Shown here: positions 1 through 64,000 of the stretch, piece by piece
How positions within the stretch are numbered: position 1 is the stretch's first letter
Layout of the letters: every line of letters starts with the position of its first letter
Source: Bdellovibrionota bacterium
Lineage (GTDB): Bacteria > Bdellovibrionota_C > UBA2361 > CAKMMH01
DNA: 64,000 nt
Assembly: GCA_050952645.1 (NCBI GenBank)
Contig: JBMNLI010000007.1
Coordinates: forward strand, 64,001 to 128,000
Direction: 5' to 3'
Program-made: the position numbers and the translations under genes
Notes under the pieces: generated by a model
The model's database searches: none
Told to the model about the DNA's origin: nothing
Seen by the model: the letters and a program-made list of their open reading frames with translations, nothing else

Positions 1-294
1 AAGATAAGTAAAACTAAGGTGTTATTATATGCGCCATCTATAAGTTTAATTTTAGCTGGAAGTTTCGTTATCTTTAGCCCTACTATGCTAAAATTCTTTT
101 TAGCTTGTTTCCTAATTTTTTCAGGAATATTATCGCTTAAAGTTATTAAAAGGATTTACACTACGAGAAATAATATCCTATCAATTTTAGGACAAATCGA
201 TGGACAAATCCTTATACACAAACACCATCCTGCCGAAGAAGATGATGATAGATTGTTCTCACAATATTCAAATAAAAAGAATATGTTTCATTAG
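1..294 (+). CDS. Hypothetical small membrane protein (probably 5'-truncated by the window edge)
   Basis: Frame open from base 1; two hydrophobic segments; no recognisable family. Confidence 0.55.
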   Translation, partial: KISKTKVLLYAPSISLILAGSFVIFSPTMLKFFLACFLIFSGILSLKVIKRIYTTRNNILSILGQIDGQILIHKHHPAEEDDDRLFSQYSNKKNMFH

Positions 295-333
295 TAAAAA
301 ATATAAAGTTAAAAGTATTTTTTTAATTTTAAT

Positions 334-1254
334 ATGATTAAAAAAGTTAACGGAAAGTATATCATTTCAGCTGGAGAGCTAGGCATATACGTCGTTTGTC
401 CTTACGCTTGGAAGTTAAAAAGCGTTTCTCATAAAAAACTAGAAAATGCTGATGTGCAAAAAGAATCTACGGAAGGAAAGAAACTCCATAAAGAATGGAG
501 TAAAGAAACGGAAGATATTCATATCTTAAGAACTAAAAAAAGTTTAGTTTTAGGTTTACTTTCTGTCGTTATATTATCTTCTATTTTTTTTCTGAAAGAT
601 AAAATTTTAAAATCTTATAATATAGAAAGTATAAAAACTCTTAAACTTAAATCTACCTCCATTTTATCGTATTTAATAAATGAAATAAAAATAGTCTTTG
701 CAGAACTCGGCGAACTCGATCTCGATGTTTTAATGTTTGTCGTGTTAACTAGCATATCGTTATTTGTCGTGTATATCGTAAGTGTATACGTTAAAAAACG
801 TGCAGTAGTAGCTGGAATAGATGAGAAAAGTAAACTTTTAGCATTAGAGCATAGTAAAATTTTACCATCGAAAGATTATATATCTTACACTCAAGGAATT
901 TCTGGGAAACCCGATGCCGTAATAAAGGAAGGGGCTTATTTTATTCCAGTAGAGATAAAACCACTAGCTAAAAAATTAAGAGATCGCTACGTATATCAGC
1001 TTTTAGTTTATATGAGACTTATAAGTGAGTTTAAGAAAAAAGATGTTCCTTATGGATATCTTATTTTAGGGCCTAAAGCAAAAAGAGTAAGAATTAACAA
1101 TTTACCTGAAAGGCAAAAAAACCTTAATACGTTCTTGTCCGATATGAATGATATTTTAAATAATAAAAAAGAAGCCTTAGCAAGCCCTTCAGTGCAAAAA
1201 TGTTCAAAATGTAATGTAGCAAAATATTGTAAATTTAATGCTTGCAAGCCTTAG
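334..1254 (+). CDS. Cas4-like PD-(D/E)XK nuclease with two inserted transmembrane segments
   Basis: N-terminal ISAGEL..CPYAW; core GKPD..VEIK..QLLVY; C-terminal CSKC..C completes a 4-Cys Fe-S set; hydrophobic runs at about aa 70-88 and 132-153. Confidence 0.75.
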   Translation: MIKKVNGKYIISAGELGIYVVCPYAWKLKSVSHKKLENADVQKESTEGKKLHKEWSKETEDIHILRTKKSLVLGLLSVVILSSIFFLKDKILKSYNIESIKTLKLKSTSILSYLINEIKIVFAELGELDLDVLMFVVLTSISLFVVYIVSVYVKKRAVVAGIDEKSKLLALEHSKILPSKDYISYTQGISGKPDAVIKEGAYFIPVEIKPLAKKLRDRYVYQLLVYMRLISEFKKKDVPYGYLILGPKAKRVRINNLPERQKNLNTFLSDMNDILNNKKEALASPSVQKCSKCNVAKYCKFNACKP

Positions 1255-1275
1255 ATGTGCTTTACTAAATTTATT

Positions 1276-1380
1276 GGTTCTTTCACGTTTTAGAAAGGCT
1301 TTGGAAAAATTGTTTTTGGCTTCGTCGATGAGTGATGCTAATTTAAAGGTCTAAAACCCACCTTAAAACGTCAAAGAACT
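1276..1380. repeat. Palindromic MITE/REP-like element, short form
   Basis: Terminal inverted repeats GGTTCTTTCACGTTTTA / TAAAACGTCAAAGAACT; interior matches the copies at 3011 and 63133. Confidence 0.8.
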
Positions 1381-1435
1381 AAATAAATTTAAATTGCTAC
1401 ATGAAGAATAAAAAATATCTTTCGATAAACTTTAT

Positions 1436-2969
1436 ATGAGTTTATTTAAAGATATTTTTACAAAACGATTTTTAACACGAATAAAGAAGAATTATCCATC
1501 GCTGTTTTTTTGTTTCTTTTTAATTTTAGGACAGTTTGTAGCTTTCTATTTAATTAGATATCAAAATATCTATCTTATTTTGTTTATAAATTTAATTTTT
1601 ATTTTTTTCGTTCTTATAAAAAAATATATTTTTATAAATTTTTTTATAATAGGTATATTATCATTTTTCTTACAAGCAAAGAGTTTAAATTTTAAAACTT
1701 ATACTGAAGATGCTAGCTACTTAGTTAAAATTATATCTGATATTCAAAACAGAGTTTCAAATAGGATAAGTTTTACAGTTGAGGTGTTAGGAGTTCAGGA
1801 AAAAAGGCAAAGAGGTTTTAAAGAATTATCTTTTAAGAAAGAAAATTTTTTAATGTATTGTGGAGCCGTGTATCTTCCGTGGAAAAATATTTCAGAAGCT
1901 AAGAAGGGGGATGCTTTAATTATAAAAGCAAAGGTAAAAAATGTTGAGCCTACTTTCAATCCTATTTCTTATGAATTGTATCTTTTAAGAAAAAGTATAA
2001 GCAAAACTTGTGATATAAAATTTGCAAAGATTATAAAAAAGCGAAATGATAATAGCTTATCTTTAAGGCTTAATAAAAAAATAAGAAATAATGTTGTAAA
2101 AGTATTAGGCGACAAGGAGTCTTCTGGGCTTTTCTTATCGATGACTATTGGAGTTAGAAATCTTTTAGCAACCTTAACTGAAGAAAAGTTTAAAAAAGTA
2201 GGTCTTACGCATTTGCTCGTTGTATCTGGCTATCAAGTATGTTTAATTTATTTTAGTATTCTTTTTATACTAAAGCAGATTTCTAGAATTTTCAAAAAGC
2301 TTTATTATTACTATTTTATCCAATATGTTTATAAAATTTTAGCACTTTCAGGGAGTATCTTTTTTGTGCTTCTTTCAGGGGCAGATTCTTCGAGTATTAG
2401 AGCTGGTATAGCGATTATTATCTTAAATATTGCTACGATGTTTGAAAGAAATAGCTCATTTGCAAATAGCATTATTTTATCATTTTTTATTATGCATCTT
2501 CTTTTTCCTCTTTGCATTTTAGACCCAGGTGTGGCACTTAGCTATGCGGCACTTATAGGAATTTGGCTTGGAAGCTTTAGTAAGAATAGAATTAAAAGCT
2601 TTCTTCTTATATCTTTTTACGTTTATATAGCTACTAGCACAGTGACGCTAATATGGTTTAAACAAATCTCTTTTATATCATTTTTATTAAATATATCTGT
2701 TGCACCGATAATCTCTTGGATAAGTTGTTTTCTAGGTTTTTTAGGAATATTTTTAAATTTTACTATCGATAAGCCTGGGATATGTATAAAAATGCGTATC
2801 TTTTATTTTAGATTTATTTAAAAAATTCGTATTTTATATATCAGAGTTTAATTTTATATCTTACGTTTTTGATACCATGCCAATAATTTTAGTTTTAATC
2901 TTTTTTATTATTATAATAAGAGCTTTTTTAAAAAGGATTAAGTATTACGTCTCTTTTTGGAATTTGTAG
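1436..2969 (+). CDS. comEC: ComEC/Rec2 competence membrane protein; main ORF ends at 2821 and a hydrophobic tail continues in the +1 frame to 2969; no metallo-beta-lactamase domain
   Basis: GLTHLLVVSGYQV and S-IRAG motifs; many TM helices; a frameshift at or near the A5 run 2788-2792 opens 58 further codons. Confidence 0.8.
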
Positions 2970-3010
2970 CCTATAAGCTCCCCCTAAAAAAGAAATTTAA
3001 CTAAAATTTT

Positions 3011-3234
3011 GGTTCTTCACGTTTTAGGTGGGTTAGAAAAATTGTTTTTAGGGGTTAGCTTAAAAGAAAATTGGCTTTTATAGAAAACTATCTATAGTTT
3101 AAAGAAAAATTACAACTATATTTAAAGTAATTTATTTTATGCAAATTTCTTTAAAGTCAATTTTCTTTTGTGCTTCGTCGAGGTGAGTGATACTAATTTT
3201 AAGGTCTAAAACCTACCTTAAAACGTGAAGAGCT
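3011..3234. repeat. Palindromic MITE/REP-like element, long form
   Basis: TIRs GGTTCTTCACGTTTTAGGTGGGTT / AACCTACCTTAAAACGTGAAGAGCT; about 120-bp extra interior shared with the 6982 and 54649 copies. Confidence 0.85.
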
Positions 3235-3366
3235 AAAATTTTTTAAAGTATCTCTTTAAAGTCAATTTTATTTAATTAGTAAGTGTGTTATATTTTTATT
3301 GACCGACGCAAAATCACGAAAATCGCGAAAATCATTAAAATGTTATAGCAAATAAATGTTATAATT

Positions 3367-5119
<1,753 letters not shown>

Positions 5120-5258
5120 TAATGTTTAAAAAAACGATTTCTTTTTTCTAACTATTTTCTTTTGATGCAAAATAATATACACTAAGTAAATGTGTATTTT
5201 AAATAAAAATATACATTCATGTTTAAAAAATTCAAAATAAAAGAGAGATTATATAATT

Positions 5259-6962
5259 ATGAATACTGATAATACGAGCAGTAATGCTAGTTCTTTTGCT
5301 AGCGAGTTTGAAAATCTTGTAAAAAAACAAGTAGATTCGATTAAATTAGGTAATATTGTTTCGGGAACGATAGTTGATATTGGAAAGGAAATGGTAACGG
5401 TAGATATCGGCTTTAAATCTGAAGGTGTAGTCCCAACACAACAATTTTATAACCACGATGGGAAAATCAATGTAAAAGTTGGAGATGAGACCGAGGTTTT
5501 TATTTTGCAACTTGAAAATGAACACGGACAAGTAGTTTTGTCGAGAGAAAAAGCGATGCAAAAAAGAGTTTGGGAACACGTTGAGAGAACTTTTGCAGAA
5601 GGTGGCTTAGTTACTGGTAAGGTAATGCAAAAAGTAAAAGGCGGTCTTCAAGTAGATATAGGAATTCCAGCATTTTTACCTGGTTCGCAAGTCGATATTA
5701 GACCTCACAGGAATTTAGATAAATTTTTAGGTGAAGTTTACGATTTTAAAGTATTAAAAATTACTAAGGATAAAGGTAATATCGTAGTTTCAAGAAGAGC
5801 AGTTCTTCTTTCAGAAAGAAGCCAATTAAGAGAAGAAACTTTAAAAGTTATCTCGGAAGGCGTTGTAATGGAAGGAGCCGTTAAGAATATTACAGACTAC
5901 GGCGTGTTTATAGACCTTGGTGGTATCGATGGACTTTTACATATTACAGATATTTCTTGGGGAAGGGTGAACCATCCTGCTGAGAAATTAAATGTAGGAG
6001 ATAAAGTGCCAGTAGTAGTTCTTAAGTATGATGAAGAAAATGAGCGTGTAAGCTTAGGTATGAAGCAACTAAAAGAAGATCCTTGGCTTAAAGTTGATGA
6101 GAAATATTCTATCGGCTCTAGAGTCGTTGGTAAGGTATTTTCAATCGTTGATTATGGTGCATTCGTTGAACTTGAAGATGGCGTTGAGGGGTTAATTCAT
6201 ATATCAGATATGAGCTGGACTAAGAAAGCTAAACATCCATCAAAGATAGTATCCGAAAAACAAATGGTAGAGGTTCAAGTTCTTGGAATAGATCACCAAG
6301 AAAGAAGAATTTCACTAGGTATGAAACAGCTTACGGCAAATCCTTGGGACGAGCTTGCAAAGACGCATCCTGTCGGTTCAGTTATTACTGGAAAAGTTCG
6401 CTCAATTACAGAGTTCGGAATATTTGTTGGTGTTGAAGATGGCATCGATGGATTAGTTCACGTTTCAGATTTTTCTTGGACTAAGAGAATTAAAGATCCG
6501 AAAGAAATTGGAGAGCTTTATAAAAAAGGCATGGAAATTACGGCTAAAGTGCTAGAGATTGACGGTGAAAACGAAAGGCTTAGTCTTGGTATTAAGCAAC
6601 TAACCGAAGATCCTTGGGATAAGATCTCTATGCGTTATCCAGTTGGGGCTAAAGTTAAAGGAACCGTCGCATCTATCGCTGATTTTGGAGTATTCGTTGA
6701 GCTTGAAGAGGGAGTTGAGGGACTTATCCACACCTCACAGCTTGGACTTAATAAAGATGAAGAGGTAAAGGATCATTTTAAAGTTGGTGATGAAGTTGAA
6801 AGTGAGGTTATTAACATCGATAGAGATGAGCATAGAATCAGCTTAAGTATTAATGTTATAAAGAATAGAGAAGAACATAACTTATCTAACTTTTCCGATG
6901 ATAATGCTGGCATAGCAGTTACTTTTGGCGATTTGCTTCGTCAAGCAAAAGATGAAAGATAA
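5259..6962 (+). CDS. rpsA: 30S ribosomal protein S1
   Basis: Six S1 repeats (e.g. DYGVFIDLGGIDGLLHITDISW, RISLGMKQL). Confidence 0.98.
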   Translation: MNTDNTSSNASSFASEFENLVKKQVDSIKLGNIVSGTIVDIGKEMVTVDIGFKSEGVVPTQQFYNHDGKINVKVGDETEVFILQLENEHGQVVLSREKAMQKRVWEHVERTFAEGGLVTGKVMQKVKGGLQVDIGIPAFLPGSQVDIRPHRNLDKFLGEVYDFKVLKITKDKGNIVVSRRAVLLSERSQLREETLKVISEGVVMEGAVKNITDYGVFIDLGGIDGLLHITDISWGRVNHPAEKLNVGDKVPVVVLKYDEENERVSLGMKQLKEDPWLKVDEKYSIGSRVVGKVFSIVDYGAFVELEDGVEGLIHISDMSWTKKAKHPSKIVSEKQMVEVQVLGIDHQERRISLGMKQLTANPWDELAKTHPVGSVITGKVRSITEFGIFVGVEDGIDGLVHVSDFSWTKRIKDPKEIGELYKKGMEITAKVLEIDGENERLSLGIKQLTEDPWDKISMRYPVGAKVKGTVASIADFGVFVELEEGVEGLIHTSQLGLNKDEEVKDHFKVGDEVESEVINIDRDEHRISLSINVIKNREEHNLSNFSDDNAGIAVTFGDLLRQAKDER

Positions 6963-6981
6963 GTGTTGATGTTAGTGGAGA

Positions 6982-7160
6982 GTTTAAAAGAAAATTGGCT
7001 TTTATGGAGAACTAGCTATGGTAAAAAAAAATTACAGCTATATTTAAAGTAATTTTTGTTTATGTAAATTTCTAAAAAGTCAATTTTCTTTTGGACTACG
7101 TGGGGGGAAGAGGATGTTAATTTTTTAGAGCTTAAACTATCCTTAAAAACATGAAGAGCC
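6982..7160. repeat. Degenerate partial long-form MITE/REP-like copy
   Basis: TAAAAGAAAATTGGCTTTTAT...AAAGTCAATTTTCTTTTG matches the interior of the 3011 copy; right TIR decayed. Confidence 0.7.
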
Positions 7161-7236
7161 TCTTTTTTTATATAAAATCCATTTTTAGTTGAAGAAGGAC
7201 GGTTAAGCTTATTTTTAAACGCATGAAGAGCTAATT

Positions 7237-7668
7237 TTAATTGTTTTTTCCTTTTAATATATCTCTAATTTCAGTAAGTAAAATTTCTTCTTTTGTTGGC
7301 TCTTCTTTAAGTTCTATTCCTTCTTTTTTTCGTTCTTTTATAGCAATATTTCTAAGTGCATTCATAGCTTTAATCATTGCAAATATTGCGAGTGAAACGA
7401 TAATAAAATCTAAGGTGGTTTGGATAAAATTCCCATAATTTAAGGCAACTTGAGGAGTGCCGTTTGTAGCTTCCTTTAATACTAATTTTAAGTCTTTAAA
7501 ATCTACTCCCCCTATTAACAATCCTAAAGGTGGGGTTAAAATATCGTTTACTAGAGACGTAACGATTTTTCCAAAAGCAGCTCCAATAATAATGCCGATG
7601 GCCATATCTACAACGTTCCCTCTTAATGCAAACTCTTGAAATTCTTTTAATATACCTGCAATTTTCAT
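7237..7668 (-). CDS. mscL: Large-conductance mechanosensitive channel
   Basis: [30 protein letters not shown]-terminal LLTEIRDIL. Confidence 0.97.
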
Positions 7669-7900
7669 AAGCTACTCCTATAGATAAATAAAAAAAAATT
7701 AAAAACCCTAGAGGTTTTTAAGTAGTAAATTTTATAGCATTTAATATATAGTTTTATTGTACATTTTAGAAGATAGAACTTGAGATGTTAAAAAGTTATT
7801 AAAAAGTGTTTTTCTTTAAGATTTTTTGGTGATACTTTTAAAACCTGAAAAACTTTAGTTTTTACTCTACTTGAGTTTTTTCCCTACTTATATATAATAA

Positions 7901-8006
7901 AAAGACGGTAAAAGATATGCGAGAAAAGATTCGCGAAACTTGGTCAGGTTCGGAAGAAAGCAGCCATAAGTGTATTTTTTCTGTGATTTATTTTTTACCG
8001 TTTTTT
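7901..8006 (+). ncRNA. ffs: Small SRP RNA (4.5S)
   Basis: GGTCAGGTTCGGAAGAAAGCAGCC domain IV motif; closing stem ACGGTAAAA/TTTTACCGT; conserved position upstream of dnaX. Confidence 0.9.
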
Positions 8007-8088
8007 TCAAAAATTAAATTATTCTAAGATTTATTTTACAGATTTATTTTTGAGATTTTATTTTTAAGATTTTATTATAAAGATTTAA

Positions 8089-9324
8089 ATGTCATATCTT
8101 GTCTTTGCTAGAAAATATCGCCCCAAAACATTTGCTGAAGTTACTGGGCAAGAACACATTACTAGAAGTTTAGTAAATGCAATAAATAGAGATAAAATAG
8201 CACACGCCTTTCTTTTTTCAGGCCCTAGAGGAGTCGGGAAGACATCTATCGCTAGAATTTTAGCAAAGTCTTTAAACTGTGTTAAAGGTCCTACCGCATC
8301 GCCATGTTTAGAGTGTGCAAATTGTAAAGAGATAGCTGCAGGAAATAGCCTTGCAGTCATCGAAATGGACGGAGCATCAAACAATAGTGTAGATGATGTA
8401 AGAGGGCTTGTAGAGTCTTTTAAACTTCCTCCACCGCCAAATTCAAAATATAAAGTCTATATTATAGATGAAGTTCATATGCTTAGCATATCGGCTTTTA
8501 ATGCTCTGCTTAAAAGCTTAGAGGAACCACCAAGTAATACGGTTTTTATTTTAGCAACGACTGAGCTTCAAAAAATTCCAGAAACCGTAGTTTCAAGATG
8601 TCAGCGTCATGATTTTCGCTCGCTTTCATTTGATGAGATAAGAGATAGGTTAAAAGAGATTCTAAAAAATGAAAATATAACTATTGAAGCGCAGGCTTTA
8701 AGAACTATCGCAAAGCTTTCTAGTGGGTCGATGAGAGATGCTCAATCGATTTTAGATAGAGTTTCATCTTTTTGCGAAGACGGTAAAATAACCTCTAAAG
8801 AGTGTAGTAGTATTTTAGGCGTTGTAGAGCGTGCAGTCTTGTTTGAAATTTCTAACGCTATACTAAAAAGAGATTCATTAAAAGCACTAGATGAGCTTCA
8901 GAAAGTTTTTAACTCTGGGAGCAATATCTCTCTTTTTGTAGAAGAATTTTTATCTTACTTTAGAGAGCTTTTAATAGCAAAGTTAAAGGGTTTTGAGCTT
9001 CTTAATTCCTACGGTCTAGATAAAGAAGAGATAGAGATTTTAAAAGACGAAACTCTAGATATAAGCTTAACCGATATTCAAGATCTATTTGAAATTTTAA
9101 GAGTAGGTGCTGATAGCATAATAAGGAGTTCTTACCCTAAATACTCGCTAGAGGCACTAGTAGTAAAAATGGCTACAAGAGAGCCTGTAAAAGATGTTGC
9201 ATTCCTTGTAGGAGCGTTAAGAAACAAATTAGAAAATCTAAACTCTTTAGATTTGCAAGTAGGTAGTAGTGTAAATGATGAAAATGATAAGTCGCTACAC
9301 GCTACTGCTAAAAAAAAAACTTAA
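8089..9324 (+). CDS. dnaX: DNA polymerase III subunit gamma/tau, zero-frame (gamma-length) product
   Basis: ARKYRP, GPRGVGKTS Walker A, zinc Cys cluster, IIDEVHML, SRC. Confidence 0.97.
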   Translation: MSYLVFARKYRPKTFAEVTGQEHITRSLVNAINRDKIAHAFLFSGPRGVGKTSIARILAKSLNCVKGPTASPCLECANCKEIAAGNSLAVIEMDGASNNSVDDVRGLVESFKLPPPPNSKYKVYIIDEVHMLSISAFNALLKSLEEPPSNTVFILATTELQKIPETVVSRCQRHDFRSLSFDEIRDRLKEILKNENITIEAQALRTIAKLSSGSMRDAQSILDRVSSFCEDGKITSKECSSILGVVERAVLFEISNAILKRDSLKALDELQKVFNSGSNISLFVEEFLSYFRELLIAKLKGFELLNSYGLDKEEIEILKDETLDISLTDIQDLFEILRVGADSIIRSSYPKYSLEALVVKMATREPVKDVAFLVGALRNKLENLNSLDLQVGSSVNDENDKSLHATAKKKT

Positions 9325-9923
9325 ATGACAGTGAAAAAGAAATAAAAAAATCTTTAAGCGAAAGTTTCCAAAAAATTAAAGAAGAGAAAGAAAAAAATCA
9401 AAACAAGGGAAATGAAATTAAAGAAAGCAAAAGTAAAGAAAATAAAAGTAATGAAAATAAAAAAGATAAAGAAAGCGAAGATAAAAATAGTAAAAATAGT
9501 ATAGAAAGAAAAATTGATAATGTAGAAATTTTAGCTAAATTAGCCCCTAGTTCTTTTAATGCTGACGATTTTATAAAGAGTATAGAGGTAAAAAATGGCG
9601 GTTTTTTTGAGTCTTGTATTAAAAGGGTAAGTATAGTTTTTAAAGATAAAAAAATAATTATTAAAGGCTCAAAATTTGATATAGGCTATTTAAAAGGAAG
9701 CGAGAACAAGCCTCTATTATTAGAAAGCTTATATAAATATACTGGAATTAAAAATTGGGTATTACAATTTGAAGAAGATGTAATAAACTCTGATATTCCG
9801 CAAGATAGCTTTGTAAAAAAAGATGAGATGGAAAAAAAAGAAAAAGTTTATAAGGATCCGCTTTTTTTAGAAATAAAAAAAACATTTCCTGGAACGGAGA
9901 TTGAAAAGTTTATAAAAAAATAG
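9318..9923 (+). CDS. dnaX: C-terminal tau extension of dnaX in the -1 frame (no start codon of its own)
   Basis: About 200 open codons directly after the A10 run 9310-9319, ending ...YKDPLFLEIKKTFPGTEIEKFIKK just before ybaB. Confidence 0.8.
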   Translation, partial: NLNDSEKEIKKSLSESFQKIKEEKEKNQNKGNEIKESKSKENKSNENKKDKESEDKNSKNSIERKIDNVEILAKLAPSSFNADDFIKSIEVKNGGFFESCIKRVSIVFKDKKIIIKGSKFDIGYLKGSENKPLLLESLYKYTGIKNWVLQFEEDVINSDIPQDSFVKKDEMEKKEKVYKDPLFLEIKKTFPGTEIEKFIKK

Positions 9924-9951
9924 AATTTAAAATAATATAGGAGGATATAAT

Positions 9952-10296
9952 ATGGCAAAAGGCTTTAGTGGTATACCAAGCGGTGGGGGCAATATGCAAC
10001 AGTTAATGAAGCAAGCACAAAAAATGCAGCAAGATATGCAACGTGTGCAACAAGAGACTGAAAATATGGTAATTCAAGCCTCGGCAGGCGGTTCAATGGT
10101 AAATGTGGAAATTAATGGTAAGTATGAGTTAGTATCATTAAAAATAGACAAGAGTGTAGTTAATGCCGATGATGTGGAGATGCTTCAAGATTTAATAATT
10201 GCGGCAACTAATGAGGCTATCAGAAAGATGAAAACGGAAAGTGAAAAGAAGTATTCTACCGTAACTGGTGGCTTATCAATGCCAGGTCTTTTTTAA
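9952..10296 (+). CDS. ybaB: YbaB/EbfC nucleoid-associated protein
   Basis: MQQLMKQAQKMQ, GGSMVNV, DVEMLQDLIIAATNEA; dnaX-ybaB-recR synteny. Confidence 0.95.
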   Translation: MAKGFSGIPSGGGNMQQLMKQAQKMQQDMQRVQQETENMVIQASAGGSMVNVEINGKYELVSLKIDKSVVNADDVEMLQDLIIAATNEAIRKMKTESEKKYSTVTGGLSMPGLF

Positions 10297-10314
10297 ATAT
10301 AGTTTTTTTTGCAC

Positions 10315-10914
10315 ATGTATTTATTTCCTGAGTCAATGAGAAAATTAGTGCGTGAGCTTTCAAAGCTTCCATCGATAGGAGAAAAGACTGCGATGAGACT
10401 TTCTTATCATATCGTTAATAACGATAGGGAGCTTGCTCAAAGTTTAAGTGAAGCACTTTTGCAAGCCGTAAATAACACTTGTTTTTGCGAGACTTGTTTT
10501 AGTTTTACTGAAGGTAAAAAATGTAAAATTTGCGAAGATCCTTTAAGAGATAAAAGTTTGATTTGCGTAGTAGAAAAGCCGATGGATATATACGCTTTTG
10601 AAAGAATGGGAGAGTTTAAAGGAGTTTATCACGTTCTTCACGGGCTTTTTGCTCCATTAAAGGGGTTAGGTGTTGAGTCTATGAAATTAAAAGAGCTTTT
10701 TGAAAGAATTAAAAAAGGAGAAATAAAGGAAGTTATTTTAGCTACCTCATCGACGGTTGAGGGAGATGCTACATCTCTTCTTATTGCAGATAGATTAAAA
10801 GATATGGATATAAAAGTTTCTAGACTTGCCCAAGGAATGTCAAAGGGCACTGAACTTGAATATGCAGATGATATTACTTTATCTAGAGCCTTTAGTGGTA
10901 GAAATTATTATTAA
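10315..10914 (+). CDS. recR: Recombination mediator RecR
   Basis: LPSIGEKTA HhH, C4 zinc finger, ICVVE, YHVLHG, EGDAT, ELEYAD. Confidence 0.97.
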   Translation: MYLFPESMRKLVRELSKLPSIGEKTAMRLSYHIVNNDRELAQSLSEALLQAVNNTCFCETCFSFTEGKKCKICEDPLRDKSLICVVEKPMDIYAFERMGEFKGVYHVLHGLFAPLKGLGVESMKLKELFERIKKGEIKEVILATSSTVEGDATSLLIADRLKDMDIKVSRLAQGMSKGTELEYADDITLSRAFSGRNYY

Positions 10915-10927
10915 GTTTTTTGTGATG

Positions 10928-10966
10928 GGCTCATGCGTTTTAAGGTGGTTAGAAAATTTTGTTTTT
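10928..10966. repeat. Left-end remnant of the MITE/REP-like element
   Basis: CGTTTTAAGGTGGTTAGAAAATTTTGTTTTT resembles the left arm of the 3011 copy. Confidence 0.5.
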
Positions 10967-11026
10967 AAACTTTTCGCTATTGACTTTTGTTTAAAAAACA
11001 AAGATTATAGTCTGTATTGTGTTTGT

Positions 11027-11102
11027 TCCCCAGTAGCTCAGTTGGTAGAGCAAATGACTGTTAATCATTGGGTCACTGGTTCGAGTCCAGTCTGGGGAGC
11101 CA
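11027..11102 (+). tRNA. tRNA-Asn(GTT)
   Basis: Full cloverleaf, anticodon arm ATGACT GTT AATCAT, encoded CCA. Confidence 0.97.
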
Positions 11103-11153
11103 TTTTTTCTTCAAGTTTTTTTATTCAAAAAAGAATTCTTTTTTGCCAAATTT

Positions 11154-11227
11154 GCACCATTAGCTCAGTTGGATAGAGCGTCTGACTACGAATCAGAAGG
11201 TCGTAGGTTCGACTCCTTCATGGTGCA
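11154..11227 (+). tRNA. tRNA-Arg(ACG), CCA not encoded
   Basis: GCACCAT/ATGGTGC acceptor stem, TCTGACT ACG AATCAGA; one T-T mismatch in the T stem. Confidence 0.93.
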
Positions 11228-11324
11228 TACTTTTCTAGCATCTTTCTTAATACGTTTTCTTTAAAACAAAGCTTTCTTTTCTGTTTTGCTTAAATATTTT
11301 TTACTTATCTAGTTTGTTTTATAA

Positions 11325-11431
11325 GGAAACACTGATTAACAGCATAATTCTAAGAGTTTTTTTTAAACATCTTGAAAAAATTAACTTTTTATATCTGTTT
11401 TTAGAAATTTTAGACATTAATCAGTGTTTCC
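11325..11431. repeat. Long inverted repeat (15-bp perfect arms)
   Basis: GGAAACACTGATTAA 11325-11339 / TTAATCAGTGTTTCC 11417-11431. Confidence 0.7.
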
Positions 11432-11586
11432 ATAAAATTACTTTATAAATAACCACTATAAAAAAAGCTTTAAATCAGTGATAATGCCAAAAGCGATTGT
11501 TTTTATACTTGTAAAAATATTTTGCCCTAGAGAAAAATATTGTAGTTTATTTATTTTAACCATTTAAAGGTTTTAAAAGATAAAAA

Positions 11587-13764
11587 ATGAAGAGTGATTT
11601 TATAAAAACGCATAATGCAAAGTTTTCGGCTAAGCTATTAGCTATATTAGTCTGCTTTATCTCCCTATTTATAGCAAGAAATAGAGTTTTTTACGTTTTA
11701 GATACTAAAATTATAGGTGGTGTAGTCGGGGACAGTGGACTTTATTATTGGCTAGCAAAATCTTTTGTAAGAAATATTTTTGAAAATTCTTTTTTTCAAA
11801 CCTCCATGTATTATCCGTATGGATATACGCTTGCTTGGAGTGATAACTTTATATTGCCAAGTGCTTTTATAAATTTTTTAAATTTATTTTTTTCTTTCGA
11901 TGTTTCTTATAATCTATGTTTTATTTTTACTTGGCTACTTAATGGATTTTCCTGTTTTTTGCTTTTATATTTTTTAACTGGCTCTTTTATTTATTCAATT
12001 TTACCGAGTGTGCTTTTTTGTATAAACTCTTCGCTAGGTTTTTCTATGGGGCATCCGCAGCTTCAATTTATTTTTTTTATTCCACTTGGTATCTATTATT
12101 TTTTAAGATTTATTGCATACGAAAGAAAAAGAGATTCTTTTTATTTAGGTTTAACAATCCTTTTATCTTTTTTAACGACCGTTTATTATGCCTTGTTTTT
12201 ATGTTTAGTTATTTTCTTTTTGTATATAGCAATCTTTTTATTAAAGCCTAAGTACGTTTTAAAATATAAGCATATAACAAACTTGCTAAAAGGTTTTATT
12301 TTAGGGTTTCTCCCTATAACTATATTTTTAGTCCCTTATTTTAATGTTAAAAAAACTTTTTCTAAAAGGGCTCTATATGAGGCTTACGCATTTTCATCAA
12401 ATTTAAGTTCTTATTTTACGAGTTCTCCTCTAAGCGTATTTTATAAAAATTTTAATTTTTCACATAACGAAAGCGTTTCATTCGTAGGCTTTATTCCAAT
12501 TATTTCACTACTTTTATTAACTATCACGATTTTAAAAGGCGCTAAAGTTTTAAGTAAACATTTATTTAGTTTTTCCGTGCTATTTTTAATAGGCTTATAC
12601 TTAACTAGCTTTATAACCGAAGAAAATTATATTTCTTATTATGCTTCATTTTTTTTATGGAGTGGGTATCTAGTTTTAATTTTTATGCTTATTAAACTTA
12701 AGAATTTAGAGTATAACGACAACCTTTATATATTAAGCAATAGAGGGCTAATCTTAAGTTTTTTATTTTTGCTTGTATCTCTTGTTTTCTTGTCGCTAGG
12801 TCCTCTTGGGAGTGAAGTAGCGGTATCACGCCCGACTGGTTTATATAGTGTAATGTATCATATATTTCCTGGGGTTAATGCGATGCGTGCTACTGGGCGA
12901 ATTGGATTAGTCGTGATTTTAGTAATGTATATATTATTTTCGTTAAATTTTTATTTAATATCTAGGAAGAGTAAGTTTGTATCGCTTATTTTTGTGTTAT
13001 GTTTTTTATTAAATTTTGCAGAACAAAAAGTAGTAGCGTTTCAAATAGGAAATAAGCCTAAAGTAAAGTATGAAGCTATTATAGCTAAGCTAAACGCGTT
13101 GCCTAGTAAGTATGCTATGATATATTTGCCAATGGTAAATGATAAAAATAAAAACTCAGAAGTTAATTATGCAAATATGAGTGTATCTTATATGATAGAT
13201 GCGCTGTCTCATAGGCACCCTATAATAAATGGCTATTCTGGGCAGAGAGGACGCTCTGGCAAGGAGTATCGAGATATAATGAGAGATTTTCCAGACAAAC
13301 TTTCCGTAGCCACACTAACTAATAATTACAATTTAAAATACGTATTTTATGATGGGGATAAAGTTGATGGTTTCGATGCTAAAGCCTTTGAAGAAAAGGT
13401 TAGCAATTTTAAAAATGATTTAAAGATTATAGCCAAGCAGGGCAATGCTTATTTGATAGAGTATATAGGAAGTGTAGTTAATGAAAAAGGTTATTATTTA
13501 ATGGTTCCAAAGTATTATGATAAAATTGATATAAATATAAAAACCAAAGGTAGCCCTAAAGAGATGGCTAATAAAGCTATAATGATAAAAAACAATAATA
13601 ATGATGCGTATGTAGGAAGCATTACTTCTAAGGGAGATGGGAAGTGGATTAAGTATAAGGTAGATTTATCGAAAACGTTTTGCGACAATAAGGTTTCTCC
13701 ATATAGGCTTGTTTTTTCTAATATTTCAAATGGTCAAAAGGTGTATATAAAGCATTACGATTAA
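11587..13764 (+). CDS. Polytopic membrane protein, YfhO/GT-C-like glycosyltransferase
   Basis: GDSGLYYW, YYPYGYTLAWSD, HPQL, FPGVNAMRATGR, PIINGYSG; more than 10 TM helices. Confidence 0.6.
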   Translation: MKSDFIKTHNAKFSAKLLAILVCFISLFIARNRVFYVLDTKIIGGVVGDSGLYYWLAKSFVRNIFENSFFQTSMYYPYGYTLAWSDNFILPSAFINFLNLFFSFDVSYNLCFIFTWLLNGFSCFLLLYFLTGSFIYSILPSVLFCINSSLGFSMGHPQLQFIFFIPLGIYYFLRFIAYERKRDSFYLGLTILLSFLTTVYYALFLCLVIFFLYIAIFLLKPKYVLKYKHITNLLKGFILGFLPITIFLVPYFNVKKTFSKRALYEAYAFSSNLSSYFTSSPLSVFYKNFNFSHNESVSFVGFIPIISLLLLTITILKGAKVLSKHLFSFSVLFLIGLYLTSFITEENYISYYASFFLWSGYLVLIFMLIKLKNLEYNDNLYILSNRGLILSFLFLLVSLVFLSLGPLGSEVAVSRPTGLYSVMYHIFPGVNAMRATGRIGLVVILVMYILFSLNFYLISRKSKFVSLIFVLCFLLNFAEQKVVAFQIGNKPKVKYEAIIAKLNALPSKYAMIYLPMVNDKNKNSEVNYANMSVSYMIDALSHRHPIINGYSGQRGRSGKEYRDIMRDFPDKLSVATLTNNYNLKYVFYDGDKVDGFDAKAFEEKVSNFKNDLKIIAKQGNAYLIEYIGSVVNEKGYYLMVPKYYDKIDINIKTKGSPKEMANKAIMIKNNNNDAYVGSITSKGDGKWIKYKVDLSKTFCDNKVSPYRLVFSNISNGQKVYIKHYD

Positions 13765-13970
13765 GCCTTAATACGTTTTTTTTAAAGAAAGTGGCTAGGT
13801 TAATTTTACAATTTTAAGTTAGCTAAAAGCTAAAGAAAAGGCTACTTGTTTGATATATCCCCAAAAAATACCTCTAAGTTAAAATAAACCTGCATAGCAA
13901 AACAGCGTTTTGTATAATAAAAAGATTGTGAGTTGATTTTATATACTTATCTTATATAAAGGAGAAGATT

Positions 13971-14374
13971 ATGGAAGTAAATATGGGAGCTAGAAGGGGG
14001 GCTCGAGGACATAGAGGAATGGAGCTAGTCAAGATGATAGAGCTAGTCAAGAAGGACAAGTTGATAATGGAGGGTTGAGGGCAGCTAATATGCCAACAGT
14101 GAGTAATCCTAATGCTCAAGTCGGAGATAAAATATTGTACGAAAATGTTGAAAAAATCTTAACGACAATGGTTAAAGAAGGTAGGCTAAGAAAAGGAGAT
14201 TTAAATGAATTTTTCTTTAGTTTAATAAAAGGAAGTGAATTAGAAGAAATTGCAAATAAAGCATTAAAATCTCTAAGTTCCGCTTTTTCAGATAAACTAA
14301 AGTTTAAACGAGAAAGTGAAGACAGGGAGTGGAGAAGAAAGAGGAGGAGATGGATTTTTGCAGAAAACTCCTAA
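13971..14374 (+). pseudogene. Frameshifted hypothetical gene
   Basis: RBS and ATG at 13971 are in a different frame from the 14075-14374 ORF, whose frame is open back to about 14015. Confidence 0.35.
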
Positions 14375-14514
14375 CTTTATTACCCTTTAAAAGCGAAGAA
14401 AGATTTTTTGTAATTATTTGAAAATATTAAAAAAATAAAACTTTGAGAAGAAAAGTGGATGCCTCGCCAAGAATATCAAGCAACAAAGGGAACGATAACT
14501 CAGAAATTTAAATT

Positions 14515-14622
14515 AGCTCTCTCCCTCTTGCTTTTGCCTTTTAAGATGGTTAGAAAACCGATAATAAAAGAGTTTCTAAACACACACTTTTAAATACACG
14601 CAAAAGCGAGAGGGAAAGAACT
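14515..14622. repeat. Long hairpin between convergent genes, distantly related to the MITE family; possible terminator
   Basis: TCCCTCTTGCTTTTGC / GCAAAAGCGAGAGGGA arms; inner TTAAGATGGTTAGAAA. Confidence 0.55.
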
Positions 14623-14631
14623 ACTTAAATT

Positions 14632-14997
14632 TTATTCTTCTTCTCTTCGGTACTCGCTATGACCATTCGGTCTACCAGACCCATGATGCCCATCATGTTG
14701 TCTAAATCCGCCACCTCTATGTCCTCTTGGTCCTCTTTCTTGCCTTTCTTGTCTTTCCTCTTTTGGTCTAGCCTCATTTACTACCATTGTGCGACCTTGT
14801 AAATCTGAGCCATTTAAAGCCTCAATCGCAGTTTTAGCCTCATCATCATTAGGCATAGTTACGAACCCAAAGCCCTTAGATTTTCCAGAACGGAAAGTTA
14901 TAATGCTTGCAGATTCTACCTGCCCGTATTGACTAAAAAGTTCCTTAAGCTCATCGCCAGTTACGGCATAAACAAGATTGCCAACATAAATATTCAT
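14632..14997 (-). CDS. RRM-domain RNA-binding protein
   Basis: RNP2 IYVGNL, RNP1 KGFGFVTM, VNEARP, G/R-rich tail. Confidence 0.95.
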   Translation of the reverse strand: MNIYVGNLVYAVTGDELKELFSQYGQVESASIITFRSGKSKGFGFVTMPNDDEAKTAIEALNGSDLQGRTMVVNEARPKEERQERQERGPRGHRGGGFRQHDGHHGSGRPNGHSEYRREEE

Positions 14998-15615
14998 TTT
15001 CTAATCCTTCAATAAATTTACACTATTTTGCACATAAAATGGAGTTATTCGCTTTGCAAAAAAACTCCTAAACACAATTAAACAAACTCATGATACGTTC
15101 TTACAATTTACATACAAGCTTTTAAGACTAGAGGTATGCCAAATTTTGAATATAACATGGTGTTTACTGTTTAATAAAAAATATTAAAAAAATTTTTATC
15201 AACACTAAACGGAGTAGATGTTATCACTTATTTTCTTTTTAAGCTATAAATAAAATAAATTTACGTTATTAATTTTTGCTCTTTCTCTTTTTTTCTTACA
15301 ATATACAATTGTTGCAACTAGTTATTAAAAGTTGCTAAGCTATATTAATTTGGCAATTCGCTTTTCTTTACAAAATAAACAAAAAACAAAAAACAAAATG
15401 GATAAAAAAGTTAAAATAAAAATGTTAATTTGTGATTATATATATTATAATAGTAAGGTAAGCGATTTTTAGTATAATATTTAGATATTTAGCTGAAAAT
15501 AGAAAATTTTACGATAGATTTTCATAGTGTAAAAATTTTGTAAACTCACTAAAGAACGTGAAAACAAAATTTAATATTATTTTAAGTTTATTATTATGTT
15601 ATGGGAGGTATTTAA

Positions 15616-16026
15616 ATGATGAAAAAAGGGTTAATTTTATTATTAGCTTTGACGCTTATTTCTTGCTCAGAATCGAGACCAAGATTATATCCAAATGAAA
15701 GATATCAAAGAACCGACTCTTATTCGCAACAAAGAGCTATCGATGAGTGTATGTCTCTAGCAGATCAATACGTAGGAAAGAAAAATATGGCTCTAGAAGC
15801 TACGAAACAAGGTGCCGTAGGGGCTGGTTTAGGAGCAGCTACTGGTGCTGTCGGTGGAGCAGTATTTGGTAAAACTGGTCGTGGAACGGGAGCTGGAGCG
15901 GCAATTGGCGGCATGCTAGGCGTTGCTTCAGGACTAAACGATAGCTCAGGTCATAGCCAAGATTATAAGAATTTTGTTGAAAGGTGTTTAGCAAAAAAAG
16001 GCTACGAAACTGCTGGTTGGGATTAG
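15616..16026 (+). CDS. Glycine-zipper lipoprotein
   Basis: Lipobox LISC; GAVGAGLGAATGAVGGA zipper; CLAKKGY. Confidence 0.8.
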   Translation: MMKKGLILLLALTLISCSESRPRLYPNERYQRTDSYSQQRAIDECMSLADQYVGKKNMALEATKQGAVGAGLGAATGAVGGAVFGKTGRGTGAGAAIGGMLGVASGLNDSSGHSQDYKNFVERCLAKKGYETAGWD

Positions 16027-16207
16027 TTTTAAGTTGTATGTGTACTTAATTCTAAGCTAATTCTAAAGCTTAAAGAAAATAACGGTAAAAAACAAATTAA
16101 AAAAAAGTAAATTAAAAAAGTAAATTAAAAAGTAAATTAAAAAAAAAGATAAAAAGAAGTGCGACAAAAAATAAAAAACAAAAAAATAAAAAATAAGATG
16201 CACTAAT

Positions 16208-16259
16208 AGATAAGGGATTTAGATAAGGGATTTAGATAAGGGATTTAGATAAGGGATTT
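16208..16259. repeat. Perfect 13-bp tandem repeat (AGATAAGGGATTT) x4
   Basis: Read directly. Confidence 0.9.
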
Positions 16260-16317
16260 TTTTTTACCGTTTATTTTCTACTTTAAAATAAAAAATTTTT
16301 CTAAAAGGAATATATAT

Positions 16318-16875
16318 ATGAATATATTAGGAGTTTTTATAATAGTTTTAGTAATATTACTACTTTGGGCAATCGCTATATATAATAGATTTATAAAATT
16401 AAAAAATGGCACTAATGAATCTTATAGCGGAATAGACGTTCAGTTAAAAAGAAGATACGACCTAATTCCTAACTTAATCGAGGTTGTAAAAGGTTATGCT
16501 TCACATGAAGAAGGAACGCTACTAAAAGTTACGGAAGCTAGAAATATCGCAATGAGTGTAAATAAGGGAGATATAAAAGCTGCATCTGAAGCCGAAAACA
16601 CGCTAACAAGCACGCTTAAAACCTTATTTGCACTAGCTGAAAATTATCCAGAATTAAAAGCGAACCAAAACTTTTTAGAACTTCAAAACTCATTAAGCGA
16701 TATAGAAGACGCTATCCAAAATGCTAGAAGATATTACAACGCTATCGTTAAAGATTACAATATCCTATGCGAAAGCTTTCCATCTGTAATAATTGCAAGT
16801 ATATTTAACTTTCAAAAAAGAGACTTTTTCGATATCGCTGATAATGAAAGAGAAAATATAAAAGTTAAGTTTTAG
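16318..16875 (+). CDS. lemA: LemA family protein
   Basis: N-terminal TM, IDVQLKRRYDLIPNL, AENYPELKANQNF, RRYYN. Confidence 0.96.
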   Translation: MNILGVFIIVLVILLLWAIAIYNRFIKLKNGTNESYSGIDVQLKRRYDLIPNLIEVVKGYASHEEGTLLKVTEARNIAMSVNKGDIKAASEAENTLTSTLKTLFALAENYPELKANQNFLELQNSLSDIEDAIQNARRYYNAIVKDYNILCESFPSVIIASIFNFQKRDFFDIADNERENIKVKF

Positions 16876-16935
16876 TTAAATAAAAAAATAAAGTAAAAAA
16901 TAAAATAAAAAATTAAAGTTAAGATATTTTTTAAT

Positions 16936-18012
16936 ATGGCAAATATTTTAGTATTAGGCGTAAAAATACCGTTTGTAGGTGGTGGACAAGAGGCTCTAGT
17001 AAGAAGCTTAGTAGCGGAGCTTAAAAGAAGAGGACATAGAGTAGATGCGATAGATATGCCCTTTTCACCATTTAAAAAAGAAGAGTATTTTAAGTTCGCC
17101 TCGATGTGGAGAAGTTTAGACTTATCATCATTTTGCGTGTTCGATGTCGATTTAGTAATCGCTACTAAATTTCCAACTTATTTTGCAAAGCATGATAAAA
17201 AAAGCATATGGCTAGTGCATCAGCAACGTTCCTGCTATGACCTTTACAATACTAGATATTCAGATGTATCAGATGATATCGAAGATGAGGCTTATAGAAG
17301 GCTAGTTTATGAAACAGATATTAAAGCTATAAAAGAAGCATCTTACGTTTCTGCTATTTCAAAAAATGTTGCTAATCGCTTAGAAAAATTTAATGGAATA
17401 AAAGCACATGTGCTTTATCCACCTTTAACGCTAGGAAACAGATATTATACTAAAAATCAAGATAATTATATTTTATCCATAGGAAGAATTTGCTCTATAA
17501 AACGTGTAGATATGCTTATAGAGGCACTTCCCTTTATAAAATCTGATATTAAAATTAAAGTAGCAGGAAGCTTCGATGAGCAAGCAACGGAAAGTTATCT
17601 AAAAAATATTATAGAAAAACATAATTTAAGTTCTCGAGTTGAGTTCTTAGGACGAATTTCAGACGAAGCACTACTAGAAGAATTAGCAAATGCACTAGCC
17701 GTATACTATGCGCCACTAGATGAAGATTATGGATACGTAACGCTTGAAGCTTTCGCCTCTTCAAAACCAGTAATAACGGCGTCAGATAGTGGAGGGTCTT
17801 TAGAGTTTGTTAAAGATAAAGAAAACGGATTAATCGTAGACCCTACACCTAAGGGAGTAGCTGAAAGTATAGAATACCTTGTGGCAAATAAAAATGAAGC
17901 AAAAAGAATGGGAGAAAATGCAAATAGATTAGTAAAAGAGTTAGGGTTAACGAGTGAAAGCTGGGATAATGTTATAACATCTTTGTTAAGCCCGATTAAA
18001 GATAAAATTTAA
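16936..18012 (+). CDS. Glycosyltransferase family 4
   Basis: GGQE, IATKFP, WLVHQ, EDYGYVTLEA. Confidence 0.9.
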   Translation: MANILVLGVKIPFVGGGQEALVRSLVAELKRRGHRVDAIDMPFSPFKKEEYFKFASMWRSLDLSSFCVFDVDLVIATKFPTYFAKHDKKSIWLVHQQRSCYDLYNTRYSDVSDDIEDEAYRRLVYETDIKAIKEASYVSAISKNVANRLEKFNGIKAHVLYPPLTLGNRYYTKNQDNYILSIGRICSIKRVDMLIEALPFIKSDIKIKVAGSFDEQATESYLKNIIEKHNLSSRVEFLGRISDEALLEELANALAVYYAPLDEDYGYVTLEAFASSKPVITASDSGGSLEFVKDKENGLIVDPTPKGVAESIEYLVANKNEAKRMGENANRLVKELGLTSESWDNVITSLLSPIKDKI

Positions 18013-18044
18013 AAAGCCATAAAGAAAGCAATGAAAAGAAAGCA

Positions 18045-19313
18045 ATGAAAGAAAATAATAAACGTTTAAAGATAGCCTTTTTTACTCCTCTAAAAGAGGG
18101 AACGAAATCGTTCTATTTTTCTAAAAATATTTTACCTTTTTTAAAAGAATATTGTGATATAGATATTTTTTCAGATGAAACTATTGTTGAAACTTTTTGC
18201 TCTTTAAACGTGTACCACTATAAGGCATCGTTTTTACATAATAAAGAAAAAAAGTATGATATCTTTTTTTATCAAGTAGAAGATAGTATAGATACGAATT
18301 TTTGTAGGCTTCATTTATCATTAACCAAAGGGGTCGTTTTTTTTCACGATTATTACGTATTTACTTATCCACCTCAAGCTATCATTAGTAGCCTTGTAAA
18401 AGAGCAATGCGATAATATAAAAAGAGATTTAGGAAAAGCACTATTTTCATTAACGCCAAGCCCGTTTATTATTCATAAGGCGAAAGCCTACACGAGAAAT
18501 AATATCTCTTCGATATATAAAAATAATATAACTTATTTACCGTACCCATTAGAAGATTTTAATTTTAAAGATAATTTAAATGAGAAAATTATTGAGAAAA
18601 CTAATGAGAAAACTAATGAGAAAATTAAAGAACAAAATAAAACTATTAAAATTTTATTTGAGGGTAGCACTAGCAAAGATAGCAGATACTTTAAAATGCT
18701 TCGAGGCGTAAAAAATATAAAAGATAGCAAGCTTACTTGGCTTACTTCAAAAGAAGAAATAGAAGTAGCAAAAAAACTTTGTATCGATAATGGTATAAAA
18801 CAATTTGAGGTTTTAGAAAATAATTTTAAAAATATGAAAGAGGCGATTTTAAAAGTAGATGTTGCTATATGTTTAGTAAAGTTTTTAAATCACCATAATA
18901 TATTTTTAATCCTTAACGCTCTTAAAAATGGCGTCTTTGTGATAGCAAATAAGCTACAAAATTCATATACTTTTATCGATGATTTAGAGATTTTTCCTAA
19001 AAATTATATCGCTAAAGTTAGTATAGGCAAAACGGAAGAAAAAGAGATAGAGTTTTTTATAAATGCTTACAAAGATGGTAAAGTAATGCTAGATTATAAA
19101 AAACTATATGAAGAATATTTAATAAATTTTTCTTCAAAGTATGTAGCTAAAGATTTATATAATTTGCTACTTTCAATTTCAGATGATATAAAAGAATTTT
19201 ATAAAGCATTTGAAAAGCTTGAACTTGAGGCTAGAAATAAAGTCCTTAAAAAAGCTTTCTTAAAAGATGATGAATATCTAAAAGATGCACGAGAAGAACT
19301 CGGGCTAGTGTGA
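18045..19313 (+). CDS. Diverged GT-B/GT4-like protein
   Basis: KIAFFTPL start, VVFFHD; lies between two GT4 genes; EX7E motif not evident. Confidence 0.5.
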   Translation: MKENNKRLKIAFFTPLKEGTKSFYFSKNILPFLKEYCDIDIFSDETIVETFCSLNVYHYKASFLHNKEKKYDIFFYQVEDSIDTNFCRLHLSLTKGVVFFHDYYVFTYPPQAIISSLVKEQCDNIKRDLGKALFSLTPSPFIIHKAKAYTRNNISSIYKNNITYLPYPLEDFNFKDNLNEKIIEKTNEKTNEKIKEQNKTIKILFEGSTSKDSRYFKMLRGVKNIKDSKLTWLTSKEEIEVAKKLCIDNGIKQFEVLENNFKNMKEAILKVDVAICLVKFLNHHNIFLILNALKNGVFVIANKLQNSYTFIDDLEIFPKNYIAKVSIGKTEEKEIEFFINAYKDGKVMLDYKKLYEEYLINFSSKYVAKDLYNLLLSISDDIKEFYKAFEKLELEARNKVLKKAFLKDDEYLKDAREELGLV

Positions 19314-19347
19314 TTAAAACTAGTATGATTAAATAAGGTGTTAAAGT

Positions 19348-20550
19348 ATGAGTAATAATAGTTTTGCATTCGTAGTTCCAAGGTATGGTAAAAAAATTGC
19401 TGGTGGTTGTGAAACTTTAGTTAGAGAGTTTGCAGAAAGGCTCGCTAAAAACGGTGATAATGTAGACGTTCTTTCTACTTGTGCAATCGATAACAGAACT
19501 TGGGAAAATGCTTTAAAAGAAGAAGAAAAAGTTGAAGATGGTGTAAATGTAAAAAGATTTTTAGTAGATGATAGAGATCTAGAAAAATGGATTCCATACC
19601 AAATAGAGTTAAGTGCAAATAAAATGATCTCGGTCGATGAGCAACTTACATGGATGAAAAATGGAGTTAACTCTACAAGACTTTACGAATACATAAAAAA
19701 CAATGAGACAAAATATAGAGCAATATTTTTTGCACCATATCTTTTCGGGACTACATTTTGGGGAAGTTTAGTAGCCCCTAAAAAAAGTATTTTAATTCCA
19801 TGTCTTCACGATGAAATTTACGCTTACACAGATATAGTAGCTAGCATGTTTAGGCAAGTAAGAGGCTGCGTGTTCAATGCATTGCCAGAAAAAACGCTTG
19901 CACAATCCTTATATGGTGAAGATATAAAAGGGGATAGCGTTGGTATGGGATTTATTTTGCCGAAAAACGAAGAGCAAGAAGCATTAAAGCCTTATTTCGA
20001 TGATGAGTTTAATTATATTTTATACGTTGGAAGAAAAGAAACTGGTAAAAATGTTCATCTGCTAATAGATTATTTTACATCGTTAAAAGACGGTGCTAAG
20101 CTTCCGAAAGATTTAAAATTAGTTATAGCAGGTGGGGGGTCTTTTGAAGACCTTCAAAGAAAAGAGGCTAAAAATAGAGAAGATATAATAGATATCGGAT
20201 ACGTTAGCGAGGAAGATAAACAAAGGTTAATTAAACATTCGCTTCTACTTTGCCAGCCGTCCGTAAATGAATCTTTTTCAATCGTTATAATGGAAGCTTG
20301 GGGTTTAAGAGTGCCAGTTTTAGTAAATGGTTTTTGCCAAGTTACTGCATACCATGTTAAAAATTCCGAAGGAGGTTTTACTTTTTCAAATAAAAGAGAG
20401 TTCGCATCATCTGTAAACAATATTTTACAAGAAAAGTTAGATAATAATAGCATACGTGCTAATAAAGGTTATGAATACGTAAAAGAAAAATATAATTGGG
20501 ATGCGATTATAAAGAAATTTTATAAAACTGTAGATGGAATTTTAAGTTAA
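19348..20550 (+). CDS. Glycosyltransferase family 4
   Basis: VVPRYG..GGCE, PCLHDE, YVGRK, ESFSIVIMEAW. Confidence 0.9.
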   Translation: MSNNSFAFVVPRYGKKIAGGCETLVREFAERLAKNGDNVDVLSTCAIDNRTWENALKEEEKVEDGVNVKRFLVDDRDLEKWIPYQIELSANKMISVDEQLTWMKNGVNSTRLYEYIKNNETKYRAIFFAPYLFGTTFWGSLVAPKKSILIPCLHDEIYAYTDIVASMFRQVRGCVFNALPEKTLAQSLYGEDIKGDSVGMGFILPKNEEQEALKPYFDDEFNYILYVGRKETGKNVHLLIDYFTSLKDGAKLPKDLKLVIAGGGSFEDLQRKEAKNREDIIDIGYVSEEDKQRLIKHSLLLCQPSVNESFSIVIMEAWGLRVPVLVNGFCQVTAYHVKNSEGGFTFSNKREFASSVNNILQEKLDNNSIRANKGYEYVKEKYNWDAIIKKFYKTVDGILS

Positions 20551-20560
20551 AATTTAAAAT

Positions 20561-22003
20561 TTATTTTTCTAAAATTCTTATAAGTGTAGTTCTATCGATT
20601 TTTAATTTCTTAGCAGTTAGTGTTTGATTGTTGTTGTTCTTTTTTAATTCATTACTAACTATAAGTTTTCTAAAACTATCGACTTTCTCTTTGAATGATA
20701 AAGAAGTATCAAGCATTAAATTATTTTCTATATAGCGCCTTGTCTCGTTATTTAAGCCATCTTTTTTATCTACGGCATTTTTATTTTCAATGTTTTTATT
20801 TGTGATATCTTTACCTACAAAAGAAATATCATCCTTTTCTATAAATTGTCTATTATGAAAATTAGCCTTATAAGCGCTTACTTTAATTATAGCTTCAAGT
20901 TCTCTAATGTTTCCTTGAAAGGGGTATGATTTTAATTTTTCTAAAGCTTTATCGTCGATATCTTTAATTATGATATCTTCTTTTTTTGAAAGTTCTTTTA
21001 GAAAAAATAAGCTTAAAGGTTTTATATCTTCTAGTCTTTCTCTTAGAGGAGGAAGCTCGATAATGGAGTGTGCAATTCTTTGGTAAAAGTCGAACCTTAA
21101 TTTTTTATTTTCTATCGCCTCTTCAATATTTTCATTAGTAGCGCAAATAAGCCTAAAGTTTACGTTTATCTCTTTAGTATATCCAATTTTGCGAATTTTT
21201 TGTTCTTGAAGCACCGTTAGAAGTGCTATTTGAATCTCTATCGGAAGCAGTGCCACTTCATCTAGGAAAAATGTCCCATTGTTAGAAAGTTCTAAAAGTC
21301 CTTTTTTATCTTCCGTAGCACCTGTAAAAGCACCTTTTTTATGCCCGAAAAGATCTGAGTTTGTAAGGTCGTTAGATAAATAATTTGGTTGGTATCTTAT
21401 AAATTGAGTGTCGCTATATTTTCCAAAAAGGTGAATAGCTTTTGCAACGAGTCCTTTTCCCGTGCCAGTTTCTCCCTTGATAAGAACTGATGAGTTGTTT
21501 TCACTCAAGAATAAAATTTCATCTCTAACTTTTTTTATAGCATCACTTTCCCCGATAATAAAATTTTCTAAATTATCTTGCGTAGTTTTATTTTTTAAAT
21601 TTTCATATTCCCTAAGTAGCAAAGCTTGGCTAGCAGCATCTTTTATAAGCACAGCAAGGTGCGTAGCATCGGCAGGCTTTTTTAAAAAGTTTGAAGCTCC
21701 TAATCTTATAGCTTTTATACCACACTCTGAAGAAGTGTGCCCAGTTAAGATTATAATTTTACAAGTTTTATCTTCTTTTAAAAATTTTTGAAGAAGCTCA
21801 TACCCACTTTCAACGCCTTTAGTCTCGTTTAGCTCTAAGTCTAATACTGCGACTAAGGGTTTTTTTAATTTTAAAATTTTAAAACTTTCTACCTCGGATG
21901 ATGATGTGTAGATATCTTTTTTTATCCCATTTGCGATTAAAGCTCTTTTTAAACTTATTAAGTAATCTTTATCATCATCGACTAGCAATATTGAGTTTGT
22001 CAT
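20561..22003 (-). CDS. Sigma54-dependent response regulator (NtrC family)
   Basis: Receiver LLVDDD..LD..K; GETGTGKG; GHKKGAFTGA; FLDEV; Fis-type HTH. Confidence 0.93.
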   Translation of the reverse strand: MTNSILLVDDDKDYLISLKRALIANGIKKDIYTSSSEVESFKILKLKKPLVAVLDLELNETKGVESGYELLQKFLKEDKTCKIIILTGHTSSECGIKAIRLGASNFLKKPADATHLAVLIKDAASQALLLREYENLKNKTTQDNLENFIIGESDAIKKVRDEILFLSENNSSVLIKGETGTGKGLVAKAIHLFGKYSDTQFIRYQPNYLSNDLTNSDLFGHKKGAFTGATEDKKGLLELSNNGTFFLDEVALLPIEIQIALLTVLQEQKIRKIGYTKEINVNFRLICATNENIEEAIENKKLRFDFYQRIAHSIIELPPLRERLEDIKPLSLFFLKELSKKEDIIIKDIDDKALEKLKSYPFQGNIRELEAIIKVSAYKANFHNRQFIEKDDISFVGKDITNKNIENKNAVDKKDGLNNETRRYIENNLMLDTSLSFKEKVDSFRKLIVSNELKKNNNNQTLTAKKLKIDRTTLIRILEK

Positions 22004-22006
22004 ATT

Positions 22007-22663
22007 TTAGAAGCCCTTAATAGTAAAATGTATTAAATTTTTTTTAGAAGTAAGTTTTATAGTTAATCCTAAATCATTAAGTAAGATATCTGATAATATA
22101 GCATCGATAGAGTCGATGTTATTTTTAACATTTATATATTCAAAAAGCGAGTTAAACTCTGCTTGGTCTTTAAGATTATTTTTTTCAGACACTCTTTCAA
22201 TCGCCTTAAAAGAGGAATTTAAAGTAAATTTATCTTCTTTTTTTTCTAGTCTTATTTTTAAATTACACTTTTCATCTAAAAAAAGATTTAAAGATTTAAA
22301 AACGCTATAAAGTAAAGTAAAATAATTAAAAAAATCGTTTTTGTTTAAAAAAACTAACTTATTAAATTCTTGTCCGTTTTCAAGCTCTATAAACGAGAGT
22401 GTTTTTAATTCAGATATTAGAAAGTTTTCTTTTTTGTTAATTTCTTTATTTTCTTGATTGTTTATCATAAAAATAGCATTATCTACAATTAAGTTTATTT
22501 TATTTATGGAATTTTTAACTGAGTTATTAATTTGCGTCAGCTCATCGTTTTTTATAATGTGTGAGCAGTATTCCACGTCATTTTGAATAGTAGCAAGTGG
22601 AGTTCTAATTTTATGAGTAATCGCTTGCAAAAGATATGATAGTAGTTTTCTAGAGTTTTCCAT
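22007..22663 (-). CDS. HisKA-like protein with degenerate or absent ATPase domain
   Basis: H-box ITHKIRTPL; no N/G1/G2 boxes visible; no sensor domain. Confidence 0.6.
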   Translation of the reverse strand: MENSRKLLSYLLQAITHKIRTPLATIQNDVEYCSHIIKNDELTQINNSVKNSINKINLIVDNAIFMINNQENKEINKKENFLISELKTLSFIELENGQEFNKLVFLNKNDFFNYFTLLYSVFKSLNLFLDEKCNLKIRLEKKEDKFTLNSSFKAIERVSEKNNLKDQAEFNSLFEYINVKNNIDSIDAILSDILLNDLGLTIKLTSKKNLIHFTIKGF

Positions 22664-22721
22664 AACTAAATTTAGTTTATTATATTTATAAGAAAAAATA
22701 AAAGATTTATAAAAAGATTAT

Positions 22722-23063
22722 ATGAATAAAGATACTAAAAAAATAGATATTAATAAAATAAATATAGACGCATTAGATGATAAAACCTCTGGCATATATT
22801 TAAAAGTGCCTGAAAAGAAAGTAGTTATGATGCAGTCTTATTTTGAAATTTATGATGGAATAGCAACGGTTAGAACGCTCGATATAAGAAATTCGCTTAT
22901 CTGTATTATAGTTCCAAATTGCAACTTGCAAATATGTTTAGAAATTTTAGAAAGTATTAAAAAAGATGTAGGTTTTGAGTTTATTAAAAAGCCTGAAAAC
23001 ATAAAAGAAAATGATTTTGTAGGTTTTAAGAATACGCAAGTTTTTAGAGGGGGTAGAGTATAA
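22722..23063 (+). CDS. DUF4911-like protein
   Basis: FEIYDGIATVRTLD motif. Confidence 0.7.
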   Translation: MNKDTKKIDINKINIDALDDKTSGIYLKVPEKKVVMMQSYFEIYDGIATVRTLDIRNSLICIIVPNCNLQICLEILESIKKDVGFEFIKKPENIKENDFVGFKNTQVFRGGRV

Positions 23064-23082
23064 ACTAAAATTTTAGTTCTTC

Positions 23083-24075
23083 TTATTTTGCATTTACTAT
23101 TTCTAAAAGGATATCATCGGCCGTTATATTATCGACATCTGCTGTAAAATTTAAGATAACCCTATGTCTTAGCGTTGGGATAAAGGCTTTTTTAATATCA
23201 TCAAAAGAAGTATTTATTCTTCCATCTAAAAGAGCCAAAACCTTAGAGAGCATAATAAGTCCTTGAGCTCCTCTAGGGCCAGGAGGAAAAGATACGTATT
23301 TTTTTACTTTCATCGTTGAAAATTTATTTTTAGGGTTTAAAGCTTCAAGCATTCTAACGACTACATCTAAAAGAGTTTCTGAGATTATCACTTCCTTTAC
23401 GAGTGCTTTCATATTCGTTATAGTTTCTTTAGGGTTTTCAAACACGACATCTATTTTTGCGTTATCGCTTCTAGTAGTCCTTAAAATAATTTCTTTTAAT
23501 TGAGTAGCGTTAGGTAAGGTTAAAATAAGTTTCGTTAAAAATCTATCTAGTTGTGCTTCGGGTAACGGATACGTTCCTTCGAGTTCTATCGGGTTTTGAG
23601 TAGCGAGAACGAAAAAGGGTTCTTTAAGTTTATAAGTTGTATCAAAACTCGATACTTGTCTTTCTTCCATCGCTTCAAGTAAGGCAGATTGCGTCTTAGG
23701 GGTAGCCCTGTTAATTTCGTCTGCTAGCACTATATTTGAAAAAATTGGGCCACGCTTAAAGGTAAAATCTCTTTTTCCGCTATCGTCTTGAGATAAGATT
23801 AAAGTTCCCGTTAAATCGGTAGGCATTAAGTCTGGAGTAAATTGAATTCTTTTGAAATCTAAATTTAAAACTTGAGAAATAGTTTTAACGAGTAAAGTTT
23901 TGCCAAGTCCAGGGACACCTTCAAGGAGAACGTGTCCATTAGCAAAGATTGAAGCTAAGGTAAACTCTATAATATCGTCCATATCTACGATGCGTTTTTG
24001 AACCTCAGATTTTATCTTATAAAAATTTAAGCTAAACTCTTTTACTTTGTTTTCTAAGTCTTTAGTTGTTTCCAT
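23083..24075 (-). CDS. MoxR-family AAA+ ATPase
   Basis: LEGVPGLGKT, RIQFTPDLMPTD, LADEINRATPKTQSALLEAM, YPLPEAQLDRF. Confidence 0.95.
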   Translation of the reverse strand: METTKDLENKVKEFSLNFYKIKSEVQKRIVDMDDIIEFTLASIFANGHVLLEGVPGLGKTLLVKTISQVLNLDFKRIQFTPDLMPTDLTGTLILSQDDSGKRDFTFKRGPIFSNIVLADEINRATPKTQSALLEAMEERQVSSFDTTYKLKEPFFVLATQNPIELEGTYPLPEAQLDRFLTKLILTLPNATQLKEIILRTTRSDNAKIDVVFENPKETITNMKALVKEVIISETLLDVVVRMLEALNPKNKFSTMKVKKYVSFPPGPRGAQGLIMLSKVLALLDGRINTSFDDIKKAFIPTLRHRVILNFTADVDNITADDILLEIVNAK

Positions 24076-24081
24076 AATGTT

Positions 24082-25707
24082 TTAATTATCTTTTAAAATA
24101 TTTTGATATTCAAGAGGAATTTTAATTTTTTTCTGAGGCTTTTTGTTTTTATCATTTAATTTCGATGCTTCAATTTTAGTAGTTAGCTTAATTGCATCGC
24201 CTTTAGTAAGCTCCCCCTGCACGCTCCCCTCGTTTTTATTAAGATCTTTTAAATCGTTTTTAATGAAAGCCTCCTTTAATTTAGGTGATACTTTTTTATC
24301 CTTTCTCGCCCGTTCTAGCTCTTTTCCATCTATGCTAGCACCGCCGTGGTATTCGTTTTCTTTATCTTCTTTATGCTTTTTCTTCTCTTTTTTATTTTCT
24401 TTCTCTTCTTTATTCTCTTCATTCTCTCCTTGATCTTGATTTTTTTCTTTATCTTTTTTCTCTTCTTTTGCTTTATTCTTTTCTTTATTTCCTTCTTTAT
24501 TTCCTTCTTTTTCGTCTTTTAAAGGTTCTATCGATGAGGCATCACTTCTTTCTTTGTTATCGCTTTTGTTTTCATCTTGGGTTTCGTTTTGGGTTTTATC
24601 ATTATTATTTTTTTCGATTTTACTATTATCGTGTTTTTGATTTTCTTTATTTTTATTTTCTTTTTCTTTTTTAATTTGTTCTTCAAGGTCTTTTTTTATT
24701 TTATCTAATTCTTTTTGTAAGTCGTTAATACTTGGGTTGTTGTAATCTTCGTCTCTTGCATTTTGTTTATCATTTTTTGTGCTATCTTGATTTTGAGTTT
24801 TGTTTTCTTCTTTATTTTGATTATTGGAATCTTGATTATTAGAAGTGTCTCCGTCTTGCTCTTTAGAATCTGCTCCTTTAGATTCCCCTTGTGTTTGAGT
24901 CTGAGTTTGAGTAGGTGGCAGAGTGTTTGTAGGAGTAAATGTAGGAGTAGGTGTAAGAGGCTTTTCGTTATCTTCTAAATTATCATTTGGAGCGTTTTTA
25001 TTTAGGGTATTTTCTTTAAAGTTTTTAATATCATCTAAAGCTTTGGTTTTAGTAGTTTTAGTATTTAATTTTTCTATAAGGCCTTGAAGTTCATTTTTAA
25101 ATTTTTGAGAAATTGAGCTATCGGCTTTAATCTCACGGTTTATTTTATTTAATTTTTCTAAAGAGCTTTCGTTTATTATAGGAATAAATGTAAATTGCAC
25201 TAGAAAACAAAACAAAAGTAAGTAATTTAAGAATAATAAAATATGAGTTTTTTTTATTTTAATTTCTTCAAAGCTCGAAGCTTTTTTAGAGTTTAATAAA
25301 TAAGTTAATTGATTTTCTAGAAAAGTAATTTTTTCGTTATTGTTTGTGTTATCGTTTGTAGAATCATTCACGACGTTATTTATAGTATTATTTTTTATCT
25401 TTATATTTTTGATGGCTTCTAGGTAGCTTTCATATCTATTTTTTAAATTAAAGTGGGCATCTATTCTTAAATTTATTTTTTTCTTATTAAGAAAAATTAT
25501 TACTAACGATAATATAAAAGAGATAATTATAGAAGAAATTAAAATTATAAAAAAATCTTTGTAATATAATTTTGAGTTTAATAAAAGAAAGTAAAAGATA
25601 ACGATTAGACTATTTATAAATATAAAGACGAGGAGTAAGTCATAAAAAACTTTTAGAAAGCTCTTAAAATGTAAATCTTTTATAAATTTTTTTATATTTT
25701 TATTCAT
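24082..25707 (-). CDS. Membrane protein with a long low-complexity K/E/N/Q-rich region (moxR-operon associated)
   Basis: Three TM segments, PT/QT linker, C-terminal IPLEYQNIL. Confidence 0.6.
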   Translation of the reverse strand: MNKNIKKFIKDLHFKSFLKVFYDLLLVFIFINSLIVIFYFLLLNSKLYYKDFFIILISSIIISFILSLVIIFLNKKKINLRIDAHFNLKNRYESYLEAIKNIKIKNNTINNVVNDSTNDNTNNNEKITFLENQLTYLLNSKKASSFEEIKIKKTHILLFLNYLLLFCFLVQFTFIPIINESSLEKLNKINREIKADSSISQKFKNELQGLIEKLNTKTTKTKALDDIKNFKENTLNKNAPNDNLEDNEKPLTPTPTFTPTNTLPPTQTQTQTQGESKGADSKEQDGDTSNNQDSNNQNKEENKTQNQDSTKNDKQNARDEDYNNPSINDLQKELDKIKKDLEEQIKKEKENKNKENQKHDNSKIEKNNNDKTQNETQDENKSDNKERSDASSIEPLKDEKEGNKEGNKEKNKAKEEKKDKEKNQDQGENEENKEEKENKKEKKKHKEDKENEYHGGASIDGKELERARKDKKVSPKLKEAFIKNDLKDLNKNEGSVQGELTKGDAIKLTTKIEASKLNDKNKKPQKKIKIPLEYQNILKDN

Positions 25708-25765
25708 ATCATTAGCACAAGCCCTAACTTAAAGCATGAAGCCCGTTTTTCTTCTAATCTTCATT

Positions 25766-26755
25766 TCAGTTCTTTATATCCACCGCATCTATAAAGTATA
25801 AGCTTTTATTATTTGGGTTAAGAGAGAAAGATATAAAATTTCCGCTCGTCGGGTATAGAGCAGCCTTTATAGCCTTAGAACTTGGCGAGCAAATAGGCGT
25901 AGGAGGAAGCCCAATATTTAAAAAAGTGTTAAATGGAGAGTATTGCTTTTTAGCTTCTTCGGTTAAGGGACGAGCCTCGTAGGGTTTTCCGTAGTATACT
26001 GTAGATGTTGCATTTAAAGGGAGTTCCTTTTTTAATCTATTGTGGTAAGTAGCAGATACATTTCTTAAAGTTAGCTGATCTTTTACAATATTTAACTCCG
26101 TGCACTCGCCTTCGATAATAGATGCTAAGATTAAAATTTCTTCTTTATCCATTCCTAAAAATTTGGCCTGCTGATCATATATCGGAAGCCAGTGTTTTTT
26201 TTCTTGCTCTAAAATTTTCGATATCATTTCTTCTATCGTTATAGGGAGACTAAATTTATACGTTGAAGGGAAAAGCCTTCCTTCAAGTGTTCCATTTTTT
26301 ATACCTAAACTTACTATGTATTCTTTATCGTAAAATTTCTGTTCTAACTCTTCTTTAGTTCCTATGCCGGCAACCCTAAATTTTTCTATAATTTTAGTAA
26401 TAGTATCTGCTGGGGCTATCTTTAATTCTCTAACTTTAACATCAGCCTTGTTTATTTTTTTTACTATGCTTAGCGGCGTCATGGCCGCGGAGAGTTCGTA
26501 TTCACCGATGTTAATTTTATTGTTGAATGAACGCAATTTAGCAATAGTGTGGAAGCTCCACCAATGCTTTATAATTTTTTCGTCTTCTAATAATTTTCCT
26601 ATTTCTTTCGTATCTCCTTTAACTATGATAAGTTTCGTTTCGGTAGACTTAGGCATATAAGCAGATAGAAACAAATAGTGCAAAATAAGATAAGTGCATA
26701 AAGCCGTTATTAGAGGAAAGAAAAAAAGAATGGAAAGTTTTATTATTTGCTTCAT
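25766..26755 (-). CDS. mltG: Endolytic transglycosylase MltG (diverged)
   Basis: N-terminal TM, GEYEL, LEGRLFPSTY, ILASIIEGE, GLPPTPICSP. Confidence 0.88.
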   Translation of the reverse strand: MKQIIKLSILFFFPLITALCTYLILHYLFLSAYMPKSTETKLIIVKGDTKEIGKLLEDEKIIKHWWSFHTIAKLRSFNNKINIGEYELSAAMTPLSIVKKINKADVKVRELKIAPADTITKIIEKFRVAGIGTKEELEQKFYDKEYIVSLGIKNGTLEGRLFPSTYKFSLPITIEEMISKILEQEKKHWLPIYDQQAKFLGMDKEEILILASIIEGECTELNIVKDQLTLRNVSATYHNRLKKELPLNATSTVYYGKPYEARPLTEEAKKQYSPFNTFLNIGLPPTPICSPSSKAIKAALYPTSGNFISFSLNPNNKSLYFIDAVDIKN

Positions 26756-26878
26756 AGTTTATTTTGTTTTTAAATACTAAATACGATGTGCATATACGAT
26801 GTGCATATAATTGTGCATACAATGTGAGCACGTAACTTATAATACATAACATATAACACATAATATATAACACATAAT

Positions 26879-28736
26879 CCTTAACTTTGCAAAAAAGTTC
26901 ACCTAAAATTTTTTTTGTAATTTTTTATTTATTTGAGCAGCTTTTAATCTTACCTTATCAGCATCTATATCAAACGCATTTAATATAGTTTTTTGTCTTT
27001 TGCTTACTGCATAGCTCAGCTGATATAAATCCTTACTCCCTCTTACCATTTCAATTTTTTCAAGTTCTTTTAATGCGGCAGGAACATTCATATAGTTTGG
27101 CTTTTTTGTTAGCTTAGAAAGTTCTTCATTAAGTAGAATATAAATGCGATTGCGAATTATAAGTGCTATAAACTCTATAAAAATTTTAGCAGATACTGCC
27201 TGAGATGAATGAACTCTCATACTTTTTGAGCCTAAAAAAGTCTTATCAATAGCAAAAAGTTTCTCAGTTGCGTCTCTACCCTTGTAAAGTATTATAGCTT
27301 CTTTAGCACTCATTTCTTCCGAACTAACAAGACAAAAATACCCACATAAATTAAGAGCCTTTTGAATTTCATCTGCTCTCTCTTCTACTTTTCTTAACTT
27401 TCCTTGATTGTCATAACTTAAATCAAAAAATTGCTTATACGTTTGTCCAAACTTTGTATCTTTGCCAATATGGTTTTTTAAAAATTGTTCAAACTCCTCT
27501 AATTTAATTTCTAGTTGCTCCCTCTCAAATGCTTGCTTTTCCGCACTAAAATAAACATGAAAATAACGCTCCTTACTATCATCATCATATAATTTTGATT
27601 TCACTGTAGTGCCATATACCTTGTATAAGCGAATACTACAGTCTCTTTTAGACTCAAATGTATTCCTGTTTTCTTCTACTAATTTAGAAACTAAAGCCTT
27701 ACACCCTTTTACCATCAATAAAAAAGAAAAACCACTATTATCCATATATTGAATATTATATTTACTAAAATAACCACGGTCTAAAATAAATCCTATCTTT
27801 TTATATCCATACTCTATAACCTTATCTGCCATATGAGTAAATTGAGAAACGTCTGTAATAGAACCAGGATACTCTTCGTAAAATAACGGAACTCTATTCG
27901 TTTGATCAAAGGCAATGGATAAATTAAATACTGGGAATCCTTTTTCGTCTTTCGCTTTACCAAACTCTACTAATTCAACATCACCTGCTTGACAGTTCTT
28001 ATTAGTCGAATCATATGAAACGTAAACCATTTGATTGCGATCTTTTCCCTTGTTCCAATCGTCAAGAAAGTTAATTATCTGCTCTTTGCTAACAGAAGAA
28101 AGAAAACGACTTATGGTAGAATCACTATAGATGCGCATACCTTTTGTAAAGAGTGGATGAGAAAAGGCGTAGTCTGGATAATACTGACTGACATTCTCTT
28201 CATTTACAATAAAATAACTCGCTAAATCAAGTATAAGTTCACTACGTTCACCAAAATGTTTTTTTAGTAAAAAAGGCAAATTAAATTCATTTGCTACTTT
28301 TTCAATCACCAAGTGGGGACCTATACGAAGACAACAACTGCGTGAAGCGTCTGAAAATTTCTCGGGCATAGGGGCATCTGGAAAATAATTACTATAATTG
28401 TCATTAGGGTACATAATATCATCTCTACCATCAACTAATTTTCCAATAACGCTACGCTTTGGATTAGTATACTGTTTCTCTTTATTATAAGTGCGATCGT
28501 ATTCAAAAAGCACATATTTTGCTTCCCCTTTTTCTCTTATAATTATTTTATTTCTTTGCTCTGGTAATGGAACTGTTCGATTGTAATTCATAAAACCTCC
28601 TTTAGGTTAACGGTTGCACTAAAAGTATAGCATAGTAAATACACAGATGCAAGTAAAAAAATGCATAATTTAACGATTATTTCTTATTTATTTTAATTGA
28701 TTATTTGTTTAGGTGAACTTTTTTGAAAAGTTAAGG
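26879..28736 (-). mobile_element. IS1634-family insertion sequence, copy 1 (1858 bp)
   Basis: TIRs CCTTAACTTT(G/T)CAAAAAAGTTCACCTAAA; 5-bp target duplication ATAAT (26874-26878 / 28737-28741). Confidence 0.92.
26903..28591 (-). CDS. IS1634-family DDE transposase
   Basis: YDSTN, YPGSITD, ILDRGYFS, YKGRDATEKLF; protein identical to 56266-57954. Confidence 0.88.
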   Translation of the reverse strand: MNYNRTVPLPEQRNKIIIREKGEAKYVLFEYDRTYNKEKQYTNPKRSVIGKLVDGRDDIMYPNDNYSNYFPDAPMPEKFSDASRSCCLRIGPHLVIEKVANEFNLPFLLKKHFGERSELILDLASYFIVNEENVSQYYPDYAFSHPLFTKGMRIYSDSTISRFLSSVSKEQIINFLDDWNKGKDRNQMVYVSYDSTNKNCQAGDVELVEFGKAKDEKGFPVFNLSIAFDQTNRVPLFYEEYPGSITDVSQFTHMADKVIEYGYKKIGFILDRGYFSKYNIQYMDNSGFSFLLMVKGCKALVSKLVEENRNTFESKRDCSIRLYKVYGTTVKSKLYDDDSKERYFHVYFSAEKQAFEREQLEIKLEEFEQFLKNHIGKDTKFGQTYKQFFDLSYDNQGKLRKVEERADEIQKALNLCGYFCLVSSEEMSAKEAIILYKGRDATEKLFAIDKTFLGSKSMRVHSSQAVSAKIFIEFIALIIRNRIYILLNEELSKLTKKPNYMNVPAALKELEKIEMVRGSKDLYQLSYAVSKRQKTILNAFDIDADKVRLKAAQINKKLQKKF

Positions 28737-28765
28737 ATAATATATAACACGCACACAATATATAT

Positions 28766-29266
28766 TTATACTATAATATTTTCATTTGCAAAATACCTTT
28801 CAAGTATAATAGCAGCCGACATAGCGTCTATAACTCCAGAATCTCTAGTTTTTTTATCGCTCGTTTTTATATTAAGTCTTTCTTTAGCCTCGTAGGAACT
28901 AAAGAACTCATCGATAAATACGTATGGGATATTATTATTATCTTCGCTAAGTTTTTTTACAAAAGTGCGAACTTTTTGTGATGTAGTCGTTTCTTTATTA
29001 TCTTCATTTAAAGGAAGCCCTGAAACTATAAAAGATATATTTTTTTCTTTAATAAGATTTTTTATTTTTAATGTAGCTTCTTTTTTGTTTATAGTTTTTA
29101 GTGGAAAAACATTTTTAGTTTCGCTGTAGCCTATAGCTAGTCCTATGCGAGCTTCTCCTACATCTAGACTTAAGATATTGCTAGGGCTACTACTCTGCTC
29201 GTTAGTAAGGCTTTTATTATTTTTATTGTTATTATTATCTTGGTTGTCGTTAAGTTTGTTAGTCAT
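28766..29266 (-). CDS. ruvX: RuvX/YqgF pre-16S rRNA nuclease
   Basis: LSLDVGEARIGLA, VSGLP, DEFFSS, IDAMSAAIILERY; start codon uncertain (29266 or 29278). Confidence 0.92.
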   Translation of the reverse strand: MTNKLNDNQDNNNNKNNKSLTNEQSSSPSNILSLDVGEARIGLAIGYSETKNVFPLKTINKKEATLKIKNLIKEKNISFIVSGLPLNEDNKETTTSQKVRTFVKKLSEDNNNIPYVFIDEFFSSYEAKERLNIKTSDKKTRDSGVIDAMSAAIILERYFANENIIV

Positions 29267-29711
29267 ACTTCTTATCATAATTTGTTAGTCGTGCTTGTTA
29301 GTCGTGCCTGTTAGTCATATTAGCAAAAAAAAGGGGTATAATTTTTAAAAGATATTAAACGCTGTTTTAGCTATACTACATTAAAAGATTATACAATAAA
29401 ATATAATAAAAACAATATATTATAGTAAAAATATAAATTATTTTCCTTAAAAATGCTAGTCTTAAATTTTTATGAAATTTTTTTTCTCTTTTTAAAAATA
29501 TAATAGATGGCTATACTTAGAAAAGTTATTCTAATTGAAGGCAACTTTAGGTGATTAGTGTGTAAATTTTTTATATAAATTTTTATTTGAAATTTATTTG
29601 AAAAGTTTTTTTAAAGATCGCCGTAGAGGGAGTTTTGTTTTTAGAATTTTTATATTTAAAAAATATTTTAAAAAGTTGCTAGCTAATTTTTTATTGGAAT
29701 GTTTTTAAACT

Positions 29712-31352
29712 ATGGATTTTATAAAAAATAATAAGCTTGCTTGCACACTCGGTGTGTCGTGCTTGCTTATGGGGTTTATATCGATAGCTACTAATAGTAG
29801 TGATAATGGTAGCGATGTAAAAAAAGTTTCTAATGATAATACAAGTATCGCAAGTAGTATTTATAGCGGTGTTTATAATAATGGTGGTTATAATAATAAT
29901 GTAAATAAACAACTGAAAGTTTTTGCTCAAAATTTTCTAGATAAAGATTTTATCTTAAGAGATTTAATCGCAAGAAATGTGGCAAAGGGGAGCGCAAGCT
30001 CTAAAGCTACTTTAAACAATTACGCATCAAGAAGTAGTGTGCTTGAAAGTGGTGTTGGCGTGGGGCTTCATTTCGTAAATAATGAGATGGAAGTAGAAGG
30101 ATTATTACAATCCGAGTCTCAAAAGTTGATAAAAGAATCTAGTGCGATATTAAAGGCAAGACTTCAATATAATGAAGATGAAATAGACAATATAGGTATA
30201 GTTTCTAAAGAGTATGAGCAGGCAAATCTTTTACCGAAAGATTACGTAGATTATAAAGTAGTAAAAGGAGATACTTTAACGAAAGTATTTTTAAAAAATG
30301 GAGATACCGTTCAAGCTAGTTTAAAAGCTTATGATACACTTAAAAAAGCTAATAGGTCTTATGCTTCTTTAAGGCTAGGTGAGATTCTTAAAATTTACAA
30401 GAAAGATGGAAAGATTGATAAGATAGAGAAAAAGCTTTCTTTAGGGAGATCCGTAACGCTTATATTAAGTGATAACGGTTCTTATAAAGTTTCAGTTTAT
30501 GAACCTAAAATAATTGAAGAGGATAAAGTTATTACTGGAAAAATAAGTAGTTGTTTTTCAGTTGAAGCAAAAAGGCTTGGTATTCCTAATGATGTTATAG
30601 ACCAATTCGTCGATCTGTTTAGTAGTAAAGTTTCATTTCGTTCTTCGTTAAAAAGGGGAGATGTTTTTTCTATTAAATATTCTGAAAAGAAAACTACAGA
30701 TGGACTTTTTATTTCAGCGGGAAATATTAAATCGGCATCGATTATAAATAAGGGACGATTTCTATCGCTAGTTGGATATAAAGGAAAGAGTGGAAAGTTA
30801 AGTTATTATAATGAAAAGGGCGAGCCTGCTGGAAACTACATGTTAAGGTATCCACTTAATTTTACAAGAATCTCTTCGGTTTTCTCAGATAATAGGTTGC
30901 ATCCAATTTTAAAGAGAAATAGACCGCACAATGGGGTAGATTTCGCAGCACCAACGGGAACTCCTGTAAGAACCGTTGCAGATGGTCGTATTATTTCCGC
31001 AGGTTGGAATAAGAGTGCAGGAAAGATGATAAAAATTCAGCATGGACCAAAATATAAAACGGCTTATTTGCATCTTTCAAAGATTGCTCCTAATGTTAAA
31101 GTTGGAGCGTACGTTTCAAGGGGGGATTACATAGGGAATGTTGGTAGCACTGGGCTTTCAACGGGGCCTCATTTGCATTATAGTTTTTATGTAAACAATA
31201 AGTATGTAGATCCTTTAAAGGTTGATTTGCCGTCTATGCCTGTAGGTGGAGATAGGATTCCAAACTCTTATTTAAAGAATGCCATAGCAGAGCTTAGGGC
31301 AAATACTGAGGATATGATGGCATCAAAAGAGGACGATGCTACGGAGGCATAA
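29712..31352 (+). CDS. M23 peptidoglycan DD-endopeptidase (LysM/OapA plus M23)
   Basis: VVKGDTL, HNGVDFAAPTGTPV, YLHLS, STGPHLHY. Confidence 0.92.
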   Translation: MDFIKNNKLACTLGVSCLLMGFISIATNSSDNGSDVKKVSNDNTSIASSIYSGVYNNGGYNNNVNKQLKVFAQNFLDKDFILRDLIARNVAKGSASSKATLNNYASRSSVLESGVGVGLHFVNNEMEVEGLLQSESQKLIKESSAILKARLQYNEDEIDNIGIVSKEYEQANLLPKDYVDYKVVKGDTLTKVFLKNGDTVQASLKAYDTLKKANRSYASLRLGEILKIYKKDGKIDKIEKKLSLGRSVTLILSDNGSYKVSVYEPKIIEEDKVITGKISSCFSVEAKRLGIPNDVIDQFVDLFSSKVSFRSSLKRGDVFSIKYSEKKTTDGLFISAGNIKSASIINKGRFLSLVGYKGKSGKLSYYNEKGEPAGNYMLRYPLNFTRISSVFSDNRLHPILKRNRPHNGVDFAAPTGTPVRTVADGRIISAGWNKSAGKMIKIQHGPKYKTAYLHLSKIAPNVKVGAYVSRGDYIGNVGSTGLSTGPHLHYSFYVNNKYVDPLKVDLPSMPVGGDRIPNSYLKNAIAELRANTEDMMASKEDDATEA

Positions 31353-31456
31353 AAGCCCTGTTATGTTTTTCACTACTTACTTAATTTAAATTTTAAAATC
31401 AATGTTTCTTTTAGGCTTCTTTGGGGGAAGTGTTGCTAATTTTATTATTCTTTTAA

Positions 31457-32776
31457 ATGTCATGTTTTAATTCTAACGAACTTATAGCAAGGATTATAGC
31501 ACCAAGTTTTGGAAAAGATTTTATTGGTGTAGTCGTTGATGCTAAAGATAAGAACGTAATAAATAAAAAAGTTTTTATTCCTTACGTTTTAGTCGGTGAG
31601 CTAGTAAGGGTAAAAGTATTAAAAGACAGTAAGAATTTCCTGCGTGGTGAAGTTTTAGAGATTGTGGAAGCTTCCCCTTTTAGAGTAGAGCCTAAGTGTC
31701 CATCGTTTTATAGATGTGGTGGGTGTCATTATCAGCATATAGAGTATAGTCAGCAGTTAGAGTATAAAAAGAAAGTAGTTAGTGATTTTCTTTTGTTTCA
31801 ATCTAAGATTTTATCTAGTGATAGTGTAGATGACAATATAAAAGATGGTGGTATAAAAGTTTTAGGTGATAGTAATTTATCTTCTTTTTATTATAGAAAG
31901 AGAGCGGTTATTCATATTTTAGAAAATGGTAAGATGGGTTTTTTTGAGAACGGAACTCACAGCGTGGTAGATTTTGATGAATGTGCATTGTTATCTAGGG
32001 AGCTTTTAGAGTGTTATAAGATTTTAAAGCCTATAATTAGTAAGTATGGTAAATATTTTTATTCGCTAACTTTAGATATAGAAGGTAGTGATATTTATGT
32101 AATTTTAAGTATTAGAGATGAAAGCCTATTAAAGGAGTTAAGGTTTAATAATTATTTTAAAATTTATGAAGATTTGCCGTATAAGTTTATTTTTAAGTAT
32201 AGGGGCCAGGATGTTTTTAAAACATTTTCCCATGAAGATTCAGCAGGTAGTTTTTCTCAAGTAAATATTGAGGCTAATAAGTTTTTAGTAGATTTTGTAA
32301 TCAAAGAGGTTTCAGAGATTTCTAGTAAGCAAGGGATTTTAAATAGTATAACGGAGCTTTATGCTGGTGCTGGAAATTTTACTTTTTTACTTTCCGATTA
32401 TGCAAATAGAGTTGATGCTGTTGAACTAGATGGAGAGTTAGTAAAAAAGGGCATTAGTCTTTCTTTAAGTAAGGGATTAGAAGGTAAGGTAAATTTTATT
32501 CAAAGTTCGTGTGAAAAGTACGTAAAAAAAAATAAATTAGGTGCCCTTGTTCTTTTAGACCCTCCAAGGGGTGGAGCAAAGGAGGTTGTAAAATATATCA
32601 ATTTAAAGGATACGAAAAGCATAGTTTATATTAGTTGTTATCTTCCAACATTTCAAAGAGATTTAAAGGCTCTTTTAAGTAAGGGTTATAAGATGACTGC
32701 CCTTGCTCTGTTAGATATGTTTCCTAATACGCATCACGTGGAGTGCGTAGCATTACTACAAAGGGAAATTATGTAG
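31457..32776 (+). CDS. rlmD: 23S rRNA (uracil-C5)-methyltransferase RlmD/RumA; last 12 codons supplied by the island
   Basis: TRAM domain, CPSFYRCGGC Fe-S motif, ELYAGAG, DPPRGG, YISC, DMFPNTHHVE. Confidence 0.9.
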   Translation: MSCFNSNELIARIIAPSFGKDFIGVVVDAKDKNVINKKVFIPYVLVGELVRVKVLKDSKNFLRGEVLEIVEASPFRVEPKCPSFYRCGGCHYQHIEYSQQLEYKKKVVSDFLLFQSKILSSDSVDDNIKDGGIKVLGDSNLSSFYYRKRAVIHILENGKMGFFENGTHSVVDFDECALLSRELLECYKILKPIISKYGKYFYSLTLDIEGSDIYVILSIRDESLLKELRFNNYFKIYEDLPYKFIFKYRGQDVFKTFSHEDSAGSFSQVNIEANKFLVDFVIKEVSEISSKQGILNSITELYAGAGNFTFLLSDYANRVDAVELDGELVKKGISLSLSKGLEGKVNFIQSSCEKYVKKNKLGALVLLDPPRGGAKEVVKYINLKDTKSIVYISCYLPTFQRDLKALLSKGYKMTALALLDMFPNTHHVECVALLQREIM

Positions 32777-32913
32777 AAATCCTGAGATTCAAGCTCTTTC
32801 ACAACTATTTTGCCTTCGAAGAAGATGAGGCTAATTTTAAGAAAAAAGTGCTAAAAAAGTATTTCAATGTTTCAGTGGTGATTGACCTAGTTAGTGGAGA
32901 CATAAGAAAATAA
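32737..32913 (+). other. Detached 3' segment of the serine recombinase gene (58 codons, in frame only in the excised circle)
   Basis: RGVRSITTKGNYVEILRFKLFHNYFAFEEDEANFKKKVLKKYFNVSVVIDLVSGDIRK*; in frame with the recombinase after att joining; followed by a terminator. Confidence 0.75.
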
Positions 32914-32927
32914 GGATAGTTAAGAAT

Positions 32928-32955
32928 CAGCAAGGATAAAATCTTGCTGGTTTTT
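32928..32955 (+). terminator. Rho-independent terminator
   Basis: CAGCAAG/CTTGCTG stem plus T tract. Confidence 0.65.
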
Positions 32956-32970
32956 GCATTTATACTTTCA

Positions 32971-33059
32971 GACTTGTTAAAAGGACAAGTCAAGAATGAT
33001 GGTTTTGATAATTCTAGAATGGCAAAAATGAAAAGTCTAGACTTGTCAAAAAGACAACC
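32971..33059. promoter_or_regulatory. Two operator-like palindromes, GACTTGTC-N5-GACAAGTC consensus
   Basis: Copies at 32971-32991 and 33040-33059. Confidence 0.45.
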
Positions 33060-33292
33060 TAACTATATAGAGATTAGTTAGATTGATAGAGTTAGATATA
33101 TATTAGGGCTGAAACGGTGGTTTACCGTATTAGATAATAGTAAGAGCTATTAAGTAGAAATAACTATTAAAAAATACTAACTATATGATACAATTATATA
33201 CAATAATTATAATAAATTAATTTATATAAAATATGTGGTAACAAAAGCTTATTAATCAATGTTTATATTAAAAAAATAAGAGGAGGAATACA

Positions 33293-34792
33293 ATGCCAAT
33301 AAATTCAGCAGACTTAGGATTTGAGAACGAAATTTGGAGTGCAGCAAATAGACTAAGAGGAAATATGGATGCTTCAGAATACAAGCATGTAGTATTAGGG
33401 CTAATATTTTTAAAATATATATCAGATAGCTATGAAAATAGATATCAAGAACTTTTAGAAGAAGGTGCAGGCTTTGAAGAGGAAAAAGATGAATACATAG
33501 GAGAAAACATCTTCTATGTACCTGAAAAAGCTAGATGGTCCTATATATCAAGGCATGCCAATCAAGCTGAAATAGGCCAAGTAATAGACCAAGCTATGGT
33601 TGCCATCGAAAATGAGAATATTAGACTAAAAGGGATTTTACCTAAAAATTTTGCCAGGCCTGAATTAGACAAAAGGAAACTAGGAGAGGTAGTAGATTTA
33701 TTTACAAATATTGCTTTAGTTGATTATGGTGATAAAAAGGATATTTTAGGCAGAACCTATGAATTTTGCTTAGCTATGTTTGCAGAACAGGAAGGAAGAA
33801 GAGCTGGTGAGTTTTACACTCCTTCGTCCATAGTAAAGACTCTGGTTGAAATTTTAGAACCCTATAATGGGCAAGTTTATGATCCTGCCTGCGGAGCTGG
33901 AGGTATGTTTGTGCAGTCAGCAAAGTTTGTTGAAAATCATCATGGTTCCATAAGAGATATATCAGTTTTTGGACAAGAAGCAAATCCAACAACCTGGAAG
34001 CTTGCGCACATGAATTTAGCTATTAGAGGAATAGAAGCTAATTTAGGTAAAGAATTTGCAGATACATTTTTTAATGACCAACACCCAACCCTAAGAGCAG
34101 ATTTTGTCCTAGCTAATCCACCCTTCAACATGTCAAACTGGGGAGGTAACAGTCTTATGGATGATAAAAGATGGAAGTACGGGGCACCCCCACAAGGAAA
34201 TGCAAACTTTGCCTGGCTACAACATATGATCTACCATCTTTCACCCAAGGGGAAAATAGGAATGGTTCTAGCCAATGGATCCCTATCTAGCCAAACTGGT
34301 GGAGAAGGTAAAATTAGAGAAAATATAATAAAAGATGACCTTGTAGAATGTATAGTAGCTATGCCTACACAACTATTCTACTCAACAGGAATACCAGTGT
34401 CCCTTTGGATCTTAAATAAGGATAAAAAACAAAAAGGCAAGACCCTCTTTATTGATGCAAGGAACATGGGAGAAATGGTTACTAAAGCCCATAGGGATCT
34501 AAAAGAAGAAGAGATACATAAAATTGCTGACACCTATAAGGGCTTTATAGAAGGAAACTTAGAAGAAGTTCAAGGCTATTCAGCCATAGCAAGTCTAGAA
34601 GATATAGAAAAACATGACTTTGTTCTAACTCCAGGAAGATATGTGGGTATTGAAGATATAGAAGATGATGGTATCCCATTCGATGAGAAAATGGAGAATA
34701 TGACAACTGAGTTAGCCGAACTCTTTGCCAAATCCCGAAAGCTAGAGGATGAGATCAAAAAGAATCTAGGGGGGATTGGGTATGAGGTTTAG
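33293..34792 (+). CDS. hsdM: Type I R-M methyltransferase subunit
   Basis: GEFYTP, YDPACGAGGMF, ANPPFN. Confidence 0.96.
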   Translation: MPINSADLGFENEIWSAANRLRGNMDASEYKHVVLGLIFLKYISDSYENRYQELLEEGAGFEEEKDEYIGENIFYVPEKARWSYISRHANQAEIGQVIDQAMVAIENENIRLKGILPKNFARPELDKRKLGEVVDLFTNIALVDYGDKKDILGRTYEFCLAMFAEQEGRRAGEFYTPSSIVKTLVEILEPYNGQVYDPACGAGGMFVQSAKFVENHHGSIRDISVFGQEANPTTWKLAHMNLAIRGIEANLGKEFADTFFNDQHPTLRADFVLANPPFNMSNWGGNSLMDDKRWKYGAPPQGNANFAWLQHMIYHLSPKGKIGMVLANGSLSSQTGGEGKIRENIIKDDLVECIVAMPTQLFYSTGIPVSLWILNKDKKQKGKTLFIDARNMGEMVTKAHRDLKEEEIHKIADTYKGFIEGNLEEVQGYSAIASLEDIEKHDFVLTPGRYVGIEDIEDDGIPFDEKMENMTTELAELFAKSRKLEDEIKKNLGGIGYEV

Positions 34793-36047
34793 TGAGTGGA
34801 GAGAAGTTAAAGTTTCTGAAATCGGTAAAGTTGTAACTGGTAAAACCCCAAAAACAGCTATTAGCGAGAATTACGGGGGAAATATTCCGTTTTTGACGCC
34901 CTCCGATGACATGAATATAAAAAAAGTAAAAAGTACAGCAAGAACTCTTTCTGAAATGGGACTTAATTCAGTTAAAAACTGTTTGTTACCAGCTAAATCT
35001 ATTTGTGTTAGTTGCATTGGATCAGATTTAGGCAAGGTGGTTTTAACTAGTGAGCCTACAGTAACAAACCAACAGATTAATTCAATTGTTCCAGATGAGA
35101 ATTTTGATCCTGATTTCATATATTATAGAATGACGATTTTGGGAAAACACTTAAATTATTTAAGTAAAACATCTACAGCTGTACCGATAATAAATAAGAC
35201 CACATTTTCAAATTTTTCTATAATAGTGCCATCAATAGAAGAACAAAAAGCCATTGCGCACATCCTCTCAACTTTAGACGAAAAAATCGAAGTAAACAAC
35301 CAGATTAACAAAACCCTTGAGAATATGGCACAGGCAATTTTCAAACAATGGTTTGTAGATTTCGAGTTTCCCAATGAAGATGGAGAACCATATAAGTCCA
35401 GTGGTGGAGAGATGATTGAAAGTGAGCTTGGGATGATTCCTAAGGGGTGGGAAGTAAAGAGAATTGGGGATGAGTGCATCTGTTCCTTAGGAGGCACTCC
35501 TAGTAGACAAAAATCAGATTACTGGAATGGAGATATTCCTTGGGTCAATTCAGGTGAAGTAAATAATTTTAGAATTTATAAACCTTCGGAATATATTACG
35601 AAGTTGGGTTTGGAAAAATCGGCAACTAAATTGCTTAAGAAGAAAACCACTGTTTTAGCAATTACAGGAGCAACATTAGGACAAGTCAGTTTGTTAGAGA
35701 TTGACACTTGTACTAATCAATCTGTAGTCGGTATAAGCGAAAATGATAAGATTTCACACGTATATATATATCCGTATGTAAAAAGTGTTATCGAAAAAAT
35801 AATTGGGAATCAAACTGGTGGAGCACAACAACATATTAATAAAAGAAATGTTGAGGATACAAAATTATTAATTCCAAATAAGAAAGTCCTGAACACTTAT
35901 ACTATATTGGTAAGACCTCAATATGACTTGATATCTTCTATATGTTTTGAAAATGAGCTTTTAACAAGACTTCGCGACTCACTTCTACCCAAACTAATGT
36001 CTGGAGAAATAAGAGTTCCCCTGGATGAGGACGGTGATGCATCGTGA
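34782..36047 (+). CDS. hsdS: Type I R-M specificity subunit
   Basis: Two TRDs; EQKAIAHILSTLDEKIE; LRDSLLPKLMSGEI. Confidence 0.94.
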   Translation: MRFSEWREVKVSEIGKVVTGKTPKTAISENYGGNIPFLTPSDDMNIKKVKSTARTLSEMGLNSVKNCLLPAKSICVSCIGSDLGKVVLTSEPTVTNQQINSIVPDENFDPDFIYYRMTILGKHLNYLSKTSTAVPIINKTTFSNFSIIVPSIEEQKAIAHILSTLDEKIEVNNQINKTLENMAQAIFKQWFVDFEFPNEDGEPYKSSGGEMIESELGMIPKGWEVKRIGDECICSLGGTPSRQKSDYWNGDIPWVNSGEVNNFRIYKPSEYITKLGLEKSATKLLKKKTTVLAITGATLGQVSLLEIDTCTNQSVVGISENDKISHVYIYPYVKSVIEKIIGNQTGGAQQHINKRNVEDTKLLIPNKKVLNTYTILVRPQYDLISSICFENELLTRLRDSLLPKLMSGEIRVPLDEDGDAS

Positions 36048-36145
36048 AGTTTGGCTTTAGAAAACCTAGCTTAAAGAGAAGAATTTCTGCTAGGACCAGT
36101 ATAAAAAGACAGGTTGTGCACCGGGCAGGAATAAAGATGCCTTAA
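36044..36145 (+). pseudogene. Truncated small basic mobile-element protein (MKFGFRKPSLKRRISARTS...)
   Basis: GTG overlaps the hsdS stop; ends at an apparent deletion junction. Confidence 0.5.
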
Positions 36146-36699
36146 TTTGGGAAAGTATACTTAAATACAAGGAAAACAATCCACATGTGAATATTGTTTT
36201 CCTTTCAGAAGATAAAGAGTTTAACGAAACTTTGTCTCAAGAGTTTGAGAATCGCTTTGGTGATAAAATACACATTATAAAAAAAGAAGAAGAATTCACA
36301 GTATTAAAGACAATTACAGAAGAAATATATGCTGTGATTGGTGAGGTCCTGATAACTAAGCCTGATACTGTCTCTTATGATGAAAAGCTAAAGGGGGCTT
36401 TTTATGAGTGGTATGATAGTGAAGTATTTGAAGAAGAGTTAGAAAATGCTATAAATAAATATATAAATAGAAGGGAAAAATTTATTAGATACAATGAGTT
36501 GTTGGATAAAGAAATAAAGGAGATAGAATTTATTAATGAGGATAAAATGATTTTGGTTATGGATTGTAATATTGAGCTAGAAAACAAGAAAATTACAGGA
36601 GAAAAGTTTGAGGCAATAGAAAGATTTGCATTTAACATTAAAGTGTATGAAGATTTCTTTAAAATCGAAAATGTAGTTGAAATAGATTTGGAGGGTTAA
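36133..36699 (+). pseudogene. 5'-truncated PIN-like (DUF4935-type) protein
   Basis: The frame of the 36187 ORF reads KDALIWESILKY...IVFLSEDKEF upstream of and through the called start. Confidence 0.55.
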
Positions 36700-36716
36700 A
36701 AAGGAGGGACAGGCCT

Positions 36717-39700
36717 ATGAAATTTACAGAAGATATATATGAAGGAGCAATCTTAGAAATAATCCAAGATCTAGGATATACCTATATACCTGCTGGGGAC
36801 ATAGAAAGAGACTCATATAAAGATCCACTTTACATGGGAGACCTCTATGAGTCTTTGGTTAGGATTAACCCTAGCCTATCTTTGGATGTAATAGGCTCAG
36901 CTATCTTCAACTTGCAAAATATAAATGTAGGTAGCCTGGTTCAAAGGAATAAAATCTTTATGGGTTGGCTTCAAAATGGAATGGAAGTAAGCTATATGGA
37001 AAATGGTCAAGAAAAGACCGCTCTAGTCTATCTTGTAGATTTTAAGGAAGAGGATCTTGATAAGAACTCTTTTGTTATAACCAATCAATGGACTGTAGCC
37101 GGAAACTATCAAAACAGGAGGCCTGACCTAGTCCTATTTGTAAATGGCCTTCCCCTAGTAGTTATGGAACTAAAATCAGGCTCATCAGAAAGCGCAGACA
37201 TATCTTCAGCCTATAGGCAGATAAAAAACTACCAAAAAGATATAGAAGAACTATTTGTCTATAATGCCTTTAATATTATATCAGACCATACCTATTCCAA
37301 GGCAGGAACTATTTCCTCCAGTGAAGAATGGTACAAGGAGTGGAAGACTGAAGATGGGTCCTATGAAGATACTAGGTATGCAGCCTATGATGTTCTTTTT
37401 AAGGGTATTTTAGAAAAGTCAAGGTTCCTAGATATTATTAAAAACTTCTTAATGTTTGAAAATAAAACTCCCCAAGATATAAAGATAATGGCCCAGTACC
37501 ACCAATACTATGCAGTGAGAAAGGCTGTTGATTCAACCCTAAAAGCTACTGAAACAGACGGTAGAGGTGGGGTTTTTTGGCATACCCAAGGTTCGGGAAA
37601 ATCTTTATCTATGGTTTTTTATATAAAGCTTTTAAACTCCTACTTAAGCAATCCTACATATGTGATTATAACAGATAGAAATGACCTAGATGAACAGCTT
37701 TTTGGTCAATTTTCTAGAGTCAAAGAATTTATAAGGCAAACACCTATCCAGGCTAAGTCTAGAGACAATCTTAAGGAAATACTAGATGGAAGACTGGCTA
37801 ATGGAATATTTTTTACAACCATGCAGAAGTTTTCCGAGTCAGATTCTCCTTTAAGTGACAGAAAAGATATTATTGTAATAGCTGATGAGGCCCACAGAAG
37901 CCAGTATGGTCTAAAAGAGAGAATGGACAAGGATGGAAATATAAGGGTAGGCATGGCTAGAATTATTAGAGATTCTTTACCAAATGCCACCTATATTGGT
38001 TTTACAGGAACACCTATAGAATCTGAAGACAAAGATACTCAAGAAGTCTTTGGAAATTACATAGATATATATGATATGACTCAATCTGTAGAAGATGGAG
38101 CAACGAAACCTATTTACTATGAAAATAGGGTAATTAATCTAGGCTTAAATGAATCAATCCTAGAAGAGATAGATGAAAAATATAAGGAATTAGCCCTTCA
38201 TGCTAGGGAAGAAGACATAGACCAAAGCAAGAGACAACTAAGCAAACTAGAATCCATCTTAGGTTCAGAAACTGTAATAGATGGCTTGGTAACTGATATA
38301 CTTAAGCACTATGAAGAAGATAGGGCCCATTTATTAACAGGTAAAGCTATGATAGTAGCCTACTCTAGACCTATTGCTATGAAGATATATAAAAAACTCT
38401 TAGACCTGAGACCAGAATGGGAAGAAAAGGTTAAGGTGGTTATGACAGGTAATAATAATGATCCAGAAGATTGGAAGGATATCATAGGCAACAACCACCA
38501 TAAGAGGGAACTTGCAGGAAAATTTAAAGATGATGATGACCCAATGAAGATTGCTATAGTAGTAGATATGTGGCTAACAGGTTTTGATGTGCCAAGTTTA
38601 GCTACTATGTATGTATTTAAACCTATGAGGGACCACAACTTAATGCAGGCTATAGCTAGGGTAAATAGAGTTTTCCAAGACAAGGAAGGTGGCCTAGTAG
38701 TAGACTATATAGGTATAGCCAAGGCTCTCAAGGATGCCATGTCTGACTATACAAGAAGAGATAAGGAGAATTATTCCAACCCAGATATTAGAGAAAAGGC
38801 CTATCCTAAATTTCAGGAGAAACTGGAAGTATGTAGGAATGAATTTCTTTTTGGTCTTAAATATAGACCTATATTCGATGAAGACTTAAGTCCTAAAGAT
38901 AGATCTGACCTTATAACAGAAGGTATAAATCATATATATAAATTCAATGAGGACAAGCAAAAATCCTTCAAAGAAGAATCCTATATATTAAGACAAGCCC
39001 ATAGCCTTTGTTCATCCATAAGCACTAGAGAAGAACAAAGAGAAGCAGCCTTTATTGAAGCTATCAGAATAGGAGTAAGTAGGATTGAAAAGGATGGACA
39101 GATATCCCTAAAAGAAATTAATAGGCAGATAGAAGAGCTTTTAGAAAACTCTATAAGGTCTGAGGGGGTAATAAATCTCTTTTCAGATATAGATAGGGAG
39201 TGTTCCTTATTTGATGAAGAATTCCTTATGAGTGTAGCTATGATGAAGCAGAGAAACCTAGCAGTAGAATTGATGAATAAACTTCTAAGGGAACAAATCA
39301 AGCTATATTCAAGGACAAATATAGTTAAATCAGAAGAATTTTCTAAAAAGATGAAAAGAATAATGGACCACTATAGACAAATACAAATAGATAATGCGGA
39401 GAGTCTAGATGAATTTATTCGACAACACCATGATAATGAAGTAAATAAGGTAATAGATGAGCTTCTAGATCTAGCTAGGGATATAGTCAAGGCAGATAAA
39501 ATTGGAGAAGAAATAGGATTAACCAAGGAAGAAACCTCCTTCTACCACGCAATTACATCTCCAGAGGCAGTAAAAGATTTTTATGAAGATGATATTTTAA
39601 TAGAAATGGCTAAGGAATTAACTAAAGAGCTACAAGAGAATGAATCTATTGACTGGCAATATAAAGAGTCTGGTAGGGCTAAGATGAGATCCATCGTAAG

Positions 39701-39809
39701 AAGACTCCTAAGAAAGTACAAGTATCCTCCAGAAGGAGTAAGAGAGGCTCTAGAAATAGTATTAAAGCAGTGTGAGCATTGGACAGAGAGTAGAGAATAT
39801 TTTTATTAG
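36717..39809 (+). CDS. hsdR: Type I R-M restriction subunit
   Basis: RPDLVLFVNGLPLVVMELK, HTQGSGKS, DEAHRSQY, FTGTP, QAIARVNR. Confidence 0.96.
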   Translation: MKFTEDIYEGAILEIIQDLGYTYIPAGDIERDSYKDPLYMGDLYESLVRINPSLSLDVIGSAIFNLQNINVGSLVQRNKIFMGWLQNGMEVSYMENGQEKTALVYLVDFKEEDLDKNSFVITNQWTVAGNYQNRRPDLVLFVNGLPLVVMELKSGSSESADISSAYRQIKNYQKDIEELFVYNAFNIISDHTYSKAGTISSSEEWYKEWKTEDGSYEDTRYAAYDVLFKGILEKSRFLDIIKNFLMFENKTPQDIKIMAQYHQYYAVRKAVDSTLKATETDGRGGVFWHTQGSGKSLSMVFYIKLLNSYLSNPTYVIITDRNDLDEQLFGQFSRVKEFIRQTPIQAKSRDNLKEILDGRLANGIFFTTMQKFSESDSPLSDRKDIIVIADEAHRSQYGLKERMDKDGNIRVGMARIIRDSLPNATYIGFTGTPIESEDKDTQEVFGNYIDIYDMTQSVEDGATKPIYYENRVINLGLNESILEEIDEKYKELALHAREEDIDQSKRQLSKLESILGSETVIDGLVTDILKHYEEDRAHLLTGKAMIVAYSRPIAMKIYKKLLDLRPEWEEKVKVVMTGNNNDPEDWKDIIGNNHHKRELAGKFKDDDDPMKIAIVVDMWLTGFDVPSLATMYVFKPMRDHNLMQAIARVNRVFQDKEGGLVVDYIGIAKALKDAMSDYTRRDKENYSNPDIREKAYPKFQEKLEVCRNEFLFGLKYRPIFDEDLSPKDRSDLITEGINHIYKFNEDKQKSFKEESYILRQAHSLCSSISTREEQREAAFIEAIRIGVSRIEKDGQISLKEINRQIEELLENSIRSEGVINLFSDIDRECSLFDEEFLMSVAMMKQRNLAVELMNKLLREQIKLYSRTNIVKSEEFSKKMKRIMDHYRQIQIDNAESLDEFIRQHHDNEVNKVIDELLDLARDIVKADKIGEEIGLTKEETSFYHAITSPEAVKDFYEDDILIEMAKELTKELQENESIDWQYKESGRAKMRSIVRRLLRKYKYPPEGVREALEIVLKQCEHWTESREYFY

Positions 39810-39836
39810 AGAATTAGGGATAAAGGAGGTTATTAA

Positions 39837-40748
39837 ATGATTCCAAAATATGATGAAATGATTTTACCTATTTTAAAAATTATTTCAGATGGACAAGAAT
39901 ATAATAATAGTAGGATAGAAGATGAGCTGAGCAAGGTTTTTAATTTCACCGATGAAGATAGAAAAATGAAACATAAATCAGGAGTAAGGATAGTATATGA
40001 CAGAATCAGTTGGACTAAATCATATATGAAGCAAGCTAGATTAATAGAGGTGCCTAAGAGAGGAATTTTTAATATTAGTGCTAGAGGACTACAAGTTTTA
40101 GAAGATGATATTGATCTAGTTGATAGGAATTATTTAATGAAATTTCAAGAATTCAGGGATTTTATAAACAGAGGAAAAAATGAGAATTCAGTGGAAGATA
40201 TTCTAGAAGAAGTAGATAGTGAAGATACTCCCTTGGAGACTATAGAAAAATCTATGAAAAAATTAAATTCTTCTTTAATAGAGGATGTATTAGAAAAGCT
40301 TATAGCCATTGACTTTTATAAATTTGAAGATATTGTATTGGATCTTTTAATTAAAATGGGTTATGGAGGATCTAAAGAAGAGGCTAAACAATCTACCAGT
40401 AAAACTCAAGATGGAGGAATAGATGGAATAATTAATGAAGATAGATTGGGCTTAGATAGGATCTACATACAGGCAAAAAGATGGAAAGATACTGTTGTAG
40501 GCAGACCTGAAATTCAAAAATTTTCCGGTGCTCTAGATACTCCAGGAGCAATGAAGGGAGTTTTTATAACAACCTCAACTTTTTCAGATTCTGCAATTCA
40601 ATATGCTAAAGACTTGGTAAATAAAAAGATAATTTTAATTGATGGCATCCAATTGGCAAATTATATGATTGAATTTAATTTGGGTGTATCAACAGATATA
40701 GTTTATGAAATTAAAAGAATAGATAGTGATTATTTTTTAGAAGAGTGA
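39837..40748 (+). CDS. mrr: Mrr type IV restriction endonuclease
   Basis: N-terminal wHTH MIPKYDEMILPIL; DGGIDGII, IYIQAKRW, GVFITTS. Confidence 0.93.
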   Translation: MIPKYDEMILPILKIISDGQEYNNSRIEDELSKVFNFTDEDRKMKHKSGVRIVYDRISWTKSYMKQARLIEVPKRGIFNISARGLQVLEDDIDLVDRNYLMKFQEFRDFINRGKNENSVEDILEEVDSEDTPLETIEKSMKKLNSSLIEDVLEKLIAIDFYKFEDIVLDLLIKMGYGGSKEEAKQSTSKTQDGGIDGIINEDRLGLDRIYIQAKRWKDTVVGRPEIQKFSGALDTPGAMKGVFITTSTFSDSAIQYAKDLVNKKIILIDGIQLANYMIEFNLGVSTDIVYEIKRIDSDYFLEE

Positions 40749-40764
40749 AGATATTGAATGTAAA

Positions 40765-40810
40765 TCTCCCAGTTGAATTTTAAAAATCTAACTGGGAGAC
40801 TTTTATTTTA
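40765..40810 (+). terminator. Rho-independent terminator after mrr
   Basis: TCTCCCAGTT/AACTGGGAGA plus T tract. Confidence 0.75.
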
Positions 40811-40912
40811 ACTAGGGGCTTAGGGGGAACCCCTAAATCTTTCTGATAAGAACAAGTAGAAAATTGGCTAGAAGAAGCAAGTCTAAAAAAGGCTGGCTTC
40901 TTCTATTTTTTT

Positions 40913-40943
40913 GTAAGTGTGTCTACACTTACTGTGCTTGCTA
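40913..40943 (+). other. Putative oriT (hairpin plus nic-like GTGCTTGC)
   Basis: GTAAGTGT-gtct-ACACTTAC immediately followed by TGTGCTTGCTA. Confidence 0.5.
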
Positions 40944-41013
40944 TTAAGGTTTTATGAATTTCATCCTAAATTTTCTTTATATTATTTTTCCATAATATTA
41001 TCATAGAAAGATT

Positions 41014-41170
41014 TGTAACTGTAACCTAGGATTTCCAAAGTCCTTAAATAAGGCAAGTATCATAATTTCATATTCCATAACCCTTGATATAAGAAGCTTT
41101 CATTTTTTTCCTGGTCTATTTCTAAGGGTTTTAAAAGTTTGGTTACAAGTTACAAGGTTACAAAGTTACA
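41014..41170. repeat. Inverted GTTACA iteron-like sets flanking an AT-rich spacer (putative replication origin)
   Basis: TGTAAC x2 (41014, 41020); GTTACA x4 (41142, 41149, 41157, 41165). Confidence 0.55.
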
Positions 41171-41329
41171 ATTAATCTTATCTTTTTTTCTGTGTCTATT
41201 TTTTCTTTTCTGGATTTACTTTTTCAAAATAGCGAATCAAAAGGCTTATATTTTCACTCTTATATATAAGGGGGGAAAATATTTCTCCCTAAATAAAAAG
41301 AGTGAAAAAAAGTAAAGGAGAAGAAAAAG

Positions 41330-41476
41330 ATGAGAAATGAAGTTTTAGAATATAGTATCCAGCTAGCCATGCTTAGGCAATTATTACTTGAAAAGCTAAT
41401 AGATAAAAGAGAATATTTTAAGATAAAAGAAGTACTTATGAAAGAATATAATATTTCTTCAGATTTGACCTGCTAA
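41330..41476 (+). CDS. 48-aa SHOCT-like protein upstream of the recombinase (missed by the ORF track)
   Basis: AGGAG RBS; MRNEVLEYSIQLAMLRQLLLEKLIDKREYFKIKEVLMKEYNISSDLTC. Confidence 0.75.
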   Translation: MRNEVLEYSIQLAMLRQLLLEKLIDKREYFKIKEVLMKEYNISSDLTC

Positions 41477-41535
41477 ATGAAACTAGTCGCGGTAAAATGG
41501 GATTGTATAGAAAAACACAAAAGAGAGGTGGTCAA

Positions 41536-43377
41536 ATGAAGAAGGTAGAAGTAATAAAAGGTGAAGGGCTTTTAGCAGGTGTAAGAAATGGACTAGAGAT
41601 TAATTTGAAAAGGGTAGCAGCCTATTGTAGGGTAAGTACTGACAGTGAAGATCAACTTCAAAGTTATCAACCCCAGGTCAAATATTATACAGATTTAATC
41701 AATGAAAATCCTGATTGGACTATGGCAGGAATATATGCAGATGAAGCTATCACAGGGACACAGATAGATAAAAGACTAGATTTTTAAAGGCTAATAAATG
41801 ATTGTATGAATGGTGATATAGACATGATTATCATCAAGTCTATATCCAGATTTGCTAGGAATACTTTAGATACTCTCAAATATGTAAGGCAATTAAAAGA
41901 AATAAATGTAGCAGTATTTTTTGAAGAGGAAAATATTAATACCTTAACTATGGATGGAGAATTGCTTTTAGTTATCCTTAGTTCAGTTGCCCAGCAGGAG
42001 GTAGAAAATATTTCTGCTAATGTAAAAAAAGGCTTGAAGATGAAAATGCAAAGGGGGGAATTAGTAGGATTTCATGGCTGCCTAGGTTATGATTATGATA
42101 GGAATAGTAAAACCATATCCATAAATGAAGATGAGGCTGAAATAGTAAAATATATCTTCAGGAGATACTTAGAAGGGGCAGGGGGAAGTGTAGTATGCAG
42201 GGAGTTAGAAAACCTTGGCTACAGATCTCTTAGAGGTTCTAGCAAATGGTCAGCAACTACTGTCTTAGGAATTATAAAAAATGAAAAATACAAGGGAGAT
42301 CTTTTAATGGGAAAGACCTTTACGGTAGACCCTATAAGTAAAAGAAGGTTAGAAAACTTTGGGGAGGAAGATAAGTTTTATATAAAAAACCACCATGAGC
42401 CAATAATTAGTCAAGAAGATTTTGAAAAGGCTCAGGCCATTAGAGAAAAAAGAGCTTGGTCTAGGAATACAGTAAAATCAAAGGATGGAAAAAGAGAAAA
42501 ATTTAGCCGAGAATATGCCTTTTCTTGTTTACTAGAGTGTGGTTTCTGTGGTTCAAATTTATCCAGAAGGACCTGGCATAGTAACTCCCAATATAATAAG
42601 GTCATCTGGCAATGTGTAACAGGAACTAAGAAGGGAATAAGATTTTGTCCTAATTGTAAAGGGATAGAAGAAATAGCCATAGAAAAAGCTTTTCTAGAAA
42701 ACTATAGACAGCTTACATCAAATAATAAAGATACAGTAAGTAAGTTTTTAGAAATAATAGAAAGCACCTTAAATGATAAGAGCCTAGAGAAAAATATAAA
42801 GAAGTTAGAAAGAGAAATCTTTAATATATCCAATAAACAAAATTCCTTAATTGACTTAAGACTAGAGGAAAAGATTGATAGCCACCTATATGAAGAAAAA
42901 TATTTGTCCCTACAGAAGGACTTCTTAGAAAAAACTAAGGAAAAAGAATCCTTAGAATTTAATCTGATAAACAACAATGAAATAAAAAGCAGGATGAAAA
43001 CCTTCAAATCCATCTTAGAAAAAAAGAAAGTTCTAAAGGAATTTGACAGGTATGTATTTGAAAGCATAGTAGAGAAGGTAATAGTGGGAGAAATAGATGA
43101 AAAGGGTAATGCAGATTCATATAAGCTTACTTTTATCTATAAGACAGGCTTTAAGTATGATTTAAATGGAGAAGATTTTAAGCCTCCTAGAAAGAATGCT
43201 AAGAAGAATAAGGGAGATAAAAAAGACTTCGATAAATTGTCTTCTCTTATTGAAAACAAGGAAGAAAAATTTCCTTCCCATATAACTAACTCCACACATA
43301 GAGGTTGTAGGGGTGCTTCAAGCGTTAAATTGATGATATTTTTTTTTAAACTAAATTTTTTCTTGAATTGGAACTAA
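41536..43377 (+). pseudogene. Large serine recombinase with one in-frame TAA (41785-41787); reads through attR into host DNA
   Basis: AYCRVST, YADE, KSISRFARN, recombinase domain, CGFCG zinc ribbon, coiled coil; the two ORF-track pieces are in the same frame. Confidence 0.9.
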
Positions 43378-43471
43378 AATATTTATTATTTAAAAGTTAA
43401 ATTTAGCTTTTTTTTTGTAGACTATATAAAAAATAGTAAAAGAGATATGTCTAACTATGGTTAGCAACGCT
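43295..43471 (+). repeat. Host DNA copy A: displaced rlmD 3' end, intergenic region and start of the next gene
   Basis: Identical to 47548-47725 except T9 vs T10. Confidence 0.93.
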
Positions 43472-43580
43472 AGGTATATGAAGCTGTGGTAATGATATTC
43501 AAAATAAACATTCTTATGAATAGAAAAATACTGTAATAGTTGATATAATCAAGTAATATTATTGGTTAGGAGGTGTTTTT

Positions 43581-43690
43581 GTGGCGGAAACTAGCAAAGA
43601 AATAGTTATAATTAGTTAGGAAGCTATAGAAAATATGATTTATACTACAAGGAATCAAAAGGCGATGTTTGATTTTGAGCTTACAGTAAA
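43581..43690 (+). pseudogene. ORF6N/KilA-N-like N-terminal remnant
   Basis: AGGAGG plus GTG; EAIENMIYTTRNQKAMFDFEL after an in-frame TAG. Confidence 0.45.
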
Positions 43691-43709
43691 ATCTAAGGGA
43701 TAATTTTGT

Positions 43710-44577
43710 ATGTCAAGTAATAAGAAAATAAAACTAGGGCAATTTTTTACGACGGGTTATGAATGGCTAAAGCCTCATGTTAAAGAGTTTATCGTTAAAT
43801 CTAATTGCACTGTAGCATACGACCGCTGGAGCAGGACATTTATTAGAGGTCGCTTCTTTCTATGGAATTAAACATGTAGTTGGTTTAGATATTGATCGGA
43901 GTTTAGACTGGGAATTAAACGATTCGTTAAAAAAAATTCCAAGTATTGATAATGCGATTATTATTACTAATCCTCCATATTTAGCAAAGCAATCTGCAAC
44001 TAGAAAAAAAATGGATTTATCAGAATATTTTAATTCGAGTGTATATGATGATTTATATTTAATCGCTTTAGACAGAATGCTAGAAGCACAAAAATATGTA
44101 GTTGCCATTATCCCAGAGTCTTTTATCAACTCTTCTTATAGAAAAAAACATTTATTATCATCTATAACGATATTAGAAGAAAATCCTTTTACAGATACTG
44201 AGGTTCCAGTTTGTGTAGTATGTTTTGATGGTGTGGGAAAGGATTTTAAAGATATAAAAGTTTATAAGAATGGAGATTTTGAAAATGACTTAGAAACGAT
44301 AGAGGCAATGAAACTTAGTCCAAGGGGGAATATAGATATTTCGTTTAATAATTTAAATAGCTGGGTAGGGCTTCGAGCGGTTGATAGCACTGATGATAGA
44401 GTGTGTATCAAGTTTGATTTCAAAGAAAATATTAAATATGATTGGGAAAATAATATAAAGGTTTCTTCAAGACATTATATGCTTATTGATATAAAGATTA
44501 AGGATTTTAAAAAGGGAGCATTTATTGAAGAATGTAATAAAATCTTAAGTACTATAAGAAAAAAATCTGCCGACACT
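43710..44577 (+). pseudogene. Frameshifted amino-DNA-methyltransferase-like gene, 3' fused to foreign fragments
   Basis: LGQFFT, broken YDP-AGAG motif at about 43820, ITNPPY. Confidence 0.7.
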
Positions 44578-44743
44578 ATGAACGAATTATACGAATTTAT
44601 GAAACAGGTCGATGTGATTGTGCTTTTCTGCCTGATCTACGGTCTTGCCATCAACGGCATCGTGTGGACGGTAAGTCAAACAATATTGGCTTGCCCTGTC
44701 AGAGCCATTGATTATATTGAATAAAATTTAAATAGTTTGATTT

Positions 44744-44759
44744 TGTTGTAAATGCAACA
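44744..44759. promoter_or_regulatory. Crp/Fnr-family (HcpR-type) palindrome upstream of the hcp operon
   Basis: TGTTG-TAAATG-CAACA, flanked by TTGATTT/AAATCAA. Confidence 0.55.
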
Positions 44760-44861
44760 TACAAATCAATTTTATAAAGATATAATCGAAATAACAAACT
44801 TGATGGAATTATCTGGTTATGCTATCTAATATCTAGGCACAAATTTATGGAGGTGTATAAA

Positions 44862-45176
44862 ATGATTGAGCAAATTTATGAAATGTCAACTGGAGATGAA
44901 AAAGCGGTTGAAAGAGTAATTCAGGATGAAAATATTCATTATATTCATATGGTCTTTAATAAGGATGAAGGCCTCCCAGAACATTTCTCTAATTCCAACG
45001 TTTATATGACAGTGGTAAGAGGGACTTTATCTATCGGGCTAAATGATCAAGAAGTTCACCAATATGATAAAGGAACTCTTTTGAAGATTCCTGTAAATAC
45101 AAAGATGAATGTAAAAAATTTATCCAAAAGTGTGCTTGAGTTAATTGTTGTAAAAGCACCGGCACCTTTGAAATAG
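44862..45176 (+). CDS. Cupin-domain protein
   Basis: EGLPEHFSNSNVYMTVVRG; RBS GGAGGTG; typical hcp neighbour. Confidence 0.85.
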   Translation: MIEQIYEMSTGDEKAVERVIQDENIHYIHMVFNKDEGLPEHFSNSNVYMTVVRGTLSIGLNDQEVHQYDKGTLLKIPVNTKMNVKNLSKSVLELIVVKAPAPLK

Positions 45177-45215
45177 TGAAACAAAATTTATAATCATTGA
45201 AAGGAGGAGCAAATA

Positions 45216-45380
45216 ATGATAAAATATGTATGTATCCCATGTGGATATATCTATGACCCACAAATAGGTGATCCAGATAGTGGAATAGCCCCTGGCACTG
45301 CGTTTGAAGATATCCCTGATAATTGGGTTTGCCCAATTTGCTTTGTGGGTAAAGATGAGTTTGAACCAGTAAAGGAATAA
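45216..45380 (+). CDS. Rubredoxin (54 aa; missed by the ORF track)
   Basis: [12 protein letters not shown]...[15 protein letters not shown]. Confidence 0.96.
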
Positions 45381-45398
45381 TACGAAGGAGGAACGATT

Positions 45399-47030
45399 AT
45401 GAGTATGTTTTGTTACCAATGCCAAGAAACCGCAAAAGGTACCGGTTGTGAGGTAAGAGGTGTGTGTGGCAAAAATGAGGAAGTTGCAAAATTGCAAGAC
45501 TTGCTGATTTATGTTACAAAAGGGATTTCTGAAATCGTGGTAAAAGGAAAAGTGGATGTTAAATCCATAAGTGAAGTAAATCATGAAGTTTTAAAAAGCC
45601 TTTTTATCACTATTACAAATGCTAATTTTGATGACGGTGCAATCGAAAATCAAATCCATAAAATGATTGGATTTAGAAACGAGCTAAAAAAACAGATTTC
45701 TGGTGTTAACCTTGGTGATGCGGCGGAGTTTGAAGTAAGCGATAGAGCGTCTATGTTAGACAAAGCATCTAAAGTAGGTGTTCTTTCAACCGAAAATGAA
45801 GATGTTCGTTCTCTTAGAGAAATGATTATCTATGGTTTGAAAGGTATGGCGGCATATACCCATCACGCTCTTAATATCGGAAAAGAAGATATTGCTATCA
45901 GTGCATTTATTTATGAAGCACTTGCGTCAACCCTTGATGATTCGTTGTCTGCAGATGATCTTGTGGCATTAACATTAAAGACAGGCGAGTTTGGCGTGAA
46001 GGCCATGGCACTGTTAGATGAAGCCAATACCTCTAAATATGGAAATCCTGAAATAACCAGCGTTAATATTGGGGTAAGAAACAATCCTGGAATACTGATT
46101 TCAGGCCATGACCTTACTGATTTAGAGCAACTACTGGAACAAACCAAGGGTACTGGTATTGATGTTTATACCCATAGCGAAATGCTTCCGGCACATTATT
46201 ATCCATTTTTTAAGAAGTATGATAATTTTGCGGGAAATTACGGCGGTTCATGGTGGCAGCAAGTTACCGAATTCGAAACCTTTAATGGACCAATCTTGTT
46301 TACTACAAACTGCATCGTACCTCCAAGAAGCGAAGAAATCAGAAAAAGAATCTTTACTTCCGGTGCATCGGGCTATCCTGGATGTCCTCACATCACAGCT
46401 GATGAAAATGGCAAAAAAGATTTTTCTGAAATTATTGCGATGGCAAAGCAGTGTAAGCCTCCTGTAGAAATTGAATCAGGCAATATTGTTGGCGGTTTTG
46501 CTCACAACCAAGTTTTTGCTCTTGCAGACAAAGTAGTTGATGCAGTAAAATCAGGTGCAATTAAGAAGTTTTTCGTCATGGCAGGCTGTGATGGCAGAAT
46601 GAAATCTCGTGAGTATTACACTGAGTTTGCAGAAAAACTACCGAAGGATACGGTTATTCTTACTGCAGGATGTGCCAAGTACCGTTATAATAAACTTGAG
46701 TTAGGAGATATTGGTGGTATTCCAAGAGTTCTTGATGCTGGCCAATGTAATGATTCCTACTCTCTTGCAGTAATCGCATTGAAGCTGAAAGAAATATTTG
46801 AACTTGAGGACGTTAACGATCTGCCGATTGCATTTAACATCGCATGGTATGAGCAAAAAGCGGTAATTGTCTTACTTGCATTACTTTATTTAGGTGTTAA
46901 GAATATTCACCTTGGTCCTACCTTGCCAGGATTTTTATCTCCTAACGTTGCAAAGGTCCTTGTTGAAAAGTTTGGCATTGCAGGTATCGGACAAGTTGAA
47001 GATGATATCAAGTTATTCATGGGCGAATAA
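45399..47030 (+). CDS. hcp: Hybrid cluster protein (hydroxylamine/NO reductase)
   Basis: [45 protein letters not shown]. Confidence 0.97.
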
Positions 47031-47051
47031 TTCGTACTGATGTTTTAAATG

Positions 47052-47094
47052 AAAGGCAAAGATTCTGGTTGGAAATCGGAATCTTTGCCTTTTT
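47052..47094 (+). terminator. Rho-independent terminator after hcp
   Basis: AAAGGCAAAGATTC/GAATCTTTGCCTTT. Confidence 0.85.
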
Positions 47095-47106
47095 ATATTT
47101 AGAAAT

Positions 47107-47304
47107 ATGTATGTAGATGATTACTATCCACCACCGAAACGTCCCGGTTTTTTTGCTACATTATTTGGCGTGATTGCAGGTATCGATATTGCTACGGACG
47201 TTGGAATTATGGGCATGACCATGTTCACGGTTGCCAATTTGGTGGTAATAGAGGCAGTGGAGGTATGGACTAAGAGAAGGGATAGTCAAATGTTTCAAAG
47301 GTAA
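47107..47304 (+). CDS. Hypothetical small membrane protein or fragment
   Basis: ORF track; hydrophobic; lies in a mosaic region. Confidence 0.3.
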   Translation: MYVDDYYPPPKRPGFFATLFGVIAGIDIATDVGIMGMTMFTVANLVVIEAVEVWTKRRDSQMFQR

Positions 47305-47547
47305 ATTCCATTGTGAAAACGCATTGTTTAATCCAGACATTATGATTTCTGAATTAGATAAGATATTTGATAAATAGAGAGAAAGTAAACTTTCAGTTTC
47401 ATGGAGAGTCAAATTCCAATTTGTCTAATAGATGAGAATTATAATTTCTTGGATATATTCCCGCAAACGGCTCAAATACGAAAAAGGCTGTGGATATATT
47501 CCCTTGCTCGTAAAAATAGCCAAGACATTCAGCCTGTCGTATTGAGC

Positions 47548-47725
47548 CACATAGAGGTTGTAGGGGTGCTTCAAGCGTTAAATTGATGATATTTTTTTTT
47601 AAACTAAATTTTTTCTTGAATTGGAACTAAAATATTTATTATTTAAAAGTTAAATTTAGCTTTTTTTTTTGTAGACTATATAAAAAATAGTAAAAGAGAT
47701 ATGTCTAACTATGGTTAGCAACGCT
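47548..47725 (+). repeat. Host DNA copy B (second attR-like junction at CAC 47548-47550)
   Basis: Duplicate of 43295-43471, continuing into host sequence. Confidence 0.93.
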
Positions 47726-48624
47726 TGCTAAAGAAGCTGGAAATAAATTTGCTGGCTGGGGCAAGGCATTTTCTGAGCCTTTTGAGTCTGATGATAATAG
47801 TTTGGCTAAAAAAGTTAAAGATGGAATGTATAAAGTAGAAGAGATAAAAGACCTTTCTCTATTTTTAAATGGCTCATCGGTTTTTATACCCATTTCTCCA
47901 AGAAAAATCGCAGTAGGAACTAGTTCAAGCAAAATTAATATATTTAAATTATGTAAAGATTCTAAGAATAATTCTCAAGATAAGAAAAAACGCAGTTCGT
48001 ATACACCTAAATTTAACCTAATCATATCTGTAAAAGCACATGAAAAACAAGGAGAAATAAAAAATTTAATATTTAATGGTAAACATTTAGCGGCTGTTAT
48101 AGATGGAGAAGTTTTCGTATATAATAAAGAAGAAATACGAAGAAAAAGTTATCCATTCTAGATTAGTCGCAGCTAAAGATGGAAATTTTATCGCTATATC
48201 TACAGCTGGAAAAATTTACAAATTTACTATCATAGAAGACGAAAGAGAAGGAAAGATATTAACAGAAGATAAGATGCTATTAGATGCAAAATGTAGTGTA
48301 AGCTACGTAAGCGATATTATGTATAATAAAGATCGCCCAGATAGAGCTAAGTTTTTTATTATTGATGAAGAAAATAATCTTAAAAAATATAGTATAAATA
48401 CAAAAGATAATACCATAGAAAGCGAAGATAGCGTATCGTTAGATAAGTATATTAGCAAAAATGAAAAGCCTATTTGTGTTTTAAAACATGGGCATCGTGA
48501 TAATGTAGTATACGTCGTTTTAGCTAGCAGTGCTCATTTGCGTGCTTTAAAGTTGACAAAGTTAAACAAAAGAAAGAAACAAAAGAAAGAGACAAAAGAA
48601 AAAAACAAAAGAAAGAAGAATTAA
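47701..48624 (+). pseudogene. Host hypothetical gene split by at least two frameshifts
   Basis: ATG 47701 stops after 5 codons while the adjacent frame is open into ORF 47802; overlapping ORFs 47802-48161 and 48103-48624. Confidence 0.5.
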
Positions 48625-48631
48625 CAAATAA

Positions 48632-49207
48632 TTAAATATATAGCTTATTTTTTATAACATAATCTAACACTTCTTTTTCGATTAAATCTGAATGCCTATG
48701 CTTTTTTAATTCTTCACGGATATTAGTAGAAGATATTTTTTTAGGTTTTACTAAAGTAAAAATAATATTATTTAAATACTCATTAAACTCACTTTCTAAA
48801 AATTCTCTATTTATATCGTTTCTAGCAATAACTAAAAGTTTGTAATTAGATAAGACGTATGTATACCTTTTCCAAGTTTTAAATTCAAATAAATTATCAT
48901 AGCCTAAGATAAAATAAAGCTCACTGCCTTTATACACTTCTGAGAAATGATCTAATGTTTGATAAGTATATTTTAAATCTCCGTAAAGTTCAAAATCATC
49001 TACTTCTAGCCTCTCATTTCCCTTACACATTATCTTTAACATATTTAACCTATGAATATCATCTGCTAGACCTTTCTTGTCGTATTTATTACTAGCCGGA
49101 ACGTAGATTACTTTATCGCAGTAGTTTTTTTCTAGTAAATCTAAAGCGATTTGCTTATGCATTATATGACAAGGGTTAAAACAACCACCGAAAATAGCTA
49201 TCTTCAT
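48632..49207 (-). CDS. nadD: Nicotinate-nucleotide adenylyltransferase
   Basis: IAIFGGCFNPCHIMH, YTYQTL, FILGYDN, ISSTNIRE. Confidence 0.93.
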   Translation of the reverse strand: MKIAIFGGCFNPCHIMHKQIALDLLEKNYCDKVIYVPASNKYDKKGLADDIHRLNMLKIMCKGNERLEVDDFELYGDLKYTYQTLDHFSEVYKGSELYFILGYDNLFEFKTWKRYTYVLSNYKLLVIARNDINREFLESEFNEYLNNIIFTLVKPKKISSTNIREELKKHRHSDLIEKEVLDYVIKNKLYI

Positions 49208-51143
49208 AGTCCTTTACACTTTCTAAATCTTTAAGCCATACGCTACAAGAAGCATCGCTAGGCATTTTAAAATCACCTCTAGGAGATAGGGAAACGCTTC
49301 CAACTTTAACTCCATCAGGCATACAGCTACGCTTAAATTGCTGAGAGAAAAATCTTTTAAAAAATACGTTTAACCATTTTAATATTTCTTTATTACTATA
49401 ATCATCTTTAAACGTATTTTTAGCTAGCTCGAAAATTTTTGAAGGCGTCGCCTTATTTCTTATAAAATGGTATAAGAAAAAATCATGCAAAACGTAAGGC
49501 CCTATCTTATCTTCCGTCTTTTGAATAATATCTCCTTTGCTATCTAGTGGTAATAACTCGGGAGATATTGGTGTATCAAGAATATCGTTTAACACATTAA
49601 AAATTTTTTTATCTATATCTGCATCTGCATTTATATCATCTCTTGTATTATCCCTAATGTGCGCAATTAAGTATTTTACAAGAGTTTTAGGGATTGAGGA
49701 GTTCGCGGCATACATGCTCATATGGTCGCCATTATAAGTAGACCAGCCAAGAGCAATTTCGCTCAAATCGCCCGTTCCAATAACTAATCCTCCCTCTTTA
49801 TTAGCTATGTCCATTAATATTTGAGTCCTTTCTCTAGCTTGAACATTTTCATAAGTCGTATCGTAAATGTTTGCATCATGGTCTATATCTTTAAAATGTA
49901 GTAGTGAAGCCTCTTTTATATCGATTTCTTTTAAAGTAGTGCCATAAACTTTAGCTAGTTTAAGAGCATTTTGATAAGTCCTGTCGGTAGTTCCAAAGCC
50001 TCTCATAGTTATAGTTATAATATTTGAGTTATCTATATTTAATTTTTTATTTGCTCTATCGATCACTAATAATGCTAAGGTAGAATCTAACCCTCCAGAT
50101 AATCCTATCACCGTTTTGTTAATTTCCGTATGTTTCATTCTTTTAGCTAGACCACTGCTTTGAATGTTTAATATTTCTTCGCATCTTTCTTTTCTATTTT
50201 TTTCCTCAACTTGAATGAATGGAGTTTTTTCGTATCGTCTATTTAATGTTTGTTTAGCATTGCTAAGCACGAAAGGAACGTATCTAAAATTATCTTTTTT
50301 AGCATCGTTTATAAAATTTATTCTATCGTTAATCAACTTAGAAACATCGATATCTCCAGTTATAAGTTCACCATCAAAATTAAATCTTTCTCCTTCGTTT
50401 ATTAGTTTTCCAGCTTCATAAATAATATTAGCACCACTAAAAACTAAATCTGTAGTGCTTTCATTTATATTATTAGAAACGTAAACGTAGCCTGTAAGCG
50501 TTTTGCTAGATTGAACTTTGATTAAATCGTGTCTTTTTTGATGTTTAGAAACTAGTTCATTACTAGCAGCTAAGTTGAATATTAAGTTAGCACCACCTAA
50601 TGCAAGTTTGCTACTATTAGGATAGATGCTCCATAAATCCTCACCAATTTCTACACCGAAAGCGTATTTATCATTCTTAAATATTAAATCTGTGCCACAG
50701 CTAACTTCTTCATCATCAAAGATAAAAGTTTTAACTTGAAGTTCGTTTTTAAACCATCTTTTTTCAGAGAATTCATTATAATTGACTAAATTAGTTTTAG
50801 GTATCACTCCTAGAATCTTGCCTTTATTTATTACAACGGCGCAGTTATGCAATCCGCCGTCTATTAAAATAGGAGCACCTACTATAAAGGTAATATTTTT
50901 CTTAGTAGAATATTTTTTTAAATTTATTAGCGATTTCTTACTAGCATTAATTAAGGTTTCTTGTAAAAATAGGTCGGCACACGAGTAGCTAGTAATGGAG
51001 AGCTCACCAAAAGATAAGATATCGACTTTTTGCTTTACAGCTTTATCGACCATTTTTATTATTTCATCAGTGTTGTAATCGGTATCTCCAACTTTTAATG
51101 AAGTATTAGCACCACTAACTCTAATAAAACCAAATTTTTTCAT
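49176..51143 (-). CDS. nadE: Two-domain NAD+ synthetase with the nitrilase catalytic Cys replaced by Gly
   Basis: SGGLDSTL, ENVQARERTQILMD, GTGDLSE, TPISPEL; nitrilase motif reads VEIGEDLW. Confidence 0.95.
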   Translation of the reverse strand: MKKFGFIRVSGANTSLKVGDTDYNTDEIIKMVDKAVKQKVDILSFGELSITSYSCADLFLQETLINASKKSLINLKKYSTKKNITFIVGAPILIDGGLHNCAVVINKGKILGVIPKTNLVNYNEFSEKRWFKNELQVKTFIFDDEEVSCGTDLIFKNDKYAFGVEIGEDLWSIYPNSSKLALGGANLIFNLAASNELVSKHQKRHDLIKVQSSKTLTGYVYVSNNINESTTDLVFSGANIIYEAGKLINEGERFNFDGELITGDIDVSKLINDRINFINDAKKDNFRYVPFVLSNAKQTLNRRYEKTPFIQVEEKNRKERCEEILNIQSSGLAKRMKHTEINKTVIGLSGGLDSTLALLVIDRANKKLNIDNSNIITITMRGFGTTDRTYQNALKLAKVYGTTLKEIDIKEASLLHFKDIDHDANIYDTTYENVQARERTQILMDIANKEGGLVIGTGDLSEIALGWSTYNGDHMSMYAANSSIPKTLVKYLIAHIRDNTRDDINADADIDKKIFNVLNDILDTPISPELLPLDSKGDIIQKTEDKIGPYVLHDFFLYHFIRNKATPSKIFELAKNTFKDDYSNKEILKWLNVFFKRFFSQQFKRSCMPDGVKVGSVSLSPRGDFKMPSDASCSVWLKDLESVKDYEDSYFRWLF

Positions 51144-51285
51144 AGGCGCTACCTTTAAAAAAGTTATAAATTTTAGAATCTCCATTTCTTAGCTTATCTT
51201 CTTCTTTGTTTTTTCTTTTAACTTATTTTCTTAAAATATTTTTTTTAACAAAAAGCATTTAGTTTAATTTAACAATCTCTCGCAC

Positions 51286-51345
51286 GATAAATATCCGTGA
51301 TAAATATTTATGATAAATATTTATGATAAATATAATGTGATAAAA
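51286..51345. repeat. 13-bp tandem repeat (TGATAAATATTTA-like) x4-5
   Basis: Read directly. Confidence 0.75.
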
Positions 51346-51349
51346 AAAA

Positions 51350-51383
51350 TGCTACAAGCTAAAAAAAAATTTTAACTTGTAGC
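51350..51383 (-). terminator. Terminator-like hairpin after the 51410 gene
   Basis: GCTACAAG/CTTGTAGC with an A tract on the + strand. Confidence 0.55.
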
Positions 51384-51409
51384 TGTATAGTCGATTTCTT
51401 AAAACTGTT

Positions 51410-52525
51410 TTAAGCACACTGCATGCCAGCAGTGCCTAACAGTGTAAGCATATTCCCTACAATCTTTGCTAAGTTAGAAAGAAGCAGAGCCTTAGGAATA
51501 TTTTTTATTTCCGGCGCAATGGCAATGATGTCCTTCGGCAATGTTCCACAGCTCGAAAGCGCAAGCAACGTTTTTAATGTTTGGTCTAGCGCAAATGGTT
51601 GCGAAGTAGCAATAAGGGCGATGAAGTCTTTAGGAGTTGCTTTAGATTCTTCATCAAGTCTTTTAAGTTCTTTAAAGAACTCGATAACGGTATCCTTAGT
51701 TGTCGGAGCGTTATCTTTTTGACTCTCACGGCAAGTTTTAACTGCGCATAGTTTCTTACTGAGGCTATCGTAAATTTCAAGACAATCTTTAATCGTTACG
51801 TTAGCCTCACGCATTAAATATTGCAAAGTAAGATCGCTATTTCCTGTTTTCTTTTCACGTGGATCTATGCAATCTTGACCGAGCGTCAGTTCTACTAATT
51901 CTCGGTGCATAAAAATTGCTTTCATAGCGTCGAACTCATTGTCGTAAATCTGCAAATCAGGCGAAATTTTCGCTAATAACTCATTTTCTTCTTTTGTGAG
52001 TTTGCGGTCACTTCCTAGAAGCCCTACTACTTGAATGTTTGGTTCTATGCCTGATTTTTTTAGCACAGCAAGCTGTATCAAAAAATAGTAAAAACGTTTG
52101 CAAACGTTTGGGAGTGATGAGCCAAACACCATAGCAATAACGTCAGAAGATTGCTTATCAGCAAACGCATCCTTATTAAAGCGATAGGCATTATATAATA
52201 ATGCTTCAATGTCGTTCCTTTCTCCTTCACTAAACGACGTTAAATCAATGGGAGCATTTAAAAGCTTAGCAAACTCTTCGTTATTAGCGTTTAGCTTCAT
52301 AAAATCTTCAAGAAGTGTAAAGATTTCTTTAAGAGTCATTTCTTTAAGGTTGTTCGGCTCTTTCCCAATAAGACATTCCTTAATTAACTTAATTAAGATG
52401 TCGTTAGGTTTAATAACAACGATGCCATCATTTTTTTCTTTAATTTCGATAAATGGTGCTAAAGGGTTGCTAGCCAATAATTGACGCAATAATAAACACA
52501 ACTTATCTTGCTGCAATCTATCCAT
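51410..52525 (-). CDS. Hypothetical protein (371 aa)
   Basis: Long ORF with its own promoter-like and terminator-like signals; PTTKDT and SQPF motifs; family uncertain. Confidence 0.75.
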   Translation of the reverse strand: MDRLQQDKLCLLLRQLLASNPLAPFIEIKEKNDGIVVIKPNDILIKLIKECLIGKEPNNLKEMTLKEIFTLLEDFMKLNANNEEFAKLLNAPIDLTSFSEGERNDIEALLYNAYRFNKDAFADKQSSDVIAMVFGSSLPNVCKRFYYFLIQLAVLKKSGIEPNIQVVGLLGSDRKLTKEENELLAKISPDLQIYDNEFDAMKAIFMHRELVELTLGQDCIDPREKKTGNSDLTLQYLMREANVTIKDCLEIYDSLSKKLCAVKTCRESQKDNAPTTKDTVIEFFKELKRLDEESKATPKDFIALIATSQPFALDQTLKTLLALSSCGTLPKDIIAIAPEIKNIPKALLLSNLAKIVGNMLTLLGTAGMQCA

Positions 52526-52642
52526 TGCATTTCTCTCTTTCTAGCAAGAGTAAAAACTTGTTAGAAGTTCTTTTTTTTTAAGAACTCCGAAACCTAAAAG
52601 GGTTCGACTGATAAAAAAATTATCAGTGTTCCTCTAAAAACG

Positions 52643-52671
52643 ATAGTATAGCATTTTTATTTTTTAGTCAA
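52643..52671 (-). promoter_or_regulatory. Sigma70-like promoter for the 51410-52525 gene
   Basis: TTGACT and extended -10 TGCTATACT on the minus strand. Confidence 0.5.
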
Positions 52672-52723
52672 AATTAGCAGGTTTATTTTCATTTTAGAAA
52701 TAGCCATGAAATAAGCTTTATTG

Positions 52724-53959
52724 TTAAATCACAAATTTTCCTTTCTTGATAATATCTATCTTCTCTCCATTCCTAGTTTCGGCTGTTACATCGACCTCAG
52801 GAGATGAAATCATGATATCTTTATGAAAATTACTAAAATTAAATCCTTCGTTTTTGAGTTCTTCCCTAGTCATCTTTTCGCTTCCTTTAATAATATGCTC
52901 GAACCCATGACCTAAAGCGATATGACAAGCCGCATTTTCATCAAAAAGAATCTCTTCAAAAATATGTCCACTTTGAAAAATAGGGGAGTCGGTGCCAACT
53001 AAAGCGACTTCACCAAGTCTTGAAGCCCCGTCTTCGGCTTCAATAAAACTAGCAAAATTTTCTTTTCCATCGGTAGCATCAAAATCCGTAACTACGCCAT
53101 TAGTAAAAGTCATCCTTAAATCTCTTACTTGCTTTTCACTAATAAGAACTGGGCGAGTAGCTTGCACGGTTCCCCTTACCGTTCTCCAATCTGGAGTGGT
53201 ATAAATTTCCTCAGAGGGAATATTTGGCTCAAATGATATTCCATCGTCTGTTATCGTGGAACCACCAGCAAACGTAGCTTTAGGAGAAAGCCCAATGTAT
53301 AAATCTGTATCTGGTCCTTTAAAATGGAATTCTTTTATATTTAAAGAAGATAATTTTTCTATGCGTGATTTTATTTCTTTATCTCTTTTTAGCCAAAGTT
53401 CTAAACAATCCTCTTTGTCAACTAGGCATATCTTAAAAATTTGCTCCCATAAAGCACTTTCAGCTTCTTTTTCCGTTAAAGAAGGAAAGATTTTTTTTGC
53501 CCATTTAGGAGTTGCCATAGCGGCAATGCACCAAGTAAATTTTTTCTGCCCGATGCCCTCTTCATAAAATTTTTTAGCGGCTCGTTTTACAGCAAGATCC
53601 CGAGCAGTAATTTTTTTAGGGTCTTCATTGCTTAAAATATCTGGGTCTTCTTGGCAATGAAGTCTTAAGGTTGAAATTCTTTTTTCTACAAATTCATCAA
53701 ATTTTTTAACTTGATAATCGAGCATTAAACTTAAATCTTCAATATTTGTTTTGCTTATGCGAAGCTTTTCTATTCTACTATCGATTAAATCTAAATATAC
53801 CGCTTTTGCCCCCATATCGTAGGCTTTTTCTGCTATAAGCACGGCAAAATCTCTGCCATAACATTCAACTTGAATATTTAAAATCCCGCCTTTTTGTATA
53901 TTAACGCCATGAGTTAAAATTAAATCTGCATACCTGTTAAGTAAAATATCCATATCCAT
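52724..53959 (-). CDS. Aminopeptidase, M29 (AmpS/PepS) family
   Basis: PNIPSEEIYTTP, LGEVALV, LFDENAACHIALG, S..HKDIMI. Confidence 0.93.
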   Translation of the reverse strand: MDMDILLNRYADLILTHGVNIQKGGILNIQVECYGRDFAVLIAEKAYDMGAKAVYLDLIDSRIEKLRISKTNIEDLSLMLDYQVKKFDEFVEKRISTLRLHCQEDPDILSNEDPKKITARDLAVKRAAKKFYEEGIGQKKFTWCIAAMATPKWAKKIFPSLTEKEAESALWEQIFKICLVDKEDCLELWLKRDKEIKSRIEKLSSLNIKEFHFKGPDTDLYIGLSPKATFAGGSTITDDGISFEPNIPSEEIYTTPDWRTVRGTVQATRPVLISEKQVRDLRMTFTNGVVTDFDATDGKENFASFIEAEDGASRLGEVALVGTDSPIFQSGHIFEEILFDENAACHIALGHGFEHIIKGSEKMTREELKNEGFNFSNFHKDIMISSPEVDVTAETRNGEKIDIIKKGKFVI

Positions 53960-54260
53960 AAAGTAAATTTCCTAAAAAAACCATACTAGTATTATGCTAA
54001 TCCGATTAGAGTTCTTTTTCAATCTAAAAGATATAGATATTATCGGAGTATTCTATTAAAAAATAAAGGAAGAAAATAAAATAAAAAATAAGGCTAAAAT
54101 AATGACGAAAATAAATAAAAAAAATAAATAAAAAAATAAAGAATAAATAAAAAATAAAGAAAGAATAAAGAAAAAAGCTCCTCATATAAAATATAAAATA
54201 AAATATAAATATGAGAAGCTTTGTTAAATGTGTTTAGTTAAACGTATTTCCTTAAGTCGA

Positions 54261-54620
54261 TTATGAGTAGGCTATTATAATTCCTAAGATATATTCTTTA
54301 ACTGCCGCCCTTGTCGCTTCTATCTCTCCATTAGAAACTTTTTTCATAACATCGCTAGGCGATATGCTATTAGCTATAAGAGGGACGCTTTGACAAATTT
54401 TGCTTTTTAGCGTCGATTTGATTAATTGCGGCATGCTTTTATATATATGTAAGCATTTGTCTAATCCATTTTCATCAAGCAGTACTTTTCCTTTATTATA
54501 AAGAGTGATAAATAAGTTGCATAAATACGGAAACGTTTTTTGTAGGTCTAAACCTTTTTCCATCCCTAGTGCTTCTATAAGCCTTAAAGCTTCTTGTTCG
54601 CTTCCTAGATTTTCTTTCAT
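54261..54620 (-). CDS. Hypothetical protein (diverged paralogue of 54906-55286)
   Basis: LDENGLDKCLHIY motif; downstream hairpin 54176-54222. Confidence 0.65.
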   Translation of the reverse strand: MKENLGSEQEALRLIEALGMEKGLDLQKTFPYLCNLFITLYNKGKVLLDENGLDKCLHIYKSMPQLIKSTLKSKICQSVPLIANSISPSDVMKKVSNGEIEATRAAVKEYILGIIIAYS

Positions 54621-54648
54621 TTCTTATTTTCTTTCTACTAAAAAAGAT

Positions 54649-54803
54649 GTTCTTTACGTTTTAAGGAATTTACATAAAACAAATTGCTTTATATATAGCT
54701 ATAATTTTAAAAAAATCTTTATTTAGCCGAACACTAAAGCCAATTTTCTTTTAAGCTAACAAAAAAACAATTTTTTTTCGGCTCACTTAAAACGTGAAGA
54801 GCC
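54649..54803. repeat. MITE/REP-like element, internally deleted long form, reverse orientation
   Basis: GTTCTTTACGTTTTAAGG ... TTAAAACGTGAAGAGCC; AAAGCCAATTTTCTTTTAAGCTAAC is the reverse complement of the 3011 interior. Confidence 0.8.
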
Positions 54804-54905
54804 AAAAATAATGGTGGAAAATAAAAGTATTATAAAGGAGCTTCTTAAGAGTTTGCTTGTAATTTAAACTATAAGAAGCCCCATAGAAACTCCCTTATGT
54901 GAAAG

Positions 54906-55286
54906 TTAATTTTTACTACTTTGTTCTTGACTTTGTCTGTTAATAAATGTTTCTATCGCTTTTTTATCTAGTTTTAACTCCCTCCTAGCGACATTTTCCA
55001 AGCAAAGCTTAGTAATAGGGTTGTTTTTGTCATACCCTAAGGATCCACAAGCAGACAAAACGAACCTCTCCTTGTTTTGGTATATGCGTATACAACTTTT
55101 TAGTCCCTCTTCATTTAGCTTTGTTTTGTGGGACAAATAACGTTCCAAAATTAGGTAAAACAAAAACTCATATGCATCTAATCCGTAAGATTTCCTATGT
55201 TTTTCGATAAATTCTTTTATATTATTTTTAACACGCTTAAGGGATTTTGCCTGAGCACCTCTATTCACTATTTTTACTTTTTTCAC
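54906..55286 (-). CDS. Hypothetical protein (diverged paralogue of 54261-54620)
   Basis: LNEEGLKSCIRIY motif; upstream TTGACT-N17-TAAACT; downstream hairpin 54838-54882. Confidence 0.65.
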   Translation of the reverse strand: MKKVKIVNRGAQAKSLKRVKNNIKEFIEKHRKSYGLDAYEFLFYLILERYLSHKTKLNEEGLKSCIRIYQNKERFVLSACGSLGYDKNNPITKLCLENVARRELKLDKKAIETFINRQSQEQSSKN

Positions 55287-56204
55287 TTTTTATTTGCTTT
55301 CTATGACAAATGCAATGAAAATAAAAACCCTTTGTTAAGAAAAAATTCCTTAACAAAACCATAATTTTCCGTTAGTTTATCTTTTAGAAAATATTTAGTC
55401 AAGTAAAAGGCAATGTAATTTAAATAGTGTAATTTAAATAATATAAATTAAATAATGCGAGTTTTATATTGATGTGCAATAATACTAATAATTTACTAAT
55501 ATAAGAAACAAATGTATTATTTTAAGCATCAAAGTTTTAAATATAAAAATTTCAAGCATAAAAAATAAGTGTGAAAAAACGAGCATTTAATAAAAAAGAT
55601 TAGTTTATGACTAGGAGATTTAAAAGAGAGATAAAAGTTTCAAAAGATGGAGTTTTAGATACTTCAAATAGGCCTAATACATCGTCCGATAATTATTCTT
55701 ATTACGTCCATTCTAAAGAGCGAGAATCATACCAGCATAAAAAATCTGCTTGGGATCCTAGTCGCTCCTTTACTAATCAATACGAAGAAACGATAAGAAA
55801 TAATATCGATAGCTTAACCTCATACACTAATAGCAATATAGATAGCAAAAGCGTATTCGGGGAAAATGTTTATGGGGGACAAGAGTTCGATATAGACAAA
55901 AGAATTTTAGGAAGCGATGACTTAGGGCGCATGAATATCACTAAGGAAGAGTTAGATGATTTTCTAATTAAAAGAAGAAAACAAAATTCTTCACTATTAG
56001 CCCCCTTATTTAGTAGCAACTCTTATACACATTTAAAAGTTAAAATTTTAATAATAATAGCAGGACTTTGCATTTTTGGAACTTTAATAGTTGGCGCTAA
56101 AACGACTAAGCATAGTAATTCCTTAACTTTTCAAAAAAGTTCACCTAAACAAATAATCAATTAAAATAAATAAGAAATAATCGTTAAATTATGCATTTTT
56201 TTAC

Positions 56205-56233
56205 TTGCATCTGTGTATTTACTATGCTATACT
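56205..56233 (+). promoter_or_regulatory. Transposase promoter
   Basis: TTGCAT-N17-TATACT with TG extension; AGGAGG RBS follows. Confidence 0.65.
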
Positions 56234-56265
56234 TTTAGTGCAACCGTTAACCTAAAGGAGGTTTT

Positions 56266-57954
56266 ATGAATTACAATCGAACAGTTCCATTACCAGAGCA
56301 AAGAAATAAAATAATTATAAGAGAAAAAGGGGAAGCAAAATATGTGCTTTTTGAATACGATCGCACTTATAATAAAGAGAAACAGTATACTAATCCAAAG
56401 CGTAGCGTTATTGGAAAATTAGTTGATGGTAGAGATGATATTATGTACCCTAATGACAATTATAGTAATTATTTTCCAGATGCCCCTATGCCCGAGAAAT
56501 TTTCAGACGCTTCACGCAGTTGTTGTCTTCGTATAGGTCCCCACTTGGTGATTGAAAAAGTAGCAAATGAATTTAATTTGCCTTTTTTACTAAAAAAACA
56601 TTTTGGTGAACGTAGTGAACTTATACTTGATTTAGCGAGTTATTTTATTGTAAATGAAGAGAATGTCAGTCAGTATTATCCAGACTACGCCTTTTCTCAT
56701 CCACTCTTTACAAAAGGTATGCGCATCTATAGTGATTCTACCATAAGTCGTTTTCTTTCTTCTGTTAGCAAAGAGCAGATAATTAACTTTCTTGACGATT
56801 GGAACAAGGGAAAAGATCGCAATCAAATGGTTTACGTTTCATATGATTCGACTAATAAGAACTGTCAAGCAGGTGATGTTGAATTAGTAGAGTTTGGTAA
56901 AGCGAAAGACGAAAAAGGATTCCCAGTATTTAATTTATCCATTGCCTTTGATCAAACGAATAGAGTTCCGTTATTTTACGAAGAGTATCCTGGTTCTATT
57001 ACAGACGTTTCTCAATTTACTCATATGGCAGATAAGGTTATAGAGTATGGATATAAAAAGATAGGATTTATTTTAGACCGTGGTTATTTTAGTAAATATA
57101 ATATTCAATATATGGATAATAGTGGTTTTTCTTTTTTATTGATGGTAAAAGGGTGTAAGGCTTTAGTTTCTAAATTAGTAGAAGAAAACAGGAATACATT
57201 TGAGTCTAAAAGAGACTGTAGTATTCGCTTATACAAGGTATATGGCACTACAGTGAAATCAAAATTATATGATGATGATAGTAAGGAGCGTTATTTTCAT
57301 GTTTATTTTAGTGCGGAAAAGCAAGCATTTGAGAGGGAGCAACTAGAAATTAAATTAGAGGAGTTTGAACAATTTTTAAAAAACCATATTGGCAAAGATA
57401 CAAAGTTTGGACAAACGTATAAGCAATTTTTTGATTTAAGTTATGACAATCAAGGAAAGTTAAGAAAAGTAGAAGAGAGAGCAGATGAAATTCAAAAGGC
57501 TCTTAATTTATGTGGGTATTTTTGTCTTGTTAGTTCGGAAGAAATGAGTGCTAAAGAAGCTATAATACTTTACAAGGGTAGAGACGCAACTGAGAAACTT
57601 TTTGCTATTGATAAGACTTTTTTAGGCTCAAAAAGTATGAGAGTTCATTCATCTCAGGCAGTATCTGCTAAAATTTTTATAGAGTTTATAGCACTTATAA
57701 TTCGCAATCGCATTTATATTCTACTTAATGAAGAACTTTCTAAGCTAACAAAAAAGCCAAACTATATGAATGTTCCTGCCGCATTAAAAGAACTTGAAAA
57801 AATTGAAATGGTAAGAGGGAGTAAGGATTTATATCAGCTGAGCTATGCAGTAAGCAAAAGACAAAAAACTATATTAAATGCGTTTGATATAGATGCTGAT
57901 AAGGTAAGATTAAAAGCTGCTCAAATAAATAAAAAATTACAAAAAAAATTTTAG
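56266..57954 (+). CDS. IS1634-family DDE transposase
   Basis: Identical translation to 26903-28591; stop codon lies inside the right TIR. Confidence 0.88.
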   Translation: MNYNRTVPLPEQRNKIIIREKGEAKYVLFEYDRTYNKEKQYTNPKRSVIGKLVDGRDDIMYPNDNYSNYFPDAPMPEKFSDASRSCCLRIGPHLVIEKVANEFNLPFLLKKHFGERSELILDLASYFIVNEENVSQYYPDYAFSHPLFTKGMRIYSDSTISRFLSSVSKEQIINFLDDWNKGKDRNQMVYVSYDSTNKNCQAGDVELVEFGKAKDEKGFPVFNLSIAFDQTNRVPLFYEEYPGSITDVSQFTHMADKVIEYGYKKIGFILDRGYFSKYNIQYMDNSGFSFLLMVKGCKALVSKLVEENRNTFESKRDCSIRLYKVYGTTVKSKLYDDDSKERYFHVYFSAEKQAFEREQLEIKLEEFEQFLKNHIGKDTKFGQTYKQFFDLSYDNQGKLRKVEERADEIQKALNLCGYFCLVSSEEMSAKEAIILYKGRDATEKLFAIDKTFLGSKSMRVHSSQAVSAKIFIEFIALIIRNRIYILLNEELSKLTKKPNYMNVPAALKELEKIEMVRGSKDLYQLSYAVSKRQKTILNAFDIDADKVRLKAAQINKKLQKKF

Positions 57955-58223
57955 GTGAACTTTTTTGCAAAGTTAAGGTAATTATAAGCATGGCAATTAT
58001 CAACGTGGCAATTATCAAGAAGAAAAGTACTATTATAACGAGTATGATTTCTAAATCATAAAAATTAATTATCTTAAGATACGTGGGTTGAGTTTCAAGT
58101 AAAACTTTATTATTATTTTATCGTGGCTTTTATAGCATCTTTTATGTTTTTTTTATATCATTTCTTATATCGTTTTATTTTTAAATAATTTATTTTTTTC
58201 ATTTTAAAGGTAAAAAGTTTTTT

Positions 58224-59570
58224 ATGATAATAATGAAGTTTGGGGGTTCTTCCGTTGCAAATGCTGAAAGAATTTTAGAAGTAAAAAAAATAGTAGAAAA
58301 ATATTTAGATAAAAAACCAGTGTTGGTATTTTCAGCTTGTTTTCAAACGACAGATTGGCTTATAGAAGCTGGGAATAATGCGTTAAATGGCAATGTCGAT
58401 GCTAGTAAAATAGTAGATTTTCATAATAATCTATTAAAAGATTTAAAACTAGATGGTGCGAAAATAAAGCCACTCCTTGATGAAATTGAAGATTTGTTAA
58501 AGAGCATTTCTCTATTTAAAGAATTTACAAGTAGGATAAAAGATAAACTTATGTCTTATGGGGAACGATTATCCGTAAGGATAATTTCAGATTATTTTAA
58601 CGCTAAAGGGATAAAAGCTAAGGCGTTTGATGCTTGGGATATCGGCTTTTTAACCGATGCTAATTATGGGAATGCGCAAATAGACGTAGCGACTTACGAT
58701 AATATAAATAAGAAGCTAGGATACTTAAAAGAAAATTATGAATACACCCCAATAATTACAGGGTTTATAGCTAAAGATAAAACCGGCACTATAACTACGC
58801 TAGGAAGAAGCGGAAGCGATTTTTCAGCATCTATCTTAGGAGCAGCACTTTTAGTCGATGAGATTCAAGTTTGGAAAGATGTCGATGGAATTTTAACTGC
58901 TGACCCAAGAATAGTTAAAGAGCCAAAAGTTATATCTTCTCTTTCGTTTAATGAAGCCTCGGAGCTTGCCTACTTTGGAGCTAAAGTGCTACACCCTGCC
59001 TCCATAGTTCCAGCTATGCAGCGTAATATTCCAGTAAGAGTAAAAAATTCTTATAATATTGATGCTAAAGGGAGCGTCGTTCTTAGTGAAGAGTTGGTAA
59101 AAAAATCTGATAGCTCTAAAGGGACTATTAAGGCTATTACAGCTAAAAGAAAAATAATTTTAATAGATATAGTCTCTACTAGAATGCTAGGACAATCTGG
59201 CTTTCTATCAAAAGTTTTTAATATATTTGAACAAGAAAACATTTCAGTTGATATGATATCAAGCAGTGAGATATCTATTTCACTAACGATAGATAATAGG
59301 TATGATGTGCAAAAACTTTCTGAGCTTCTTTCTGAATATGCTAACATAAATGTTAGCTATAACAAATCGATTATAACTTTAATTTCAGATGCAAAAGATA
59401 CCTCTTTAATATTAGGTAAAGCGTTTTCTTTACTAGCTAGTAAGTCTTATAATGTGCAAATGATTTCTCACGGTGCTTCTAAAGTAAATATTAGTTTTAT
59501 TTTAGAAGATAGCGAGATAGAAGACGCAGTTAGGCTTCTTCATAAAGAGTTTTTTGAAAATGCGGTTTAA
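58224..59570 (+). CDS. lysC: Aspartate kinase
   Basis: MKFGGSSVA, TTLGRSGSD, WKDVDGILTADP, GAKVLHP, two ACT domains. Confidence 0.94.
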   Translation: MIIMKFGGSSVANAERILEVKKIVEKYLDKKPVLVFSACFQTTDWLIEAGNNALNGNVDASKIVDFHNNLLKDLKLDGAKIKPLLDEIEDLLKSISLFKEFTSRIKDKLMSYGERLSVRIISDYFNAKGIKAKAFDAWDIGFLTDANYGNAQIDVATYDNINKKLGYLKENYEYTPIITGFIAKDKTGTITTLGRSGSDFSASILGAALLVDEIQVWKDVDGILTADPRIVKEPKVISSLSFNEASELAYFGAKVLHPASIVPAMQRNIPVRVKNSYNIDAKGSVVLSEELVKKSDSSKGTIKAITAKRKIILIDIVSTRMLGQSGFLSKVFNIFEQENISVDMISSSEISISLTIDNRYDVQKLSELLSEYANINVSYNKSIITLISDAKDTSLILGKAFSLLASKSYNVQMISHGASKVNISFILEDSEIEDAVRLLHKEFFENAV

Positions 59571-59655
59571 TCAAATTGTAATAAAATAAATTGCAAAAAA
59601 AAAAGTAAAAAAATTAAATTATTACTAAAAATATAAATAGGAGGGAAATGAAAAT

Positions 59656-60747
59656 ATGGATAAATCAAAAGTATGGAAAATAAATCTTACTAAAGATGCT
59701 AGTGTAGATGAACTAAAAGAAAAAACTTCTAAGCTTTTACAAGCTTCTAATTTATTAAAAATAATTTCTAAAAATAAGCTAGTAGGAGTAAAGCAACATT
59801 TCGGAGAAAAAGGAAATAAGGGCTATATAAAGCCTGAAATTACTAAAGTCGTGTTAAATAAGGTAAAGGAAAGGCTTGGGAAACCTCTCTTGATAGAAAC
59901 TAACACTTTATATAGAGAGGGTGAACGCTCAAATACGTTCGACCATTTAAAAATAGCTTATGAGCATGGATTTAATTATGAAAACGTTGGTGCCTCTATA
60001 GTTATAATGGACGGCTTAAATGGGCAAGTGCAACGAAGTGTTAAGATAGGTGGAAAGCATTTTAAGGAGGTTTACGTTGCATCAGACCTTCCTTTTTTCG
60101 ATTCTATTATAGTTTTATCTCATGTTAAAGGACACGCCTTAGCTGGATTTGGAGGGGCTATAAAAAATATGGCGATGGGGTTTGCTAGTCGCTCTGGCAA
60201 ATTGCTTCAGCATGCAGATTTTAAACCAAGCGTAAGAAAGAAAAAATGCATCGCTTGTGGTTTATGTGAAAGCGCGTGTGCTTACGATGCTATTAAAATA
60301 AAAGATGGCGTTTGGTGTTTTGATAAAGAAAAATGCGTTGGCTGTGCTTGCTGCTACACATCGTGCCCTAAAGAAGCGATATCTTTTAATTGGGGGGGAA
60401 CTGACGATATATTTCAAGAAAAGCTAGCAGAATACGCTTTTGGTGCTATTAAGGATCATCGCAAAAATGGAAAGGCTATTTTTATAAATTACATAAATCA
60501 TATAACCGCTCAGTGTGATTGCGAATTAGGCGAGAATCCTGTCATATATCCAGATATTGCGATTTTAGCTAGTGATGATCCTGTGGCTATAGATAAAGCG
60601 AGCTTCGATTTAACTAAAGAAACTTTTGGAAAAGATATTTTTAAAGACCTTTGGTCTCAAACAAATTGCACAAGAAAACTAGAACATGCCAACGCCTTAG
60701 GACTTGGAAATTTAGAATACGAGATAGAAAATATAGAAGATATTTAG
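59656..60747 (+). CDS. DUF362 iron-sulfur protein
   Basis: VKQHFGE, SHVKGH..GFGGAIKN, two CxxCxxC..C ferredoxin motifs, CDC, DPVAID. Confidence 0.88.
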   Translation: MDKSKVWKINLTKDASVDELKEKTSKLLQASNLLKIISKNKLVGVKQHFGEKGNKGYIKPEITKVVLNKVKERLGKPLLIETNTLYREGERSNTFDHLKIAYEHGFNYENVGASIVIMDGLNGQVQRSVKIGGKHFKEVYVASDLPFFDSIIVLSHVKGHALAGFGGAIKNMAMGFASRSGKLLQHADFKPSVRKKKCIACGLCESACAYDAIKIKDGVWCFDKEKCVGCACCYTSCPKEAISFNWGGTDDIFQEKLAEYAFGAIKDHRKNGKAIFINYINHITAQCDCELGENPVIYPDIAILASDDPVAIDKASFDLTKETFGKDIFKDLWSQTNCTRKLEHANALGLGNLEYEIENIEDI

Positions 60748-60947
60748 AAGATATATAATTAAAGATATATAATTAAAGATATATAATAAAGATGTGCTAA
60801 GAAAGAGAAAGAGAATTTAAGAAAGAGAATTAAAGAGGAATAAAGAGAAAGAGGATAAAGAAAAAGAGAGAGAATAAGATAATATTTAGCTATAGATACA
60901 ATAAATAAATAATAATAACAATAAATAATCAATAAATAATTAAAGAG

Positions 60948-61023
<76 letters not shown>

Positions 61024-61315
61024 ACTTTTTATTTGTTATTTGTTTTTATTTACTTAAAACAATATTAAATCAAAATTAAATAAAATTATCAATATAATAG
61101 TTTACAATAATTTTACGTCTTTTGAAATAACTTTGATAGTTTTACGCTTTTAGAGATTTAAAGTCAAGAGAAGAGTTAGAGAATTTTAGAAAAAAGTTTT
61201 TTCTTTTAACGTTTTAAAAAACTTAAGAAAGAAAAAATATTTGAGAAATTCTTAAAAAGTAATTTTTTTAATATTTAAATTCTAAAAATTTCTCAAATAA
61301 TAGTTTCGTTTTTTC

Positions 61316-62044
61316 TTATTTAAAAAGGCTACAAACAGTGCCTAAAATATTTGAAAATGAAAAGCCTGAGTCAGAGTTTGAACTAAAAATATTCTTTATC
61401 CCACTCCAGATATTTGAAAATATACTTCCAGTGCCTTCAGTGCCTGCAGATTTAGAACCGCCAAATAAATTTCCAGCAATATTTTTTATTCCATCCCAAA
61501 TGTTTGAAAAAAGGCTTCCACATTTGCTGCCATCATTATTAGTAGGCAATAATGAGCTTGAAGAGCCAAAAATATTTCCTATAAGATTTTGAGCAGATGA
61601 TAAAAGTCCCGTTAGCCAAGATGAAGAATTGCTACCGCTAAAGATGCTACTTATCATATTTTTTAAGCCCCCTAAGAACCCTAAGTTTTCGCCGCTATTT
61701 GCTATACCAGAAATATCAACATCTTGCCCTGTAGGTAGTGTTATCTCGCTACCACCAGGTTGGTATATGTTTTGCAATTGTAAGCCAACTATTGAAAACA
61801 TATTTTGAACAAAGTTTGTAGCGATATTCAACATTTGATTAACAAAATTTTGAATAAAATTTGTTGATGAATTATCCGTTAGCGTTGGCATTGGGGTTAT
61901 CGTAGCTGGCCCATATCCTATATTTGCAAGGCTAGTATAATAAGGTTTATGATAAACTGTTTGTCCTAGTTGGCTTGAATAACTACTTATAGGATTGTAG
62001 GTAGCTCCATTTTGAGTATTTAATATATTTGAAATTGAATTCAT
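61316..62044 (-). CDS. Hypothetical S/N/G-rich protein with repeated amphipathic helices
   Basis: AGGAG RBS; repeats such as SLFSNIWDGIKNI and SIFSNIWSGIKNIF; downstream inverted repeat 61238-61299. Confidence 0.8.
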   Translation of the reverse strand: MNSISNILNTQNGATYNPISSYSSQLGQTVYHKPYYTSLANIGYGPATITPMPTLTDNSSTNFIQNFVNQMLNIATNFVQNMFSIVGLQLQNIYQPGGSEITLPTGQDVDISGIANSGENLGFLGGLKNMISSIFSGSNSSSWLTGLLSSAQNLIGNIFGSSSSLLPTNNDGSKCGSLFSNIWDGIKNIAGNLFGGSKSAGTEGTGSIFSNIWSGIKNIFSSNSDSGFSFSNILGTVCSLFK

Positions 62045-62329
62045 ATTAATATTCTCCTAAAAAAGTTTTAAATTAAAAATTAAAATTAGAGTTTCTTTTA
62101 AAAATAAATGCTTTATAGAATTTTATATAAAACTTTTTTAATGATAAAAAATACCTTTTTAAAACTTTAAAAAATTAAAACTTTAAAGATATTTTAAAAG
62201 AAATTTCTAATTTTTTACTTCCATTAAAATTAGTCGAATTTTATTTTTTTTAGTTTCCATTTAGCTAATTTTTCTTTGAAGTGTTGACTTTTTGGAAGAA
62301 TTATTTAACAATATCTTCTTGTTGAATGT

Positions 62330-62406
62330 GGCCCCATAGCTCAGTTGGTTAGAGCAACCGGCTCATAACCGGTGGGTCCAAGGTTCAAGTCCTTGTGGGG
62401 CCACCA
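62330..62406 (+). tRNA. tRNA with CAT anticodon, most likely tRNA-Ile2 (lysidine)
   Basis: GGCCCCA/TGGGGCC acceptor stem; no initiator C1:A72 or 3GC anticodon stem; resembles ileX type; upstream TTGACT at 62284. Confidence 0.88.
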
Positions 62407-62421
62407 ACATTTTTCTAACTT

Positions 62422-62690
62422 GGTTCTTCACGTTTTAGGTGGGTTGAGCCAAGAAAATGTTATTCTATTTAATGAAGTCTTTGTGAAAGTTATCCACAGC
62501 TTGACATTTAGCTTTTAATTGCTAGGTCTTGCTATTAGTTATGGATAGCTTTTCCTAACACACCTTAATGTTTATTTTTCCTAATGAATTTAACTGTTGT
62601 TCTTTTAATAAAACAGTAACGGTTTTGGAATATAATTTTGTCAATTTACATTAGAAGATAGACTCTAATCCACTCAAAACGTGAAGAATC
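62422..62690. repeat. MITE-family TIRs enclosing a different ~225-bp interior
   Basis: GGTTCTTCACGTTTTAGGTGGGTT ... CCACTCAAAACGTGAAGAATC. Confidence 0.7.
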
Positions 62691-63132
62691 AAAAAACTTA
62701 TAAAATATGTAAGTAAGATAAGGTTAATATTAAATTTCTAGGTATGTCTTAGAGCAACGTCCGTTTTTATTTTAGTCCCTATAAAAGCTAAATTTTAATC
62801 TTGTAAGTTTTAGGTCTGTGATTATATAATATTTTTACTTAAGTTTTTTTATCACGATATATTTTTTTTGAGTGCATTGTCTTTATTAGAAAATTTTCAT
62901 TTAAACCTAAATTTTTTAAGAGTGTGTAAGTAAAATTAAAAATTAGATTTTTATTATGTTAAAATTCCTTTTAACCTTAAACAGTCGATTAAAAAATTTC
63001 TTTCAAAATAAAAAATTGATGAAAATAAATATATTTAGAAATGATTGGTCAATATTTGAGCTCCTTTTTATACATCTGTATTTTTAGGAGCTCTTTTTTT
63101 TTTACATTGATTATTTTGTATTTGGAAAAATA

Positions 63133-63233
63133 GTTCTTCACGTTTTAAGGTGGGTTTTAGACCTTAAAATTAGTATCACTCACGCACGAAGCAAAAAAAC
63201 AATTTTTCTAACCCACCTAAAACGTGAAGAGCC
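63133..63233. repeat. MITE/REP-like element, short form, reverse orientation
   Basis: Reverse complement matches the 1276 copy and the ends of the 3011 copy. Confidence 0.85.
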
Positions 63234-63448
63234 TAATTTTTTTAGTTTCTTTTTTGGCTTTGCAAGGTAAGTGGCCCTGACTTTTAAGAATTTTCCCTAT
63301 CTTTAAACGCATAAAGAACTTTTTCCCCCTTAAATTATTTAAATTTAGCTTGAAAAATGCAAAATTTTTTTATATTTTGCTACACTTAAAATAAAAATCG
63401 TGTTAAACTATTCTTGGTGTTAAATGTATATATGGGGAATAGTTAATA

Positions 63449-64000
63449 ATGCAATCGAATTTCATAGAAAATTTAATTAAGTTAGGAAAGATTGATGCGC
63501 TACTTACAAGAATATCAGCAGAGAAAAAACAAGCAACAAAAAAATATGTAGAGATAGACAATAAGCTTAATGAACGGGCTGTCGTGTTAAGTGATAAATC
63601 AAGTCTTTTAAAATCGAGAGAAGAAAAATATAAAAAAGAGCAGAAAGATATAAAAGAAGAAAGGCAGAAATTAGTAGAGAGAAGAAAGGCGATATATTCA
63701 TTTAACGATCACAGAGTGCAGCAATCGGCACAAAAAGAGGTTGAGCTTGCATCAAAACAACTAGATACTAGAGAAGAACGCTTGCTTCCTGTATTAGAAG
63801 AAATAGAAATATTAAAAAAAGATTACGATAATGTTTTAAATGATTGTAAAATTTTAAAGCAAGCGTTAGATAAGTTGCAAAAAAATAAGGATGAAGTTGA
63901 AGCCACATATAAGAAAAGGCAAGAAGAGGGGCTACAAAAAAGAGATGAGATATTAAAAAATATTTCAAAAGATGCCCTAACTGAATATAACAAAGCTAGA
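63449..64000 (+). CDS. Coiled-coil DUF164/C4 zinc-ribbon-type protein, 3'-truncated by the window
   Basis: Open to the window end; MQSNFIENLIKLGKIDALL..., long heptad region, ..RDEILKNISKDALTEYNKAR. Confidence 0.65.
   Translation, partial: MQSNFIENLIKLGKIDALLTRISAEKKQATKKYVEIDNKLNERAVVLSDKSSLLKSREEKYKKEQKDIKEERQKLVERRKAIYSFNDHRVQQSAQKEVELASKQLDTREERLLPVLEEIEILKKDYDNVLNDCKILKQALDKLQKNKDEVEATYKKRQEEGLQKRDEILKNISKDALTEYNKAR

Follow-up and report, generated by a model that had tools for sequence, protein, structure and literature searches.

Background and closest described systems

Integrases of the SSV1 type are tyrosine enzymes whose gene is split into two fragments when the element integrates at a tRNA gene. 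In SSV1- and Mx8-type integrases, as in the recombinase described here, attP is placed within the integrase gene; unlike the SSV1-type split integrases, however, this recombinase keeps all of its catalytic and DNA-binding domains in one piece.

Self-splitting and a double tail swap, with the change of frame noted, have been reported for the single serine integrases of streptococcal ICEs and IMEs that target rumA (Ambroset 2016, PMC4701971). Those elements share with the present locus an attR in the integrase gene, an attL in rumA, a short repeat (2–21 bp in the streptococcal cases) and a reciprocal 3′ exchange. The initial annotation of this DNA had named no characterised example for this recombinase group, but self-splitting and the tail swap are already described for the streptococcal elements. 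A functional difference between the integrase forms was also proposed there, in comparison with Myxococcus phage Mx8, in which attP lies within the integrase gene, the C-terminus is replaced on integration and the integrated form is less active (cited in PMC4701971). The Mx8 enzyme differs from ours in being a tyrosine recombinase, with no coiled-coil or cofactor-site logic. Gene splitting by integration is therefore already published, whereas the conserved tail that we report below appears to be undescribed: the sections of PMC4701971 on these elements neither present the exchanged tail as a conserved domain nor give it a mechanism, and no paper treating it as a domain was found in the openly searchable literature (subscription papers lie outside that search).

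Other element-borne serine recombinases are also comparable. Clostridioides difficile CTn7 has one large serine recombinase, uses an RNA-methyltransferase gene as its site and forms circles, but a tail swap is not mentioned in the part of that report concerned with its recombination (PMC3158075). SPbeta-type integrases, which act with a directionality factor, have the same domain order and fold as the island enzyme (PMC11722253, PMC12286644). Verified directionality factors are predicted to bind at the DBD2–coiled-coil junction, mostly by adding a β strand, and C-terminal extensions could block that site; whether they do so is an open question (PMC12286644). In SCCmec CcrA/B/C, additional strands at the C-terminus are predicted to lie over the cofactor site, and these enzymes are bidirectional (PMC12286644). 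TnpX and TndX are likewise element-borne and without a known factor; TnpX-type enzymes act both ways alone, no directionality factor is known for serine-recombinase IMEs, and how ICEs and IMEs of this kind choose direction is an open question (PMC5704250). Unlike the tail described here, the extensions of SCCmec Ccr and TnpX/TndX are not reported, in the sections of these sources that deal with them, as being split off by integration.

Integration exchanges the C-termini of the recombinase and RlmD

The window (the whole stretch of DNA analysed, 64,000 nucleotides) holds an island of 10.6 kb inserted in the last codons of rlmD. The features that define its ends are:

31457–32776, forward strand: host rlmD/rumA hybrid (Pfam tRNA_U5-meth_tr and TRAM, translation)
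32735–32737, forward strand: attL core CAC, crossover dinucleotide AC (joining of the island ends)
41536–43377, forward strand: large serine recombinase, integrated form (Pfam Resolvase, Recombinase, Zn_ribbon_recom)
43295–43297, forward strand: attR core, within the recombinase gene (joining of the island ends)
43298–43333, forward strand: displaced host rlmD tail (IEVVGVLQALN, stop; rejoined ends, RlmD ends of relatives)

Exactly three bases are common to both ends, CAC at 32735–37 and 43295–97. Rejoining of the ends gave an attP with a perfect 7-bp inverted repeat around AC, as the initial annotation had described, and with more paired positions beyond it, whereas pairing is much sparser in the empty host site. 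The crossover thus joins sequences with almost no shared homology (3 bases) at a dyad attP around AC, which places the enzyme among the large serine recombinases, and its catalytic domain is a serine resolvase (Pfam) and not of the tyrosine type. The locus also has the arrangement of the module defined by Ambroset 2016, namely attL at the 3′ end of rumA and attR within the integrase gene, together with a frame change and a short repeat.

The serine recombinase gene contains the attP, and the C-termini of the recombinase and RlmD are exchanged on integration. The hybrid rlmD is host sequence up to 32737 and its final 12 codons are island-derived, so that RlmD ends in VECVALLQREIM when integrated and in IEVVGVLQALN after rejoining of the ends. 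RlmD of the host's nearest relatives ends in HVETVGVLEII and HIEVVALIKLEKAHNLN, in keeping with the displaced tail having come from the host. Integration rescues the end of RlmD. The integrated recombinase consists of 587 own codons followed by 26 host-derived residues; translation and rejoining thus both agree with the exchange first proposed. Among 116 proteins, such integrated-form tails are arbitrary, with lengths of 1 to 320 residues.

The perfect 7-bp repeat is largely special to this island copy. Twelve other reconstructed attP sites showed nearly constant pairing only at the inner 3 positions, with a mean of 10.2 of 25 positions paired against 6.6 for host-side halves. CA directly precedes the tail in 80/84 unique tails, and the attR point is the same, and in frame, in 25/26 homologous loci with a motif match. 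Cognate tail and recombinase ends were no more symmetric than mixed pairs (10.2 versus 10.8 of 25), hence symmetry cannot identify partners. A search with the right-arm pattern of one clade matched only the control genome (1/5 genomes). No attP or attB joints were present in the contigs of four runs, contigs being assemblies that drop rare variants.

The recombinase comprises a resolvase catalytic domain, a recombinase domain and a zinc ribbon with a coiled coil (Pfam, model and fold search), and PDB 3G13 is a catalytic domain of this recombinase family (E 9e-103). The rum-site recombinase of Streptococcus suis (MN270279) has 63% identity to P0012, a relative of the island enzyme, and ends at the same motif. 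In the present copy the reading frame is interrupted by a TAA at 41785–87 (codon 84), where related elements have C. The TAA occurs in contigs of two studies, which rules out a sequencing error. Since its recombinase is broken by this stop codon, the island copy is likely immobile unless helped in trans.

A conserved 58-residue tail is encoded only in the circle

Two further features follow the crossover point in the rejoined circle:

32737–32913, forward strand: circle-only 58-aa C-terminal module of the recombinase (rejoined ends, homologues, dN/dS, structure prediction)
32921–32956, forward strand: terminator-like hairpin after the tail stop (hairpin prediction)

The recombinase frame (start 41536) continues past the join for 58 codons and then stops, a stretch that was open in 108 of 20,000 shuffles. 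The hairpin would terminate the rlmD mRNA in the integrated state and the recombinase mRNA in the circle. The run to a stop followed by a terminator, as initially annotated, holds for this copy, but the hairpin is not general, with z below −2 in 27/78 tails.

With its first 13 codons the tail overlaps both the attP arm and the end of RlmD. Here pN/pS was 0.46 in the RlmD reading against 1.29 in the recombinase reading; only the former is under purifying selection, so that the recombinase uses the overlap codons as a linker. The attP is therefore dual-coding, as had been proposed, in the sense that two frames overlap, but it is lopsidedly so.

Beyond the overlap, dN/dS in the recombinase frame was 0.25 (39 disjoint pairs), the two remaining forward frames giving 0.95 and 1.15, and differences fell at the three codon positions in the numbers 133/125/291; the tails were gathered by protein similarity, which biases the sampling toward coding conservation. 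Tail length and motif are conserved at 26–50% identity, and among 64 tail loci 53 were fully open, 5 were cut by contig ends and 6 were disrupted. By its pattern of conservation, the circle-only tail is a real, unnamed protein module. In databases the tail is annotated as a small ORF.

Pfam contained no family matching the island tail, and 80 tail members gave just seven one-member hits, all with E above 0.006. Sequence searches of the PDB (best E 0.48) and the Atlas returned no match. An origin of the tail as a duplicate of part of the recombinase was ruled out (probability 0.5%).

The tail is co-inherited with the recombinase, as judged from the genomes sampled. It was found in 60/400 Clostridia genomes, being present in 17/18 chosen for the recombinase (14/15 when three first found via the tail are excluded) versus 43/382 others; a profile search returned 557 clusters. 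Where tail and recombinase share a contig, 12/13 pairs join in frame, the exception (G393) being out of frame, and the identity matrices of the two are concordant (Spearman 0.88, n 15). Conservation of the frame in homologues, on which the initial annotation had staked its proposal, is thus found at the protein level, in frame and with co-inheritance.

Recombinase sequence and tail share one frame in three natural records (P0004, L043 and P0212). Among long forms observed in DNA, L043 is the only natural chromosomal case, and it contains a stop. An rlmD motif stands directly before 33/84 tails, and many tails lie behind the end of another element. Six intact tails had no serine recombinase within 40–80 kb downstream, and a recombinase C-terminus was matched in 0/5 genomes holding such tails. 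A search of a single S. suis record, in which the left end may be missing, did not recover the tail.

The tail is predicted to dock at the directionality-factor site

The tail was predicted to fold as a long β-hairpin (residues 12–29/35–51, pLDDT 80) preceded by a linker of about 50–60 residues predicted to be disordered (pLDDT under 50). With this model Foldseek gave nothing usable (best E 0.65) and VIA-align a best Z of 2.4 (rmsd 7.0, 45 aligned, to IHF), null results that indicate neither a new tail fold nor DNA binding by the tail.

Complex prediction was performed with the two halves of the split gene as separate chains, the recombinase being P0012, 83.5% identical to that of the island. 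The score was 0.69, against 0.14 for the best of 3 controls, although it may reflect likeness to solved integrase–cofactor complexes; the mark for this score is reached by 116/157 solved complexes and 2/215 mismatched pairs. Contact agreement between runs was at least 78% and partner pLDDT at least 62. Predicted contacts join tail residues 43–52 to the last strand (529–537), and residues 12–28 to helices 375–408 and 483–490. The tail is thus predicted to dock against the zinc domain, at the coiled-coil base to which directionality factors bind, with the same junction and strand-addition mode as in SPbeta-type systems. The model would be compatible with either resulting direction.

One further gene enters these readings:

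41330–41476, forward strand: 48-aa SHOCT_2 protein, candidate directionality factor (Pfam PF20612)

A SHOCT-type ORF lies 31–77 nt before the recombinase in 28/30 loci and also precedes it in the remaining 2/30, in one of them behind an inserted transposase. It is this gene position that makes the 48-aa protein a candidate.

Possible roles of the tail

The tail could act as a directionality or activity switch. We lean, tentatively and with a little less than even confidence, toward the reading that it blocks the directionality-factor site in the circle form and is trimmed off by integration. The free circle would encode a long recombinase whose 58-residue β-hairpin tail folds back at the coiled-coil base and sits on the zinc domain there, likely blocking the site. 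This long form, from an incoming circle, would integrate and ignore the co-encoded 48-aa protein. In the trimmed form, made from the chromosome, the site would be open and the 48-aa protein could switch the enzyme to excision. Direction would then follow from the state of the DNA itself, and the ratio of the two adjacent genes need not change; loss of the tail would likely let the enzyme distinguish the free circle from the inserted state. In SPbeta-type systems the factor is a separate protein under expression control, whereas here the occupant of the site would be covalently tethered and removed by recombination. The general form of this proposal, in which widespread integrases with a tethered blocker are integrate-only as circles and excision-ready in the chromosome, with SHOCT as the missing factor and direction stored in the DNA state, is somewhat less likely than not. 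The site-blocking reading is weakened by the out-of-frame pair, the six tails without a recombinase, the enzymes described in PMC5704250 and the bidirectional SCCmec enzymes.

It is rather unlikely that the tail instead sets activity, completing or stabilizing the zinc domain so that activity is higher in the long form (perhaps for both directions, as in Ccr) and weak in the trimmed form, the element staying integrated with no competition for a cofactor. Mx8 offers a precedent and PMC4701971 the same proposal, the predicted strand pairing is compatible with domain completion, a lone hairpin requires a partner surface, and Ccr enzymes with extra strands work in both directions (PMC12286644). 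The 48-aa gene before the recombinase in 30/30 loci would, however, be left unexplained, the predicted contacts extend beyond the sheet to the coiled-coil base, and related rumA-site elements are described as excising readily when integrated (PMC13651849, PMC3158075).

The predicted docking also resembles that of directionality factors, and integrase–factor fusions are excisive (PMC11722253), which would suit a tail that is itself a tethered factor, the long form favouring excision and locking attP, which would preserve the circle for transfer. The stop in L043 points the same way but is one case only, and since the long form is the sole form encoded by an incoming circle, it has to carry out integration in the recipient; we regard this reading as improbable.

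Slightly less credible still is a tail translated on its own from rlmD mRNA while the element is integrated, acting in trans on the trimmed enzyme. Its position behind rlmD and before the terminator, the intact orphan tails, the complex predicted in trans and the small-ORF annotation would all allow this. The tail is nevertheless in frame with the recombinase, its conserved frame beginning at the crossover, and has no conserved start (at codon 3 some tails have Val or Met and the rest Asp, Asn or others), so it does not qualify as a separate protein, and many tails lie behind another element's end. That the frame arises only from conservation of a DNA arm, with no protein role, fits the first 13 codons, which are constrained by attP and RlmD and not by the recombinase reading, but is largely refuted, and very improbable, given the low dN/dS and third-position excess beyond the overlap, the length and motif kept in divergent tails and the confident predicted fold.

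The family naturally supplies the enzyme both with the extension and without it, so that both open questions raised above become a single plasmid assay. It includes the enzymes of resistance-carrying rumA elements, and every chromosome-annotated copy is the trimmed form, so that integrase mining would test the wrong protein.

Island cargo and the neighbouring repeat

The remaining features are:

32956–33081, forward strand: remnant like the 3′ end of an ORF in related elements (sequence match)
33293–40748, forward strand: type I restriction–modification cargo, hsdM, hsdS, a 170-aa ORF, hsdR, then mrr (Pfam)
43295–43471, forward strand: 177-bp direct repeat of host sequence, first copy (193 columns at 97%)
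43472–47547, forward strand: second passenger with broken ORFs, cupin, rubredoxin and hybrid-cluster protein (Pfam)
47548–47725, forward strand: direct repeat, second copy, after which host sequence resumes (repeat comparison, contigs)

The ORF matched by the remnant is presumably a replication initiator. Between the att sites, Pfam and ORF analysis revealed restriction genes, SHOCT and the recombinase, but nothing for conjugation and no relaxase; by gene content the island does not qualify as an ICE or IME, which have a conjugation module or relaxase within the element. In this it differs from the streptococcal rumA ICEs and IMEs, as it does in its host, likely not a Firmicute and likely Bdellovibrionota-related. 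The island is a Clostridia-type element that restores rlmD in such a host.

The displaced host tail occurs twice (43295–43471 and 47548–47725), flanking the 4-kb second passenger, a feature absent from the initial annotation. Misassembly of the 177-bp repeat was ruled out, both exits being present in contigs of two studies and the depth over the repeat being about double in one run. At its end, the second passenger has an arm resembling the right end of a different class of rlmD-targeting element.

Island ends and the exchange of gene termini

Comparison of the island ends identified three common bases, CAC, and when the ends were rejoined by script the resulting site contained a perfect inverted repeat of 7 bp centred on AC, as described in the initial annotation.

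32738 to 43297: island

The recombinase frame (start 41536) stays open past the rejoined ends for 58 codons (32737-32913, the tail) before a stop, 3' of which lies a terminator-like hairpin. Read in another frame, the tail bases replace the RlmD end IEVVGVLQALN with VECVALLQREIM; both exchanges had been claimed previously and were reproduced here. RlmD ends similar to the displaced IEVVGVLQALN occur in the host's nearest relatives. The window recombinase comprises resolvase, recombinase and zinc-ribbon domains and is preceded by a gene for a 48-aa SHOCT_2 protein, the island cargo being a type I restriction system and Mrr. An intergenic block ~81% conserved in close elements and short GTTACAA repeats (window 40793-40943 and 41140-41175) could contain an oriT or promoter. 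A 562-aa DDE transposase gene is present twice, in opposite orientations (window 26903-28591 and 56266-57954).

SSV1-type integrases provide a comparison for integration that splits an integrase gene. For ICEs of streptococci that carry a single serine integrase, one report places the bounding repeats in rumA (rlmD) and the integrase gene, describes a swap of 3' portions between the two genes, accompanied by a change of frame, and considers that the two integrase forms probably differ in function, as in phage Mx8 (PMC4701971). The window module is of this same kind; a S. suis rum-site recombinase is 63% identical to P0012, a relative's recombinase that is a close homologue of the one in the window. 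The split and double swap are therefore not new. The main text of PMC10083194 mentions neither rlmD nor rumA, and searches of the non-subscription literature turned up no paper that treats the tail as a protein domain. The anatomy is already published; the addition is a conserved, detachable domain with a predicted docking site.

The tail is conserved as protein

A search with four tails located 60 tail loci in genome contigs. Among 64 loci, 53 were open over 56-65 residues, 5 were cut by a contig end and 6 were disrupted. When the set was widened to 123 loci, 84 unique and complete tails were recovered; with two excluded (one indel, one early stop), they formed 39 disjoint pairs. Past the RlmD overlap, dN/dS in the recombinase frame was 0.25, a kind of result that gathering tails through similarity favours, compared with 0.95 and 1.15 in the other forward frames and 0.42 in the antisense shadow; differences by codon position were 133/125/291. 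Within the overlap the pattern was reversed, at 0.46 when read as RlmD and 1.29 when read as recombinase. The suggested check, whether homologues keep the post-attP frame as protein, was thus answered positively. A tail profile search returned 557 clusters at 50% identity, and most of the 150 listed were short ORFs with unrelated starts. The C-termini of P0038 and P0049 indicate that other rlmD-site elements give RlmD a ~100-residue extension in its own frame, which may be a second, different module using that site.

The recombinase was detected in at least 18 of 399 Clostridia genomes scored (three candidates per genome). The tail was present in 17 of these 18 (14/15 without the three genomes first found via the tail), in 43/382 of the others and in 60/400 overall. 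Where both lay on one contig and strand (13 elements), the tail was the upstream partner, and the two joined in frame in 12, the exception being genome G393. Tail and recombinase identities were correlated (Spearman 0.88, 15 elements); since kin are not independent, this indicates co-inheritance only. Natural single-frame fusions occur in records P0004, L043 and P0212, from tandem elements or an assembled junction. Recombinase ends in the integrated state are arbitrary in length, and 23/116 end after one residue. In L043 (6443-10174), a Peptostreptococcus russellii tandem, the first element's recombinase is in frame with the second element's tail; codon 482 of this recombinase is a stop, and a transposase separates the recombinase from the SHOCT gene.

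Two results speak against a strict coupling: for six intact tails, the 40-80 kb downstream contained no serine recombinase, and none of five genomes with recombinase-less tails matched the recombinase C-terminus; we read such orphans as left ends of decayed elements. The complete genome G021 holds three intact tails (L213, L217, L221), not one of which follows rlmD or has a recombinase within 80 kb.

Predicted structure and docking

The lone tail was predicted as a two-stranded hairpin (residues 12-29 and 35-51, pLDDT 80), preceded in the P0004 model by a linker (442-502) with pLDDT <50. Complex prediction for P0012 residues 325-548 with the window tail gave a score of 0.69, against at most 0.14 among three controls, passing a mark reached by 116/157 solved complexes and 2/215 mismatched pairs; contact agreement between runs was at least 78% and partner pLDDT at least 62. 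Likeness may account for part of this pass, since the two partners are the halves of one split gene and structures of integrase-cofactor complexes have been solved. Tail residues 43-52 are predicted to pair with the last zinc-domain strand (529-537), and residues 12-28 to lie against helices at both coiled-coil ends (375-408 and 483-490). Verified directionality factors are predicted to bind at the zinc-domain/coiled-coil junction, mostly via an added strand, and C-terminal extensions could block that junction, a point left open there (PMC12286644); the first coiled-coil hinge is restrained by a directionality factor (PMC11722253).

Possible roles of the tail

The only form encoded by the incoming circle is the long one, which must integrate; the chromosome encodes just the trimmed one, which must carry out excision. 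The simplest fit, favoured tentatively and at a little under even odds, is that the tail fills the directionality-factor site in the long form and that trimming frees it. The 48-aa protein would be the candidate factor for the opened site. A small SHOCT gene lies just upstream of the recombinase in 30/30 loci examined (28 directly); the two are likely on one transcript, and the ratio of their proteins would therefore be a poor switch. For such IMEs no directionality factor was known (PMC5704250), and excision is reported for related elements in S. suis (PMC13651849) and for CTn7 (PMC3158075).

An Mx8-like dial of activity, in which the long form would simply be the more active one, is possible though rather doubtful. 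It is unlikely that the tail is a tethered excision factor: this would suit docking at the junction, but integration in a recipient falls to the long form. Slightly less probable still is a free peptide translated from rlmD mRNA, given the in-frame joining to the recombinase. That the tail has no protein role is very improbable beside its codon conservation.

State and origin of the window copy

The window recombinase is broken, because a TAA at codon 84 is present in identical contigs from two studies where related elements read C. The nearest named relatives of the host RecR carry Bdellovibrionota-type labels (61-66%), and relatives of the recombinase are labelled Tissierellaceae and Clostridia; the island likely crossed phyla. 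Tails also occur in records titled Thermoguttaceae (L037 9989-10162) and Spirochaetales (L076 9995-10174), suggesting more transfers outside Bacillota.

A second passenger lies beside the island.

43295-43471 and 47548-47725: 177-bp direct repeat of the displaced host rlmD tail and following bases, flanking a 4-kb passenger

Both repeat exits are supported by contigs of two studies, and the passenger's right end resembles an arm of another rlmD-targeting class. Its content (within window 43295-47725) is Clostridia-like, with cupin, rubredoxin and hybrid-cluster protein and no recombinase; near-identical copies occur in other runs. A likely history is that an earlier element's end was duplicated, the element was excised and the island then arrived. 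Prophages with several serine recombinases share the rlmD site, inserting in front of the island's element class (L001 9880-10171; L019 9880-10171; window 47450-47550), and in their right arm short repeated motifs resemble the RlmD end when read.
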